From: an uncultured delta proteobacterium
GTDB taxonomy: Bacteria > Desulfobacterota > Desulfobacteria > Desulfobacterales > UBA2156
Direction: 5' to 3'
DNA length: 64,000 bases
Assembly: GCA_963736855.1 (NCBI GenBank)
Contig: CAVTQK010000021.1
Coordinates: forward strand, 320,001-384,000
The notes beneath the pieces are model-generated. The model did no database searches and was not told where the DNA came from. It saw only the letters and a program-made list of their open reading frames with translations. Shown here in pieces: positions 1-64,000 of this stretch. The stretch's first letter is position 1. Each line of letters starts with the position of its first letter. The position numbers and the translations under genes were made by a program.

Positions 1-1
1 T

Positions 2-364
2 CTGGAGTACGAATTTTCCTTACCTCCTGAAGATTATATTAGTCGGGGAGTCACAAAGCATATCCTCAGGAGAGTCGGAAAAAAATATTTGCCGGAAACA
101 ATAAGAATAGCCTCAAAACGTTCTGTGCAGACCCCACAAAGAGAGTGGTTTCGAAATGAACTATCGGAGTGGGTCAGAGATCAGATTGATAAGCCATCTT
201 TCTGGAATAGGGGATGGGTGGATAGGAAGCGAGGGAAAAAAAGCATGGAAGAATTTTTTAGGGGGAGAGGCGACAACTCTTTCTTTCTATGGCAGTGGAT
301 CAACCTTGAACTCTGGGCGGAATCTTTTTTAGATGATCCATTAAAGTTTACCAGAGTTCAGTGA
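2..364 (+). CDS. asnB: Asparagine synthetase-like amidotransferase, C-terminal part (5'-partial)
   Basis: The frame is open from base 2: LEYEFSLPPEDYISRGVTKHILRR...LPETIRIASKRSVQTPQREWFR...LWQWINLELW, typical of the AsnB C-terminus. Confidence 0.8.
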   Translation: MEYEFSLPPEDYISRGVTKHILRRVGKKYLPETIRIASKRSVQTPQREWFRNELSEWVRDQIDKPSFWNRGWVDRKRGKKSMEEFFRGRGDNSFFLWQWINLELWAESFLDDPLKFTRVQ

Positions 365-383
365 ATAGGGCAGCTTAGGTAAC

Positions 384-1703
384 ATGAAGATTATTGCATT
401 GCCTGTTGAAACGAAAGTCAGGGAACTCGACGGGAAATTCTGGCTTGCATTAAATTTGGCAGCCAGAGGGTACCGCGTCGCGCTTGGTGAACTGACGGAA
501 CTTAAAGCCAACTTACACTCGATTCGACCCAATGTATATGTTGGTGACAGCGCTGTTGAAAAGGAATCGCGACTGATCCTTTACGAGAAGCTTAAAAATG
601 CAAATATCATGGTGGCGGTTTTTGATACCGAAGGGGGAATTATTTATTCCCAGGACTATTATCGCGGCAGGCTTTCGAAAAACGTGCTGAAATATGTTGA
701 CTTGTATTTAGCCTGGGGTGAAGAAACAGCGAACATATTCAGGGAACATCTAGGAACCACGAATATCCGCGTTTATGTTACGGGAAATCCCAGTTTTGAT
801 TTACTTTCAAAGAGATATAGATCCTATTATCTTCCGGAATATGATGAAATCAAAAACAGATACAATAAATTCGTTTTGATCAACACTCACTTCGGCTTTT
901 TCAATCATTATGATAATGAAAAATATGTATTTCCATTAGTCTCTAAATTTCCGGGGCTCTATAATTTTAAAAAAGCTCTTTTTAATGAATTTATCAATGC
1001 TATTCGATATCTCAGCGTCCATTATCCTCAAATCAATTTTATCATTCGACCTCATCCTTCAGAAAATTTTGATACCTACCGAAGCCTGTTTTTAAACTCT
1101 AAAAATGTTTATGTCGAACATCAATACTCGGTTCATCCATGGGCGCTTGCAGCAAGCATGGTTATTCATAACAATTGTACTACAGGAGTAGAGTCTGTCC
1201 TTCTGGACAGACCGGTTATTTCCTATAACCCGATCCAAAATGACCGATGGGATGTGTTTTTGCCCACTTATGTGAGCAGAAAAGCGCTGTCAGTGAGTGA
1301 GCTCTCTGAAGCAGTGGATCAATTTTATGTGAAATTAGACAGGTCGGTTGAGTTATCCGTCGATCAGACAAATGAAATCCAAAAAAGCCTGCATTTAATT
1401 GATGGGAATTCAGCACAAAGAATATGTAATGCGTTTGATCATGAGCTGCAAAAAGAATTTGATATATTACCGATCAAAGATGGAATTTGGAAGCATTTTT
1501 CAGTAATAAAACGACTGCTGAAAAAAAGAACAAAAAAGACGATGGAATCCTCATCATATCTTAACCAAAAATTTTTTAACCTTAATTTTGAAGAACTTTT
1601 CGATAAATGGTCCCGATTAAAAAAAATCTCCGGCTTTGATTTTGATATAAAAATTTCTCCTTTTAATAAAAAAAATAATTTATTTTGGATATGCCGCGGT
1701 TAA
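384..1703 (+). CDS. Surface carbohydrate biosynthesis protein (TIGR04396-like)
   Basis: N-terminal ETKVRELDGK motif, DTEGG, TGNP.FD, RPHPSE and HNNCTTG motifs. Confidence 0.75.
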   Translation: MKIIALPVETKVRELDGKFWLALNLAARGYRVALGELTELKANLHSIRPNVYVGDSAVEKESRLILYEKLKNANIMVAVFDTEGGIIYSQDYYRGRLSKNVLKYVDLYLAWGEETANIFREHLGTTNIRVYVTGNPSFDLLSKRYRSYYLPEYDEIKNRYNKFVLINTHFGFFNHYDNEKYVFPLVSKFPGLYNFKKALFNEFINAIRYLSVHYPQINFIIRPHPSENFDTYRSLFLNSKNVYVEHQYSVHPWALAASMVIHNNCTTGVESVLLDRPVISYNPIQNDRWDVFLPTYVSRKALSVSELSEAVDQFYVKLDRSVELSVDQTNEIQKSLHLIDGNSAQRICNAFDHELQKEFDILPIKDGIWKHFSVIKRLLKKRTKKTMESSSYLNQKFFNLNFEELFDKWSRLKKISGFDFDIKISPFNKKNNLFWICRG

Positions 1704-1751
1704 TATTTTGTGTAATATCGAACAAAAAACCTCCTGCAGAAAAATAGCCAT

Positions 1752-3041
1752 TTGATAAAAGAATTCGTAAAAGAGAATCTGCCTTTTCGAATAAGATATT
1801 TTTTAAGAATAGATAATTATAAATATAACTCTTATTATTTATCTTTTTTGTTTAAACGGCTATTTCTTGGCCTTAAAAACAGATCATCCGCGATATCATT
1901 TCAACAAAAAATCTTCTCATTTAAAGTTGAATCAGACTCTGGGGAAAATATAGAACAAATATATTGATCAAGTTTTATCAAAAAGGAATTTGAGTTATAT
2001 CTCTGGAAGACATGTCTATTATGTAAATAAAGAAAAAGATATTTATAACTTGCTGCCATCATTACCTCACTTCTATCCGAAACCCATTGGATTAAAAATA
2101 ATAAAAAGTAATGTTATTTCTGATGACGGGACGCCTTATTATACGTCTAACAAAAATGCTCCATCATCTACATGGATTACCATGAAGGCTGTTGGGAGCA
2201 TAAAAGAAAAAATGATCATCAGCAATATGTTAAGTTTAAATGAAATGGCCCCTAGAGTTTTTGATTTAATTAAGATTAAAATTGGGCATTCATATTATTT
2301 TGCTTTAATTGTAGAGCATGTGGAAGGTAAAACAGTAACCGGGCACTGAAGCAGAAGATTTCATGGAAAAATTTAAAATCTTCCTAAAAAAATCAAATAT
2401 TTCTATTCTATGCCCACCATCGAGCAAAGATCTGAAACCACCTGATTTCAATTCTAATATCGTCAAAGACGCCAATGGAATCAAGTACGTCGATATTCAA
2501 AATTTCGGCTTATTCAATGAAGAATATTCATTTAGAAAGAGGGCAATTGGTTCCTTAAAGAAAAAATTGAATTCAATAAAACAACTCGATAACTTTTTAG
2601 AGAAAAATCAGATAAAACTCGATAAAAGCAAATTGTTCGTTTCATTTTCAAAAGAGCCTGAAGATTTTATTGAATATTTCTTAAGCAAAGGCGTTTCTTG
2701 GTGTCTGTTAAAAGATGGATATAAGACTAATCAAACACAAAAAACCAAATTGGAATTATTCAAAGCAGGGTTCAGTCGATTTGATATTTTTGAAAGTAAT
2801 TGCTTATCCAAGTTCAAAATACTCAAATATATGTTATGATCTGGGTGTTTTTGAATCTCTTAGTGAATTTGTTCAGGCCCTTAAAATAATACCCGGTATC
2901 AAAATGAATTACATTTTATTCATCACAGACAATGCGTTAAATTTTGAAGGAGAGTATCAACTTATAAAAAAAATTGATGAAACTATTATCGCTGAAGATA
3001 AGCAAAATTTGATAATTTCCTTATTCAAAAGAATATCCTAG
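1752..3041 (+). CDS. Putative protein-kinase-like fold protein, one gene split by about 3 frameshifts
   Basis: Four ORF fragments join. Removing one A at ~1960 gives EQYIDQVLSK and removing one G at ~2342 gives VTGTEAEDFMEK; a third shift lies at ~2790-2835. Motifs APRVFDLI, ALIVEHVEG, KDLKPPDFNSNIV, YVDIQNF. Confidence 0.5.
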
Positions 3042-3053
3042 CTTTTATTAATC

Positions 3054-4139
3054 TTGAAAATTAAGATCGGAATATTAGAAACTGGCATACCTCCCCAAAA
3101 AATCGGAGGATCAGAAATTCAGGCGTTTAAGCTTGCAACATATTTATCGAAAGACAATAAAGTTACAATTTTTACAAGAAGGTATTCCGGATCAGAAAAA
3201 TATGAAAAAATAAATGGGATCGATGTATTCAGAATCTCAGTCCTTCCCCCACCGTTTGTAATCCTTTCATATATATTCAACACCTTATATTGCATCTATA
3301 AACATCGAAAAAAAATTGATTTGCTTATATGCTTTCGTCTCTGGCCTAACGGTTTTATCGGAAAGTTGTTCAATATCATAACAAAGATACCCTTTTTAAC
3401 AAGCGTTCGGGGAGGCGATTGGTACTTTGTGGAACCTCATCTGTGGGGAAAAATTATTCTTTATCCGGTGATGAAAAAGGAAAACAAAATAGTGGTTCAG
3501 TCGGAGTCCATCGGAAATGAAATAAGAAAAAAATATCCTTATGTAAAAACGATCATTATCCCAAATGGCATAGAAGAAGATAAAAGATGGGCGCATGGTA
3601 ACTCTTTAATCTTCATCGGAAATCTCCTTAGACGAAAAGGCGTAAATATTCTCATCGATGCCATAGAAAAGGAAAATCGGATACCTGTCATAATTGCGGG
3701 AGAGGGTCCAGAAAGAAATAGATTAGTCAATAAAGTAAAAAATATGAAACTCGGACATATACAATTTGTCGGAAAGTTGAAACCTGAAAACGTGAAAGAA
3801 ATGATGATCAATGATGGTAAAATACTTGTTCTCCCCGCTATTGAAGGAGAAGGGTTTCCAAATGTTATTCTCGAAGCTTTATCTGTTGGGTTGCCAGTTA
3901 TTGCAAGCGATATCGCAGGGGTAAAAAATTTACTAAATGACGGTAACGCAGGGATTTTAGTTCAACCGAATGATACTGTTAAATTAAAAAGTGCAATTTT
4001 AAAATTATGGCTAGATGAATCAATGCAAAAAAAGCTTTCGTTGAATGGAAAACTGGCAGTATGTAAATATTCATGGAATGAAATTGTGCATAAATGGGAA
4101 GTGGAATTCGATAATATTTTTATGAAAAGAAAGAGTTGA
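3054..4139 (+). CDS. Glycosyltransferase family 4
   Basis: GGSE N-terminal motif; EGFPNVILEA (EX7E) motif. Confidence 0.9.
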   Translation: MKIKIGILETGIPPQKIGGSEIQAFKLATYLSKDNKVTIFTRRYSGSEKYEKINGIDVFRISVLPPPFVILSYIFNTLYCIYKHRKKIDLLICFRLWPNGFIGKLFNIITKIPFLTSVRGGDWYFVEPHLWGKIILYPVMKKENKIVVQSESIGNEIRKKYPYVKTIIIPNGIEEDKRWAHGNSLIFIGNLLRRKGVNILIDAIEKENRIPVIIAGEGPERNRLVNKVKNMKLGHIQFVGKLKPENVKEMMINDGKILVLPAIEGEGFPNVILEALSVGLPVIASDIAGVKNLLNDGNAGILVQPNDTVKLKSAILKLWLDESMQKKLSLNGKLAVCKYSWNEIVHKWEVEFDNIFMKRKS

Positions 4140-4143
4140 ATGC

Positions 4144-5289
4144 TTGTTCGGAAGTAATAAAATTAGAATTCTCTTTTTAATCGGAAGCTTTGACGTCGGA
4201 GGCAAAGAGAAGCAGTTGGCGTTGTTGATAAAGAACCTCCCTAAAAGCCGATATCAAATTTATCTGTTTTCAAAATATATTAGGACCCATTATTCAAAAG
4301 AAATTAAAAATAATGTTTATCATATTTATAACTTGAATAGAAATAACTTCAAGCTGTCGGATATTTTACGTTTAGGAATTATCGTACAAAAAATTCGACC
4401 GGATGTAATTTACAGCTGGGCTGAAACCACAAGCTATTTTTCACTGCTTGTTTTCTATTTTTATCGCTTATTGTTATCTTGTAAGTTTATACTAATTGAT
4501 GGGAGCATAAGAAGCGCGCCGGTCATTTCGACTTTGAGAATTCACATTCGGAGTTTGATATCATCTCTTTTTTCGGTCGTTGTTTCAAATTCATATTCAG
4601 GTTTAAAAGCATTTCACCAAAATGGCAAAAAAAATCGTTTTGTCCTGTTTAACGGAATTGAAATGAATAAGACGCCGTCAATTTCTAAAGAACATGCCAA
4701 ACAGGTTCTTGGCTTCCCTCAGAACAAAATTATTGTTTCAATGATTGCCAACCTAACGATAAAAAAGGATCACATGACTTTCCTCGAAGCCATAAAAACA
4801 ATTATTCAAAAACACGATGACGTTTTTTTCTATATTGTGGGAAAAGGCGATCAGGAAAATAAGCTGATAAAACTGGCGAAATCGTCAAACCTCGAAGCAT
4901 ATTTATCATTCCTGGGGAGTCGAAAAGATATCGAAATGATTTATAACGCTACAGATATTTCAGTACTTACATCAACATTCTGGCTGGGGGAGGGTATTTC
5001 AAACTCAATTCTTGAATCCTTCGCATGCAGTGTGCCTGTTATTGCTACAGACTCCCCGGGAACCCGTGAGATAATAAACGATGGTTTTAATGGCATCATT
5101 GTGCCTGCAGGAAATTCTAAGATACTTGCAGAGAAAATAGTTGAGCTGAAGGATAATCAAAAGCTACGAATAACAATGGGAAAAAATGGAAATTCATATA
5201 TAGCTGAAAAATTTGGAATTGATAGAATGATAACAGATTTCATGAAAATAATCGATAAATCGATCCAAAGCGCTAAACTTATAAATTAG
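4144..5289 (+). CDS. Glycosyltransferase family 4
   Basis: GGKEKQ, KKDH, EGISNSILES motifs. Confidence 0.9.
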   Translation: MFGSNKIRILFLIGSFDVGGKEKQLALLIKNLPKSRYQIYLFSKYIRTHYSKEIKNNVYHIYNLNRNNFKLSDILRLGIIVQKIRPDVIYSWAETTSYFSLLVFYFYRLLLSCKFILIDGSIRSAPVISTLRIHIRSLISSLFSVVVSNSYSGLKAFHQNGKKNRFVLFNGIEMNKTPSISKEHAKQVLGFPQNKIIVSMIANLTIKKDHMTFLEAIKTIIQKHDDVFFYIVGKGDQENKLIKLAKSSNLEAYLSFLGSRKDIEMIYNATDISVLTSTFWLGEGISNSILESFACSVPVIATDSPGTREIINDGFNGIIVPAGNSKILAEKIVELKDNQKLRITMGKNGNSYIAEKFGIDRMITDFMKIIDKSIQSAKLIN

Positions 5290-5332
5290 CAAACTAAAAT
5301 ATTCAAAATATTTGAATTTTTCAAATAATCCA

Positions 5333-7387
5333 ATGAAAAAATTGATTCAAAAAATAGATGATAGTTATTTCATAATCTATTTAACTTTCTATTTCTCAGT
5401 TACATTTATCATTGCTTTTCTTTTTATCGGAACCTTTTTAAAATATGACAATTTTAGAAGAGTTGTTTTTAAAATATATCCGATTGCCCCTCATGTCATT
5501 TTAATTGCTCTATTGGTGATTTTGATATTAAAAGGCTTCAAATTACAAAATCAAGTAGTTACAAGAATTATCTCTCACCTTAAATTGTTGTATATAAAAT
5601 TGAACAATAGAATATGGTTTCGATGGGGTCACCGTGCATTAATATCTGCAATGGGTATTTGTCTTTTTGTGATGCCCATCTTTTTATCCTGGCACACGCT
5701 ATATAATCAAAACACCCTTTTCGGAATTTTTCCTGCATCAGACGGGGGAGGATACTATAACGGAGCCAAAGAATTGCTCAGTACTGGAAAATTATCGATT
5801 GATATTAACCGGAGACCTGTAAATACATCATTTTACGCTGTAAGATTAGCACTGGTCGATCAAGATTATAGAAAAGCCATTATATTACAAGGAATTATCT
5901 TAGCAACATGTTGTCTGATATTATATCACATAATCGCTTTAACTCTTGATCGTAGCTCTGCTTTATTGTTTTTTATTTTATTGTTTCTGTTTGGCAAAAA
6001 ATATGTTGCTTCACCTTTAACTGAGCCCTTAGGGTTATCCTTAGGCGCCCTGTCCTTCGGGGTTGTCTGGTATTCAATCAAAGAAAAGAAAATATTTTAT
6101 TTTGCTTTAGGAATATTCATTTTCATGGTTTCACAAAGTGTTAGACCGGGACTCTTATTTATTTTTCCAGCCATTATGATCTGGTTTTTAGTTTCAAATA
6201 AAGCGTTCAATAAAAAGAAAATGTTTAATACTATTTCATTATTATTTATCGCTTTCTTTGGATTTTTTATTAACAGCTTAATAATATATTTATACGGAAA
6301 TAAAATTTCTTTAGGACAAGATAACTTAGTTTGTATCATTTATTCCATGTCAAAAGGAGAAGATGGATGGGAAAGTCATAAAATACTCTCAGACGAACAA
6401 AAAAACGACCTGTGGGAAGAAACGTATAAAGAAATAAAAAAAAATCCTGTCAATCTTTTAATAAGTATGAAAAAAAGAATCAAATCATTTGCATTTCAGG
6501 CAATAAAAGAAATGATATTAACAATATCCATTTGGAGCGATAAAATAATTATCAATGAAGAAGGTAAAAAACTGTTATACAATAAACTTGATCTTCAAAA
6601 AATCTTAGAAGTAATTGGATTAAATCAAAAGAGGATAATTGATATAATAATTAATATATTCTTTTTATTAAGTGGAATTTATTTTATCATAAAAAACAGA
6701 TTTAAAGAAGAATACAGATTTATTTTATTTACCACGGCAGGAATTTTTTTATCAGGATTCATAATTGGAAACGTAGACGTTAAAAGAATTATCCAACCTT
6801 CACTTCCGTTCATTTTAATTATCTATTCATTGGGTTTCTACAATATTTCGAAAAATAATGAGATGATTGTTGATACAATTGAAGGACCAGCTTCTACAAA
6901 AGCTTTTGCGAATATTTCCATAGCGATATTTATGATCATATTCATGAGCATCATAATTGGTCCAATCATTTCTTCAAAATATTATCAAAAAAATGATCAA
7001 AGAATTAACATAAATCAAGACAGTAATAATTTATTAATAACAGAAATAAGCAATAAAATGCCGCACTTGAAAATATTGAAGGAAGATATTGGAAAAATAT
7101 CATTTATTCCCGAAATTACTTTTGATGAATTTAAAAATGCGATGATTTTGCCTTATAATGAAAAAGATAAATATGGTTTTAAAAAATTGCTTGATTTAAA
7201 TCCACCTAAAATCATCGCCCTTGCTTTCAAGTTAAGTGGAAACAGAAGCGGAGATGGAGTTTATATTGTCGGAGATATCGATCTACTCAGTGATAATTGG
7301 AGACTTGTCAAGCTTTATGGAAAATATATTCATGATCCAATGTCGAAAAGAAAAATATTTTATATTGAAAAATATGAAGAAATCTAA
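5333..7387 (+). CDS. Polytopic membrane protein, probable GT-C-type glycosyltransferase
   Basis: Many hydrophobic segments; loop PASDGGGYY...RRP, LTEPLG and VRPG motifs; soluble C-terminal domain. ATG at 5333 preferred over TTG at 5312. Confidence 0.5.
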   Translation: MKKLIQKIDDSYFIIYLTFYFSVTFIIAFLFIGTFLKYDNFRRVVFKIYPIAPHVILIALLVILILKGFKLQNQVVTRIISHLKLLYIKLNNRIWFRWGHRALISAMGICLFVMPIFLSWHTLYNQNTLFGIFPASDGGGYYNGAKELLSTGKLSIDINRRPVNTSFYAVRLALVDQDYRKAIILQGIILATCCLILYHIIALTLDRSSALLFFILLFLFGKKYVASPLTEPLGLSLGALSFGVVWYSIKEKKIFYFALGIFIFMVSQSVRPGLLFIFPAIMIWFLVSNKAFNKKKMFNTISLLFIAFFGFFINSLIIYLYGNKISLGQDNLVCIIYSMSKGEDGWESHKILSDEQKNDLWEETYKEIKKNPVNLLISMKKRIKSFAFQAIKEMILTISIWSDKIIINEEGKKLLYNKLDLQKILEVIGLNQKRIIDIIINIFFLLSGIYFIIKNRFKEEYRFILFTTAGIFLSGFIIGNVDVKRIIQPSLPFILIIYSLGFYNISKNNEMIVDTIEGPASTKAFANISIAIFMIIFMSIIIGPIISSKYYQKNDQRININQDSNNLLITEISNKMPHLKILKEDIGKISFIPEITFDEFKNAMILPYNEKDKYGFKKLLDLNPPKIIALAFKLSGNRSGDGVYIVGDIDLLSDNWRLVKLYGKYIHDPMSKRKIFYIEKYEEI

Positions 7388-7428
7388 GCTTATTGTTTCA
7401 CTGAATAAAAGCGGATTACATTAACATT

Positions 7429-8843
7429 ATGTTTTTTAAAAGGGATTTTTATACAAAATAGGGTTGGACTCATTTCAACCCAGAATTACCAAAAGGAAAT
7501 ATTTAGGCTATACCGCTTTTTAATACCGGCAGGTGCAAAAGTTCTGGAAATTGGATGTAGGAACGGCAAATTATTATCAAGTATAAATCCTTCATATGGT
7601 CTTGGAATCGATAAGAGCCATGAAAAAATCGATCAAGCTAAAAGAAAAAATAAGGATAGTGCCAATCTTTCTTTTAAAGTTGGAGAGGCATCTAAATATG
7701 CTTATGAAAAAGAAGGATATTTTGATTACATTATAATATTCGATCTTTTGCCAATACTGGAAGACGTTCAGGAGGTTCTTGAAAAAATAAAGAATGTTTG
7801 CACTCCTAAAACAAGAATCATTACAAGCTTCCCGTCAAACCTTTGGCGGCCGATGATTTCCTTATATCGATATTTCGGAAATCATAATCGAAACGTAAAT
7901 TTTAATTGGTTTTCACTGACGGACGTTGAAAATATCATGAATCTAACCGGATTTGAGATCATTTCCAAGGGAGGACGAATTTTATTGCCTATTAATATAC
8001 CCATTGTCAGCCTTTTCATTAATCGATTATTGGTCCAAGTTCCACTTATTAAAAATCTGTGCTTAACCTGGTACATTGTTGCAAGATTGCTTTTTAATAG
8101 AAATGAAAAAGATGATTTGCCCTCAGTTTCCGTAATTATTCCGACACGCAATGAAAAAGGAAATATCGAAAGTGCATTTAAACGAATCCCCAAAATGGGA
8201 AAGTGGACCGAACTGGTGTTTATTGACGGTCAATCATCCGATGGAACGATTGAAGAGATAGAAAGATGCAGGGACCTATATCATGACCAGTGGAAACGCA
8301 TTTTAATGATACATCAAGAAGGGAAAGGGAAAGGAGATGCAGTAAGAAACGGTTTTGAAAGAGCCGAAGGAGACATTTTGATGATTTTAGATTCAGATCT
8401 GACGATGCCTCCTGAAAATCTGCCGAAATTTTATGATGCTTTGATCCAGAGGATACGGGGAATTAATTAATGGTTGCAGATTGGTTTATCCCATTGAAGG
8501 GGAAGCCATGAGGTTTCTAAATATGATCGTCAACTTTTTATTTGCGCATCTTTTTACATGGCTTTTAGGACAAGTCGTAAAAGATACTCTCTGCGGAACA
8601 AAAGCGATGTGGAAAACCGACTATAATTCAATTGAAAATAATCGTTCATATTTCGGAGAGTTTGATCCATTTGGTGATTTTGATCTTTTGTTTGGTGCCG
8701 CAAAGCTCAATAGAAAGATCATTGACCTTCCAATTAAATACAGGAAAAGAGAATACGGGAAAACCAAAATCAATCGATGGAGAGATGGAATACTTCTTCT
8801 TAGAATGAGCTGGGTAGGTTTTAAAAAATTGAAACTTACCTGA
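7429..8843 (+). CDS. Class I SAM methyltransferase-like + GT2 (polyprenol-phosphate glycosyltransferase-like) fusion, frameshifted
   Basis: The frame is open upstream of 7748 with LIPAGAKVLEIGCRNG...GID. GT2 motifs VIIPTRNE, LDSDLT, DTLCGTK, DPFGDFDLL. Frameshift at ~8450 (GYGELINGCRLVYP in the shifted frame) and a probable one in the T-run after ATG 7429. Confidence 0.75.
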
Positions 8844-8866
8844 AATTCAGTTGATATGTTCTTAAA

Positions 8867-11800
8867 ATGAAGTTTAAATTTATATTCAAATTGCTTAAAA
8901 ATAAATTGAAATATGTCATTTGCTATTTAATAAATAGACAATTTCGATCGATAAGGACTTCAGGATTATTCGACTCCACATTTTATCTTGAAAAAAATGA
9001 AGACGTCTTAAACTTCTCCATCAACCCGTTGATGCATTATTTATATTTCGGGGCCAATGAAGGGCGGGATCCCAACCCGTTGTTTGACACGTCGTATTAT
9101 CTATCCCGGAATCCCGATGTGGCGGATAGCGGCATGAACGCTCTGGCCCATTATGTTTCAATCGGGTGGAAGGAAGGCAGGGATCCTCATCCGTTGTTTG
9201 ATACGTCCTATTATTATTCGCAGTGTCCCGAGGCCAGGGAAGCCGGGATCAGTGCATTATCGTATTATTTTCAGAACAAGGACCGGGATATATCTCCCCA
9301 TCCCTTGTTCGATCCTTTGTATTACCGGGATATGAATCCGGACATTGCCGGGTCCGGCTGGAATTCCTGTATCCATTATTTATGGCACGGGGCCGATGAA
9401 GGGCGGGATCCTCACCCGTTGTTTGACACATCCTATTATTTATCCAGGAATCCCGATGTGGCCGCTAGCGGCATGAACGCTCTGGCCCATTATGTTTCAA
9501 TCGGGTGGAAGGAAGGGCGGGATCCTCACCCGTTGTTTGACACGACCTATTATTATTCGCAGTGTCCCGAAGCCAGGGATGCCGGGATCAGTGCGTTATC
9601 GTATTATTTTCAGAACAAAGACCGGGATGTCTCTCCCCATCCCTTGTTTGATCCTCTGTATTACAGGGACATGAATCCGGACATTGCCGGGTCCGGCTGG
9701 AATTCCTGTATCCATTATTTATGGCACGGGGCTGGTGAAGGACGTGATCCCAACCCACTGTTTGACACGTCGTATTATCTATCCCGGAATCCCGATGTAG
9801 CCGACAGCGGGATGAACGCTCTGGCACATTATGTTTTAACCGGGTGGAAAGAGGGAAGAGATCCTCATCCGTTGTTTGATACTCATTTTTATTATGCACA
9901 ATATCCGGATGAGAGTTCCAAAGGGATCAGTGCGTTACACCATTTTTTCAATAATTATGATAAAGAGGTTTATTCCCATCCTCTGTTCGATCCATTGTAT
10001 TACCGGGACATGAATCCGGACATTGCCGGGTCCGGCTGGAATTCCTGTATCCATTACTTATGGCATGGGGCCAAAGAAGGCAGGGATCCTAACCCGTTGT
10101 TTGACACATCGTATTATCTATCCCGGAATCCCGATGTAGCCGACAGCGGCATGAACGCTCTGGCACATTATGTTTCAATCGGGTGGAAAGAAGGGAGGGA
10201 TCCCCATCCGTTGTTTGATACGTCGTATTATTACTCGAACTGCCCTGAAGCCAAGGAATCCGGGGTAAACGCATTATCGTATTACTTTCATAACCAAGAT
10301 CAGGACATATCCCCCCATCCCCTGTTCGATCCTTTGTATTACAGGGATATGAATCCGGACATTGCCGGGTCCGGCTGGAATTCCTGTATCCATTACTTAT
10401 GGCACGGGGCCAGTGAAGGGAGGGATCCAAGCCCTTATTTCGACTCTGGGTACTATCAAAATCATGATGGAGTCGATTCGTCAGTTAATCCGTTGGATGC
10501 ATTTTCTACTTTATGGATCCAAATTAATGATAAAACCGCATCCACTTTTTGATACAAATTATTATATGGTAAATAACCCGGATGTTTTGAAATCCGGTAT
10601 GAATCCATTGATCCATTATGCACTATTCGGATGCAGGGAGGGAAGGAAGACATTTAGGCCTCAAAGAAAGATGCTCTATGAGCCCAACATACTGATTATT
10701 GCATGGATTGATGAATATGATGAGCAAGCTATTCGAAATGGAATTGAATCGATACAGAATCAAGAGTACGAAAATTGGCAATTATTGATTCTTTACGATA
10801 AAAACCCGGAGATGTTTTCAAACCCAGCTGAATATTGTTTGAAATTAGACCGAGAGAGAATAAAATTGGTGAATAAAGGGATCCATGATCTCGATGGTAT
10901 TCTTTATGATGCCGCATTGAAATCCGAAAGCGAATGGGTAGCCTATGTCAATCTATGCGATGAATTGACTCCGAACGCACTAATAGAAGTTGTAAGATTG
11001 TTGAATCAATCTTCCGATATGGATCTCATTTACACCAATGAAGATCATATTACTCAGGAAGGAAGGTTTATCGAACCGTTTTTTAAGCCTGATTGGTCAT
11101 TAGAGCTTTTCAGAAAAATGGATTATATAAGCCGATTTTTTTTGATTCGGAGGGATATCGCATTTCAGGCAGGTTTATTCACAGGAAGTTTTGAAGATTT
11201 TGAACAAAGGAAGCTTTTACTAAAATTATTTGAAAAATCAGTAAAAATCTCTCATATCGATAAAATCCTTTTCCATCGAAGACATTTCAATGAAAACAGT
11301 GGGTTAAATGATAATAGCCGGCTTAATGAAGAATGGTCTAAGTTTTTAGCATTACATTTTGAAAGAATGGATTCGAAAGCGGTGGCCCAACGCCGCGAAC
11401 AGGATTCACTTGTAAACATATCTCCAACATCAAAAGAAAATCATCCTTTAACAAGTATAATAATATACTCACGGAATGGAATTACTTTAACATCCGAGTG
11501 GATGAGCCAATTGTCTCAATGCGCTTCGAATTATACCCGTTATGAAACGATTGTTGTTGGTTCAAATCACCAATGTGAATTCGAAAACAAAGACATGGAG
11601 CAGCTTCCTGTCATTGTAAAGAATTCTAATAACTTAGCTTTTTTACTTAACGAATCAAGCAGGGTAAGTAAAGGAGATTTTCTGTTTTTTTTAAATGTTG
11701 ACGATCAGCCTGTCGAAACAATAAATTTTCAAAAATTTTTGTTTTATGCCAAACAGGCTGATACTGGCGCGGTCGGAAGTCAAATTGGAAGACCTGTGTT

Positions 11801-12266
11801 ATATAAAAACATTTTTAAAACCAGAAAAGGAGACAATAGCAATATCGGCTTTCCGCTTGTCCATGCCTTGGATCGGCCTGTTTATCATTTTTATAAAAAG
11901 TATTATGGATCACTTTGTGCTTTAAGCAGCATCGAAAGAGAGGTTACATCAGTTTCAAAATCTTCCATGTTGATAAAAAGAGAATTCTTCCTGAATGCAG
12001 GCGGTTTTGACGATAGCTATCAAACCGAATATTTCGATGTTGATTTTTGCTTTAAGCTGCGAGAGCGAGGATTCAAAAATATTCTCATATCACCGTTGAA
12101 AGCTGATTATCTCGATAAAATCAGCTATACAGAAGAAAAGAATGATCCTGACTTGATTCTTTTCCTTGATAAATGGCAGGACCTGATCGAATCTTTTGAA
12201 CCTTTCAGTTACAATTCACTTGTTCCCATTCGAACATCCCCCTTGTCAAGACTTACTATACACTGA
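8867..12266 (+). CDS. Repeat-array protein (about 15 PLFD repeats) fused to two degenerate GT2 domains; single frameshift at ~10496
   Basis: Removing one G from ccgttggatgcat restores NPLMHFLLYG...PHPLFD and joins ORFs 8867..10552 and 10362..12266 into roughly 1130 aa. Confidence 0.8.
9059..10414 (+). repeat. Intragenic tandem repeat, 339 bp x 4 (113 aa = 38+37+38 aa sub-repeats)
   Basis: The Glu codon of EGRDP recurs at 9059, 9398, 9737, 10076 and 10415. Copies are near-identical in DNA; copy 3 is more diverged in its middle sub-repeat. Confidence 0.95.
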
Positions 12267-12307
12267 CACACAGATCTTATCTATTTGCGCGGGCAACTTA
12301 GCTTCCT

Positions 12308-13498
12308 ATGATCAATATTTTATTTGTGATGTATCACGATTTCAGAACCAGCAGCGCCATTCATGTTCATTCTCTATCCAATTCACTTCAGGAGTTGGGT
12401 TATGAGTGCAAAGTGGCTGTGCCTTCGAAAAAAGAGGATGCTGAAATGCACTTGGGAGAGGGGATATTATATGAGGCCGTCAATTTTGATGAAACATTCG
12501 GTCATCATTTTTGCTATCCCGATGGAAGAGGTCCGGATATCATTCATGCATGGACTCCAAGAGAGATTGTAAGGCTTCAGTGCAAAAAACTGAAGCAAAT
12601 ATTTCCAGAATGTAAAATCATTATACATCTGGAAGATAATGAAGAAGTTATTCTTGAACAAAATATGGGCCTTGGCCTTGATTTTTTTCAAGATGCTTCA
12701 AACGATATTTTGGACGAGATAACTCCGCCAGCACTATCTCACTTTAATTATTTCAAAGAATTCATCGCAGAATCAGACGGTATCACTCTGATTATCGATA
12801 CACTCAAAGACTTTGTGCCATCGGGCAAACCTTGGATGCGATTATGGCCCATCATCGAAACTGATACCTATCATTCTAAACAACCGGATTTATCATTAAA
12901 AAACGAGTTTGGAATCCGAAACAACGAATTTGTCGTCGCTTACACAGGAAGTGTACATCGCGTCAATTATAAGGAAGTGAGAAGTCTCTATCTTGCAACG
13001 GCATTGGCAAACCGCAACGGCATTCCGGTAAAACTGATTAGAACCGGAAAAAATGAATACGATTTTTTTAAGGGGTACGGAGAATGGTTAAAAGAATACT
13101 CCGTTGAATTGGGACGTGTGGATCGCGAAAAAATACCAAAAATACTGGGAATCAGTGACTTGCTGGTTCAACCAGGAAAAGACGATCGGTTTAACGCGTA
13201 CAGGCTTCCGTCCAAAATACCGGAATACCTATCCATGGAAAAAGCGGTTGCCGTCCCCCATTCAAACATTGGGAAAATATTAGAAGACAGGAACCAGGCG
13301 TTAATACTTCAAACCGGAGATGCATTAGATATTTTAAATGCAATTAAAGAAATAAAGACGAATGAGGAGTTGAAAAAGAAAATCGCACTGGGGGGAAGAC
13401 AATTTGCACTACTTCATTTTAATAAAAAGAAAATTACCACACAATTGTTGGATTTTTACCATTCGATAATGAATATAAATCCTGAAAAAGTATTTTAA
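12308..13498 (+). CDS. Glycosyltransferase family 4-like
   Basis: [32 protein letters not shown] motifs; GT-B layout. Confidence 0.8.
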
Positions 13499-13526
13499 AA
13501 AATATGCGGAGAAGGATTCGAATACA

Positions 13527-14654
13527 ATGGCCAAAAGTAAACCTATTGCACTTATAACGGGAATTACCGGGCAGGATGGAGCGTATCTTGCCGAATTTTT
13601 ACTAAATAAGGGATATGAAGTCCATGGGATTAAAAGAAGGAGTTCATCATTCAACACAGCTCGGATCGATCATCTATATCATGACCCTCATGAGAAAGAA
13701 GTGATATTTCATCTCCATTATGGAGATCTGACGGACAGTACAAACCTTATCCGCATCATCCAGCAGGTGCAGCCGGAAGAAATCTATAATCTCGGAGCAC
13801 AAAGCCACGTCCAGGTATCATTTGAGACTCCTGAATACACGGCAAATGCCGATGCACTGGGGGCGCTGAGGCTATTAGAGGCGATCCGCATTTTGAATCT
13901 TGAAAAGAAAGTTCGATTCTATCAGGCTTCGACATCGGAATTGTTTGGCAAAGCACAGGAAACCCCGCAAAAAGAAACGACCCCTTTTTACCCGAGAAGT
14001 CCATACGGGGTTGCAAAGCTTTATGCGTTTTGGATTACAGTAAACTACCGAGAAGCCTATCATATTTTTGCCTGTAACGGCATTTTATTCAACCATGAAT
14101 CACCCGTAAGAGGTGAAACCTTTGTTTCAAGAAAAATTACACGTGCTGCAGCGAGAATAAAGCTCGGAATTCAAAACAAACTATACCTCGGAAACCTGGA
14201 TGCATCTCGGGACTGGGGGCATGCCAAAGATTATGTTGAGGCACAATGGCTGATACTTCAGAATGAAAAAGCGGATGATTATGTTATAGCAACTGGAATT
14301 CAGCATTCGGTTCGAGAATTTGCCGAAACAGCATTTAAAAAAGTCGGCATTCATTTAAAATGGGAAGGAAGAGGGTTAAAAGAAAAGGGAATTGCCGCCG
14401 CAATAAATACAGGAACTTCGAACAACATCAAAGAGGGGGATATTCTTATTGAAGTCGATACAAAGTATCACCGTCCAACTGAAGTTGATCTACTTGTCGG
14501 TGATCCAAGCAAGGCAAAAAGAGAACTTGGATGGGAGCCCAAAACATCATTTGAGGAGCTTGTCGCAGAAATGGTGAAAGAAGACATCAAAGAAGCGGAA
14601 AAAGAACAACTCTGCATGAGGAAAGGCTACAGTACCGTAAATCACTTTGAATGA
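13527..14654 (+). CDS. gmd: GDP-mannose 4,6-dehydratase
   Basis: [50 protein letters not shown]. Confidence 0.97.
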
Positions 14655-14687
14655 TTCAGATTAAAATAAGTATTCGGATAAAATTCA

Positions 14688-15802
14688 ATGAAAAAAAACT
14701 CAAAAATATTTATTGCCGGCGGTTCCGGGATGGTCGGAAGCGCAATCATTAGAAAACTTTCAAGACTTGGATATCGAAATCTGATTTCAAATTACAACAG
14801 TAAAAGACCGGGTAAAAATTTGTTTGAAGAAAAGTCCGCCTGCAGATTTGTACGGCTTGATCTCACCCGACAAAAAATTGCCGAAGATTTTTTCAATAAA
14901 GAACGTCCAGAAATCGTATTTTTTGCGGCTGCGAGGGTAGGAGGTATCTTTGCAAACAGTACCTATAAGGCGGATTTTATATATGACAATCTCATGATTT
15001 CAACAAATGTAATCCACAGCGCATATCGATTTGGCGTAGAAAAACTCCTGAATATTGGTTCTTCCTGTATTTACCCGAAGTTCTCAGAACAGCCGATGAA
15101 AGAAAAATATCTTCTTTCCGGAATCCTCGAGCCGACCAATGAACCTTATGCCATTGCAAAGATATCGGCTATAAAACTCTGCAAATATTATAATGAACAA
15201 TATAAGACTAATTTTATATCGTTAATGCCTACAAACCTTTATGGTCCAAATGACAATTTTAATTTAGAAACTTCTCATGTCCTGCCTGCAATGCTGAGAA
15301 AATTCCATCTGGGGAAACTGCTTAAGGAAGGAAACCTGGAAGGGGTTTTAAAAGATTTTAAAACATTTGAATTTGGTTTCGACTTTTCAATTCATAACGC
15401 TCTCGATGTTAACAAAGCTATCGTAGAGCTTGAAAAACGGGGTATCTCTGATGATCATGTAACACTCTGGGGAACAGGGCGTGTTTTCAGAGAATTTTTA
15501 CATGTGGATGACTTTGCCGAAGCATGCGTCTACATAATGAAAAAATATCGTCATAAGGATATTGGAGAATTCATTAACGTTGGCACAGGAAAAGATCTTC
15601 AATTAGATACGGTGGCAAAAATTGTGAAAAGTATCGTTAAATATGATGGTCTGATTCGATATAATCATACCATGCCGGATGGAACGCAAAGGAAAGTGTT
15701 AAACATCAACAGGATTAAAAAGCTAGGATGGCGTGCCAAAATATCCCTAAAGAAGGAATAAAACTCACATATCAATGGTACATTAATCAACAACGTAGCT
15801 AA
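14688..15802 (+). CDS. fcl: GDP-L-fucose synthase (frameshift near the C-terminus)
   Basis: GGSGMVGS, AARVGGI, GSSCIYPK, EPTNEPYAIAK, MPTNLYGPNDNF. The natural tail EGIKLTYQWY is in the shifted frame after ~15750, with stop at 15802. Confidence 0.93.
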
Positions 15803-15882
15803 AAATGCATGATGCTTTCGAATTTGTGTTTTCGACTATCATTAAAATTTTATACTTTTGGAAACCACGAAGATCTTAATTC

Positions 15883-17428
15883 ATGCGTTACATTACTATA
15901 GTATCATTCAGATTGCTGATCATAGGGATTTTTATTTTATCGCTTGGATTTTTAGGATTCATATTTAAACCGTTTGAATATCACTTTCAAGGTCAAGAAA
16001 TTCCCTCAGAGGTTATCGTCAAGGGAAGAATGGGAAAATTGCTTAAAGAGCTGAATTTGCTTTTACCAATCAAAAAGGGGAACAATCCGCATCTGCTCCA
16101 GAGAAAGCAAGAAGAAACATTTTTTATTACAAATCCGGGGGAGCTGAATACTTTCCGAGCAGTGTCAATATTTCGGATGAAAAAGTTCAGGATGGATTGC
16201 CTTTACTGTCCTTGGTTGTTGAAAACAAAGATCTATATGATGAAAAAAACGGAATTATCGAGAATTACAATGAAAGAGGAAAAGAATGGGAACGGTTTTC
16301 CTACGTTTCCTATTTTGAAAATGGCCGATTGCAATTTGCCTCTGCCGTTGGCGTCCGTATTCATGGCGGAACGACCCGAAAACTGGAAAAGAAAAGTTAT
16401 CGAATCTATTGTCGCGATGAAATTGGAATGAGTCATTTTCCGGATAATCTTTTCCAGGAACCCAAACCGGGTCCGATCAGATCTCTGGTTATTCACCAGG
16501 ATCGTCCCACCGGCCTTCCCTTTACAACCTCCATTGCTTTTGACATCGCGAAAAAGATCGGGTGTGTTGTGCCTTCCTGTAAACCTGTAAAATTTTATTT
16601 AAATGGCGAACATCAAGGAATTTATTGGATTTCAGAACATCTTAGCAAAAGTCAGTGGGCATTATACTTTGGTCATGTAAATTTCTCCTTTTTTCGTTTT
16701 AAGGCTGAATCTGACCGTAAAAGCCTTAAAAATTATTTGAAACTGGTTCGATGGGCAAAGCAATTGGATCCCAAGACCCCCATTAAAGTTATCAATGAAA
16801 TCGTTGATGTCGAAAATATGACCAGGACCCTCATCGCAACCATCTTTTTAGGCAACAGCGATTGGGAACAGGGGGTTGCGGTATATAATCCGAAATCTGA
16901 AAATCCGTCTTGGTTTTGGATCATATGGGATGTGGATAAAAGTTTTCAGGATCATTCACCGGCAAGAAGCAGCAGAGAACCCTGGGAGCAGACGGGTATA
17001 CAACTTGTTCTCAGAGAAAAAAAAACAAGCATCGATGTCCGACGAATCCTGTTTCGAAAATTGATACTGAATAATTCAGAATATCTCGATTATTTCAGAA
17101 AAACGTTTACCGATATCATCAATCATGAAATAACCCCGAACTTCATCGATGAGAGATGCCGGTATTATGAAACACTTGCTGTTGCATTCAAAAATGAAAA
17201 GCCGTTTAATCCAATGATCAAAGAATTTTTAATCAAGCGACCTGAATATCTTTTATTTGATTTACAACGGCATTTAAACCCGGACGACCTGGAGATGTCA
17301 AGTTAATGGACCGGAAAAAAAATAATTCATCAGATCAATGGAAATTTGGAAAAAGCGGGTTATAGAGGCCTCTGTTATGAAAAACAAGTTTCCAAGGTTC
17401 TTTGTCGATGAACGAGTTCGACGATGAT
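15883..17428 (+). CDS. CotH-family kinase 1 (N-terminal membrane anchor), frameshifted and apparently C-terminally truncated
   Basis: RGKEWER, GVRIHGGTTR, KSYRIY, YLNGEHQGIY, GNSDW, WFWIIWDVD. Frameshift in the G-run at ~16140. A C-terminal extension (QVNGPE...INGNLEKAGYRG) follows in shifted frames to ~17420. Confidence 0.8.
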
Positions 17429-20400
17429 AATGACAGCCGGTTAATCGTTTATAATTCGGATAATAACCTACAAGTAAATATTGATCTGGAAAAGTTTGGA
17501 AGCATACGGAAACTTTACCTCGAGCCAATTGATGATTTTGCCATAATCGTAATCAATGAAATTGAAGTCCATAAACTTGATAATCAAATTTATCGAAATC
17601 CTATTTTTTCAACAAACTCCGAATTCCATGAAAATAATTGTTACTTTTTTACGAATAAGAATCCTCAAATAATTATAAATTTATTCAACAATCAGGTTCG
17701 ACGCATCGTATTTAATTTATTTTTCAAATCAATAGGGGTTGATGCTCTTTACAGCAGTATTAAAAAATTCAATGAACAAAAAATTGATGCTGATCAAATT
17801 CATCTACAATATTTTGAATTGTCAGAACGATTTAAAGCTATAGAAGAAAGATATGCCGAGAGTATCGAAAGAAAGAATATTGTATTAGAGAAATTTGAAC
17901 AAGAAATATTTGAGTCGCAACAAAAGCTTTTATACCAAACTCAACGATGCGAATCTGTTTTGAATTCTAAATCATGGGCCATCACCGCCCCGCTTCGATT
18001 CTTTAATGAACATATTCATAAGATAATTCATGAAATAAGATTACTTCTAAATATTTTAAATGGAAAATATTCCGCGATTAGAAAATCCGGATTATTCGAT
18101 ATAGACTATTATTTAAATAACCATCCGGACATCAAAAATAGAAATCTCAATCCCATCATTCATTATTTATATCATGGTGAAAAAGAGGGTCGCAAACCGA
18201 ACCCTTTGTTCGATATTCAACATTATCTGAAACAGAACCCTGACATTATTCTCTCAGCAGAAAATGCTTTGATTCACTTTTTAAGGGTTGGCTCATTCCA
18301 TGGGAAGGACCCGAATCCCTTGTTTTCTATCGCTTTTTATTGCAGCAAATATTCCGAAGTTGCAGAAGCCGGGTTAAATCCTCTCTATTACTACATCGCG
18401 CATGGATGCAAAAATGATCACAACACACACCCGCTATTTAACAGCGTGTATTATAAATCACAACTAAAAGAAAAGAATGTCGGGAATTCGGATCCATTGT
18501 CCCACTTTATTCAGAAAGGGGTTTATGAAGGAAAGGACCCACATCCGCTTTTTTCCACATTCTTTTATTGCAATAGTCATCCTGAAGTTGCAGAATCCGG
18601 ATTGAATCCTCTTGTGCATTACATCCAGATAGGTGCGAGGCTACGCTGGAGCCCCCATCCTCTGTTTGATTCCGAATACTACTGCCAACAGTTCAATGAT
18701 GCTTTAAAATTGATTTCTGATCCGCTGGAGCATTACCTAAGGATCGGATACAAAGAGAGTATTAATCCACATCCATTGTTTGATTCGGATTATTATGTGA
18801 ATCACTATTTAAAAAGTATTCGATGCGAAATGACTCCTCTAGAACATTATTTACTTGAGGGTGCTAAAAATGGTCTGAATCCTTGTCCGATGTTTGATAC
18901 TTTCCATTATTTGAGAAAAAATCCAGACGTGGGGAAAAAAGGTATCAACCCTTTATCCCATTATGTTCAAATCGGATCGAAAGAAGGACGGGACCCCAAT
19001 CCGCTGTTCAGTTCATCTTATTATTTGGGAAACAATCCCGATGCCGGTGAAGGCGACATCCCGCTTCTGCTTCACTATATCATGAAAGGATCAAAGGAAA
19101 ATAAGAGTCCTGGACCGCTATTGGATGCCGGGTTTTATTTGAAGAAATATCCGGATGTGGCCCTATCCGAAATGAACCCTTTATTGCATTATCTCGAATA
19201 CGGAATCCGCGAGGGAAGGGTTCCAAACCCTACACTCGAAGGTTTCTTAAGAAAACCTAAAATCAGCATCCTGGTGCCGGTTTATAATACCGATGCGCGG
19301 TTTCTTCATGAAATGATCCATTCGGTGATGCGGCAAATTTACCCTCATTGGGAATTATGTATTGTTGATGACGGGAGCAGCAGGGCCGAAATTAGGGACA
19401 TTCTGAAACAATATGCCGATAAAAATGAAAAAATAAAAATAAAGATACTGAATCGAAACACCGGAATATCGAACGCCTCGAATGAAGCGGCGTCACTGGC
19501 CACGGGTGAATTCATCGGCTTGTTGGATCATGATGATGTTTTAACGATGGATGCACTATATGAAGTGGTTAACGCAATCAACTGTAACCATTCAGAAATT
19601 TTCTATTCGGATGAAGAACTCATTGATGAAGAGGGTCGATCTCAGGGATCGATTTTAAAGCCGGATTTTTCACCGGACTTGCTTTTTTCGCATAATTATA
19701 TTACCCACTTCATGGTTTTCAATCGAGGACTCTTTTGATGAAGTCGGTGGATTTGATTCTCGCTGTGATGGAGCCCAGGATTATGATTTAATACTCAAGA
19801 TTTCCGAAAAGTCAAAAAACATTCATCATATTAAGAAAATCCTGTATCTATTGGCGTAAAAGCGCCTCATCTACCACTTCAAACCCTGCGAACAAAAGCT
19901 ATGCGGATGATGCCGGGAAGATATGCATTGAGAGTGCTACTCTTTATCGACGAAAGATAAACGCGGTGCGGTTTTGATGCGAATATTCCATTTTTTTATA
20001 GAGTTAAGAGAGAGATATCCGAAAATCCTCTGATCAGTATTATCATTCCGTTCAGAGATAAACCGTACTTTTTAATAACGCTGCATCGAAACCATATTAT
20101 CGGAAAATCCAGTTATTCGAACTTTGAAATTATCGGCATCGATAATGGTAGCGAACAGACTGAGACGAAATCTCTTATGGAAAATTTGGAAAAATCGGAT
20201 AATCGAATCGTCTTTTTTCATTATCCGTTGCCGTTTAATTATTCGAAAATCAACAATTACGGGGTTCCTTGGCCTCCGGTGAAATGATCTTCCTTCTCAA
20301 CAATGACGTGGAGATTCTCAATTCGGACTGGCTAGAGGCATTACTCGAACATGGACAAAGAAATGAGGTCGGAGCAGTCGGCGGTAAGCTTTATTACCCG

Positions 20401-20872
20401 AACGGAACGATTCAACATGCCGGAGTAATTGTTGGAATCTCCGGATTTGCAGGTCATTCCCACCGACATTACAAAAAAAGATGCCGAAGGTTACGGGAAT
20501 CGGCTCATGTGCATCCAGAATGTCAGCGCAGTTACGGGCGCCATGTTGATGGTTAGAAGAAAATTATTCGTAGAAGCAGGAGGTCTTGATGAAGATTTTT
20601 TGGCAATCTCTTTGAATGATATTGATTTTTGTCTGCGATTGCGGCAAAGAGGCTTTTTAAATATTTTTACGCCCTATTGCGAAGCGGTTCATCATGAATC
20701 CGTTTCGAGAGGATATGAGGAAACTCCTGAACAAAAATTTCGATTTCAAAAAGAAATCAAGTATTTTCAAAAGAAATGGGGAAAGATCCTTACCAGCGGA
20801 GATCCTTATTATAACCCGGGGTTGACACTGGAACGGGAGGACTTCTCGTTAAAAAATCGGCTAAAAATGTAA
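17402..20872 (+). CDS. Large glycosyltransferase: beta-sandwich-like domain, coiled coil, 10 PLFD repeats, two GT2 domains; at least 6 frameshifts in 19735-20480
   Basis: KSWAITAPLR after the coiled coil. ISILVPVYN, VDDGS, LLDHDD, GAQDYDL (shifted frame), SIIIPFRD, LLNNDVE, QHAGV, AVTGAMLM, NDIDFCLR. Confidence 0.8.
18086..19225 (+). repeat. Ten tandem 38-aa PLFD repeats (114 bp period), diverged at DNA level
   Basis: Ten units counted from SGLFDIDYY to GIREGRVP; consensus PLFD..YY...PDV...G.NPL.HY...G.KEGR.P. Confidence 0.9.
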
Positions 20873-20958
20873 GCACGAACACATTGATAAGATTGTGCGC
20901 CGCTAGAAGGCGGCAGGCTGGGCTCAACCGAATATTTCGTCTAGATGAAAAAGGAGAA

Positions 20959-23035
20959 ATGAGGACTATGAAACATACGGCAACTAACATCACGATTGCC
21001 TCCCGGATTTTCTTTATTATTTTCGCGTTGGTTTTGGCCGGATCCCATTCGATCGGTGCACAGAATGTGCCCCGAGAAAACGGCTTAAAAGCTAAAATTG
21101 TTTGGGCCGAAAATGACGGGAAAAATTTTCAGATATATTACAGCAGTTACAAAGACCGAATCTGGACGACAAAAGTCGCTCTGACGAATGACAATTTGAT
21201 GAATACCACGCCTGTAATCGACGTCGGAAATGATGGCGTGGTTTGGGTCATATGGTCCGTCGTTTCCGGGGCAACCAGTGATCTTTATTATTGTTTTTTT
21301 GACGGATCCGCATGGTCCTATCCATCTAAAATTCCGACCCCTTTCTCATCTAATACTTCTCCATCCGTCTTGGTGGCTCCGGATAATGTTCCCTGGGTCG
21401 TCTGGGCCGGTTTCGACGGAAAGGACGATGATATTTTCTTATCCCGATGGAATGGTACTTCCTGGGAAACTCCCTCAAGGGTCAACCGGAATGATACGGA
21501 TCCGGATATCGTGCCGACGATCTGGAAAAATTCCGGCGGATCCATTTGTGTGAAATGGTCCGGATATACGGAAAAGGCGTATCGCAACTATGTTGCTGAA
21601 TATACAGGGGAGAAGTGGAACGAAGAACGGGAAGAAACCGGCGGGGAATATCATTCGATCATGGAAAAGTTGGCCGGAGTCATGCCCGACCTTCCCGGCT
21701 TTGTAAAAAACCTGGAACTTGCGGCAGTCCATCTGGAAGTTAACGGAGAGAAGAATGCATTTCGACTCCGTGATATGATTGACGAAAACAGGGAACGGAC
21801 GCTCTCTCAAACCACTGAAACCTCTGAGCAGACTCTGGCCGGCGAGGAAATCATCATCGGATTCGGAGACAGCATCACCCAGGGGATTCCTTATGTGAAC
21901 AGTTATGGAGAAGGAAGACGCGTCGGAGGTTACGAACCCCATTTGGAAGCATTGACCCAGGGCACCGGATGGCAGACGCCAGGTACTAAATTACGGCGTG
22001 GGCGGGGAATCGACTCTCTCAGGCCTCCAGAGGATCGGAAGTGTGTTGAGTAGGTATACTGCCAAATATGTTCTTATATTAGAGGGGACGAACGATCTCG
22101 AATATTACGGTATTTCGCTTGCATCGACACTTCGCCACTTAGACGCCATGGTCGATATCAGCCGTCAATACAACGTGATACCGGTGCTTGCCACGTTGAC
22201 CCCGGATACAAAGAATTCTAGAAGAGACATCCCCACGGTCTATAATCCGGAAATTGTCCGTTTGGCGTCAGCGAAAAAAGTTCCGCTCGCCGATCAATAT
22301 ACGGCCATGGCCCCCAATTGGCATTCCTTGACGTCCGACGGGTTACATCCCAACAATGCGGGTTATCAGGTCATGGCATCAGAGTGGTTTGATACTTTGC
22401 CGGAACTAACCGCCATAACGCTTGATGCAACGGATGTGGCGGAAAGTTCGGTTGTCTTCAACGGCAGTGTCAACCCGAAAGGGTATCCGACGAGATGCTT
22501 CTTTGAATATGGATATGATGCGAATTTCGGCGGCCAAACGGCCGTAGTGGATATCGGCCCCGAAAAGACAGACATCCCTGTCAGCATCGGCGCCGACAAC
22601 CTTTCCGAAAACAGTACTTATTATTTCAGGTTGGTCGCATACAATGATTATCTCACCGTAAAAGGAAACACCCTGGCTTTACAGACTTTGGAGAGCTCTT
22701 CAGGCGGATGTTTTATCGCCACCGCGGCTTTCGGATCTTCTCTTGAATCACACGTGATCACCCTGAAAAATTTCAGGGATAAATTCATGATGACCAACAA
22801 CCTGGGGAAGCGGTTTGTTCGTTTTTACTATCGCCACTCACCGCCTTTGGCAAATTATATTTCAAAACATGAGACCCTGAAAGTGCTGATAAGAGGCGCC
22901 CTGCTTCCGGTTATCGGAGTCTGTGCTTTGGCGCTGAATTCCCCCTTTTGGCTTTTCATCGGAGTAGGGGGACTATTCTTCTTCGTCGTGTCGGGTGTGG
23001 TGGTGACGTTTTCAGCAAAGAGGCGACGTATATAA
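20959..23035 (+). CDS. Secreted protein: propeller-like N-domain, SGNH/GDSL hydrolase, Fn3-like domain, CFI-box-CTERM sorting domain; frameshift at ~21975
   Basis: AGGAG upstream of the ATG, signal-peptide-like start. GDSITQG, NYGVGGE (shifted frame), [33 protein letters not shown]...FRD...FYYRHSP then a TM helix and basic tail. Confidence 0.8.
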
Positions 23036-23185
23036 CAGGCGGCTTCTTTGTCCATACTTGCACTTCTTGCCTTTCGATCCTGGAATTTTTCAAGATAGCA
23101 ATTCCAAGAGGATCTTTTCCTCAAATCCTTTCGGAAATGGTGTGGTCTGTAAGCTAAAAACTGTCTGCCCGATGGATGAAAAAGA

Positions 23186-23887
23186 ATGGGGAGCGAATCC
23201 AAATTTGATTATGAGCTGAAATACGTTTTTAATAAAAGCGTATTAGACCTCGTTTTAGCTTGGATAAACAGCTTTTGCCTGCCGGATCCTCTCTATCTTT
23301 TTGGAAAGGTTTCGAGTGTGTACTTTGACACAAGAAACCTGCGGTTATTGGAAGAAAAGGTCAACAGCGATTATATCAAATCCAAATTCAGGATCCGATG
23401 GTATTCGACCGGCGATCCTGAATCTCCCAATGATATATCGTTTCTCGAGATCAAACATAAAATCGGAACCACGCGTAAAAAACGGAGAATAGAATGCCCT
23501 GTCTCCGGGAAATACATGGCCGGCGCGGATCTCACCGCCGATGCATATTTGGATATCGCCTCGATCCTCAGGGCAGAGGGGGAACTATTCGGGGAAAACC
23601 TCTTTCCATTGTTTCAAATTGATTATAAGCGATGGCGGTTTGTGGATCCCCGGAGCGGTATGCGACTTTGTGTGGACTGTGACATTTCAGTACCCAAAGT
23701 CAACGAATCCATATTTCCAAACCTGTTGCCGCTTTTTTTGGAAAACGGTGTTTTCGAAATCAAGGGTTCACTCGACGAACTGCCGCAAACCCTGAATCCT
23801 TTGACCTTACTGGGATGCAGAAAAGAATCGTTTTCAAAGTATAGGAACTGTTTTGAAAAATTGAACGCTTTCTACCGTTTTGCTTAG
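23186..23887 (+). CDS. VTC-domain protein (polyphosphate polymerase / CYTH tunnel fold)
   Basis: YELKY, SSVYFDT, KFRIRWY, FLEIKHK, YKRWRF, RLCVD, FEIKG, SFSKY. Confidence 0.85.
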   Translation: MGSESKFDYELKYVFNKSVLDLVLAWINSFCLPDPLYLFGKVSSVYFDTRNLRLLEEKVNSDYIKSKFRIRWYSTGDPESPNDISFLEIKHKIGTTRKKRRIECPVSGKYMAGADLTADAYLDIASILRAEGELFGENLFPLFQIDYKRWRFVDPRSGMRLCVDCDISVPKVNESIFPNLLPLFLENGVFEIKGSLDELPQTLNPLTLLGCRKESFSKYRNCFEKLNAFYRFA

Positions 23888-23915
23888 GCATAATAGTTTC
23901 GACAAAGGAGATGGC

Positions 23916-24620
23916 ATGGAAAAAGTTGATATGATGAAACTGTTAACAAGCTTTTCGAATCCCAAGATGGCAGAGATCGGTTTTTTACCGTTTCTATTTG
24001 TTCTTCTTATATCTTTGGCAAGCGCGTTTTTCATATCGCTCCTATATGTCTACTTCTCAAGTTCGAGTAAAACAGGAAGTAAAATACACCGAAGTTTTCC
24101 ACTACTCGCCGTTTCTATTACGGCAATATTTATTTGTATTCAATTTTCATTGCCTCTTTCTTTAGGACTATTAGGTGCGCTTTCCATTGTCCGATTCAGG
24201 ACCCCGGTTAAGGAACCGGAAGAAATCGGGTTTATTATGTTGGTCATCGCATCGTCTATCAGTTGCGCAATTTTCAATATGCTTTTCTTGGCGATCATCC
24301 TGATTATTGCTGTAATCGCAACTATTATCGTAAGATACAGCAAAGGGATATTGACGGGTAAGGCCACCGGAGGCATGCTGCTCATGAAGGTGCCCAAGGT
24401 TGAATACCGGGAAAAAAACGATGGAATTATCCATGAGATTCATAACTTGCTGCCAAAAGGGAGAATCGACGGAATCACATCAACTGATTTGGAAACAACG
24501 ATATCCTGTTCATTTTCAAAAATGAGCATCGATACGTACTTGGATATACAAAAGCGGCTTCAAACGATTTCAGAAAACGTTAAAGTGAATCTATTTTACA
24601 ATAATCCGGGGGAATTATAG
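23916..24620 (+). CDS. DUF4956-family membrane protein
   Basis: LSLGLLGALSIVRFRTPVKEPEEIGFI signature; 4-5 TM segments plus a soluble C-terminal domain; GGAG upstream of ATG 23916. Confidence 0.85.
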   Translation: MEKVDMMKLLTSFSNPKMAEIGFLPFLFVLLISLASAFFISLLYVYFSSSSKTGSKIHRSFPLLAVSITAIFICIQFSLPLSLGLLGALSIVRFRTPVKEPEEIGFIMLVIASSISCAIFNMLFLAIILIIAVIATIIVRYSKGILTGKATGGMLLMKVPKVEYREKNDGIIHEIHNLLPKGRIDGITSTDLETTISCSFSKMSIDTYLDIQKRLQTISENVKVNLFYNNPGEL

Positions 24621-24694
24621 CCGGATTCTCTCAATATCATCCAAACATTTCTTTTTCCTTCTGAGTTAAATTGCTGAATTTATTGGCCGGTTTG

Positions 24695-26795
24695 ATGCGA
24701 AAAGTTATTATAATATCTATGTCCATGATATTTTTTCTTGCCGTAGGGATCTTTTTTGAAAAATCTCCCTTCTTTAAAAGAAGCAGAGAATATGCACATG
24801 AAAAATCCATTCCGATGGGATTTTTCGACCGTGGACATGGAGCACTGGGGCGCATCTTGAAACAATTATCGGTGATCAGAGTAATTCCGAGAAGATGACC
24901 AGTTCGATCCGATGAAAGCAACGAAAAACAGCGCACTGCTGAAGATCAATATCCAAACCGAAGGGGAAGAGCGATTCCAGGTTTATTGGGCCGATGAAAG
25001 CCATCAGTATGATGAGAGAAGATCGAATATCATTTTTCTCAGAATGAGCGAAAATGATTATTATTTGAACTTAGTCGATCTAAAAACGATTCGGTGGCTG
25101 AGAATCGATCCGACAGATAAGCCCTCAAAAGTGTTGATTAAAGAAATGTCGATTGAGCAGGAAGGATATGACCTGATCCAGTATAAGAAAAATGAAGATT
25201 TTGAAAAAATGATTCCACTCAATGATATCAGAGAAATTTCTTTCGGTTCTGAAGGGGCAACAGTAGTAACTTCAGGCGATGATGCCCATTTTGAAATCTC
25301 AATAGAGGCCAGGGTATCAAAAGAAGCCGATAATAAATTGATGAATGAGAGCATTTTTTCAAAAAAGCGACGGATTACAGAGAATCTTTATACGGTGAAC
25401 CCGGGACGCGCGGAAGAATTTCCAAGCAGCAGACTGGTGAGTAACGAATTGATTCAAAAAAATGTTCCGATCCTTTCGGTTGCAACCGAAGAAGACTCTC
25501 TGCATGGATATCGAAGGGGTATCATCCAAAACTGGTGGCAAAGAGGACAAAACTGGGAACGCTTGGCGTATGTATCCTATTACGAAAACGGAAAGCTGCA
25601 ATTTGCCACAAGCGCCGGACTGCGATTGCAAGGCGGGAGCACTCGAAAAGCAGGAATCAACTTCAGGCTCTATTTTCGAAAAAAATATGGAATGAAAGAA
25701 ATAGAACCCGGAATGATATTCGGTTCGAATACGCAACCGATCAAGAGACTTGTGATATCTTCAGATCGATCGAGCCCAAGATTTAATAACCCCCTTGCAT
25801 TGAAATTGCACGTAAGTCGGTTGCTTAACGCCTGAAATAAAGCCTGTATATTTTCTTTTAAACGGAAAACCACCTGTCGATATCGCATATTTTGTAATCG
25901 AGTGTTTAGATAAAAAACAATGGATAAATCATATCGGACATGACGATTTCATATTTCTTACGTTAAGGACTCAGGAATAATATTCCTGATGATCAAATGC
26001 ATTATGATGAGCTTGAAAAAAAAATCAACCATAAAGAACGCATGACGATGGATGAAGTTTATAAAGATATCGACATCGACAACCTTTCCCGATTCATTAT
26101 CACAACAGTATTTTGCGGAAACTGGGATAATGTTCAGGGAGCAGCGATTTTTAATAGAGAAGAGTGCGGATCCAAAATGGTTCTGGGTGATGTGGGATAT
26201 GGATGTTTCGTTTCTTGATCATGAGAGGGAAAATATTCAAAGGAGAGCTTTGGAAGCAAAAAGGATTTTCAATAACCTTGCAAGATGAATTTAGAATGAC
26301 GCTCTTTAGACGTTTGATGGAGGAGTGCCCGAAATACCATCAATATTTTTTAGAGATTATTTATGGATATATTGAATCATCAAATCAACAAATCTTTTTT
26401 ACTGTCTCAAATCGAAAAATATGAAACAATATCCAAAGCGATGTTTGATTCAAAGCCGTATTTTAATAGTCAAACCATGCGGGAATTCATGGAGAATCGC
26501 TCAGGTTTTCTTAGAAATGATTTAAACAAATATTACGGAGACAAATTCCCAATTAAAGAAAGCGTTCCTTGCACAGGTCGAGGGTCCTCCTGAGATCACT
26601 TATCGAATCGACGGCTATTTGGAAAAGCCGGGGTATCAGGGATGGTATTTCAAAGGCCAGACCATCGATATTCAAATTGAAAAGCCATTTCAGAACCGGT
26701 TTTCTCATTGGATCGTCAATGGGGAGAAAAAAACAGATGAACACCTGATTCTTCCCGTTGACGGTGAGATGGTTATCGAGCCTTCGTTCAACTAA
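24695..26795 (+). CDS. CotH-family kinase 2 with N-terminal anchor and beta-sandwich-like domain; several frameshifts
   Basis: RGQNWER, GLRLQGGSTR, NFRLYFR, GNWDN, WFWVMWDMD across fragments 24671, 24912, 25997, 26052, 26203 and 26363. Tail GPPEITYRIDG...FSHWIVNG...EPSFN stops at 26795. Confidence 0.75.
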
Positions 26796-26840
26796 TAATT
26801 TTATCCCGATTTTTTTAAAACAAAGTTCAATCTTCCTGCC

Positions 26841-28022
26841 ATGAAAATTTTAATGATCGCACCGCAACCCTTTTTTTCACCGAGGGGGACGCCGTTCAGC
26901 GTCTTGTATCGTCTGCATGCCTTATCGAAACTCGGACACCAGGTCGATCTTGTGACCTATCATATCGGAAAAGACGTCCCGATCAAAAACGTTTCGATCA
27001 AACGGATACCGGCGATTCCCTTTGTCAAGAGCATCCGCATCGGACCTTCAAAGATAAAAATCCTGCTGGATTTTTTTATCCTTCTAAAAACCGTTCAACT
27101 GCTGCTTCAGGGGGACTATGACGTCATTCACTCTCACGAAGAGGCCGGCTTCTTCTCGACCTGGCTTGCCAGGATATTCGGTATCAAACACCTCTATGAT
27201 ATGCATTCCTCTTTACCGCAGCAGCTCAACAACTTTAAGTTTACGACATCCAAGTTGTTGATCCATTCTTTTGAAATGCTTGAAAAAAATACACTCAAAA
27301 ATGCCGATGGGGTAATCACCATCTGCCCGGCGCTGTTCGATTACGTGGAGGGGTTGTTTCCCGAAAAAAATCAGGCGCTCATCGAAAACGTGGTGGATAA
27401 TTCCTGGGTTTTGGAATCCGGAAACGAAACCGTTTTTTCTCTGATGCAGCGCTATGGGCTCAAGAACGATTTGAAAATTCTCTATACCGGAACATTCGAA
27501 CCCTATCAAGGGATCGATTTGTTGATTGAATCGGCCAAAGAGGTGGTGAAACACCATTCCGAAGTGACCTTTCTTCTTGTGGGGGGTGATCCGAAACAGA
27601 TTTCGCACTACAGACAGCAGGTTGATGAAGCCGGTTTGGGAAGTCAGGTTATCTTCACAGGGCAGGTGTGGCCTAATCTGATCCCGCTCTTTATCGAACT
27701 TTCGGATATTTTGGTTTCCCCGAGAATTGAAGGAAACAACACGCCGTTAAAAATTTACTCCTATTTAAGATCCGGAAAGCCGATTGTCGCCACCGATCAT
27801 CCGACCCATACCCAGGTCCTTAACGACCAAATCGCGGTATTGACGAAGATGACACCCGAATCGTTTTCCAGTGGAATAATAAAATTGATAAATAACAGTA
27901 AGTTGAGAAAAGAAATATCAGATAAAGCATTAGATATGGCAACTGCCAAATACAGCTTCGAAGGATATCTGTCAAAGACTAAGAAAATATACGAAAGTCT
28001 CGAGATAAAGGCGGGGAACTGA
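26841..28022 (+). CDS. Glycosyltransferase family 4
   Basis: APQPFFSPRGTP, HSHEEA, YTGTFEPYQG, TPLKIYSYL. Confidence 0.9.
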   Translation: MKILMIAPQPFFSPRGTPFSVLYRLHALSKLGHQVDLVTYHIGKDVPIKNVSIKRIPAIPFVKSIRIGPSKIKILLDFFILLKTVQLLLQGDYDVIHSHEEAGFFSTWLARIFGIKHLYDMHSSLPQQLNNFKFTTSKLLIHSFEMLEKNTLKNADGVITICPALFDYVEGLFPEKNQALIENVVDNSWVLESGNETVFSLMQRYGLKNDLKILYTGTFEPYQGIDLLIESAKEVVKHHSEVTFLLVGGDPKQISHYRQQVDEAGLGSQVIFTGQVWPNLIPLFIELSDILVSPRIEGNNTPLKIYSYLRSGKPIVATDHPTHTQVLNDQIAVLTKMTPESFSSGIIKLINNSKLRKEISDKALDMATAKYSFEGYLSKTKKIYESLEIKAGN

Positions 28023-28027
28023 ATCGA

Positions 28028-29941
28028 ATGTGCGGAATCTGTGGCATTGTGAACTTCGAAAAAGAACATCTTGTTGAGCATGAAGATATTCGAAGAATGT
28101 GTCGCGTCATGATCCATCGTGGACCGGATGATGAAGGGATATGGATCGGGAAAAACGTCGGATTGGGGATGCGCCGATTGAGCATTATTGATTTGGTTAC
28201 CGGGAATCAACCGATTACAAATGAAGATGAGTCGATATGGATCGTATGCAACGGCGAGATCTATAATCATCATGAATTGAGGAGCGATCTCGAACAAAAG
28301 GGGCATGTATTCAGGACAAAATCAGACGTGGAATCGATCCTTCATGCCTATGAGGAATACGGTGAAGCGTGTTCGAAGTATTTAAATGGAATGTTCGCCT
28401 TTATTATCTGGGATAGATCGAAAAACCGCTTGCTCGTATCCAGGGACAGGATAGGGAAAAAACCGTTGTATTATTATCATGACAAGAACCGATTCATCTG
28501 CGGCTCGGAACTTAAAGCGATACTCCAGGTGAATGATATTCCTCGGCAGATTGATCTTGAGGCTTTGGATCATTACCTGACGTTTGAATACATTCCGGGT
28601 CCATTATCAATATTTAGAGATATTAAAAAAGTGATGCCGGGTCATTACCTTGTTCTCCAAGATGGGAAGATCCAGACGCGAGCGTACTGGAATATCCAGG
28701 AAAACCACAGCAATCAGAACCTGGCCGAACTCAAACATCATATTCGGGAACTGTTTCAGGATTCAGTTAAAATCCGGCTGATGAGCGATGTTCCTCTGGG
28801 AGCGTTTCTTTCCGGCGGAATCGATTCGAGCATCGTCGTCGCCTTAATGGCACGGGTTATGGATCGACCCGTTAAAACCTTTTCGATCGGCTTTGAAGAA
28901 TCGACGTACAATGAGCTGGAATATACGAGAATCATTGCAAGGCGATTTAAAACCGAACATCATGAATTCATCATCAAACCGGATGCGGTGTCTTTGACGG
29001 AGAAGCTGCTCGGATATCTGGACGAACCGTTGGGGGATTTTTCCATTTTTCCGACGTATCTGGTATCAAAAATGGCGCGTGAATACGTAACGGTCGCCCT
29101 GTCAGGAGATGGAGGGGATGAACTCTTTGCCGGATATGATACGTATATTGCCGACAAAATGGCTTCTTACTATCAAAGGATGCCGAAGTCCGTTCAAAAC
29201 GGTCTGATGGCTAAGTTCGTTAACTCGATCCCGCCGTCGGCGAAGAAGAAAGGGTTTGTAAACCGTTCAAAGCGGTTTATTGAAGGAACACTGTTGCCGA
29301 ACCGGTTGCGGCATGCGCGATGGATGATCTTTTTGCAGCAAAGTGAAAAGGATTTATTGTACGACGAGGATCTGAAAGCGAATCTTTCGGGGACGGATTC
29401 CTATCATTACCTTTACAGCTATTTTAATGAAGCCAGGCAGTACGATCCGAAAGATGAATTGAATCAACAATTATACGTCGACATCAAAACGTATCTGGTT
29501 GACGACATCCTCGTAAAAGTGGACCGCATGAGTATGGCCGAGTCGATAGAAGCAAGAGCGCCGTTTTTGGATTATCGCTTTGTGGAGCTGATAGCATCCA
29601 TCCCTGGAAAATTGAAATTGAAAGGGATGCAAACCAAATGGATATTGAAAGATGCCATGAAAGACCTTTTGCCCAAAGAAATCTTAACCCGAGGGAAGGA
29701 AGGATTCAGCATCCCGATAAAAAATTGGCTGCAAAACGAATTGAGGCCCATGATGATGGATATCCTTTCATCGGATCGGATTGCAAGCGGAGGGTTGTTC
29801 AATTCACAATATATCGATAAAATGAAAATCGAACATCTCAACGGGACCCAGAACCACAGCCATCGTCTTTGGGCGCTGATGGTTTTTGAAATTTGGAAAG
29901 ATAAATATCTGAAACCGGCAAACCCATCAACCTCAACGTAG
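28028..29941 (+). CDS. asnB: Asparagine synthase (glutamine-hydrolysing)-like amidotransferase
   Basis: MCGICG, HRGPD, RRLSIIDL, NGEIYN, FLSGGIDSS, LSGDGGDELF, EARAPFLD. Confidence 0.95.
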   Translation: MCGICGIVNFEKEHLVEHEDIRRMCRVMIHRGPDDEGIWIGKNVGLGMRRLSIIDLVTGNQPITNEDESIWIVCNGEIYNHHELRSDLEQKGHVFRTKSDVESILHAYEEYGEACSKYLNGMFAFIIWDRSKNRLLVSRDRIGKKPLYYYHDKNRFICGSELKAILQVNDIPRQIDLEALDHYLTFEYIPGPLSIFRDIKKVMPGHYLVLQDGKIQTRAYWNIQENHSNQNLAELKHHIRELFQDSVKIRLMSDVPLGAFLSGGIDSSIVVALMARVMDRPVKTFSIGFEESTYNELEYTRIIARRFKTEHHEFIIKPDAVSLTEKLLGYLDEPLGDFSIFPTYLVSKMAREYVTVALSGDGGDELFAGYDTYIADKMASYYQRMPKSVQNGLMAKFVNSIPPSAKKKGFVNRSKRFIEGTLLPNRLRHARWMIFLQQSEKDLLYDEDLKANLSGTDSYHYLYSYFNEARQYDPKDELNQQLYVDIKTYLVDDILVKVDRMSMAESIEARAPFLDYRFVELIASIPGKLKLKGMQTKWILKDAMKDLLPKEILTRGKEGFSIPIKNWLQNELRPMMMDILSSDRIASGGLFNSQYIDKMKIEHLNGTQNHSHRLWALMVFEIWKDKYLKPANPSTST

Positions 29942-30086
29942 ATTTAGCTTTTGAATATCTGTGTTTTGCGATAATCAACATTGAAGGTTCTTTTGCGCCC
30001 TTAGGGATAAACGGTTTTAAAACACATATAAAAATGGTCACAAAGCGAGCAAACTCGAACTTTTAAAGCTTATTTAGTAAACGATC

Positions 30087-31088
30087 ATGAACTGGAAAAA
30101 TAAACACATTCTTGTCACAGGCGGCGCCGGATTTATTGGCTCACACCTGGTGGAAGCGCTTGTTGAAAAAGGAGCGATCGTAACGGTTGCCGACAACTTG
30201 TGGAGAGGGAAAATTGAAAACCTGAAAAACCATGATGCACTCGACTTAATCGACCTTCAGAATGATTTTTTTCAGGTGGATCTTACTCAAAACGAAAATT
30301 GCAGGCGTGTTACACGAAAGCAAGATATGGTTTTTCATTTGGCGGATGTGGTGGCCGGGATCAATTATGTGTTCGGAAATGAGCTGTCGCTTTTTAATTC
30401 CAACGTGTTGATCAACACGAATATGCTTCACGCATCAATCGAATCCCAGGTGGATCAATTCATATATGTCGGAACGGCCTGCAGTTATCCCAAGGAAAAG
30501 CAGAACAAGCTTAATATGCCGCTTTTGAAAGAAGAAGATGTATTTCCAGCCAATCCGGAATCTTCTTATGGTTGGAGCAAACTCATGGGAGAGTATGAAT
30601 GTTCTCTGGCATTAGAAGAAAATTTGATTAATGTTGGAGTGCTCCGTTTGCACAATGTTTATGGACCAAAGACCGATTTTTCTCCCGAAAAATCCCAGGT
30701 GATTCCCTCATTAATTCGGAAAGCGATCAACTACCCTGCAGAGGAATTTATCGTTTGGGGATCCGGTGAACAGCGAAGGGCTTTTATCTATGTTGATGAT
30801 GTTATCGAAGCACTCCTTCTGGTGGCGGAAAAAGGAATGAATCAGGGACCCATTCAAATCGGACCGGATTACAGCACATCGATTCGTGAAATCGCGGAGA
30901 CCATCGTAGCCATTTCAGAAAAGAATATTTCCATTGTTTATGATACATCGAAACGAGAAGGAGACAAAGACAGGGCGGCGGATTGGACAAAAGCCAAAGA
31001 GATTCTTGGCTGGAGTCCCAAAACAACCATAAAAGATGGATTAACCGCAACGTATAACTGGATTAAGGAAAAATTGATAAGCTTGTAA
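30087..31088 (+). CDS. NAD-dependent epimerase, GDP-mannose 3,5-epimerase-like
   Basis: TGGAGFIG, FHLADVVAGI, GTACSYP, PESSYGWSK, RLHNVYGP. Confidence 0.8.
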   Translation: MNWKNKHILVTGGAGFIGSHLVEALVEKGAIVTVADNLWRGKIENLKNHDALDLIDLQNDFFQVDLTQNENCRRVTRKQDMVFHLADVVAGINYVFGNELSLFNSNVLINTNMLHASIESQVDQFIYVGTACSYPKEKQNKLNMPLLKEEDVFPANPESSYGWSKLMGEYECSLALEENLINVGVLRLHNVYGPKTDFSPEKSQVIPSLIRKAINYPAEEFIVWGSGEQRRAFIYVDDVIEALLLVAEKGMNQGPIQIGPDYSTSIREIAETIVAISEKNISIVYDTSKREGDKDRAADWTKAKEILGWSPKTTIKDGLTATYNWIKEKLISL

Positions 31089-31170
31089 AAGGCCGATTTA
31101 CCGGATTCTTGATGCATTGAAGATGCCTCTGACACTCGAACCCTTTAATCCGATTTTATTTGAGGTTTTT

Positions 31171-31893
31171 ATGACACAAAAAGATTTTGATTTTAGTGTA
31201 GTGATTCCCACCTATTTTGAAGAGCAGACCATTGGTTTTGTTCTGGATGAGGTCAATGAGTTAAAAAGCGATCACCACATGGAAGTCATCGTCGTTGACG
31301 ATACCTCGAAGGACAAAACGCGCAATATTGCCGAGGAAAAAGGAGCCCGCGTTCTCATCAATCCCAATAGAAAAGGAAAGGGATCCAGCCTTCTTTATGG
31401 TTTTTCCAAAAGCAAAGGTAAGTATTTGGTCATGATGGATGGCGACGGCTCCCACCGAGCCGTTGATGCTCCAAAACTGCTGGAAGTTTTGGAGAAGGAG
31501 CCGCAGGTGGGGCTGGTCATTGCTTCGAGGATCATGGGCGGAAGCGACGAATACACGCCAATCAAGGCGCTGGGTAATGTTTTTCTGACCTATTTTACAG
31601 GGCTTTTCCTCAAACGCTATTTATCGGATGCCATTAACGGTTTCAAAGCATTCCGAAGAGAAATATTTGACTGTTCCGAATTCGATTCCTATTCATTTGA
31701 CTTGGAAATTGAACTCATCGCGAACACCATGAGAAGAGGTTTTCAGGTAAAGGAAGTCGCCAGCCATGAGAGAGAGCGGTTGGCAGGGGAAGCAAAGGCA
31801 AAGATACTTCAGGATGGAACCCGGTTTTTCTTAAGAATTTTCAAGGAATACCTGAAAAACAGGCGACTGGACAAAAGTTGTAAGTCCGCTTAA
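31171..31893 (+). CDS. GT2, polyprenol-phosphate glycosyltransferase (DPM1-like)
   Basis: VVIPTYFEE, VVDD.S.D, GKG, MDGDGSH, ASR, GFKAFRR, E..ER..GE.K; GAGGT upstream of ATG 31171. Confidence 0.85.
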   Translation: MTQKDFDFSVVIPTYFEEQTIGFVLDEVNELKSDHHMEVIVVDDTSKDKTRNIAEEKGARVLINPNRKGKGSSLLYGFSKSKGKYLVMMDGDGSHRAVDAPKLLEVLEKEPQVGLVIASRIMGGSDEYTPIKALGNVFLTYFTGLFLKRYLSDAINGFKAFRREIFDCSEFDSYSFDLEIELIANTMRRGFQVKEVASHERERLAGEAKAKILQDGTRFFLRIFKEYLKNRRLDKSCKSA

Positions 31894-31961
31894 TGTAGAA
31901 CCGCTCTGCCATTTTGTTCACCACCCAAATCCTTTTTTAGTTTTAGAAAATTTTATCATAA

Positions 31962-33455
31962 ATGAAAGTTCAACTGTTTATTCCGCCGCAAGGATATGTC
32001 GCCCAGCGCTGGTCTGAAGGTAATTCAATGCCTTCTTTGGGGATTTTATTTTTAGCGGCTGTTTTGGAAAAACAAGGGATCGACGTCGATGTCGTACCCA
32101 CCGACATTTTAAAGTTGCATTGGGATGATATTTCAAAAAGAATTGAATCGTTCGCTCCGGATCTTGTGGGCGTCACGACAACAACGGAAAATCGTTTTGA
32201 CAGTTTTAAACTTGTTAAAACGGCTAAAGAAGTGAACCCAAATATCGTTACCATACTTGGCGGGCCCCATATTTCCATGGCCAAAGAGGATACCATCAAG
32301 CACATTAAAGACACGGATATCCTTTGCATTGGAGAAGGCGAACAGACAATCCGTGAACTGACATCCGCGATTGAAAACAAAGAACCTTTGTCGAAAGTGA
32401 AAGGAATTTATTATCGAGGAGAAGGAGGAAGGGCAATCTTCACAGGGCATCAGGAGGCAATTCACGATATCGATACACTGCCGTTTCCGGCAAGGCATCT
32501 CATTCCAATGGAAAAATATAATTTTTTTGTTGAAACCAGGGATGGCAGGAAACGAAAAGCGCAAAACATCATCACATCCCGAGGGTGCCCATTCAACTGT
32601 TACTTCTGTTCAACGCCCGTCAACTGGGGAAGAAAAATGCGAGGACACTCTCCGGAGCGGGTTATTAAAGAAATCGAACATTTGATTGACCGATATGGGG
32701 CCGAATATATATGGTTTTACGATGATACACTGAATTACCACCCGGCAAGACTTCACAAGATCATGGATATGATCATCGAAAGAAAACTGGACATCAAATT
32801 CACCGCCGAATTGCGAATCGATTTGGTCGATAAACCGCTTTTAGAGAAAATGAAGAAAGCGGGGCTTGAAATCGGATCATTCGGAATCGAAGCCGGAAAT
32901 ACTCGGATACGGCAGGATGTGGTCAGAAAGAAATTCGATATAGAGCTCGCCTATCAGTTTTTAAACTGGTCCAAAGAACTCGATTTTATCCCCGGCCCAT
33001 TTTTTATTTTTTCTCACTATACGGAAACGTGGAGCGAAGCCAAAGAAACCGTTGAAATTATGGAAAAAGTAAAATCGATCAATCCGCTCGCAGATATCTC
33101 CAGCGCTATTTTGCACGTCTACCCAGGAACCTATCTCGAGACAATAGCAAAAAAGGAGAAGATCATTCCTTCCGATTTCTCTTGGGCAAAAGAAGAGGAT
33201 ATGAAGCGCGTTCATTCCCTTCCAGCGGCCCAGGGGCATGTTCCGCTGTTCAAGGATAAGCTCAACTGGTGGCAGATTGCCGATCTCGTAATGAGATGGT
33301 CATCTGCCAGCAATAAAAAAATATCGGGTTCAAAGATTAAAAGAACCCTGTCTTCTATAAAAAGCATCAAAGACGTCTTTATCAACATGGTATTTTTTAT
33401 CGTTTTTATAAAACATAAAACCAAGGCGTTCTTTTCAACGCCTAAGCATGCCTAA
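31962..33455 (+). CDS. B12-binding-domain radical SAM protein (class B methyltransferase-like)
   Basis: PSLGILFLAAVL, ILGGPH, GEGE, TSRGCPFNCYFC, FYDD, FGIE. Confidence 0.9.
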   Translation: MKVQLFIPPQGYVAQRWSEGNSMPSLGILFLAAVLEKQGIDVDVVPTDILKLHWDDISKRIESFAPDLVGVTTTTENRFDSFKLVKTAKEVNPNIVTILGGPHISMAKEDTIKHIKDTDILCIGEGEQTIRELTSAIENKEPLSKVKGIYYRGEGGRAIFTGHQEAIHDIDTLPFPARHLIPMEKYNFFVETRDGRKRKAQNIITSRGCPFNCYFCSTPVNWGRKMRGHSPERVIKEIEHLIDRYGAEYIWFYDDTLNYHPARLHKIMDMIIERKLDIKFTAELRIDLVDKPLLEKMKKAGLEIGSFGIEAGNTRIRQDVVRKKFDIELAYQFLNWSKELDFIPGPFFIFSHYTETWSEAKETVEIMEKVKSINPLADISSAILHVYPGTYLETIAKKEKIIPSDFSWAKEEDMKRVHSLPAAQGHVPLFKDKLNWWQIADLVMRWSSASNKKISGSKIKRTLSSIKSIKDVFINMVFFIVFIKHKTKAFFSTPKHA

Positions 33456-34953
33456 ATGTCTGAAATCCATAGAGACGTTGACAAATGCTCCCGTGAAGAG
33501 TTCGACTTAATCATTGTCGGAGGGGGTGTTTATGGAATGATGCTGGCACTCGAATCGGGTTTCCGTAACAAACGCTCTTTATTATTGGAAAAAAACGACT
33601 TTGCCTCCGCAACAAGCTTCAATCACCTTCGAACGCTTCACGGCGGGTTGCGTTATCTTCAATCGATGGATTTGCCGAGGTTTTTTGAATCGGTTCGGGA
33701 ACGGCAATGGTTTTTTGTTCATTTTCCCGATTTCGTGAAGATCTTGCCGTGCATCATGCCGTTGTATGACAAAGGCGTCCGCAGGAAGTCGATTTTAAGA
33801 TTTGCACTCAAGCTGAATGACCGGTTGTCGAAAAAGAGAAATGTGTCGGTTGTTCCTGATAAACACCTGCCGGACGGGTATGTCCTCTCTGATAAAGAAG
33901 TAAAAGAAATTTTTCCCCAAGTCGATGGAAACGGTTTAAAGGGAGGGGCGGTATGGTTTGACGGAATGATAACAGAGCCGGAAAGGCTTTTGATGGAAAT
34001 TCTTCGGTGGTCGTGCGGCATGGGATCAAAAGCCCTCAATTATATTCATGCAACCGAGCTGATCCTTAACAGTGGCAGAACCACAGGAGTCAGGGCATAC
34101 GATAAACAATCCAAGCGTGAACTCGAATTCCAGGCTCCGGTCGTCATCAATGCTGCGGGGCCATGGAACAGGGAAGTTGCCGAAAAATTTGATAGAGATC
34201 ATCCGTCCCTTTTTGAATCATACCTGTTGCTGTGGAATATCTTGTTTAACAGAAAATCGATTTCAGATTTTTCGTTGGCCGTTGCCCCTCGAAAAGGGTC
34301 AGGCCACACGTATTTCATACACAACTGGAAGGGCAGACTTCTTGTGGGAACGGGAGAAGACGCTATTCCCGGACATTGCATCAACGGCCTCCCCACAGAT
34401 CGGCAGATTCAAATATTTATCGACGAAATCCATTCGGCAATCCCCTCGCTCTCACTCGAGAAGGAGGAAATCGATCGAGTATATTGCGGCGTTTTGCCAG
34501 CCGATAAACATCACAATCTCACGAAACGAGAAGTCATTTTAAACCATGAAATGCATGGTGGACCGAAAAATTTGTTCAGCATCTCGGGGATCAAATTCAC
34601 CACTTCTCGGTTGGTGGCGGAAAAAACACTTGATATGGTTTTTCCTGAGGAAAAAAAAGGAGCCCGTAGAAATGCTTCAGCGCCGACTATAAAAAGTACC
34701 AGCAAAAGAGGAGCATTTCCTTTTGACTGGAAACCTCTTGCCGGGTCAAAACCTGTGGCTTGATGATTTAAGATCGATTATTTGCGAAGAATCCGTTCTT
34801 CACTTGGATGACCTGATTTTTCGAAGAACGAATCTGGGTGAAAATATAAATCGCCTGCCGCATGTAATTCCTTCGATTCGCGGTCTCTTCCCGTGGGACG
34901 ACCCAACCTGGGAAGCCGAATTAAATCGACTTCACCTGCCTTTGAGCAACTAA
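33456..34953 (+). CDS. FAD-dependent oxidoreductase, glycerol-3-phosphate dehydrogenase (GlpD)-like; frameshift at ~34750
   Basis: IVGGGVYG, DFASATS, HGGLRYLQ, NAAGPW, GIKFTTSR; C-terminal EESVLHLDDLIFRRT in the next frame. Confidence 0.85.
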
Positions 34954-34982
34954 CCCAGAGATTCCTGTTCTTTTTTCTTTAT

Positions 34983-35954
34983 ATGAATCGAATTCAACGA
35001 TACGCCGCATTGGCTCGAATGGCGAATTACTTCTGGCGGAAAAAATCGATACTGCCCTATATGCCGATTCGTCTTTGGATCGAATCTACCAATTTGTGTA
35101 ATTTAAGATGCGTCATGTGCCTCAATAAATCAAAAGAAATCCAAAAAAAGGGATATATGGATTATCCTCTATTTAAAAAAATTATAGACGAGTCAAAAAC
35201 GTTTGTTCATAGCGTGAATCTGCATCATCGAGGCGAACCGCTGATGCATGAGGATCTGCCGAAAATGATCGAATACTGCAAGATGCATCGAATTTTCACC
35301 CAATTGCACACCAATGCAACGCTGCTGACCCGTCGAAAGTCGAAAGAGATCATCAGGTCCGGCCTTGATTTTCTTTCGTTTTCCATCGACGGATATGACA
35401 AGAAATCGTATGAACGGATTCGAGTCGGCGCGTGCTACGAACAGACGGTTGAAAATATCCGCGGTTTTTTGGAAATCAAAAAAAATCTAAAAAAAAAGAG
35501 ACCGCAGGTGGCCATCGAACTCATCGATTTTTTTGGTGAAAAAAAGTTACAAAACCACATGAGCCGCAATGCCTTCAAACGCATCGGCCCGGTCAGGTGG
35601 ATCATCAAAAAGCCGCATAACTGGGCCGGTGGGATAGGATCGGATCGGATCAGTGCGAATTCAAAACAGAAATCCGCATGTACGTTTCCATGGTATTCTC
35701 TTACGATTCTCTGGAACGGAACGGTTGTGACCTGCCCGCAGGATTTTTTTGGAGAAAATGTCGTTGGGGATGTATCCAGACAGAGCCTTAAGGTGATTTG
35801 GAATGGGGTGAAAATGATGGGTTATCGGGATCGTATGAGGGAAAACTTGTATTCCGATATCAGAACCTGCTCATCATGCGATCGTCTCAAACGCCGGCAT
35901 TTTCTAGGAATTCCCGGATCTCATTTGAAAGGGTTTTTCAAAGAAAATTTATAG
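34983..35954 (+). CDS. Radical SAM protein with SPASM/Twitch domain
   Basis: CNLRCVMC, GEPL, HTNA, FSIDG; C-terminal CTFPW...G.V..C..D...CSSC. Confidence 0.9.
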   Translation: MNRIQRYAALARMANYFWRKKSILPYMPIRLWIESTNLCNLRCVMCLNKSKEIQKKGYMDYPLFKKIIDESKTFVHSVNLHHRGEPLMHEDLPKMIEYCKMHRIFTQLHTNATLLTRRKSKEIIRSGLDFLSFSIDGYDKKSYERIRVGACYEQTVENIRGFLEIKKNLKKKRPQVAIELIDFFGEKKLQNHMSRNAFKRIGPVRWIIKKPHNWAGGIGSDRISANSKQKSACTFPWYSLTILWNGTVVTCPQDFFGENVVGDVSRQSLKVIWNGVKMMGYRDRMRENLYSDIRTCSSCDRLKRRHFLGIPGSHLKGFFKENL

Positions 35955-35965
35955 ACGGACATTTC

Positions 35966-36658
35966 ATGGCGCTTTTTCGACAAGGCCCGAAAACAAAAAT
36001 GCTCTATGGAGTGATTGCGTTTTCGGTCCTTTTTGTTGCCGGCTCCATATGGATATTAAAGGCAAAAAAAAGGGCTTATGTTGTAGTGTGTGCGGGGGAC
36101 AGCTTTACCGCAAGCGGATATCCGGAAAAACTGCAGAAAGAGTTTAATAGAACCGGGATGACGGCCATCGTTATCAACAGGGGTATCAATGGACATACTT
36201 CCGGAGAGTATTTAAATTTCATTAAGCGCAATGATATCTTTAAATTGGACAATCCGGATGCTGTTCTCTTGATGCTTGGGACAAACGACGTGAGGGTGGA
36301 TCGGGATTTCACAAAGACCGATGATTTTATTAAAAACATGGAGGAAATTATTTCACTTATCAAACGGTATCCGAACAACAAAGGAAAAACCCCGGATATT
36401 TTGATTTCGACAATCCTCCCGATTCCCGACAACCCGCCATCTACCTTCAATCAGCAATCGATTCAACGGGTAACAAATGAAATCAATCCGGCGATCGAAA
36501 CCATAGCCGAAAAGCATGCACTGATTCTGGTCGATAATTATCGGCTTTTTTCTGAACATATGAATCTTCTTTCAAATATCCATCCGACGCAAGAAGGGTA
36601 TGAACTCATGGCTGAAAACTGGTATCGTCATTTGGCAGGAGTATTCAAGGGGTTATAG
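35966..36658 (+). CDS. SGNH/GDSL hydrolase with N-terminal anchor
   Basis: AGDSFT, NRGINGHT, LGTND, IHPT..GY. Confidence 0.85.
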   Translation: MALFRQGPKTKMLYGVIAFSVLFVAGSIWILKAKKRAYVVVCAGDSFTASGYPEKLQKEFNRTGMTAIVINRGINGHTSGEYLNFIKRNDIFKLDNPDAVLLMLGTNDVRVDRDFTKTDDFIKNMEEIISLIKRYPNNKGKTPDILISTILPIPDNPPSTFNQQSIQRVTNEINPAIETIAEKHALILVDNYRLFSEHMNLLSNIHPTQEGYELMAENWYRHLAGVFKGL

Positions 36659-36741
36659 GAAATTCGATTTTCCAATATTAATTGAACGAGCGTTGAGTTA
36701 ATAGCGCGAGAGAGATCCTTCTAGAGAAACGGCGGCATTCA

Positions 36742-37713
36742 ATGAAATCAAACGTAAGAGGTAAGATGGCAAAAACAGGATGTGGCGTTGTTCTGATAGC
36801 CCTGTCTTGTCTATGTATTTTAAATTTTCAAATGAGTGGATTGGAAGTCTGGGGAGAACCCGGAAAAGAACCGATGCATGAGACGGAAAAACGCGACGCT
36901 TTTTCGGGTCTTCCAGGAAAAATCGTTTTTCAATCCAACAGGGATGGCGATGAAGAAATTTACACCATGAATCCGAAAGGAGAAGAGCTCGTTCAGCTGA
37001 CCTCAAATAAGGCATCTGACGGTTACCCGGTATGGTCTTGGGACGGAACCAGAATTGCTTTTGAGTCCAACCGGGACGGGTCTTTTCAGATTTATACGAT
37101 GGACAAGGAAGGAAAAAACCAGGTGAAAATCACCGGCGGTCCTTTTGAAAACCGATATCCCGCCTGGTCTCCGGATGGAAAAGCCATCGCCTATCAGTCA
37201 AAACGTAAAGGTAGAGAACAAATTTTTGTCATGGAACTTGAACATAAAAAGGAAAAAGCCTTAACCGATGCATGGTTTAAATGCGGTTTGCCGAATTGGT
37301 CTCCGGACGGAAAAACGATTGCCTTCACGGCCAATAAGCTTTTGGGATGGGGTGTGTATATCATGCAAAAAGACGGCTCGAATATTGTTGCGCTCGATAC
37401 GGAAGGGGGGAGTTGCAGGCCGAAATGGAGCAAGGACGGAACAATGATCGCATACGTATCACAAAAGGCGGATAAGAAAGGGGATATCTGGATCATGGGA
37501 CGGGGCGGTTCAGGAAAAAAAAGGCTTACCACCGATTCCGATAACTTTGATTATTATCCCTCATGGTCTTCGGACGGCAACTGGATTGTATATGCCAATA
37601 CTTCTCACAAAGAAAAAGGGAATTGGGAAATTCGTATCATCAATGTTGCAAGCGGTGAATCACGACAGATAACGAACCATCCTGCACAGGATGTTTATCC
37701 GGATTGGCGTTAG
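36742..37713 (+). CDS. Exported TolB-like (PD40 repeat) beta-propeller protein
   Basis: Signal-like N-terminus; repeated P.WS.DG..IA(F/Y).S units. Confidence 0.85.
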   Translation: MKSNVRGKMAKTGCGVVLIALSCLCILNFQMSGLEVWGEPGKEPMHETEKRDAFSGLPGKIVFQSNRDGDEEIYTMNPKGEELVQLTSNKASDGYPVWSWDGTRIAFESNRDGSFQIYTMDKEGKNQVKITGGPFENRYPAWSPDGKAIAYQSKRKGREQIFVMELEHKKEKALTDAWFKCGLPNWSPDGKTIAFTANKLLGWGVYIMQKDGSNIVALDTEGGSCRPKWSKDGTMIAYVSQKADKKGDIWIMGRGGSGKKRLTTDSDNFDYYPSWSSDGNWIVYANTSHKEKGNWEIRIINVASGESRQITNHPAQDVYPDWR

Positions 37714-37714
37714 C

Positions 37715-38740
37715 GTGGTTCAAACGAACAGGCGATTCGTCTATTTCGGATCAAGTGTTTTGATTTCGCTGCTGCTGGGAGGCTATCTTCTCTCTCAAAT
37801 CGACATCAAGGCTCTATCAACGACCTTCAGGAACCTGTACATTCCTTCGCTTTTGAGTTATTTATTCATGGCATCCTTTGGTGTTGTTTTTCGAACCTAT
37901 CGATATCATCTGTTGATTTCTTCGAATAAAATTCGATTTTATCATCTGATGCTGGTTACCCTGATAAGAAATTTATTTGTCGATCTTCTTCCCGCAAAAC
38001 TAGGCTCTCTTTCGTATGTATATCTCATTAACAGGCGATTCGGTTTTCCTTTTGAGATTGCGGCATCATCATTTTTGCTCGCGTTTATTTTTGATTTGAT
38101 CGTCCTTTTCCCGATATTTTTTATCGCGATTGCGATTGTCAGGAATGATTCGACGATATTTTTATCCGCCTTTTTCATCATCTTTCTGGTTTGTATATTT
38201 CTGCTATTGATGACCGTTCTATTATCGCTGCCCCGGATCATACGATTTGCGGCGAAACGTATCGATAACTTTTTTCACGTTCGGAATCGAAACCAATTAA
38301 AAATCAAACTCATGACGGAAAAAATTGAATTAATCGCCGCTGATATCGAAGTTTTGCAAACTCAGAGAGGAAAATACGTCAAAGTCGTTATCAGCTCGGT
38401 TTTCGTGAGAATTTGCAAATACGGGTCCCTATACTTTTTATTGCACAGCGTTTTAGCACATCTCAATTACTCTTTTGCCGATTTAAATTTTTGGAAAGTG
38501 TTTATCGGCATTTTGGGCGCCGAATTCTCTGCCCTTTTGCCGTTGCAGGGAATTGCGGGCATCGGGACGTGGGAATCCGCCTGGACATTGACTTTTAATC
38601 TGCTCGGACATCTGGATTCTCAAATTGCCATTGTATCCGGATTCAGCGTTCACTTGATTACACAACTCTTTGAATATTCTCTTGGAATCATCAGCATCAT
38701 CGTATTGTATTTACCGTTAAATAAAGGAGTAAACGCTTGA
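37715..38740 (+). CDS. Lysylphosphatidylglycerol-synthase TM-domain (flippase-like) protein
   Basis: FRTYRY, LLPAKLG, P.QGIAGIGTWE; polytopic. Confidence 0.8.
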   Translation: MVQTNRRFVYFGSSVLISLLLGGYLLSQIDIKALSTTFRNLYIPSLLSYLFMASFGVVFRTYRYHLLISSNKIRFYHLMLVTLIRNLFVDLLPAKLGSLSYVYLINRRFGFPFEIAASSFLLAFIFDLIVLFPIFFIAIAIVRNDSTIFLSAFFIIFLVCIFLLLMTVLLSLPRIIRFAAKRIDNFFHVRNRNQLKIKLMTEKIELIAADIEVLQTQRGKYVKVVISSVFVRICKYGSLYFLLHSVLAHLNYSFADLNFWKVFIGILGAEFSALLPLQGIAGIGTWESAWTLTFNLLGHLDSQIAIVSGFSVHLITQLFEYSLGIISIIVLYLPLNKGVNA

Positions 38741-39576
38741 ATTCTCGGACGCTTGAATTCTCAACCCCTCTCTTCAAGCCATGGCAGCTTCAAGTTTTTG
38801 AAAGCTCTTTTAAAAAAAAGGAGAAGGTTCACGCGATCCTTGATTTTATCGAAAATACCAAAGATAAAAGGTGCCTTGAGATTGGATGCGAAAAAGGAAT
38901 AACAGGCTATTTTTTAAGAAAAATGGGTGGATTTTGGGTGAGCACCGATATCGATCGGAAAAACGTGTTCGTTACGAAAGAACTTATCAAAGAAAATATC
39001 GTATATTTTAAGGAAGATGCATTTCCCTTTTCAACGGGTTCGTTTGATTTAATCATCGCCGTTGATACGCTGGAACACATCGAAGACGACATGGCGTTTT
39101 TACGGGACCTGCATCGAATCCTTGCAAAAGACGGAATTCTATACATCTCGGTCCCGAGCAGCTATAACTCCTTAATATTGAACAAAGTTGCTCAAAAATG
39201 CGGTATGACCCTAGACTATTACGGACATAAACGGGAAGGATACTCCGTCGAAAATCTTGAAGATATGTTGGCAAGTGCCAGGTTTCAGATGACGAGATTT
39301 CGCTATTTTTCGAGGTTTTTTACAGAAGGCATCGAATTGCTGCTCAACTTTGGTTACATATTTTTATTAAATAAAGGGAAAAAATCAAAAGGAATCAAAG
39401 GGAGCATATCACCGTCCAGCGGTGAGGAATTTAAGAGACACTCATCCGCGTTTTCTTTTTATAAAAAAATATATCCGATTTTGAGGGTCATCAGCCGAAT
39501 CGATGCGTTTTTATCATCGACACGGGGATATGCTTTTATTTTAGAAGGAAAAAAAATGAATGAGAGTAAAGGATAG
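38737..39576 (+). CDS. Class I SAM-dependent methyltransferase
   Basis: CLEIGCEKG, FDLIIAVDTLEHI, GHKREGY. Confidence 0.85.
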   Translation: MNSRTLEFSTPLFKPWQLQVFESSFKKKEKVHAILDFIENTKDKRCLEIGCEKGITGYFLRKMGGFWVSTDIDRKNVFVTKELIKENIVYFKEDAFPFSTGSFDLIIAVDTLEHIEDDMAFLRDLHRILAKDGILYISVPSSYNSLILNKVAQKCGMTLDYYGHKREGYSVENLEDMLASARFQMTRFRYFSRFFTEGIELLLNFGYIFLLNKGKKSKGIKGSISPSSGEEFKRHSSAFSFYKKIYPILRVISRIDAFLSSTRGYAFILEGKKMNESKG

Positions 39577-40558
39577 ATGATCCTCCTCACAGGCGCTACC
39601 GGGTTTATCGGAAGATCCCTTTGCAGTGAACTGGTCCGTAGGGGGCATAAGCTGCGGATACTGGTGAGAGATCCAAAGGCATATAATGAAGTCGAAAGGC
39701 CTGATTCGGTCCAGGTAGTCTACCGGCGATATTACCGATCTTTCATCCATTGAGTCCTTTATGGATGGAGCAAGGATTGTGTTTCATCTGGCTTCCATCA
39801 TCAACGCTCCAAGAGAACAGTATGATATCTACTGGAAAAATAATGTGTTCGGCACCTTCAATTTGCTCAAGGCGGCGCAAAAAGCAAAGCTGAAAAGGTT
39901 TGTATATTGCAGCAGTGTGGGCGTCATGGGGCATTTGAGAGAGGTCCCCGCAAATGAAGAAACGCCGTGCCATCCTGACAATCATTATGGAAAGTCAAAG
40001 TATGAGGCGGAAAACCTGGTCCGATCATTTGGTGCCAAGCATGGTATTCCGATATCGATCATCAGACCAAGCTGGACATACGGACCCAACGACAGACGGA
40101 CGTTAAAGTTGTTTTCGGCCGTTAAAAAAAGAAGATTTGTCATCATCGGAGACGGCCGAACGTTGGTTCATCCGGTGCATGTTACCGATGTGGTTCAGGG
40201 GATTCTCTGCTCCGCTTTTATGCAACAAAGCGTGAACGGAACATATATCATTGCGGGAAATGAAACCGTAACGCTTCGAAAATTGATGGATACCATTGCG
40301 GCACAATTAAACGTGAGGATCCCCAATTTTAGGTTACCGGTCTTGATTGCCGGAATTGCGGCGTTTTTCTTTGAAAAGCTTTATCTGCCTTTCGGAAAAA
40401 CCCCACCGATTTCGAAAAGACGTCTCGAATTTTTCTTAAAAGACCAGTCCTTTGAAATCACAAAAGCGATGAAAGAAATGGGTTATCGACCCAAAAAGAA
40501 CCTCAAAGAAGGGATGCGGGAAACCATCGAGTGGTATCATCGAAAGAACCTGATATGA
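39577..40558 (+). CDS. NAD-dependent epimerase/dehydratase (extended SDR); frameshift at ~39723
   Basis: ATG 39577 gives MILLTGATGFIG. Removing one C restores YGDITDLSSIESFMDG. FHLA, CSSVGV, YGKSK. Confidence 0.88.
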
Positions 40559-41328
40559 AACAACGTGCTGCTGAAGAATGGAAACAAACGGAACTTCGAA
40601 GTCGGATTGTGAATCCGTCAGTTTCGCCATTTAAAAAGTATCAGTCATTTGTTTTAGGGGATGATCGACTTTCATTTCTGATAAAATTTGAAATCATTAC
40701 TTCTATTTTCGGATCGATTCCAGGAGCGGCTGGTTTGGCATTGCGAAAATATTTCTACCCACTGTTGTTTCAAAGAATCGGAAGCAATGTCATTTTTGGA
40801 AGAGATATCACCATCCGGCATCCTAAAAAAATTGTTATCGGAAGCAATGTGGTCATAGATGATCATTGCGTCATCGATGCCAAGGGAGAAAACAATACCG
40901 GAATCATTATCGGCGATAACGTATTTATCAGCCGTAATACCATCATCAGCTGCAAGGAAGGGGATATTCGAATCGGCAATGACGCGAATATCGGGACCAA
41001 CTGTTTGATACACTCCGAAACATCCCTTACGATCGGAAATTATGCCTTGATCGCGGCATACTGTTATATCGTTGCAGGAGGAAGTCATCACTTCGACAAT
41101 ACCGAAGTCCCCATTATTTTACAGCCTTCGATTTCAAAAGGAGGTGTCGTCATCAAAGACGATGTTTGGCTCGGCGCGGGAGTCAAGGTTTTGGACGGCT
41201 CATCGATCGATCAGGGGGTGATTGTCGGTGCGGGTGCCGTTGTCAACGGTAATATTCCCCCATATTCGGTTGCTGCCGGGATACCCGCCAAAGTAATTAA
41301 AAAAAGACGAATTTCTGAAAATGATTAG
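40555..41328 (+). CDS. Hexapeptide-repeat (left-handed beta-helix) acyltransferase
   Basis: IG.NV.I repeats; DDVWLGAG, GAGAVV, AAGIPAKVIK. Confidence 0.9.
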   Translation: MKQRAAEEWKQTELRSRIVNPSVSPFKKYQSFVLGDDRLSFLIKFEIITSIFGSIPGAAGLALRKYFYPLLFQRIGSNVIFGRDITIRHPKKIVIGSNVVIDDHCVIDAKGENNTGIIIGDNVFISRNTIISCKEGDIRIGNDANIGTNCLIHSETSLTIGNYALIAAYCYIVAGGSHHFDNTEVPIILQPSISKGGVVIKDDVWLGAGVKVLDGSSIDQGVIVGAGAVVNGNIPPYSVAAGIPAKVIKKRRISEND

Positions 41329-42253
41329 AAAAAATATCCTGGTGATCCTGAAGACGCTTATCAGCATCGGACTGATCCTATATGCATTCCGTTCGACGGA
41401 TATCCGTGCCATATGGGATGCGGTAAGGTCGGCCGATCTTTTCCTTCTGATTTTAGCTTTTGGATTGATCGCGGTGGGATTTTATATCAGCGCTCTGCGA
41501 TGGCAAATCCTGTTGAAGGCACAGCATGTGGTTGTTTCCATCAAGGAGCTGACCAAATCCTACCTTGTAGGGGCATTTTTCAATAACTTCATGCCGACCA
41601 CCATCGGAGGAGACATTATACGAACCTATGACATATCGAAAATTTCCCGTTCGGCAGCCCAGTCCTTCACCGTCATTATCGTCGAGCGGCTTACCGGTGT
41701 GTTTGCATTGATCGTTTATTCATTCATCGGTTTGTTTTTGGGCTTTTCCAGATTCGGCAATATCCCCATGGTTTGGTTTTTCGGAGGCATTTTTCTGGTT
41801 ATCCTGATGGTGATGATCCTTATTGCCCGAAAACAGCATGGAAAAGAAATCGCGACGGAAAACCCCACTTTCTTTGAAAAAATGAATCTGAAGTTTATTC
41901 GAATGGTCGATACGCTCTATACTTATAAAGAAAATAAGTGGAGTCTTGTTCAGGCATTGATTTTGGCTTTTTTATTGCAATTCAATGTCATCTTTTACTT
42001 CTTCATCATCTCCTATGCCCTGGATATCCGTTCCTCATTTTATTATTTCATGATCATCATTCCGCTGGTTCACGTCATTCTGATGTTTCCGGTTTCAATC
42101 AACGGTATCGGGGTCAGGGAAAATGCGTTCATTTTTTTTTTAACGCAGATCGGGGTCAGTCCGGCCAGTTCAATTGCCTTGTCGCTGTTATCATTCGCCA
42201 TGGTTTTGGTATATGCCTGCATCGGAGGTATCGTTTATGCGGTCAGACGTTAG
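41321..42253 (+). CDS. Lysylphosphatidylglycerol-synthase TM-domain (flippase-like) protein
   Basis: RWQILL, FNNFMPTTIGGD, VERL, PVSINGIGVRE. Confidence 0.88.
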   Translation: MIRKNILVILKTLISIGLILYAFRSTDIRAIWDAVRSADLFLLILAFGLIAVGFYISALRWQILLKAQHVVVSIKELTKSYLVGAFFNNFMPTTIGGDIIRTYDISKISRSAAQSFTVIIVERLTGVFALIVYSFIGLFLGFSRFGNIPMVWFFGGIFLVILMVMILIARKQHGKEIATENPTFFEKMNLKFIRMVDTLYTYKENKWSLVQALILAFLLQFNVIFYFFIISYALDIRSSFYYFMIIIPLVHVILMFPVSINGIGVRENAFIFFLTQIGVSPASSIALSLLSFAMVLVYACIGGIVYAVRR

Positions 42254-42317
42254 CGGGATTTTCAAATTTCATTTTTAGATATAGGTCAACATTAAATTGC
42301 TTTAAACGAGTATTTAA

Positions 42318-43130
42318 ATGATGAGAAAAATAGTTTCTTGTTATGTGGTGGTCTGCTATTTAACCTTTTTTACGTTCTGGTTTTCCGGATGCCAAAAAAA
42401 GCCGGGCCAAACGATTTTAAATACTCCGCATAAAGTCGTGGACAGCTTTGGAAGCGAACGCGAGTACCGGCTATTTCTTCCCGCCGTTCGTAAAGAATTC
42501 CATGTTCCTCTCCTGGTCTATTTTCACGGTGTCCGTTCAGAATGCTTCAAACAGTTCCCAGGACTTCGGAATTACACCGGGAGCCCGGTGGAGGAAACCG
42601 GTCTGATAGAATTTTGCAAGAACAATAACATCGCTCTCCTTGTGCCTGAACCGGCTTATGAATATAAATTTCACAATTGCATGTGCAAGGGATGGTCTCC
42701 CTTCGACAAAGAGCTGGACGGCGTGGAAAAACTGATCGACCTCGTCATCGAGAAGTACCCCATATCGGAAAAGCGGATATTTTTAGCAGGATTATCGGCA
42801 GGCGCCGGCTTTTGCTTTCACCTCGCCAACCGAAGGCCGGACCGTTACAATTCGATTTTGTCGCATGGCCAGGGATCTATTTATGAGGATCTGAGGTATT
42901 TAATGCCATCACAGCCCGGACCGAAATTCGGAGTTTTACTGGCATATACAAAAGGGGATTATAAGAATTTGATAGAGATCTGCCTGAAAACGGAAAAAAT
43001 TTATCAGGAAGCCAATTATAAAGTAATGCTGTTAAAGGATCTTCCTCCTGAAAACCACCGATGGTCTGAAACCAGCAATGACCTTTTTTGGAAATATCTG
43101 AATGAATTGGGGCAATATACGGGGAAATGA
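42318..43130 (+). CDS. Alpha/beta-hydrolase (esterase), probable lipoprotein
   Basis: FSGC lipobox-like; PLLVYFHG; GLSAG nucleophile elbow; C-terminal H.W. Confidence 0.7.
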   Translation: MMRKIVSCYVVVCYLTFFTFWFSGCQKKPGQTILNTPHKVVDSFGSEREYRLFLPAVRKEFHVPLLVYFHGVRSECFKQFPGLRNYTGSPVEETGLIEFCKNNNIALLVPEPAYEYKFHNCMCKGWSPFDKELDGVEKLIDLVIEKYPISEKRIFLAGLSAGAGFCFHLANRRPDRYNSILSHGQGSIYEDLRYLMPSQPGPKFGVLLAYTKGDYKNLIEICLKTEKIYQEANYKVMLLKDLPPENHRWSETSNDLFWKYLNELGQYTGK

Positions 43131-43146
43131 TATTTTCTGCATCCCG

Positions 43147-44862
43147 ATGAAAAATAGCAGCCGTCAAATAAGCTATCTGTTCCTGTGGAAACAGTACTGG
43201 TTTGTTGCACCTGTTTTTCTGATTATCATATCGATCCGTCTCTTTTATCTTGGAGCGGATCCCCCAGTTTATCTGGAATCAAGCGGCGGATTGTTCGGTG
43301 ATGAAGCAGCCCTGGCATTCAATGCAAGGAACAAAATTCTTTTCGGTCATTGGATTACGGATGAGTTCAATCCAATCATATACAACCCGATTTTGACTGT
43401 TTTGGAGTATCTGTCGTTTTGCGTTTTCGGTGTCGGGTTAATTCAACTCCGTCTTGTGAATGTGGTATCCGCTATCATGAGCTTTCTGTTGTTATTTGCC
43501 GTTTTAAAAAAAAACAACGGAATTCGGATCGCGTCGCTATCCCTTGTCCTTCTTGGATTTAATTATATTTTTATTATGTATAACCGCCTCGGCTTAAACG
43601 ATACGTTTATTGCTCTTCCGATGACGGCAACTCTTTTCTTCTGGCATAAAGGATTAGAAAAGAAAAGATTTCTTTTCATTGCAGGGATTACATCCTTTGC
43701 CTGCTATGTTACCAAAGCTTCCTCCTTGTACTTTATTCTGGCTGTTTTTGCCTCCCTCGCTTTTTCGGAATTTTTGCATTACCGAAACGATAAGAAGGCT
43801 AAAAACATATTTTATGCGCTTGCGTTTTATATGGCAGGCTGGGCCCTGTCTTATGCATTTTGGTATGTGCTTTTTTACATGCCCTTTAAAACCGAATTTG
43901 CCAATGTCGGCGAAAATTGGGCTCGACTTGCCTGGCCGTCAAATTTGGGAAGGATCTGGAAGAACCTGAATGCGTTTACTTTTGCCAAATACATGGCGAA
44001 CACACCCGTGGAACTCTCAGTCGTCTGGATATATGTGCCGGTTTTCATCTACCGGTTATTCAAACACTGGAAAGGATTTGACCCGCTGGAGCTTTTGTTT
44101 TTCTTATGGCTAATCGGCGGGTATATCGCATTGAACGCATTAAATTACAAACCGCTTCGATACTTTGTGCCGATCATCATCCCGATGTGCGTATTAACGT
44201 CCTTTGCCCTGAGCCGATTTTGGAATCTCGTGAAGAAAAAGGAATTCAACTTCACTGTTAGATCGGTTTTTTGGGTCATTTTTTTCTTTGCGTCATATAT
44301 CTTGTGGGTTTCTCTATTTTTTAGAAAATGTATCGGATTTCATACGTTTCTTAAAACATGTTATCCCATTATCGGTATGACGCTTCTCATAGCACTTATT
44401 TTTTTCATTTTTGAAGCGCTGAGGCGCAATGGGGAGCGGATAGGCTGGAGCATGGCGGTTCAACGATGTGCTCAATCCGCCATCATCGCTGCTGTCATGT
44501 TCAGTGTATATATCAACGGGGCATATTACATGCGATGGTTCAATGATCCGAAATATACAGTGATCGAAAGTTCACGGGAGCTTGGGGGGATGCTGAATCA
44601 TGCGTATATCGCCGGTTTATGGTCGCCTTTAGCGACCATAGAAAACCGACACCGTTGCCTGTATCTGGGGAACAATTGGTTCAATTACCAGAACACATTC
44701 GAGCGATTTCCGATAACGCATTTATTCCTATGGGATGGAAATAACAAAGAAGAGTTGCGTTTTCTTCAACGCGCCTATCCGGAAATCATGGAAAAAGCAA
44801 GCCTCATCAAAACGTATTCCATCAAGGCGCTGCCGGTTAGATTATTTCAAATCAACCGCTAA
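43147..44862 (+). CDS. GT39/ArnT-like membrane glycosyltransferase (GT-C)
   Basis: First loop contains GDEAA..NARN; FGVGLIQLR, YNRLGLND, TK, PLRY; many TM segments. Confidence 0.8.
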   Translation: MKNSSRQISYLFLWKQYWFVAPVFLIIISIRLFYLGADPPVYLESSGGLFGDEAALAFNARNKILFGHWITDEFNPIIYNPILTVLEYLSFCVFGVGLIQLRLVNVVSAIMSFLLLFAVLKKNNGIRIASLSLVLLGFNYIFIMYNRLGLNDTFIALPMTATLFFWHKGLEKKRFLFIAGITSFACYVTKASSLYFILAVFASLAFSEFLHYRNDKKAKNIFYALAFYMAGWALSYAFWYVLFYMPFKTEFANVGENWARLAWPSNLGRIWKNLNAFTFAKYMANTPVELSVVWIYVPVFIYRLFKHWKGFDPLELLFFLWLIGGYIALNALNYKPLRYFVPIIIPMCVLTSFALSRFWNLVKKKEFNFTVRSVFWVIFFFASYILWVSLFFRKCIGFHTFLKTCYPIIGMTLLIALIFFIFEALRRNGERIGWSMAVQRCAQSAIIAAVMFSVYINGAYYMRWFNDPKYTVIESSRELGGMLNHAYIAGLWSPLATIENRHRCLYLGNNWFNYQNTFERFPITHLFLWDGNNKEELRFLQRAYPEIMEKASLIKTYSIKALPVRLFQINR

Positions 44863-44880
44863 CTGGACTGATAGCAACAA

Positions 44881-45528
44881 ATGCTGCTGCCGAAACGAAA
44901 GAATATTCATCATACGGAAATCGCCGATCCCTTAAAGTTTTATTATCTTCCGTTTTCCAGAGGATTTTATGTCGGACGACTTGCGATGATTTCTTCCATG
45001 TTGGGAACGAATCGTTATGAAGCCTTGCTGGACATCGGATGCGGATCCGGGATATTTTTAAAAGAGCTTGAAACCAAATGCAGACATTTATATGGTATTG
45101 ATATTCATGGAAAAATGCACCATGTCAAAGACATGGCAGCCAGGGAGCGCATTCGGGCGCATCTTTGTGATGGCTCCATAACGCACCTGCCTTTTGTTTC
45201 AAATAGTTTTGATTGTATCGTTTCGGTGAGCGTTATCGAACATGTTCGAGATTTGGATGGCGCATTTGATGAGATTCAACGAGTTGCAAAAAAAAATGCA
45301 ACCATCGTTATGGGTTTTCCGGTAAAAAATCTTTTCACGGATATGATATTGAAACTTGCTTACCTGCTATTGCCCGATGCAAAACTTGAAGACGAACACG
45401 TTTCGGATCAGAACGGGATCATCCGCGCCGCCAAGAGGCGGTTCGGGAGTATCGAGATCATTCACTCTCCTTTTTTTCTTCCCTTGCCTCTTTCATTTTA
45501 TTGTATCCTAAAAATCAAAAATTCCTAA
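44881..45528 (+). CDS. Class I SAM-dependent methyltransferase
   Basis: LLDIGCGSG, GID, FDCIVSVSVIEHV. Confidence 0.88.
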   Translation: MLLPKRKNIHHTEIADPLKFYYLPFSRGFYVGRLAMISSMLGTNRYEALLDIGCGSGIFLKELETKCRHLYGIDIHGKMHHVKDMAARERIRAHLCDGSITHLPFVSNSFDCIVSVSVIEHVRDLDGAFDEIQRVAKKNATIVMGFPVKNLFTDMILKLAYLLLPDAKLEDEHVSDQNGIIRAAKRRFGSIEIIHSPFFLPLPLSFYCILKIKNS

Positions 45529-46938
45529 ATGGTTTTTAACTCTCTATTTTTTTTCATAACACTTTTCTTTTTCCTGATATTTTATTTTGCCTTTAAAGAT
45601 CGTCAGCCGAAGATGGTAAAGATCGGCACTCTGATCTACAGTTATTTCTTTTACGGTATGTGGAATCCGGCGTTCTTATTATTGCTGATGGTTTCTACGA
45701 TCATCGATTATCTGGCTGCCATAGGAATCGAGGCCAATCCGAAGCGAAAAAAGCTATTTTTAATCATGAGTTTGACAAGCAACTTCGGTCTTCTTGGGTT
45801 TTTCAAGTATTTTAATTTTTTCGTCGATACGGCAGAGACTTTATTTAAAATGATTGGAATCAGTTGGTCACCGCCCTTTTTACAGGTAGCACTCCCGGTC
45901 GGTATTTCCTTTTACACCTTTCAAACGCTAAGTTATACCATTGACGTTTATCGAGGAGAAATTAAAGCAAAAAAAAGTTTTATTGACATCGCTTTTTTTG
46001 TGGCATTTTTCCCGCAACTGGTTGCCGGCCCGATTGTTCGGGCCAGCGATTTTCTTCCCCAGCTTAAGAAAATTCCAGTTGTTCGAAAAGAAAATTGGAT
46101 CGGCGGCATAAGTTTGATCCTATCCGGACTTTTTCTTAAAGTCGTCGTAGCGGATAATGTCTCAGTTCGTGTAAACGCCCTTTTTGCAAACTGGGAAATC
46201 AACGGAATGCTTGAAAACTGGGCTGCCGCCATGCTTTTCGGAGTACAGATCTACGGCGATTTTAGCGGTTATTCTCTGATTGCCATCGGACTCGCAAAGA
46301 TCATGGGATTCCATATTCCCCGCAATTTCAATTCACCTTATACTGCTGCCGGTTTTTCTGACTTTTGGAGAAGATGGCACATCTCTCTTTCCACATGGCT
46401 CAGGGATTATCTTTATATTTCCATGGGCGGTAACCGCAAGGGGACTCGAAGAACCTATGTGAATCTCATGATTACAATGCTATTAGGAGGTCTATGGCAT
46501 GGAGCAAGTTTCTTGTTCATCGCATGGGGCGCTCTGCACGGTTTGTATTTGTGTGTCGAACGTCTTTTAAGAGACCGTTTGAGGAACATACGATTTGAAA
46601 CCGTTTGGGCCCAACGGCTTTTAATTATGGCGGGGATTATTTTTACCTATATTATGGTATCCCTGGCGTGGATTCCGTTTCGAGCCGAAACCGCAGAACA
46701 GGGAATAACGATGATGACCGGTCTGTTTACCGGTGAATTTTCTTTTTATAAAAACTTGGCATCTGACTATTTGGTGATTCTGGTTGTTTTTCTTTTCCAT
46801 AGTCTCACTCGACGATACGATATATTCAATCTAATCGAAAAAAACGACAGCTTTCGTTTTGGAATAATTACCGTTATTTTGCTTTCGTTAGTTTATTTCA
46901 GTGGAGAACGTACTGACTTTATCTATTTTCAATTTTGA
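45529..46938 (+). CDS. MBOAT O-acyltransferase (AlgI/PatA-like)
   Basis: LPVGISFYTFQ, FFPQLVAGPIVR, YGDFSGYS, FWRRWHISLS, GLWHGA. Confidence 0.95.
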   Translation: MVFNSLFFFITLFFFLIFYFAFKDRQPKMVKIGTLIYSYFFYGMWNPAFLLLLMVSTIIDYLAAIGIEANPKRKKLFLIMSLTSNFGLLGFFKYFNFFVDTAETLFKMIGISWSPPFLQVALPVGISFYTFQTLSYTIDVYRGEIKAKKSFIDIAFFVAFFPQLVAGPIVRASDFLPQLKKIPVVRKENWIGGISLILSGLFLKVVVADNVSVRVNALFANWEINGMLENWAAAMLFGVQIYGDFSGYSLIAIGLAKIMGFHIPRNFNSPYTAAGFSDFWRRWHISLSTWLRDYLYISMGGNRKGTRRTYVNLMITMLLGGLWHGASFLFIAWGALHGLYLCVERLLRDRLRNIRFETVWAQRLLIMAGIIFTYIMVSLAWIPFRAETAEQGITMMTGLFTGEFSFYKNLASDYLVILVVFLFHSLTRRYDIFNLIEKNDSFRFGIITVILLSLVYFSGERTDFIYFQF

Positions 46939-47049
46939 TGGCTTCGTAAAAAGTCCATCTGCTGCATTGCACTGAATCCTTCGTCATTGCGGCGTACCCA
47001 TATCATCGATTTTTTTGATCTTTGACCCTTTGAACCCTGTATTCAAACC

Positions 47050-48543
47050 ATGCGTGCGATTATAAGCGCATTCATATTCAGCATCCTGGTCATCGGCGGC
47101 ATCGAATTCGGCTTCCGATATACCGGTGGCATGCCTTCGATCATACCCGGAAAGACGCTCTTTGAGTTTCAGTGGAAGATTCAAAGGGCAAATGCCGACC
47201 GAGTCATTTACGTTGTCGGCGACAGCCGTGTGGATCATGGATTCGGCGATCGTCTCTTTTCCCGGCGGTTTAATGAATTGCGCCTCGAAAACACGGTGGC
47301 GGTCAATTCAGGACTTGCCGCAGGTTCGGTGAGAAAGCTGACGGAATTCATTATTGAAAATCATAGAGCTGAAAAAGCGGGGGTTCTGGTTCTCAACTTC
47401 AGCCCGACGAGCTTTTATCATTTCAACACATCTCCGGGAAAACCGATGTCGAGAATTAAGTACCAGGATTTTTTAGATCACCGAATCACCAACTACTTGC
47501 TGGAGAAATTATTCACCTACGGGCGAGGAGGTATCAACTTATACCGGCATTTTGAACACTATATGCAACATGGATATACGCGGCGCTTTGGCTGGCTTTC
47601 AAGAACTTTATTCCCTGAAGGTTTTGTCAACGCCAAAAGGGGATATAATGACGGTACATCCTTGCCGCCTGATATCGGCTATTACGTTGACGTGTTCAAT
47701 AAAATCAATCTCAATTTAGACTATTATCTCGTACAAAAGGAAAAAACGATCCAGGTTATTCAAGAAGCGATGATGCTGGGCTGGGAGGTGATCCTTATAC
47801 GTCTTCCCATTGGAAATGAAATGAGGAAGATCGAAGATCTTCTGCCGAATGAACTGGACCCTGGACAGATTGCAGATCAGTTGAACGTGTCATTTATCGA
47901 TTATGATTCAGATCCAAGAACCAAGGATCTCCCTACGGATGAATCTCATTTATTGCCGGAAGCGGCAAGAACAATGACGTTGATTCTGGCGCAGGACCTT
48001 TCGGAGATGTTCAAATCCGGTTTCGCAGGCAGATCGGAAATTCGAAAACCGAATCCGATTACGGATAAAGAAAAAATCACCATTCGTCGGCCCGGGATAA
48101 AAGATAACATCAAGATTTTTAGCCTTATTTCCTCTTCGATCGAAAAATTATCCGAGACCCCTTTCTACCGGGAAGAGGCGCTTGAAGCATGGATGGGATC
48201 GATTGCAATAAGAGACTATACAAAATTTGCCAACAGAGATGTTTTTATCGCCGAATGGGAAGGGGTGCTTATCGGGTTTGGACAGATTGATCTCAGCAGG
48301 CAAATTGTCAACTTTCTCCATATCTTTACACCGGTCCTTGTCGATGAGACGCGATTTAAATTGCTCAATGCCCTTGAAGAAACAGCGATTCGACATAAAA
48401 TCACTTCCATCCGATTGCATGCGACATTGGATTCGGTTTCTTTCTTTAAACAAGCCGGTTATAAAAAAGATCGCATTGATAAGCTGACATTTCGTAACAA
48501 CCGCGAAATTCAATACGCGGTAATGACCAAAATCTTGTTTTAA
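47050..48543 (+). CDS. SGNH-like acyltransferase partner (AlgJ/DltD-like) fused to a C-terminal GNAT domain
   Basis: N-terminal anchor, VGDSR, D.SHL; C-terminal ~155 aa FIAE...IGFG...LHATL.SV.FFKQAGY. Confidence 0.65.
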   Translation: MRAIISAFIFSILVIGGIEFGFRYTGGMPSIIPGKTLFEFQWKIQRANADRVIYVVGDSRVDHGFGDRLFSRRFNELRLENTVAVNSGLAAGSVRKLTEFIIENHRAEKAGVLVLNFSPTSFYHFNTSPGKPMSRIKYQDFLDHRITNYLLEKLFTYGRGGINLYRHFEHYMQHGYTRRFGWLSRTLFPEGFVNAKRGYNDGTSLPPDIGYYVDVFNKINLNLDYYLVQKEKTIQVIQEAMMLGWEVILIRLPIGNEMRKIEDLLPNELDPGQIADQLNVSFIDYDSDPRTKDLPTDESHLLPEAARTMTLILAQDLSEMFKSGFAGRSEIRKPNPITDKEKITIRRPGIKDNIKIFSLISSSIEKLSETPFYREEALEAWMGSIAIRDYTKFANRDVFIAEWEGVLIGFGQIDLSRQIVNFLHIFTPVLVDETRFKLLNALEETAIRHKITSIRLHATLDSVSFFKQAGYKKDRIDKLTFRNNREIQYAVMTKILF

Positions 48544-48616
48544 CCGAAGTTCGGCTGAAGGTGCTGTGGTATTCAATGAACTTTGACTTCTGTTAACAGG
48601 TGAAAAAGAGGCCTCA

Positions 48617-51424
48617 ATGATTTCTATGTTTTTTTCGCAGCAGTTGATTCGAACTAAATTCGGACTTGGCCTGATCACGTTATCCACATTGTTGCTCGAG
48701 CTGTGTCTTATTCGGATTCTCGATGTGATCCTGAATCCGGTTATGGGATACATGGTGATTACAACCTCCATGTTTGCCCTTGGACTTGGTGGAATTTATG
48801 TTTTTGTTTTCAAAAATAAAATAAAAGATCAAATCCGTTTGTTGCCGACATTGACCATTTTATTTGCATTTCTTGTTGTACTTCTGCTCCCTGCATTCAA
48901 TTGGCTTCCGTTCAACCTGGATTTTGAAGGGGCATCTTTGATGATTCAGATCTTGTCCTGGACCGGAATGTATCTGACGTTAACAGCCCCTTTTTTTATT
49001 GGTGGAATTATCATTTCCATCATTTTTTCAAATTATTCTTCTGAAAGCCATGGGTTATATTTTTTTGACCTTTCAGGTGCCGGAATAGGGTGTTTGTTGC
49101 TGGTGCCCCTGATTCCCCATTACGGCCCGGGCGGACTGCTCTTTTTCATTTTCGGATTGCTTATGATTTCGGCGTTCCTCTTCACGACACTGAAAATCAG
49201 AAATCTTTATTATATTATACCGGTCGTAACGGCCATAGTTCTGTTCCCTTTGACATTGGACAGCTATTTGGATTTCAGGGGTCATGGAAACAAGCGCGGA
49301 GTGGATGAATGGATACGCGCCGGATTGAGGGAATATGTTCGGTGGGATCCGGTATCGAAGCTGGATGTTTTTAATGTATCTCCAAGGGCGAAACATTTTT
49401 CGTTGGATGGGGGGCAACAAGGATCCTGGCTGCAGCAATTTGACGGCAATTATGATACCTATTTAAAAAGAATCGCCGATCAGCCGGATAATTATTATTT
49501 TGGCATAAGTTCGACGGTACATCACTTCTATCAGGGAAAGAATGCCGATGTCTTAATCATCGGAGCGGCCGTCGGCAGTGAAACAAAAAGCGCTTTGATA
49601 TTCGGCGCTAACCACGTTGATGCCATTGACCTTGTAGAAACGATGGTGGATGCGGTAAAAACAAGATATGCTCAATTTTCCGGCGGTCTGTTCATTCATC
49701 CAAAAGTCGAATATTATGCGGGAGAGGGGAGGACTTTCTTAAGATCATCGGGGAAAAAATATGATATCATACAGATGTACAGCAATCATACGAGTTCAAG
49801 CCTTGCCCACGGTTCAGGGGTTTTAAGTTCGGTATACCTGCAGACTGCCGAAGCCTACATGGAGTATTTCGAGCATTTGAAGGAAGACGGGATTTTACAG
49901 ATTAATCATCATCTATATCCAAAAATGATCATTTCAGCGGCATTGGGCTGGGAAAGACTCGGAAGGATCGATTTTCCGAAACACGTCCTCGTTCTGGAAC
50001 GATGGATTCCGGATAACCTCCCGACACTTCTCATCAAGATGAAACCATGGACCAGAGATGAAGTGGATCGGGTGTACAGCTATATGAATCGAGAAAAAAC
50101 AGGGCAGGTCCAGAATATGCCCATCCATATAGCCCCATCGGAAAAAATATACGAAAAGAACCCTTACCAGGCAACCTTTTCTTCAAGAGTCGATGAAATC
50201 AAGGGAATTTCACTGATGGTAGGAACCCACGATCAGGAACGACTTGATTATCGAGTGACGATGCGATTATTTGATTCCGAAGGAAAACTCGTCGGTTCGG
50301 ATACGATACCTAAAGGAAGCATCCGAAACAATACCGTTGTCGATTTTCAAATTCAATCCATTCCAAACTGTCAAAACAAAAATTTCCGCTTCGAAATTTC
50401 AACCGATAACCCTTATCCTGAAAAAGGTTTTTCCATTTGGCTTACCCGAAATACCTTGCCCGTAATGCAGACGATCCCGAGACCGCCGATGCCGGCATAT
50501 CACATTGCCTTTCATCCGTTGGAATTGGATAACAATTTAATCCCCGCATCTTTTCTTAAACAACCTTTTCCCAAATATCTTGCGAAAGATGCCGCGTACA
50601 TCATGAACCCGGTCACAGATGATAAGCCTCAATTCAATATGATTCGAAAATCAAATCGGCGCCTTGTGCCTGAAAAGGACAAATATCTTGATGGAGGAAC
50701 CGCTTACTTCTTAAACAATCAGCTCCGCCGCTTTCTTCCTTATGACTGGATCAGTATTTTTGTGGTCGGAACTATTTCCATATTCTTTTCTCTTTTTTTT
50801 ATATTCACACCAATCCTGTCCACTTCGCTTGGCCGAACCAGATGGAAGGGAATGCCTGCCTATTTGATCTATTTTTCATGTCTCGGAGCAGGATTTATCA
50901 TTATCGAACTGAGCTTTATCCAGATTTTCACAAAACTGATCGGATTCCCAACTCATACCTTTGCAACCGTGATTTTTTCATTGCTTTTTGCCGCTGGAAT
51001 AGGAAGCATGAGCTCAAAAAAAGCAAATTTACATATCGGAAGTCGATGGAAAATCATCTTCATCGGAATCCTGGTATATGGGTTTGTTCTTTTCTTGGTA
51101 TATCCCCGTCTGTTTTCCATGTTTCTGGGATCCACTCTTCATGTCAGAATCCTCGTTGCGACGGTGCTGATGTTTCCCTTAGGATTTTTTATGGGGATGC
51201 CTTTTCCACTCGGAATGATGAGTCTCGGAGAAGTAGAGCCCAAAGGAATTCCATGGGCCTGGGGAATGAATGGCTTTTTTACTGTTTTCGGAGGATATCT
51301 GGGGTTATTGATTTCGATGTGGGTTGGATTTAGGATTGTTCTCTTCTTTGCTTTGGGAATTTATTTTCTCGCGTTTTTCTTTTTCGGTTTCATCAAACGC
51401 TTGGGATCGGCAGAGGCGATGTGA
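48617..51424 (+). CDS. Membrane-embedded spermidine-synthase-like / methyltransferase-fold protein
   Basis: TM bundle with LYFFDL.GAG; central VLIIGAAVGSE, EGRTFL, YDII, YLQTAEA; PVTDDKP; second TM bundle with GMPFPLG, WAWGMNG. Confidence 0.75.
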   Translation: MISMFFSQQLIRTKFGLGLITLSTLLLELCLIRILDVILNPVMGYMVITTSMFALGLGGIYVFVFKNKIKDQIRLLPTLTILFAFLVVLLLPAFNWLPFNLDFEGASLMIQILSWTGMYLTLTAPFFIGGIIISIIFSNYSSESHGLYFFDLSGAGIGCLLLVPLIPHYGPGGLLFFIFGLLMISAFLFTTLKIRNLYYIIPVVTAIVLFPLTLDSYLDFRGHGNKRGVDEWIRAGLREYVRWDPVSKLDVFNVSPRAKHFSLDGGQQGSWLQQFDGNYDTYLKRIADQPDNYYFGISSTVHHFYQGKNADVLIIGAAVGSETKSALIFGANHVDAIDLVETMVDAVKTRYAQFSGGLFIHPKVEYYAGEGRTFLRSSGKKYDIIQMYSNHTSSSLAHGSGVLSSVYLQTAEAYMEYFEHLKEDGILQINHHLYPKMIISAALGWERLGRIDFPKHVLVLERWIPDNLPTLLIKMKPWTRDEVDRVYSYMNREKTGQVQNMPIHIAPSEKIYEKNPYQATFSSRVDEIKGISLMVGTHDQERLDYRVTMRLFDSEGKLVGSDTIPKGSIRNNTVVDFQIQSIPNCQNKNFRFEISTDNPYPEKGFSIWLTRNTLPVMQTIPRPPMPAYHIAFHPLELDNNLIPASFLKQPFPKYLAKDAAYIMNPVTDDKPQFNMIRKSNRRLVPEKDKYLDGGTAYFLNNQLRRFLPYDWISIFVVGTISIFFSLFFIFTPILSTSLGRTRWKGMPAYLIYFSCLGAGFIIIELSFIQIFTKLIGFPTHTFATVIFSLLFAAGIGSMSSKKANLHIGSRWKIIFIGILVYGFVLFLVYPRLFSMFLGSTLHVRILVATVLMFPLGFFMGMPFPLGMMSLGEVEPKGIPWAWGMNGFFTVFGGYLGLLISMWVGFRIVLFFALGIYFLAFFFFGFIKRLGSAEAM

Positions 51425-51569
51425 TGGCATGAGTACCCATGCGATAAAAAGCCTTTTTCGAATGCGGTAAAATCCGATTAGCGTTCAATCGGACCTTGAT
51501 AAATCGAATAGTTTTTGCGAAAATATTTTTCGTAACTATTGAATCAAATCTAAAGGTGGTTCGCACAAT

Positions 51570-52343
51570 ATGAAAACTGTAGTTCTTGCCGGCGGATTCG
51601 GTTCGCGGCTAGGGAATTTAACGGAAGCGGTTCCAAAGCCCATGGTATTGGTAGGCGGCAAACCGATAATTTGGCACATTATGAAGTATTATTCCTGCTT
51701 CGGATATCATGATTTTGTCATTAGCTGCGGGTATAAGGCCAACGTTATTAAAGAATATTTTTACAATTACCACATTTACGACAATGATTTTACCATCGAT
51801 TACGAAACAAGAAAAATTCATATTCATTACGGGAAACAAGGAGAAAGATGGTCGGTCACGATTGCAGATACTGGATTCAACTCTCTTAAGGGAGCGCGTC
51901 TCAAGCGGATTGAAAATTATTTGGACGATGGCATCAACATGATCACTTACGGAGATGGTGTTTCGGATGTGGATTTGTATCAGTTGGTGGAATTCCATAA
52001 AGGGCACGGCAAAACTCTAACCATTACAGGTGTTCATCCTCCTTCCAGGTTTGGAGAAATCCTTGAAAAGGATGGTAGGATCACATCCTTTCTTGAAAAA
52101 CCACAGACTTCCATCGGACTGATAAACGGCGGATTTATGGTGTTTAATAAAAAGCTGCTCGATTATCTTTCTGTTGATGAAAAATGCGATCTCGAATATG
52201 GCCCCTTTGAACAGCTTGCACATAATAAGGAGATAATGGTTTTTGTGCATCCCGGACAATGGGAATGCCTGGATACGGAAAGAGATTTAAATCATCTCAA
52301 TAAACTATGGAACGAAGGAAAGGCATTCTGGAAAATCTGGTAA
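51570..52343 (+). CDS. rfbF: Glucose-1-phosphate cytidylyltransferase
   Basis: LAGGFGSRL, PKPMV, WHIMK, TYGDGV, INGGF, WECLDT.RD. Confidence 0.93.
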   Translation: MKTVVLAGGFGSRLGNLTEAVPKPMVLVGGKPIIWHIMKYYSCFGYHDFVISCGYKANVIKEYFYNYHIYDNDFTIDYETRKIHIHYGKQGERWSVTIADTGFNSLKGARLKRIENYLDDGINMITYGDGVSDVDLYQLVEFHKGHGKTLTITGVHPPSRFGEILEKDGRITSFLEKPQTSIGLINGGFMVFNKKLLDYLSVDEKCDLEYGPFEQLAHNKEIMVFVHPGQWECLDTERDLNHLNKLWNEGKAFWKIW

Positions 52344-52355
52344 ATATTGTGTTTC

Positions 52356-53453
52356 ATGGATCCCCTCTTCAATAATATCTATCACAACAAGTCCGTTTTG
52401 ATTACCGGGCATACCGGATTTAAAGGCTCATGGCTTTCACTATGGCTCAAAGAGCTCGGAGCCGATGTGGTCGGATATGCATTGGATCCACCCAGTGAGC
52501 CGAATCACTGGAATTTATTACATCTGAATATGCCTTCGGTTATCGGCGACGTCAGGGATAGAAAAAAACTCCTCGGCGTTTTTGAAACATTTAGACCCGA
52601 AGTGGTATTTCACCTTGCCGCCCAGCCCCTGGTAATTGACTCGTATAGCGATCCGATAGGAACCTTTGAAACGAACATCATAGGGTCAATTAATATTCTC
52701 GACGCCTGCAGGCATGTTTCATCGGTTAAAGCTATAATCATTATTACCAGCGACAAATGCTATGAAAACCGAGAATGGGTTTGGGGATACAGAGAAAATG
52801 ATGCAATGGGGGGGTATGATCCATATAGCTGTTCAAAAGGGTGCGCTGAGTTGATTACATCCTCCTACCGGAATTCATTCTTTAATATTGAAAAATTCGG
52901 GAAAGATCACCATACGTTAGTTGCAAGCGCGAGAGCGGGGAACGCCATCGGCGGCGGAGACTGGGCAAAAGACCGATTAATACCGGATATTATGAGGGCC
53001 GTTTCGTCGGGGAATGAGGTGATTATCAGAAATCCTCTTTCTACAAGGCCATGGCAGCATGTTCTTGATCCGCTGTGCGGCTATTTGCAACTGGGATGGA
53101 AGCTGCTTGAGGGAAACGTTAAGTTTGCTGAGGGATGGAATTTCGGCCCTAACGATACAGAATCCAAAACAGTTGGGCAGGTTATCAGAATGATTCATAA
53201 TAACTGGCCTGTTTTTATTTACAGGGTTGATAAAGGATGCGAATCCGAAGAGCATGAGGCCCGATTACTTCGGCTGGATTGTTCAAAAGCTGCGATCAAG
53301 TTAAAATGGAAGTGTCTTTGGAATGCAGAAGAGGCATTTTTAAAAACAACGGAATGGTATAAAGGATTTTATCAAAAAGGAAAAATTACTTCTTCTCTCC
53401 AATTATCTGAATATGTTAAAAGGTTGACTCAAACTTCTCCTGAATCGAGATGA
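52356..53453 (+). CDS. rfbG: CDP-glucose 4,6-dehydratase
   Basis: TGHTGFKGSWL, HLAAQPLV, TSDKCYEN, DPYSCSK, RAGNAIGGGDW, RPWQHVL. Confidence 0.95.
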   Translation: MDPLFNNIYHNKSVLITGHTGFKGSWLSLWLKELGADVVGYALDPPSEPNHWNLLHLNMPSVIGDVRDRKKLLGVFETFRPEVVFHLAAQPLVIDSYSDPIGTFETNIIGSINILDACRHVSSVKAIIIITSDKCYENREWVWGYRENDAMGGYDPYSCSKGCAELITSSYRNSFFNIEKFGKDHHTLVASARAGNAIGGGDWAKDRLIPDIMRAVSSGNEVIIRNPLSTRPWQHVLDPLCGYLQLGWKLLEGNVKFAEGWNFGPNDTESKTVGQVIRMIHNNWPVFIYRVDKGCESEEHEARLLRLDCSKAAIKLKWKCLWNAEEAFLKTTEWYKGFYQKGKITSSLQLSEYVKRLTQTSPESR

Positions 53454-54328
53454 GAAAAACAATTCTTTTAAGCGGAGCGACCGGTTATCTCGGCAGCAGG
53501 CTTCTTGAAAAACTTATAAATGACTATAACATCATCATTACGAAAAGGAGTTTTTCGAATACCCGAAGAATTCAATCGCTGCTCGGGAGTTGCAAAGCTT
53601 ATGATATCGACAGGACACCTGTTGAGGTTCTTTTCAAGGAGAACCCGATCGATATTATCCTTAATACTGCAGGAAATTACGGTAGAAATAACGAACCTCT
53701 AATCAATATCGTTGATGCCAACCTTTTTTTTCCTTTGAAACTTCTTGATGGTGCAATCAAATATAACGTTAAACATTTTATCAATACGGGTAGCATATTA
53801 AATAAGAAAACAAATCCATATGCCCTGTCAAAGGCTCAATTTTCAGAATGGCTCGAGCACATTTCGGTAAAATTAAGAGTCTTCAACGTGAAGCTAGAAC
53901 ATTTTTACGGCCCTGGAGATGATTCGTCCAAATTTGTGGGATATGTCATCCATAAAATTCTCAATAAAGAAAAGGAAATTAAACTCACCTCAGGCGAGCA
54001 AAAACGGGATTTCATCTATATTGATGACGTTGTGGATTTTTACAGCTTAATCTTAAAAAGAATTGATCGGTATAAAGCCGGTTTCCACGAATTTCACGTG
54101 GGGACCGGAACATCTCATGAAATCAGGGAACTCGTTGGATATTTAAAAGAGATATCAGGAAGCGATATCAAGTTGCTTTTTGGAGATATCCCCTATCGAA
54201 AATTTGAAATAATGGATTCGAAAGCAAATGCGTTTTTGCTGAAAAAGATGGGATACTGTGTTTCAACTGATATCTTTTCCGGACTAAAAAAAACATGGGA
54301 AGCTGAATTAACAGAAAAAATGAGATGA
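53450..54328 (+). CDS. CDP-3,6-dideoxyhexose reductase (CDP-abequose/paratose synthase-like)
   Basis: GATGYLGS, YALSK, KLEHFYGPGD, GEQKRDFIYIDD; located between rfbG and rfbH. Confidence 0.75.
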   Translation: MRKTILLSGATGYLGSRLLEKLINDYNIIITKRSFSNTRRIQSLLGSCKAYDIDRTPVEVLFKENPIDIILNTAGNYGRNNEPLINIVDANLFFPLKLLDGAIKYNVKHFINTGSILNKKTNPYALSKAQFSEWLEHISVKLRVFNVKLEHFYGPGDDSSKFVGYVIHKILNKEKEIKLTSGEQKRDFIYIDDVVDFYSLILKRIDRYKAGFHEFHVGTGTSHEIRELVGYLKEISGSDIKLLFGDIPYRKFEIMDSKANAFLLKKMGYCVSTDIFSGLKKTWEAELTEKMR

Positions 54329-54336
54329 TATAAATT

Positions 54337-55659
54337 ATGAATAGCAATGAAAAAGCTATGCGAAAAGTAATAGAAGATAAAGTAAAGGAATATTACCAAA
54401 ACGTATTTGGAATCCAAAAGAAATTTTTGCCCGGAAAAACAAAGATTCATTATGCGGGACGAGTTTTCGACGAGCATGAACTGATTCACCTTGTTAATGC
54501 ATCTCTTGATTTCTGGCTTACAAACGGAAGATTTTGTGAAGAATTCGAGTGTAAACTTTCCAGCTTTTTTGATAATTCCGATGTTATTCTTGTAAATTCA
54601 GGGTCTTCGGCTAACTTGATCGCACTAACAACCCTGACATCACCAAAACTCGGAAAGAGGAGAATGTTACCGGGAGACGAAGTGGTCACGGTTGCATCTG
54701 GATTTCCAACCACCGTAGCCCCTATCATTCAAAACAATCTCATCCCCGTATTTGTTGACGTCAGCCTTGAAAATTGCAATGCCATACCTTTAGAAGTCGA
54801 AAATGCCCTGTCAAAAAAAACAAAAGCCATATTCATTGCCCATACGCTAGGCAATCCTTTTGACTTGGAGTCGATAATCGCTATAGCAAAAAAATACAAT
54901 CTTTGGCTGCTAGAAGATAATTGCGATGCGCTGGGAAGCACCTACAATGGAAAAAGGACCGGAACCTTCGGCCACCTCTCAACAATCTCATTTTACCCTG
55001 CACATCACATTACGACTGGGGAAGGCGGATGCATCATCACTCATGATACGGAACTTGCAAGAATTTGCAGATCCTACCGAGACTGGGGAAGAGACTGCTT
55101 TTGCGAGGGAGGAAAAAACAACACCTGCGGCAGGAGATTTGGACAGCAATTTGGGTCGCTTCCTTTTGGATATGATCACAAATACGTTTATTCCCATATC
55201 GGATATAATATGAAAATGACTGATCTTCAGGCCGCAATTGGATCTTCACAAATGGATAAATTAAATCATTTTATAACCAAACGAAAAGAAAATCATAAAA
55301 TCCTTTCAGATAATCTGCAAAAATATGGAAAATACCTGATACTTCCCAAGGCAACACGCCTGAGCGATCCTTCGTGGTTTGCGTTTGTTATCACCCTAAA
55401 AAAAGATGTGGGCTTCAAAAGAATACAATTGACCGAATTTTTAGAGAAATGCCGGATCGAAACACGCAATCTATTTTCAGGAAACCTACTTTGTCAGCCT
55501 GCATTTCAAGATATCAAGTATCGAGTATCCGGAAAACTTACGAATACGGATTATATCATGAATAACACTTTTTTTATCGGAGTGTATCCCGGATTGAGTA
55601 GGGAACAGATCGAATTCATGATTCAATCTTTCGATAAATTTTTCAAGACGGTACCTTAA
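54337..55659 (+). CDS. rfbH: CDP-4-keto-6-deoxyglucose 3-dehydrase (E1, DdhC)
   Basis: NSGSSANL, EDNCDALG, SFYPAHHITTGEGG, RDWGRDC.C, NTCG.RF, YDHKY.YSHIGYN. Confidence 0.95.
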   Translation: MNSNEKAMRKVIEDKVKEYYQNVFGIQKKFLPGKTKIHYAGRVFDEHELIHLVNASLDFWLTNGRFCEEFECKLSSFFDNSDVILVNSGSSANLIALTTLTSPKLGKRRMLPGDEVVTVASGFPTTVAPIIQNNLIPVFVDVSLENCNAIPLEVENALSKKTKAIFIAHTLGNPFDLESIIAIAKKYNLWLLEDNCDALGSTYNGKRTGTFGHLSTISFYPAHHITTGEGGCIITHDTELARICRSYRDWGRDCFCEGGKNNTCGRRFGQQFGSLPFGYDHKYVYSHIGYNMKMTDLQAAIGSSQMDKLNHFITKRKENHKILSDNLQKYGKYLILPKATRLSDPSWFAFVITLKKDVGFKRIQLTEFLEKCRIETRNLFSGNLLCQPAFQDIKYRVSGKLTNTDYIMNNTFFIGVYPGLSREQIEFMIQSFDKFFKTVP

Positions 55660-55739
55660 CGCATATCATTCAACCCTATTAGATTAATCCGCAAAGAGTG
55701 CACTGCTCAATGAATGTAGATACGATCGATAATCGACGC

Positions 55740-56495
55740 ATGAAAAGAAGCGTATCCGTTGTGATTTGCGCTTATAATGAAGAAAAAACTGTCGGGTTTG
55801 TACTTAAGAAAGTCAGAAAATTGGAATTTGTCGATGAGATTGTAATTGTGGACAACGGCTCTACCGATAATACGTATCAAGTTATTCTTGATGCCAAAGA
55901 AAACGATGTTAGAGTAAAATTACTGCGTGTAAAAAAAAATATCGGGCTTGGATTCGGACTAAAAACAGCGATTCAACACACCTCAGGAGATATCGTTGTT
56001 CGTCAGGATGCGGATCTTGAGTACGACCCATTTGAACTGTCCAGCTTGATCGAACAAATTGAAAATGGACATGCAGATGTTGTATATGGATCGAGGATGC
56101 TGGTAAAAAAAGCCCACAAAGTGCATTATTTTTACAACTATCTTGCCAATGTCGCACTTTCTTTTTGTAATAATTTAGTCACGAATCTGTTTCTTTCCGA
56201 CGTGGAAACAGCCGCAAAAGCATTTAATGGAAAAATTTTAAGATCAATCAAAATTGTCTCCAATGGATTTGAAATTGAAAATGAGCTGACTATTAAGCTT
56301 AAGAGAATAAAATGCATATTCTATGAAGTTCCTATATCCTACTACGGGCGTACTTTTGATGAAGGAAAAAAAATCAGGGCTTGGGATGGGTTTAAGGCAT
56401 TATATTATATCTTTCATTTCAAAGTCTGCAGCTATTTCATAAAAACTCCCGATGGAACGATCCATAATCTCAGTTTCAGAAATGAAAATCTTTAG
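55740..56495 (+). CDS. GT2, polyprenol-phosphate glycosyltransferase (DPM1-like)
   Basis: AYNEE, DNGSTD, QDADLEYDP, YGSR, DVET..K, EVPISYYGRT..EGKKI. Confidence 0.9.
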   Translation: MKRSVSVVICAYNEEKTVGFVLKKVRKLEFVDEIVIVDNGSTDNTYQVILDAKENDVRVKLLRVKKNIGLGFGLKTAIQHTSGDIVVRQDADLEYDPFELSSLIEQIENGHADVVYGSRMLVKKAHKVHYFYNYLANVALSFCNNLVTNLFLSDVETAAKAFNGKILRSIKIVSNGFEIENELTIKLKRIKCIFYEVPISYYGRTFDEGKKIRAWDGFKALYYIFHFKVCSYFIKTPDGTIHNLSFRNENL

Positions 56496-57759
56496 CCTCA
56501 TTAGCATCAGCATCGTCTCTTTGTTGGTCATCGTTTTTAGAGATTTTTCACTTTTTTATGCCCCACGCTTTTGGGCGGAAGAAGGGGCCTTTTGGTTTGC
56601 TCATGCTTTTTCTCATGATTGGTTTGACGTAATATTCACAAACCAAGTGGGATATTATAACTTTTACAGCCAATTCGCCGCTTTGATTGCATCAAGAACA
56701 GTTCCGCTGGAACATGCACCGATCGTCACTACGATAATGGCATTTCTAGTGCAATACGCTGCGATTATGATTGTTGTATGGGGTCATTCCACTCTCTGGA
56801 ATACAACGATTACCAAAGCGATCACAACAGCCATTATCTTATTTGCCCCCAGAACACCTGAAATATGGCTCAATACAAATGGGAGCCAATACTTCCTTTC
56901 ACTGATTACTGTTTTAATTTTGCTTTCCGATTGCAGCTTTAAATCTGTTGTAACAAAATACGTTTACCGGTTGCTTCTTGTTATAAGCGGATTAACAGGT
57001 TTATTATCTTGCGGACTGACATTTTTATTCGTTTATAAAGGATGGAAAACACGAGAGAAGGAAACTTATATTCATTCAATGATTCTCATATCATGTTGTA
57101 TCGTACAACTTTTTACGCTATTTATCGAGCAGAGCAGACAAAATTATCCTTCTATAACGGTTGCATCTCTTATCGTCTGGATCAGGGTTTTCGCGGCTCC
57201 TTTCAGTATGAATCTCGCAAAAACGATTACTCAGTATTCATTTTCAATCTTTGGAACAACGCTTTTTCATATATGGGGATTAACGGCACTATTTGCTCAG
57301 ATTGCTATTTTATGGATATTTATAAATAAAATTCCCAAACCCAAAAATGCATTAATTGTCGGAAGCTTTTTGTTTCTATGTTACTTCTCCGCCTATTTTG
57401 GCATCGGAGCAAAACAAAACATGGCTTTAATGAACGTCACCGTTGCGAACCGATACTTTTATGTACCCTGTGCATTGATATTAATGATGATTTTATTTTC
57501 AATTAATTTAAAAGAAAATCGGTTTTTTCATAACGTACAGTCAGGGGCCCTTATTATTCTTCTGGTGACAGGTTTGATAAACGGTCACTTCTGGTTTAGA
57601 AGCGAAAAATTAAAAAAAGAAACCTGGACCAATTGGAAAGATGAAGTCAAAATATGGAATCAAAACTCCTCCTACCAACCTAAAATATGGCCGACCGGAT
57701 GGAAAATTACGTTATCTCCCAGAAGAGATGAAATCGAATATCTGCATAAAAAGCAATAA
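56482..57759 (+). CDS. Polytopic membrane protein, probable GT-C-type glycosyltransferase
   Basis: First loop PRFWAEEG; about 11 TM segments; RYF late motif; directly follows a DPM1-like GT2. Confidence 0.55.
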   Translation: MKIFSLISISIVSLLVIVFRDFSLFYAPRFWAEEGAFWFAHAFSHDWFDVIFTNQVGYYNFYSQFAALIASRTVPLEHAPIVTTIMAFLVQYAAIMIVVWGHSTLWNTTITKAITTAIILFAPRTPEIWLNTNGSQYFLSLITVLILLSDCSFKSVVTKYVYRLLLVISGLTGLLSCGLTFLFVYKGWKTREKETYIHSMILISCCIVQLFTLFIEQSRQNYPSITVASLIVWIRVFAAPFSMNLAKTITQYSFSIFGTTLFHIWGLTALFAQIAILWIFINKIPKPKNALIVGSFLFLCYFSAYFGIGAKQNMALMNVTVANRYFYVPCALILMMILFSINLKENRFFHNVQSGALIILLVTGLINGHFWFRSEKLKKETWTNWKDEVKIWNQNSSYQPKIWPTGWKITLSPRRDEIEYLHKKQ

Positions 57760-57811
57760 GAAGAAATTACCCGTCCGGAAACGATCCGGATAAACCATTA
57801 AACAGATTAAT

Positions 57812-60184
57812 ATGGGTAGAACTATTTTTAATAAAAATTTTTTTGGTTTTAGTAATAAAAATTACATTTTAATTGTGTCATTATCAATTGCAATTGGATT
57901 TTATTGTTATCAGGACTATTTATTATTCAAAAAAATTTTTGTTTTTACCGGATTTGCATCAGATACCATCCGACAATTTTTTGCGGATTATTATTTCCGG
58001 TCTGAACGCCTTTTTTCAGGAAATTTCTCATTCTGGTCTTTTCAACATGACCTGGGTATGAATGTTTATCCGGTTATCGCTAATTTTAATCCTTTTGATG
58101 TTATTACGATTCTATTCGGTCGGGAGCATCTTGCATACGCAATTCCTTATATCGTATTGCTGAAAATCGTTCTAACCGGTCTGATATTTTTTGCATTTCT
58201 CAAAAAGCTGAACATTTCCGATTATCCGGCGGCAGCGGGATCCCTATTATTTTCATTCTGCGGCTACGTGACCATAAACAGCCATTGGTATCACTACCTT
58301 AATTATGCACTTTTCGCATCGCTCATGCTGTTTCTTTTTGAAAGATGGTTTCAGGATGGAAAATGGCTTTTAATGGTTTTGGCTATCGGCTTTGCATGCA
58401 TTAAAGGAGTTTTACAGCTTTATCAGTTTATTTTCTTTCTTACACTGTATGGGCTTTTCAGGATTGTTTATGAAAATGGATTTCACTTGAAAGAAATCCT
58501 AATCTTCTATCCCAAATTGTATACCCTTTACGGGATCGGAATAGGGCTGGGCGCCTTTTATATACTACCTGAACTCTATCAAGCGACGAGTTCTGCAAGA
58601 GGCGGGGAATCGATTCAAAAATTTGCGCTGGTTCAGTGGATTTTAGACGCGTTCAAATTGAATGACCCGGTGAATATTAGGACCTTTTTGTTTCGTTACC
58701 TTTCAAATGATATTCTGGGATCTTTTGAGAGATTCAGGGGAGCAGGAAATTATTTGGAGGCACCATCATCCTATTCAGGCCTTATTGCTCTTTTTATTAC
58801 TCCGATAGTCTTTATCAACCAGAATAGCAGGCGGAAAATCGCATTCATGCTTTTTGTGTCCGCCATGCTTCTATATTTTCTTTTCCCTTATATCAGAGTT
58901 ATCGGTAACGCATTTGCTAGTGGAACTTACAAACATACAATAATGTACAACTCGATAATTCTTATCATTATGGCTTCATTTGCGATAGACCGGTTATTTA
59001 CTGACCACGTCGATCGGATAGGATATATTTTTATTTCATTTGCATTTTTTTTCGGAATATGGATCATCGGCTGGACAGCAAAAGAACTGCGGATCGAAAA
59101 TGATGTATTACATAAAGTCGGTCTCTTTATGGTTTTTTACGGAGTAATATTTAGTGCCTTCTATTTTCCCAAGGTGAATACAATTGCAAAATACGCTCTG
59201 TTTGTTGTTGTTATTATCGAGCTGGCCGTATTTTCCCGAATAACCGTTTCACGCAGCAGCGGTCCGCTCACCCCCGGATTTATTGAAAGAGGGGAGCGAT
59301 ATTTTGACAAAGATACCTTGAATGCGCTGGAGTTCATAAAAGCTACGGATCATACATTTTATCGCACCGAGAAAGGATATGTTTCGGATTATTTAAATGA
59401 TGCCGTGGTACAGAAGTATTATGGAACTTCTGCCTATTATGGATTTTCTGCCATCGGTGTCGTCGATTTTCATAAATCGATGAAAATCTCTCCACAATCC
59501 CCGAGAATTGCCTCTTACCGGTATGGACTTTCCAAACGAGATAAACTCCAGTCATTACTATGCGTCAAATATTATTTGAGCAAGAAAATGGACGACATGC
59601 CCTATGGCTTTGATTACGTCCGATCATTTGGAACTGTTCATCTGTTTCAAAATCGAAAATCTATGCCGCTTGGAATCGCGTACCACCGACATATCCAAAG
59701 GAATGACTTTGAACAGCTTCAGGTCGAAACAAAAGAAGAGGTACTCTTAAAGGCATTTGTTTCCGATAAAGAATATGAAGATCTGGAACGAATAATCCCT
59801 TCGCCAAGTATGTTTTTGGAAAAAAACGATTACACAAAGGATCAGCAGTCGGAAGGTTTTGAAATATCTTCATTTAAAGAGAATGTGATTAAAGGGAAAA
59901 TCCATTTAAAGAATGAAGGAATGCTCTTTTTCTCTATTCCTTTTGATAAAGGATGGACCGCGATTGTGAATGGAAAAGAAAAAAAGCCGGATTTAATCAA
60001 CATCGCATTTATGGGCTTGAACTTGAAACAAGGAGAGCATGATATAGAGTTGAGATTCGTTCCTCCTTATCTGTATCATGGGATCGTGATTTCTTTTTTG
60101 ACCACTATTTTAGTCATCATTTTATATACTCGATTTCCGAATATCCACGCGACTGAGATTCATTCCAAGGTAAAGCCTTTATGA
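57812..60184 (+). CDS. YfhO-family membrane protein (GT-C)
   Basis: SDTIRQF loop, FSFWSF...LG, LFSFCGY; C-terminal LFFSIPFDKGWTA.VNG, GEHDIEL.F.PP followed by a TM helix. Confidence 0.88.
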   Translation: MGRTIFNKNFFGFSNKNYILIVSLSIAIGFYCYQDYLLFKKIFVFTGFASDTIRQFFADYYFRSERLFSGNFSFWSFQHDLGMNVYPVIANFNPFDVITILFGREHLAYAIPYIVLLKIVLTGLIFFAFLKKLNISDYPAAAGSLLFSFCGYVTINSHWYHYLNYALFASLMLFLFERWFQDGKWLLMVLAIGFACIKGVLQLYQFIFFLTLYGLFRIVYENGFHLKEILIFYPKLYTLYGIGIGLGAFYILPELYQATSSARGGESIQKFALVQWILDAFKLNDPVNIRTFLFRYLSNDILGSFERFRGAGNYLEAPSSYSGLIALFITPIVFINQNSRRKIAFMLFVSAMLLYFLFPYIRVIGNAFASGTYKHTIMYNSIILIIMASFAIDRLFTDHVDRIGYIFISFAFFFGIWIIGWTAKELRIENDVLHKVGLFMVFYGVIFSAFYFPKVNTIAKYALFVVVIIELAVFSRITVSRSSGPLTPGFIERGERYFDKDTLNALEFIKATDHTFYRTEKGYVSDYLNDAVVQKYYGTSAYYGFSAIGVVDFHKSMKISPQSPRIASYRYGLSKRDKLQSLLCVKYYLSKKMDDMPYGFDYVRSFGTVHLFQNRKSMPLGIAYHRHIQRNDFEQLQVETKEEVLLKAFVSDKEYEDLERIIPSPSMFLEKNDYTKDQQSEGFEISSFKENVIKGKIHLKNEGMLFFSIPFDKGWTAIVNGKEKKPDLINIAFMGLNLKQGEHDIELRFVPPYLYHGIVISFLTTILVIILYTRFPNIHATEIHSKVKPL

Positions 60185-61122
60185 AAAAATTATCCATCGT
60201 CATTCCTGTATTTAATGAAGTTACGAACGTTAAAAAAGTCCATCAAGAAATTGTCGAGGTTTGTGATCAGGAAGGGTATGAATATGAAATTATTTTTATT
60301 GATGACGGCTCGACGGATGGCACTTATGACATTCTCAAGGGATTATCTCCTGTTAAGCTCCTGATAATGAGAAAAAATTTCGGACAGACCGCCGCCATGG
60401 ACGCTGGTATCAAACACGCCCGGAATGAATATCTCATCACCATGGATGGAGATCTTCAGAACGATCCCAGAGATATACCGCGCCTCATTCATCACCTTGA
60501 GGAAAATGATCTTGATGTGGTCTCAGGATGGCGGGAGAATCGTCAGGACAATGCATCCAAACGGTTTGCTTCCCGAGGAGCGAACCTGATTCGAAAACTT
60601 CTCTTGAAAGACGAAATCCATGACAGCGGATGTTCGCTTAAAATATTCAGAAAGAAATGCTTTGAACATGTCAGTTTATATGGTGAAATGCATCGGTTTA
60701 TCCCAGCTATCCTTAAAATAAAGGGATTTAAAATCGGCGAAATCCCGGTAAGTCACCGACCGCGAATCACCGGTGAAACAAAATATAACTGGAAAAGAAC
60801 AGTCAAAGGATTCGTTGACATCATTTCAGTTTGGTTCTGGAACAAATACGCGGTTCGTCCCCTTCATTTGTTAGGAGGAGGAGGCCTTTTTATTTTGATT
60901 TGCGGACTGCTTATTTCAACATATACATTTTTCCTTTTTCTTCAGGGGCAAGATCTATCCAATACCGTATTTCCGCTTTTATCGGTATTTTTAATCACAA
61001 CGGGAATTCAGCTCTTCATTTTCGGGTTGCTTGCCGATATTATTCTAAAAATATATTTTGAGAAAACACGCGATGTGGCCTATTCGATAAAGGAGTTCAT
61101 TGAAAATAAAAGCCGAGGATAG
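60181..61122 (+). CDS. GT2, undecaprenyl-phosphate glycosyltransferase (ArnC/GtrB-like)
   Basis: IPVFNE, DDGSTD, RKNFGQT, MDGDLQNDP, HRFIP, HRPR..G.TKY; two C-terminal TM helices. Confidence 0.9.
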   Translation: MKKLSIVIPVFNEVTNVKKVHQEIVEVCDQEGYEYEIIFIDDGSTDGTYDILKGLSPVKLLIMRKNFGQTAAMDAGIKHARNEYLITMDGDLQNDPRDIPRLIHHLEENDLDVVSGWRENRQDNASKRFASRGANLIRKLLLKDEIHDSGCSLKIFRKKCFEHVSLYGEMHRFIPAILKIKGFKIGEIPVSHRPRITGETKYNWKRTVKGFVDIISVWFWNKYAVRPLHLLGGGGLFILICGLLISTYTFFLFLQGQDLSNTVFPLLSVFLITTGIQLFIFGLLADIILKIYFEKTRDVAYSIKEFIENKSRG

Positions 61123-61128
61123 CCTGAT

Positions 61129-62922
61129 TTGATTCGATTCAACGCATATTTGATGTTAACCAAAGTGATGGCTTCAATTCGAAGCCAGGGGATCATCAAT
61201 ACCTTTCATAAAACGCTTTTATATCTGAAACAGAATCGGGATTTCATTACACCCGGCAAATTTTTTACGGAATATGAGAAGCGGGTGCAGTTAAGATCTC
61301 CTTCGGCCAATTTAATCGAAAATGAGATAAAATATCTCACGCGGTATCCGAAAATCAGCATGATCATGCCGGTGTTCAACGTGGATATCAGATGGCTGTC
61401 TAAAGCCGTCGATTCGGTTCAAAAACAACTCTACACCAAATGGGAACTCTGCATCGTTGACGATGGATCTTCAAAATGCGAAACACTTGAATTTTTAAAG
61501 ACAATCCGGAACCCGAAAATTAAGATCAAGTTTTTAGAAAAAAATTACGGAATTTCTGAAGCAACCAATCTGGCAGTCGGTATCGCAGACGGAGAATATA
61601 TCGCATTTCTTGATCATGACGATGAAATTACTTCGGATGCGCTCTATGAAGTTGTGAAAGCCATCAACGTGTCAAATCCGGATTTCATCTATTCTGATGA
61701 AGATAAAATCGATCAAAATCAGAAACGTCGAAATCCGTTTTTTAAACCCGATTGGTCTCCGGATCTTTTGCGCTCCCAGAATTACATATGCCATTTTGCT
61801 GCGGTCCGGAAATCCGTTTTCGATGCTGCTGGAGGTTTCAGAAATGGATTTGAAGGCGCCCAGGACCATGATCTCTTTTTGAGAATTTCTGAAATTACGA
61901 ATCGAATACATCACATTCCGAAAGTGCTTTACAGTTGGCGAGAGATCGAAACATCAACCGCAGGAAATCCGTATTCGAAACCCGATGCCCAGGAAAATGG
62001 GCGCAGGTGTGTCGCGGAGCATGTGCAGCGCCGTTATGGTTCGAATGCTGAAGTTAAAGAATGTGAACATCTTTTTGTGTATGATGTTGCCTTCAAGATT
62101 CCGGATGCTTCTTTGGTGAGTGTCATTATCCCAACCAAGGATAACATCCGATATCTGGATGCTTGTATTGAAAGCATTATTGAAAAATCATCCTATCGAA
62201 ATTATGAAATTATTATTCTGGATAATCGTTCTGAAAGGGCGGAGAGTCAGGTCTGGTTTTCCCGTATTGTTGAACAACATGACCGGATTCGAGTGATCAA
62301 AGCGGATTACCCTTTCTGCTGGTCGAAATTGAACAATCAGGGAATTTCAGAGGCAAGAGGAAATGTTTTTATTTTTTTAAATAATGATACAAAAGTGATC
62401 TCTGAGGACTGGATTGAACGATTAAGCGGTGAGGCATTAAGAGAGGATGTGGGTGCCGTAGGCCCATTGTTATTGTATGAAGATGGGACCATCCAGCACG
62501 CAGGCGTTGTGGTTGGTCTAGGGGGATGGGCGGATCATATATTCAAAGCCATGAAACCGGTTCATTACGGATCTCCGTATGTTTCCCCGATGCTTAAAAG
62601 AAATGTTCTAGCAGTCACCGGTTCATGCATGGCGATGTCGAGGAAGACCATCGAAAAACTTGGCGGATTTGAGGAAAAGTTTATCATCTGCGGAAGCGAC
62701 GTGGAAATGTGCATCCGGGCGCATGAGGCAGGCCTGGTAAACATTTATAATCCGTTTGTGAAGCTCTACCACTTTGAATCCAAGACGCGGATTGCCCATG
62801 ATATCCCAAAATGTGATTTTGAGATGTCGATTCGACATTATAAGCATTACCGTGAAATCGGCGGAGATCCCTTTTACAACAGGAATCTTTCCTTGAAAGA
62901 TACAACCCCGAGTTTGATTTAA
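61129..62922 (+). CDS. Double-GT2 glycosyltransferase (WsaE/RfbC-like)
   Basis: FLDHDD, YSDEDK, FKPDWSP, GAQDHD; IIPTKD, FLNNDT, QHAGV, GSDVE. Confidence 0.9.
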   Translation: MIRFNAYLMLTKVMASIRSQGIINTFHKTLLYLKQNRDFITPGKFFTEYEKRVQLRSPSANLIENEIKYLTRYPKISMIMPVFNVDIRWLSKAVDSVQKQLYTKWELCIVDDGSSKCETLEFLKTIRNPKIKIKFLEKNYGISEATNLAVGIADGEYIAFLDHDDEITSDALYEVVKAINVSNPDFIYSDEDKIDQNQKRRNPFFKPDWSPDLLRSQNYICHFAAVRKSVFDAAGGFRNGFEGAQDHDLFLRISEITNRIHHIPKVLYSWREIETSTAGNPYSKPDAQENGRRCVAEHVQRRYGSNAEVKECEHLFVYDVAFKIPDASLVSVIIPTKDNIRYLDACIESIIEKSSYRNYEIIILDNRSERAESQVWFSRIVEQHDRIRVIKADYPFCWSKLNNQGISEARGNVFIFLNNDTKVISEDWIERLSGEALREDVGAVGPLLLYEDGTIQHAGVVVGLGGWADHIFKAMKPVHYGSPYVSPMLKRNVLAVTGSCMAMSRKTIEKLGGFEEKFIICGSDVEMCIRAHEAGLVNIYNPFVKLYHFESKTRIAHDIPKCDFEMSIRHYKHYREIGGDPFYNRNLSLKDTTPSLI

Positions 62923-62937
62923 GCATTGTTTGAGCAA

Positions 62938-64000
62938 ATGATCGAAAGCGTTGCAAAAGAACTCCGAAAATATAATTGGGCGCGGCAAATATACCGTGTC
63001 ATCAAAGGAATAGACTTTTTATATTCCATCCCTCAGATTGTTCCGATCAAAATAATCAAGAGCCGCTTCCCTTTCAAAAGAATCAACCTGGTTATTCCAT
63101 CAATCAATAAGGAACATCTTTTCGGAGGAGCATCGACGGCACTGGATCTTTTTAACGCCATCGCAAACCAGCCACGAGAAAAATTTTCCACCCGGATTCT
63201 TTTAACGGATGCAGTACCAAACAGGGATGATCTTGAAAAATTTCCACACCACCATATGGTATCATCTGAAGAGGATTCGGATGGAGAACATCAAATTCTA
63301 CCGGTTGTCCATAAATATCAAAAAAATGTTTTTGTCGCCCCGAAGGATCGGTTTCTATCCACCTCATGGTGGACTGCCTATGCTACAATTCATATGGTTT
63401 CCCAACAATCTGCAGAAATGGGCCGGCAATGCAATCGAATGGGATATTTGATCCAGGATTATGAGCCTGGTTTTTATAACTGGTCCTCCCATTTTATTTT
63501 GGCAGAATCGACTTATAGGTCAAATGTTTTTACGATACCCATCTTTAACTCAACATTTTTGAGGGATTACTTCAACAGCAAAGGATACCGATTTGAAACA
63601 GAGTTCGTGTTTGAACCCAGATTAAACCCGGTTTTAAAACAATATTTAACTCTGGCTGAGAGGAATATCCGAGACAAAAAGATTTTAATCTACGGCAGGC
63701 CTTCAGTTTCAAGAAACTGCTTCACTTTGATTGTCGAAGCACTTAAAATCTGGTCAAGTTTAGAACCGAGTCTCAAGGAGTGGGAAGTGATCTCCATCGG
63801 TGAAAGTCATAAACCGGTTACACTGGGGAATGGAAAAGTGCTGAAATCTCTTGGCAAGCTTAGCTTAGAAGCATATGCGGAGCTTCTTTCCCGCAGCGCG
63901 ATAGGGCTTTCTTTGATGGTATCTCCGCATCCAAGTTATCCCCCACTTGAAATGGCTCATTTCGGTCTTTTAACGATTACGAACTCCTTTGCGAATAAAA
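62938..64000 (+). CDS. WsaF-like (rhamnosyl)transferase, 3'-partial; absent from the ORF track
   Basis: Open frame from ATG 62938 to the window end: RINLVIPSI...FGGASTA, TSWWTAY, IQDYEPGFY, YGRPSVSRN, SPHPSYPPLEMA. Confidence 0.85.
   Translation, partial: MIESVAKELRKYNWARQIYRVIKGIDFLYSIPQIVPIKIIKSRFPFKRINLVIPSINKEHLFGGASTALDLFNAIANQPREKFSTRILLTDAVPNRDDLEKFPHHHMVSSEEDSDGEHQILPVVHKYQKNVFVAPKDRFLSTSWWTAYATIHMVSQQSAEMGRQCNRMGYLIQDYEPGFYNWSSHFILAESTYRSNVFTIPIFNSTFLRDYFNSKGYRFETEFVFEPRLNPVLKQYLTLAERNIRDKKILIYGRPSVSRNCFTLIVEALKIWSSLEPSLKEWEVISIGESHKPVTLGNGKVLKSLGKLSLEAYAELLSRSAIGLSLMVSPHPSYPPLEMAHFGLLTITNSFANK

Follow-up and report, generated by a model that had tools for sequence, protein, structure and literature searches.

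A VTC–DUF4956–CotH gene set lies within a glycan locus

We analyzed a 64,000-nucleotide stretch of a contig from an uncultured delta proteobacterium (the window). Within it, three adjacent and co-oriented genes on the + strand represent the VTC (PF09359), DUF4956 (PF16316) and CotH (PF08757) families, the last in pieces. The first (23186..23887) encodes an intact, predicted soluble VTC-family triphosphate-tunnel enzyme of 233 amino acids that has no SPX or membrane domain. It is followed by an intact gene for a 234-amino acid DUF4956 membrane protein (23916..24620) and by a CotH-family kinase gene of ~700 codons, here called CotH2 (24695..26795), which is split by eight single-base indels. The intergenic gaps are 28 and 74 bp, in agreement with an earlier note on this DNA that had described three consecutive co-oriented genes.

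The same note had placed the triad among glycan genes, and a profile search of the window ORFs identified GT2, GT4, epimerase, MBOAT and YfhO genes on its flanks. Upstream on the + strand are a repeat-bearing GT2 gene (17402-20872; five indels) and a gene for an exported GDSL esterase with a CFI-box-CTERM (20959-23035; one indel) – an order kept at two loci with intact homologues, L017 and L018. Downstream on the same strand (26841..34763) are genes for a GT4, an asparagine-synthase-like amidotransferase, an epimerase, a GT2, a B12 radical SAM protein and a GlpD-like oxidoreductase, an order that is kept in L017 and mostly in L018. The immediate neighbors of the triad are the GDSL esterase and GT4 genes, with no DUF4832 glycoside hydrolase or DGC/PDE as a fourth gene. 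Promoter-like sites (16 vs 13.2 in shuffles) and terminator-like sites (3 vs 8.4) showed no excess.

The closest solved relatives of the VTC protein are Vtc proteins

The VTC protein matches PF09359 at 65 bits (cut-off 23), is encoded by a single-copy gene in this genome and has a highest hydropathy window of 1.33. Its profile matches yeast Vtc4 (3g3q, E 1.7e-9), and its closest solved relatives are all Vtc4, Vtc2 or Vtc3, with YgiF reached only at E 0.5. Nine catalytic residues have been named in Vtc4 – K200, R264, R266, K281, Y359, R361, E426, S457 and K458 (bioRxiv 10.1101/2023.01.27.525886) – and all have counterparts here, eight read from alignments and that of K200 placed by motif only. 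K12, R69, R71, K90, R149, E191, S217 and K218 are present in 150/150 aligned homologues and Y147 in 144, and the basic exit-side Vtc4 residues K294, R373 and K428 correspond to K99, R160 and K193. The basic tunnel motifs, previously claimed to be intact, are borne out by the alignments to Vtc4 and to homologues.

The N-terminal motif, by contrast with yeast, is acidic (ExExK-type): E10 is present in 150/150 homologues, position 8 is E in 92 and D in 18 of the 150, and the window copy has D8/E10. An acidic patch is a mark of hydrolases and cyclases, and a plant hydrolase, too, has a counterpart of K458 (PMC4641920). When the four patch positions were mapped by motif, two were acidic (D8/E10) and two appeared basic as in Vtc4 (K99 or R101, and K193). 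The enzyme shares its tunnel fold family and acidic N-terminal motif with TTM tripolyphosphatases (E. coli YgiF, AtTTM3; PMC4641920), but it matches these far less strongly than Vtc4 and differs at the two apparently basic positions.

With the yeast VTC complex (Vtc4/Vtc3/Vtc1; PDB 3g3q, 7ytj, 8i6v) the triad shares both a tunnel-enzyme domain bearing counterparts of the Vtc4 catalytic residues and a genetic tie between that enzyme and a small polytopic membrane protein. Unlike its yeast counterpart, the enzyme lacks SPX, is not fused to membrane helices and has the acidic N-terminal residues, while its membrane partner has five predicted helices and an ACT-like domain instead of the three helices of Vtc1, and a kinase gene lies downstream. 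PPK1 and PPK2 had no match in this genome (100% completeness), so the VTC protein is the only candidate polyphosphate maker found in it.

DUF4956 combines predicted membrane helices with an ACT-like domain

The DUF4956 protein matches PF16316 at 42.9 bits (cut-off 30.6). Its start is likely the ATG at 23916 and not the TTG at 23880, because a GGAG site precedes the former and homologues agree with it. Five membrane helices are predicted (residues 23-47, 57-75, 79-95, 101-118 and 122-146), followed by a predicted C-terminal ACT-like domain (residues 149-234). Fold matches of the AlphaFold model (pLDDT 75.5) are ACT-type and include the MgtC C-terminal domains 2lqj and 7qa5 (Z 8.7).

This build of five predicted membrane helices and an ACT-like cytoplasmic domain is shared with MgtC/SapB, from which the window protein differs in its gene context, its own RFRTPxKEPEE loop and its lack of a PF02308 (MgtC) match at E 0.1; a homologue at locus L016 touches PF02308 (27.6 bits, E 4e-6; cut-off 31.4). 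The loop is invariant, with R93, R95, K99, E100, E102 and E103 in 120/120 homologues, and is equal in acids and bases; the homologues have no conserved mid-membrane basic residues. Run against solved structures, the DUF4956 profile gave no hit below E 1.6, a profile search gave no DUF202 match, and the matches from fold searches with the whole model all concerned the ACT domain. Complex prediction for three DUF4956 chains and one VTC chain, run without folded controls, scored 0.30 and 0.28 against a mark of 0.32 and speaks neither for nor against a complex.

The triad CotH gene is interrupted as assembled

Both upstream genes of the triad exceed their family cut-offs; CotH2 does not. It had been described as a single membrane-anchored gene, a reading that overlooked the eight indels: as assembled it is not one ORF. 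Six-frame translation recovered it in pieces over all three frames, of which two small ones reach PF08757, both under the cut-off, and the CotH fold assignment comes from the homologue at L018 (PF08757, 73.8 bits). Using tblastn and frame-aware alignment to the intact homologues L017 and L018, we placed single-base indels at about 24890, 25804, 25808-25815, 25974, 26157, 26221, 26353 and 26575. One TAA (25813-25815) falls inside the densest indel patch, and relatives' contigs (roughly 85-95% identity) carry a compensating difference at every covered indel site.

Four features can be followed through the pieces, all on the + strand. The N-terminal membrane anchor (24695..24760), basic residues followed by a hydrophobic helix, is encoded by a short ORF of its own (24695-24898), resembles the N-termini of 21 homologues and corresponds to a helix at residues 2-23 of the L018 model; it is predicted to be N-in, with the kinase outside. 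A hydrophobic segment is present at the N-terminus of 69/80 homologue CotH ORFs, and the topology proposed earlier – soluble VTC, polytopic DUF4956, anchored CotH – agrees with these predictions. Next is a predicted beta-sandwich insert with an R-x-D-P motif (24920..25300), which is CBM-like by borderline structural matches (4mgq, Z 8.3; 2xhh, Z 8.1); it returned only unnamed clusters from the ESM Atlas (best 0.90, low recognition). The kinase core (25440..26550) carries G-x-R-x-Q-G, a D-x-x-Q-G catalytic loop and a W-D-M-D metal/adenine motif, all in pieces, and a C-terminal Ig/pilin-like beta domain (26560..26792) weakly matches pilin domains (Z about 7.5).

The L018 model superposes on Bacillus cereus CotH (5jda) with Z 24.6 and rmsd 2.8 over 316 residues, and its fold relatives include the lineage of the glycan kinase Fam20B (5xom, Z 9.3; PMC7948968). 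The counterparts of PKA D166 and D184, D475 and D498, are conserved – the catalytic Asp and both WDxD Asp are invariant in 65/65 homologues and both window copies – and the adenine-stacking W497 is kept in 62/65 homologues and both window copies, so CotH may still need ATP. Most homologues also have an aromatic residue near the Tyr142 position. Relative to Bacillus spore-coat CotH (PDB 5jd9/5jda) and Fam20 secretory kinases, with which the fold, catalytic Asp, W-D-x-D and stacking Trp are held in common, the protein here has a membrane anchor and extra beta domains. Its catalytic loop also differs: no Asn is found at +5 in this clade (the PKA N171 counterpart), and a Gln at +3 in 64/65, two places earlier (D-x-x-Q-G for D-x-x-x-x-N), may stand in.

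We consider it probable that CotH2 is intact in the organism and that its indels are assembly errors. Insertions make up 18/22 located indels in the assembly, including 5/5 in conserved housekeeping-type genes, and bacterial genes that decay naturally tend toward deletions. The neighboring GT2 gene has an equally dense patch (five indels in about 740 bp), and CotH2 deviates at just 4/65 conserved columns (homologue median 5), shows no additional stop across the roughly 680 codons of its pieces and has a synonymous share not below that of VTC (10/26 vs 6/14 among the differences listed; small lists). A codon-position test on the same question gave p 1.0 and favored neither reading. That CotH2 is instead a true recent pseudogene, its role lost or taken over by a second CotH gene upstream (CotH1), is rather unlikely, though it would account for the eight indels in 2.1 kb against five in 164.6 kb (140 conserved genes elsewhere), the in-frame TAA within one patch, the absence of indels from the adjoining VTC and DUF4956 genes and the presence here of a spare paralogue absent from three relatives. 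Prolonged decay of either CotH2 or DUF4956 is ruled out by conserved-column deviations equal to those of close intact homologues. The intact genes at L017 and L018 are better starting points than the CotH of this assembly.

The three families are linked across genomes

The earlier note mentioned that these families co-occur in other genomes, and we observed tight linkage across phyla. Among 80 related loci, which are not independent, 78 have VTC no more than 1.5 kb from DUF4956 and 73 have CotH no more than 1.6 kb away, with four of the seven misses at contig ends. Eleven of 301 genomes of the phylum encode DUF4956 over the cut-off, and VTC and CotH are each present in 10/11 of these vs 14/301 overall. 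All three families match in the same 3/14 control genomes, and B. subtilis has CotH alone. Corynebacterium glutamicum and Bacteroides thetaiotaomicron each give matches to all three. The linkage is more than chance.

Gene-neighborhood statistics, a check proposed earlier, revealed enrichment near glycan genes: a GT2/GT4 gene lies within 10 kb of 20/35 full-length loci, compared to 2/40 control stretches and 12/177 tiles of this genome, while 15/35 loci, which are not independent, have no GT within that distance. A hybrid gene, X6, is present at 14 loci. Its product joins a periplasmic portion resembling the CotH insert to a tail resembling the ACT domain of DUF4956 (hhalign 98.5 and 98.6%); the insert is common to X6 genes and GT-C-like membrane proteins. 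No NCBIfam model matched VTC, DUF4956, CotH or X6 at E 0.01. Among other subtypes of the cassette, four loci (L008, L009, L010 and L103) include genes for an HlyD-like adaptor and an OEP/TolC-like protein inside the cassette, and L016 has an adjoining OprO/P porin gene and a thymidylate-kinase-like gene between VTC and DUF4956. Genome G031 encodes a VTC–DUF4956 pair without CotH. Conversely, G201 (100% complete) and G116 (96%) have CotH genes that look exported but no match to VTC or DUF4956; the gene in G201 lies within a polysaccharide locus.

The gene set is also known from pel loci

The triad had been put forward as an undescribed system, but the gene set is already in print: cotH, a VTC polyphosphate polymerase and DUF4956 (with or without DUF4832) accompany Gram-positive pel operons as accessory genes (PMC7112168), and Clostridium perfringens NELoc-2 also contains them (PMC2879425). 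In Streptococcus intermedius the trio (SIR_1594/1593/1592) has been knocked out (PMC12345266). Of the three mutants, only those without DUF4956 or CotH are reported to aggregate less, and the text mentions no change in the one without VTC; the Pel level was up in the DUF4956 deletion and down in the CotH deletion, and Pel was still made in all (PMC12345266). We found no mechanism for the set in print.

The S. intermedius study states that no such trio was detected away from pel loci (PMC12345266). Here PelG has no match in the genome and none of the 56 ORFs or ORF pieces of the window matches a Pel family, which, with no pel genes adjoining, rules out the identity of a Pel accessory cluster. 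The two settings share the same three adjacent families beside glycan genes, a secreted CotH and a membrane protein said to combine an MgtC-like TM part with ACT. They differ in that pel genes and DUF4832 are missing here, the hosts are diderms of many phyla, and this clade has the ExExK-type VTC motif, the DxxQG kinase loop, the CBM-like insert and the X6 gene.

Possible functions of the triad

Exported CotH kinases are common in non-sporulating bacteria and the periplasm is held to lack ATP, which raises the question of their phosphate donor. We tentatively favor, as one possibility, that polyphosphate is made inside the cell, passed out and used by CotH to phosphorylate an envelope glycan. 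Judging from sequence, the cytoplasmic VTC probably uses ATP to build polyphosphate or a short phosphoanhydride chain, DUF4956 probably delivers this product to the outer side of the inner membrane, and there CotH, predicted to face outward, would spend it on the glycan; polymerase activity, transport, donor and acceptor are what we infer. If the cassette supplies the donor, it would represent a new route to phosphorylated surface glycans and a bacterial equivalent to the VTC complex of yeast, give DUF4956 a function and explain the accessory genes of Gram-positive pel loci.

Several observations are in line with polyphosphate-fed phosphorylation. An outward kinase is predicted from the N-terminal segments and invariant catalytic Asp, X6 suggests coupling across the membrane, the HlyD/OEP genes and OprO/P porin suggest an export flavor, and the GT enrichment and Fam20B-lineage likeness suggest a glycan acceptor. 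A more elaborate and doubtful version would have polyphosphate threaded through an MgtC-like oligomer to a docked, sugar-binding CotH, with X6 as an adaptor bringing glycan to the pore and no need for periplasmic ATP. Arguing against polyphosphate-fed phosphorylation are the acidic VTC residues, the stacking Trp of CotH, CotH genes that lack VTC and DUF4956 partners, the loci without a GT, the want of conserved mid-membrane basic residues in DUF4956 and the broken CotH of this assembly. The S. intermedius knockouts misfit a simple linear pathway, since a supply chain predicts like phenotypes and the deletions differ.

Some of the same evidence would suit nucleotide supply, which we regard as unlikely: DUF4956 would let out ATP or another nucleotide to an ATP-dependent CotH, with VTC as a hydrolase or gate driving or controlling the flow and phosphorylation still outside the cytoplasm. 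The stacking Trp and aromatic near the Tyr142 position, the hydrolase-type acidic residues of VTC, the thymidylate-kinase-like gene of L016 and a reported phenotype for DUF4956 and CotH but not VTC deletions (PMC12345266) are consistent with this, whereas the closest solved relatives of VTC, all Vtc4/Vtc2/Vtc3, and the two apparently basic patch positions speak against it. A regulatory role is comparably unlikely. Here the cassette would be a transmembrane control unit in which VTC makes or removes a ligand, ACT senses it, and DUF4956 and CotH tune glycan production or export. The ACT domain, the MgtC-like build with its PF02308-touching homologue, the opposite Pel-level shifts in two published mutants (PMC12345266) and the adjacency to unrelated glycan systems are as expected for such a unit, but a kinase that faces outward and has invariant catalytic aspartates must still obtain phosphoryl groups from some donor, and the HlyD/OEP and phosphate-porin neighbors suit export more than signaling.

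Least probable is that polyphosphate is exported as an end in itself. VTC and DUF4956 would then form a split version of the VTC complex that places polyphosphate in the envelope, where CotH attaches, primes or trims the chain instead of adding single phosphates to a sugar. The tighter VTC–DUF4956 linkage (78 vs 73 of 80), the G031 pair, the altered CotH catalytic loop and the missing PPK1/PPK2 would point this way, but a sugar acceptor is suggested by the CBM-like insert and the GT enrichment, and the fold searches, taken up by the ACT domain, gave no match between the membrane part of DUF4956 and the Vtc1 channel.

A second CotH gene lies upstream

The window contains a further CotH gene, CotH1 (15883..17306, + strand; PF08757, 105.7 bits), which the earlier note did not mention. 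It is 6 kb upstream of the triad, with no VTC or DUF4956 beside it, and is 36% identical to the L018 CotH. One frameshift falls near 16070-16140, between anchor and kinase; the kinase core is open over 369 amino acids with motifs as in CotH2, and a C-terminal domain remnant lies behind the stop. Three relatives that hold the triad CotH have one CotH match each, and a metagenome scan with CotH1 identified no relative among 132 candidate stretches. CotH1 could draw on the same phosphate supply as the triad CotH.

A conserved VTC-DUF4956-CotH cassette at glycan loci

The window carries a VTC gene (23186-23887), a DUF4956 gene (23916-24620) and a CotH gene (24695-26795), separated by gaps of 28 and 74 bp. 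As an earlier note on this DNA proposed, the first two belong to the VTC and DUF4956 families – both score above the Pfam cut-offs and are single-copy in the 3.9 Mb host genome (completeness rating 100%). The membrane-anchored CotH that it placed third is present, in pieces spread over three frames. Another CotH gene occupies 15883-17306. GC content is low across the window, a glycan island, at 0.29-0.46 (2-kb steps) versus 0.49-0.55 for whole contigs.

A genome scan with a DUF4956 alignment identified 312 relatives, the best 80 of which were retained as loci. By record titles, these represent Desulfobacterota, Planctomycetota, Spirochaetota, Acidobacteriota, Verrucomicrobiota and others, and the closest named relatives among them are deltaproteobacterial or Desulfobacterales records (L017 and L018). 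Using profiles made from the sequences of these 80 loci, we found a VTC within 1.5 kb of DUF4956 in 78 (the misses being one contig end and one true absence) and a CotH within 1.6 kb in 73 (four misses being contig ends), so the linkage that the earlier note anticipated held. The CotH of L024 lies 8.5 kb from the cassette, and none was found within 10 kb in L023 or L085.

Among 301 evenly sampled genomes of the phylum, DUF4956 exceeded the cut-off in 11, VTC in 14 and CotH in 14, with all three in nine, host genome included. Partial sets tell against an obligate trio: one genome has VTC and DUF4956 without a CotH match (G031), three have only VTC (G022, G033, G278) and three only CotH (G116, G201, G215). 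Of the lone CotHs, those of G116 and G201 appear to be exported. The complete G201 genome gave no match to VTC or DUF4956; its CotH is lipoprotein-like (L101:8195-9742) and sits within a polysaccharide locus of the flippase type, with a PGA_cap phosphoesterase-type gene behind it. The clade of the trio CotH occurs in only three of 30 close relatives; the cassette is therefore patchy, as is the glycan island.

The expected association with glycan clusters was also borne out. With GT2, GT4 and epimerase profiles seeded solely from the window and host genome, glycosyltransferases (GTs) were detected in 20 of the 35 loci with at least 19 kb of fetched sequence (36/80 of all loci) and not found in the other 15, versus 2/40 fixed stretches from three same-order genomes and 12/177 tiles of the host genome. 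GT density was 5.5 per 100 kb at the loci versus 0.25 and 0.54 in these controls, an effect of rough size, since the loci are related by descent and all controls belong to a single order.

Active sites and predicted structures

The best profile match of the window VTC is Vtc4 (E 1.7e-9), followed by Vtc2 and Vtc3; E. coli YgiF reaches only E 0.5. Across 150 aligned sequences, picked from the loci and two homologue searches, K12, R69, R71, K90, R149, E191, S217 and K218 are invariant, and Y147 is Tyr in 144 and Phe in six. These nine positions correspond to Vtc4 catalytic residues in the portion of a cryo-EM preprint available to us, and K99, R160 and K193 to the Vtc4 basic residues K294, R373 and K428. 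Unlike in Vtc4, the N-terminal motif is acidic (D-x-E-x-K in the window copy, E-x-E-x-K in 92/150); in the phylum sample, VTCs of the other subtypes mostly carry R-x-E-x-K instead. According to the accessible text of Martinez et al. (PMC4641920), hydrolases build their second metal site from an acidic patch of four glutamates, which Vtc4 lacks, and a plant hydrolase can dispense with its counterpart of K458. By motif mapping, two patch positions of the window clade are acidic and two are basic. Polymerase activity is thus plausible rather than settled. Neither PPK1 (PF02503) nor PPK2 (PF03976) had a match in the host genome.

The DUF4956 model (pLDDT 75.5, pTM 0.58) combines five long helices with an ACT domain of ferredoxin-like type; two MgtC C-terminal domains are among its matches, alongside many generic ACT-like folds. 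Loop charges suggest an N-out topology, with the ACT domain and an invariant R93-F-R95-T-P-x-K99-E100-P-E102-E103 loop inside, an arrangement that could serve as a vestibule for a polyanion or as a docking site.

We modeled CotH from the intact L018 homologue (66 sequences, pLDDT 91.5). An N-terminal helix precedes a beta-sandwich insert (about 79-205), which is followed by the kinase core and, at the C-terminus, an Ig-like domain. The core shares the fold of B. cereus CotH (Z 24.6, rmsd 2.8, 316 residues), ahead of PI4K-II (Z 11.9) and Fam20 (Z 9.3); top matches of the insert, two CBMs, are borderline (Z about 8). Both window CotHs retain the catalytic Asp and W-D-x-D and have a Gln that may stand in for the usual Asn loop. 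By our numbering on the alignment, the W-D-x-D Trp is Trp245, named as adenine-stacking in the consulted portion of a review (PMC12189002).

The fragmented kinase gene

Frame-aware alignment to the unbroken L017 (714 aa) and L018 (701 aa) homologues placed eight single-base indels in the trio CotH, six extra bases and two missing; a ninth, at the extreme end, was left out of the count as the two queries disagreed. The gene could be a recently broken pseudogene: its 3.8 indels per kb far exceed the background of five in 164.6 kb over 140 conserved genes of the same genome, and its single TAA sits inside the densest indel patch. However, all five background indels, scattered single-base events, are insertions, as are seven of nine across six neighboring stretches, and an adjacent GT2 has five indels in about 740 bp. 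Beyond that TAA the pieces contain no stop, and they differ at 4/65 conserved columns (homologue median five). Among the matches listed, contigs of related strains, not the source, carry a compensating indel at each of the eight places that they cover. Assembly error is the probable cause.

Hybrid genes link the cassette families

Fourteen of the 80 loci, mostly Desulfobulbaceae-type, encode an extra protein of about 280 aa directly behind DUF4956, here called X6 (L024, L026-L028, L031, L036, L040, L043, L045, L047, L050, L066, L068 at 10702-11547, and L072). X6 has no Pfam family match. In the 13 aligned, a membrane helix, a CotH-insert beta sandwich (98.5% to the CotH insert), a second helix and a DUF4956-type ACT tail (98.6%) follow in order. 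An R-x-D-P beta domain of the insert type also opens GT-C/PMT-like membrane proteins at L023:5401-9236, L031:7203-9059, L095:1-1620 and, outside the window, C21:271191-274157 of the host genome; in L023, two such proteins precede VTC and no CotH follows DUF4956. This shuffling of domains connects the DUF4956 membrane unit with the kinase as well as with glycosyl transfer outside the cytoplasm.

Other subtypes contain further genes. A HlyD-like adaptor and an OEP/TolC-like gene lie inside the cassette in L008, L009, L010 and L103, with no ordinary pump within the fetched stretch, and HlyD recurs in L011 and L014. At L016:7185-13945 the order is CotH, DUF4956 (with a weak MgtC match too), a thymidylate-kinase-like gene and VTC, beside a divergent OprO/P phosphate porin.

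Possible functions

The earlier note offered the trio as a candidate undescribed system, which is not supported. In the text available to us, Whitfield et al. (PMC7112168) count cotH, DUF4956 and a poly-phosphate polymerase gene among the accessory genes at pel loci of Gram-positive bacteria and propose regulation via protein phosphorylation; C. perfringens NELoc-2 has the genes under different names (PMC2879425, in part). Consulted sections of an S. intermedius study (PMC12345266) report that Pel production persisted after single deletion of each gene. Pel levels rose in the DUF4956 mutant and fell in the CotH mutant, and in both of these aggregation in sputum medium dropped by more than 50%; the results text mentions no change for the VTC mutant, and the authors found the trio nowhere but at pel loci. 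A biochemical test of CotH with VTC, DUF4956 or polyphosphate was not found in the literature searched, most subscription papers lying outside it. The cassette is real and widespread, and is in print as a gene set. The window copy has the same three families but is a non-pel variant, in which the active-site motifs are clade-specific and the kinase is either misassembled or recently broken.

Polyphosphate-fuelled phosphorylation of an envelope glycan, the mechanism put forward in the earlier note, would be our tentative choice. The rival readings are nucleotide export and regulation, which seem equally unlikely, and plain polyphosphate export, which seems slightly less likely still.

Neighboring genes

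Neighbors were named from 100 cluster representatives, with 497 singleton ORFs outside the scan. Two large GT2s (8867-12266 and 17402-20872), frameshifted in the window and unbroken in L017/L018, carry repeats of about 38 residues (P-x-P-L-F-x-x-x-Y-Y-like) in long arrays. An exported GDSL esterase bearing a CFI-box-CTERM sorting tail (20959-23035) lies immediately upstream of VTC; in 10 loci, GDSL genes are present near the cassette. The 28028-34763 stretch encodes an asparagine-synthase-like amidotransferase, close to the XrtA/PEP-CTERM type though below cut-off, and B12 radical SAM and GlpD-like genes; these accompany the cassette in L017/L018 and other loci. Further glycan tailoring genes (43102-60184) include PMT-like, MBOAT, spermidine-synthase-like membrane protein and YfhO genes and a nucleotidyltransferase-dehydratase-epimerase-DegT run; in this stretch, 47050-48543 and 56452-57759 matched nothing in Pfam or NCBIfam. 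In L066, L089 and L096, PqqD-like and NTP_transf_5 genes adjoin the cassette.
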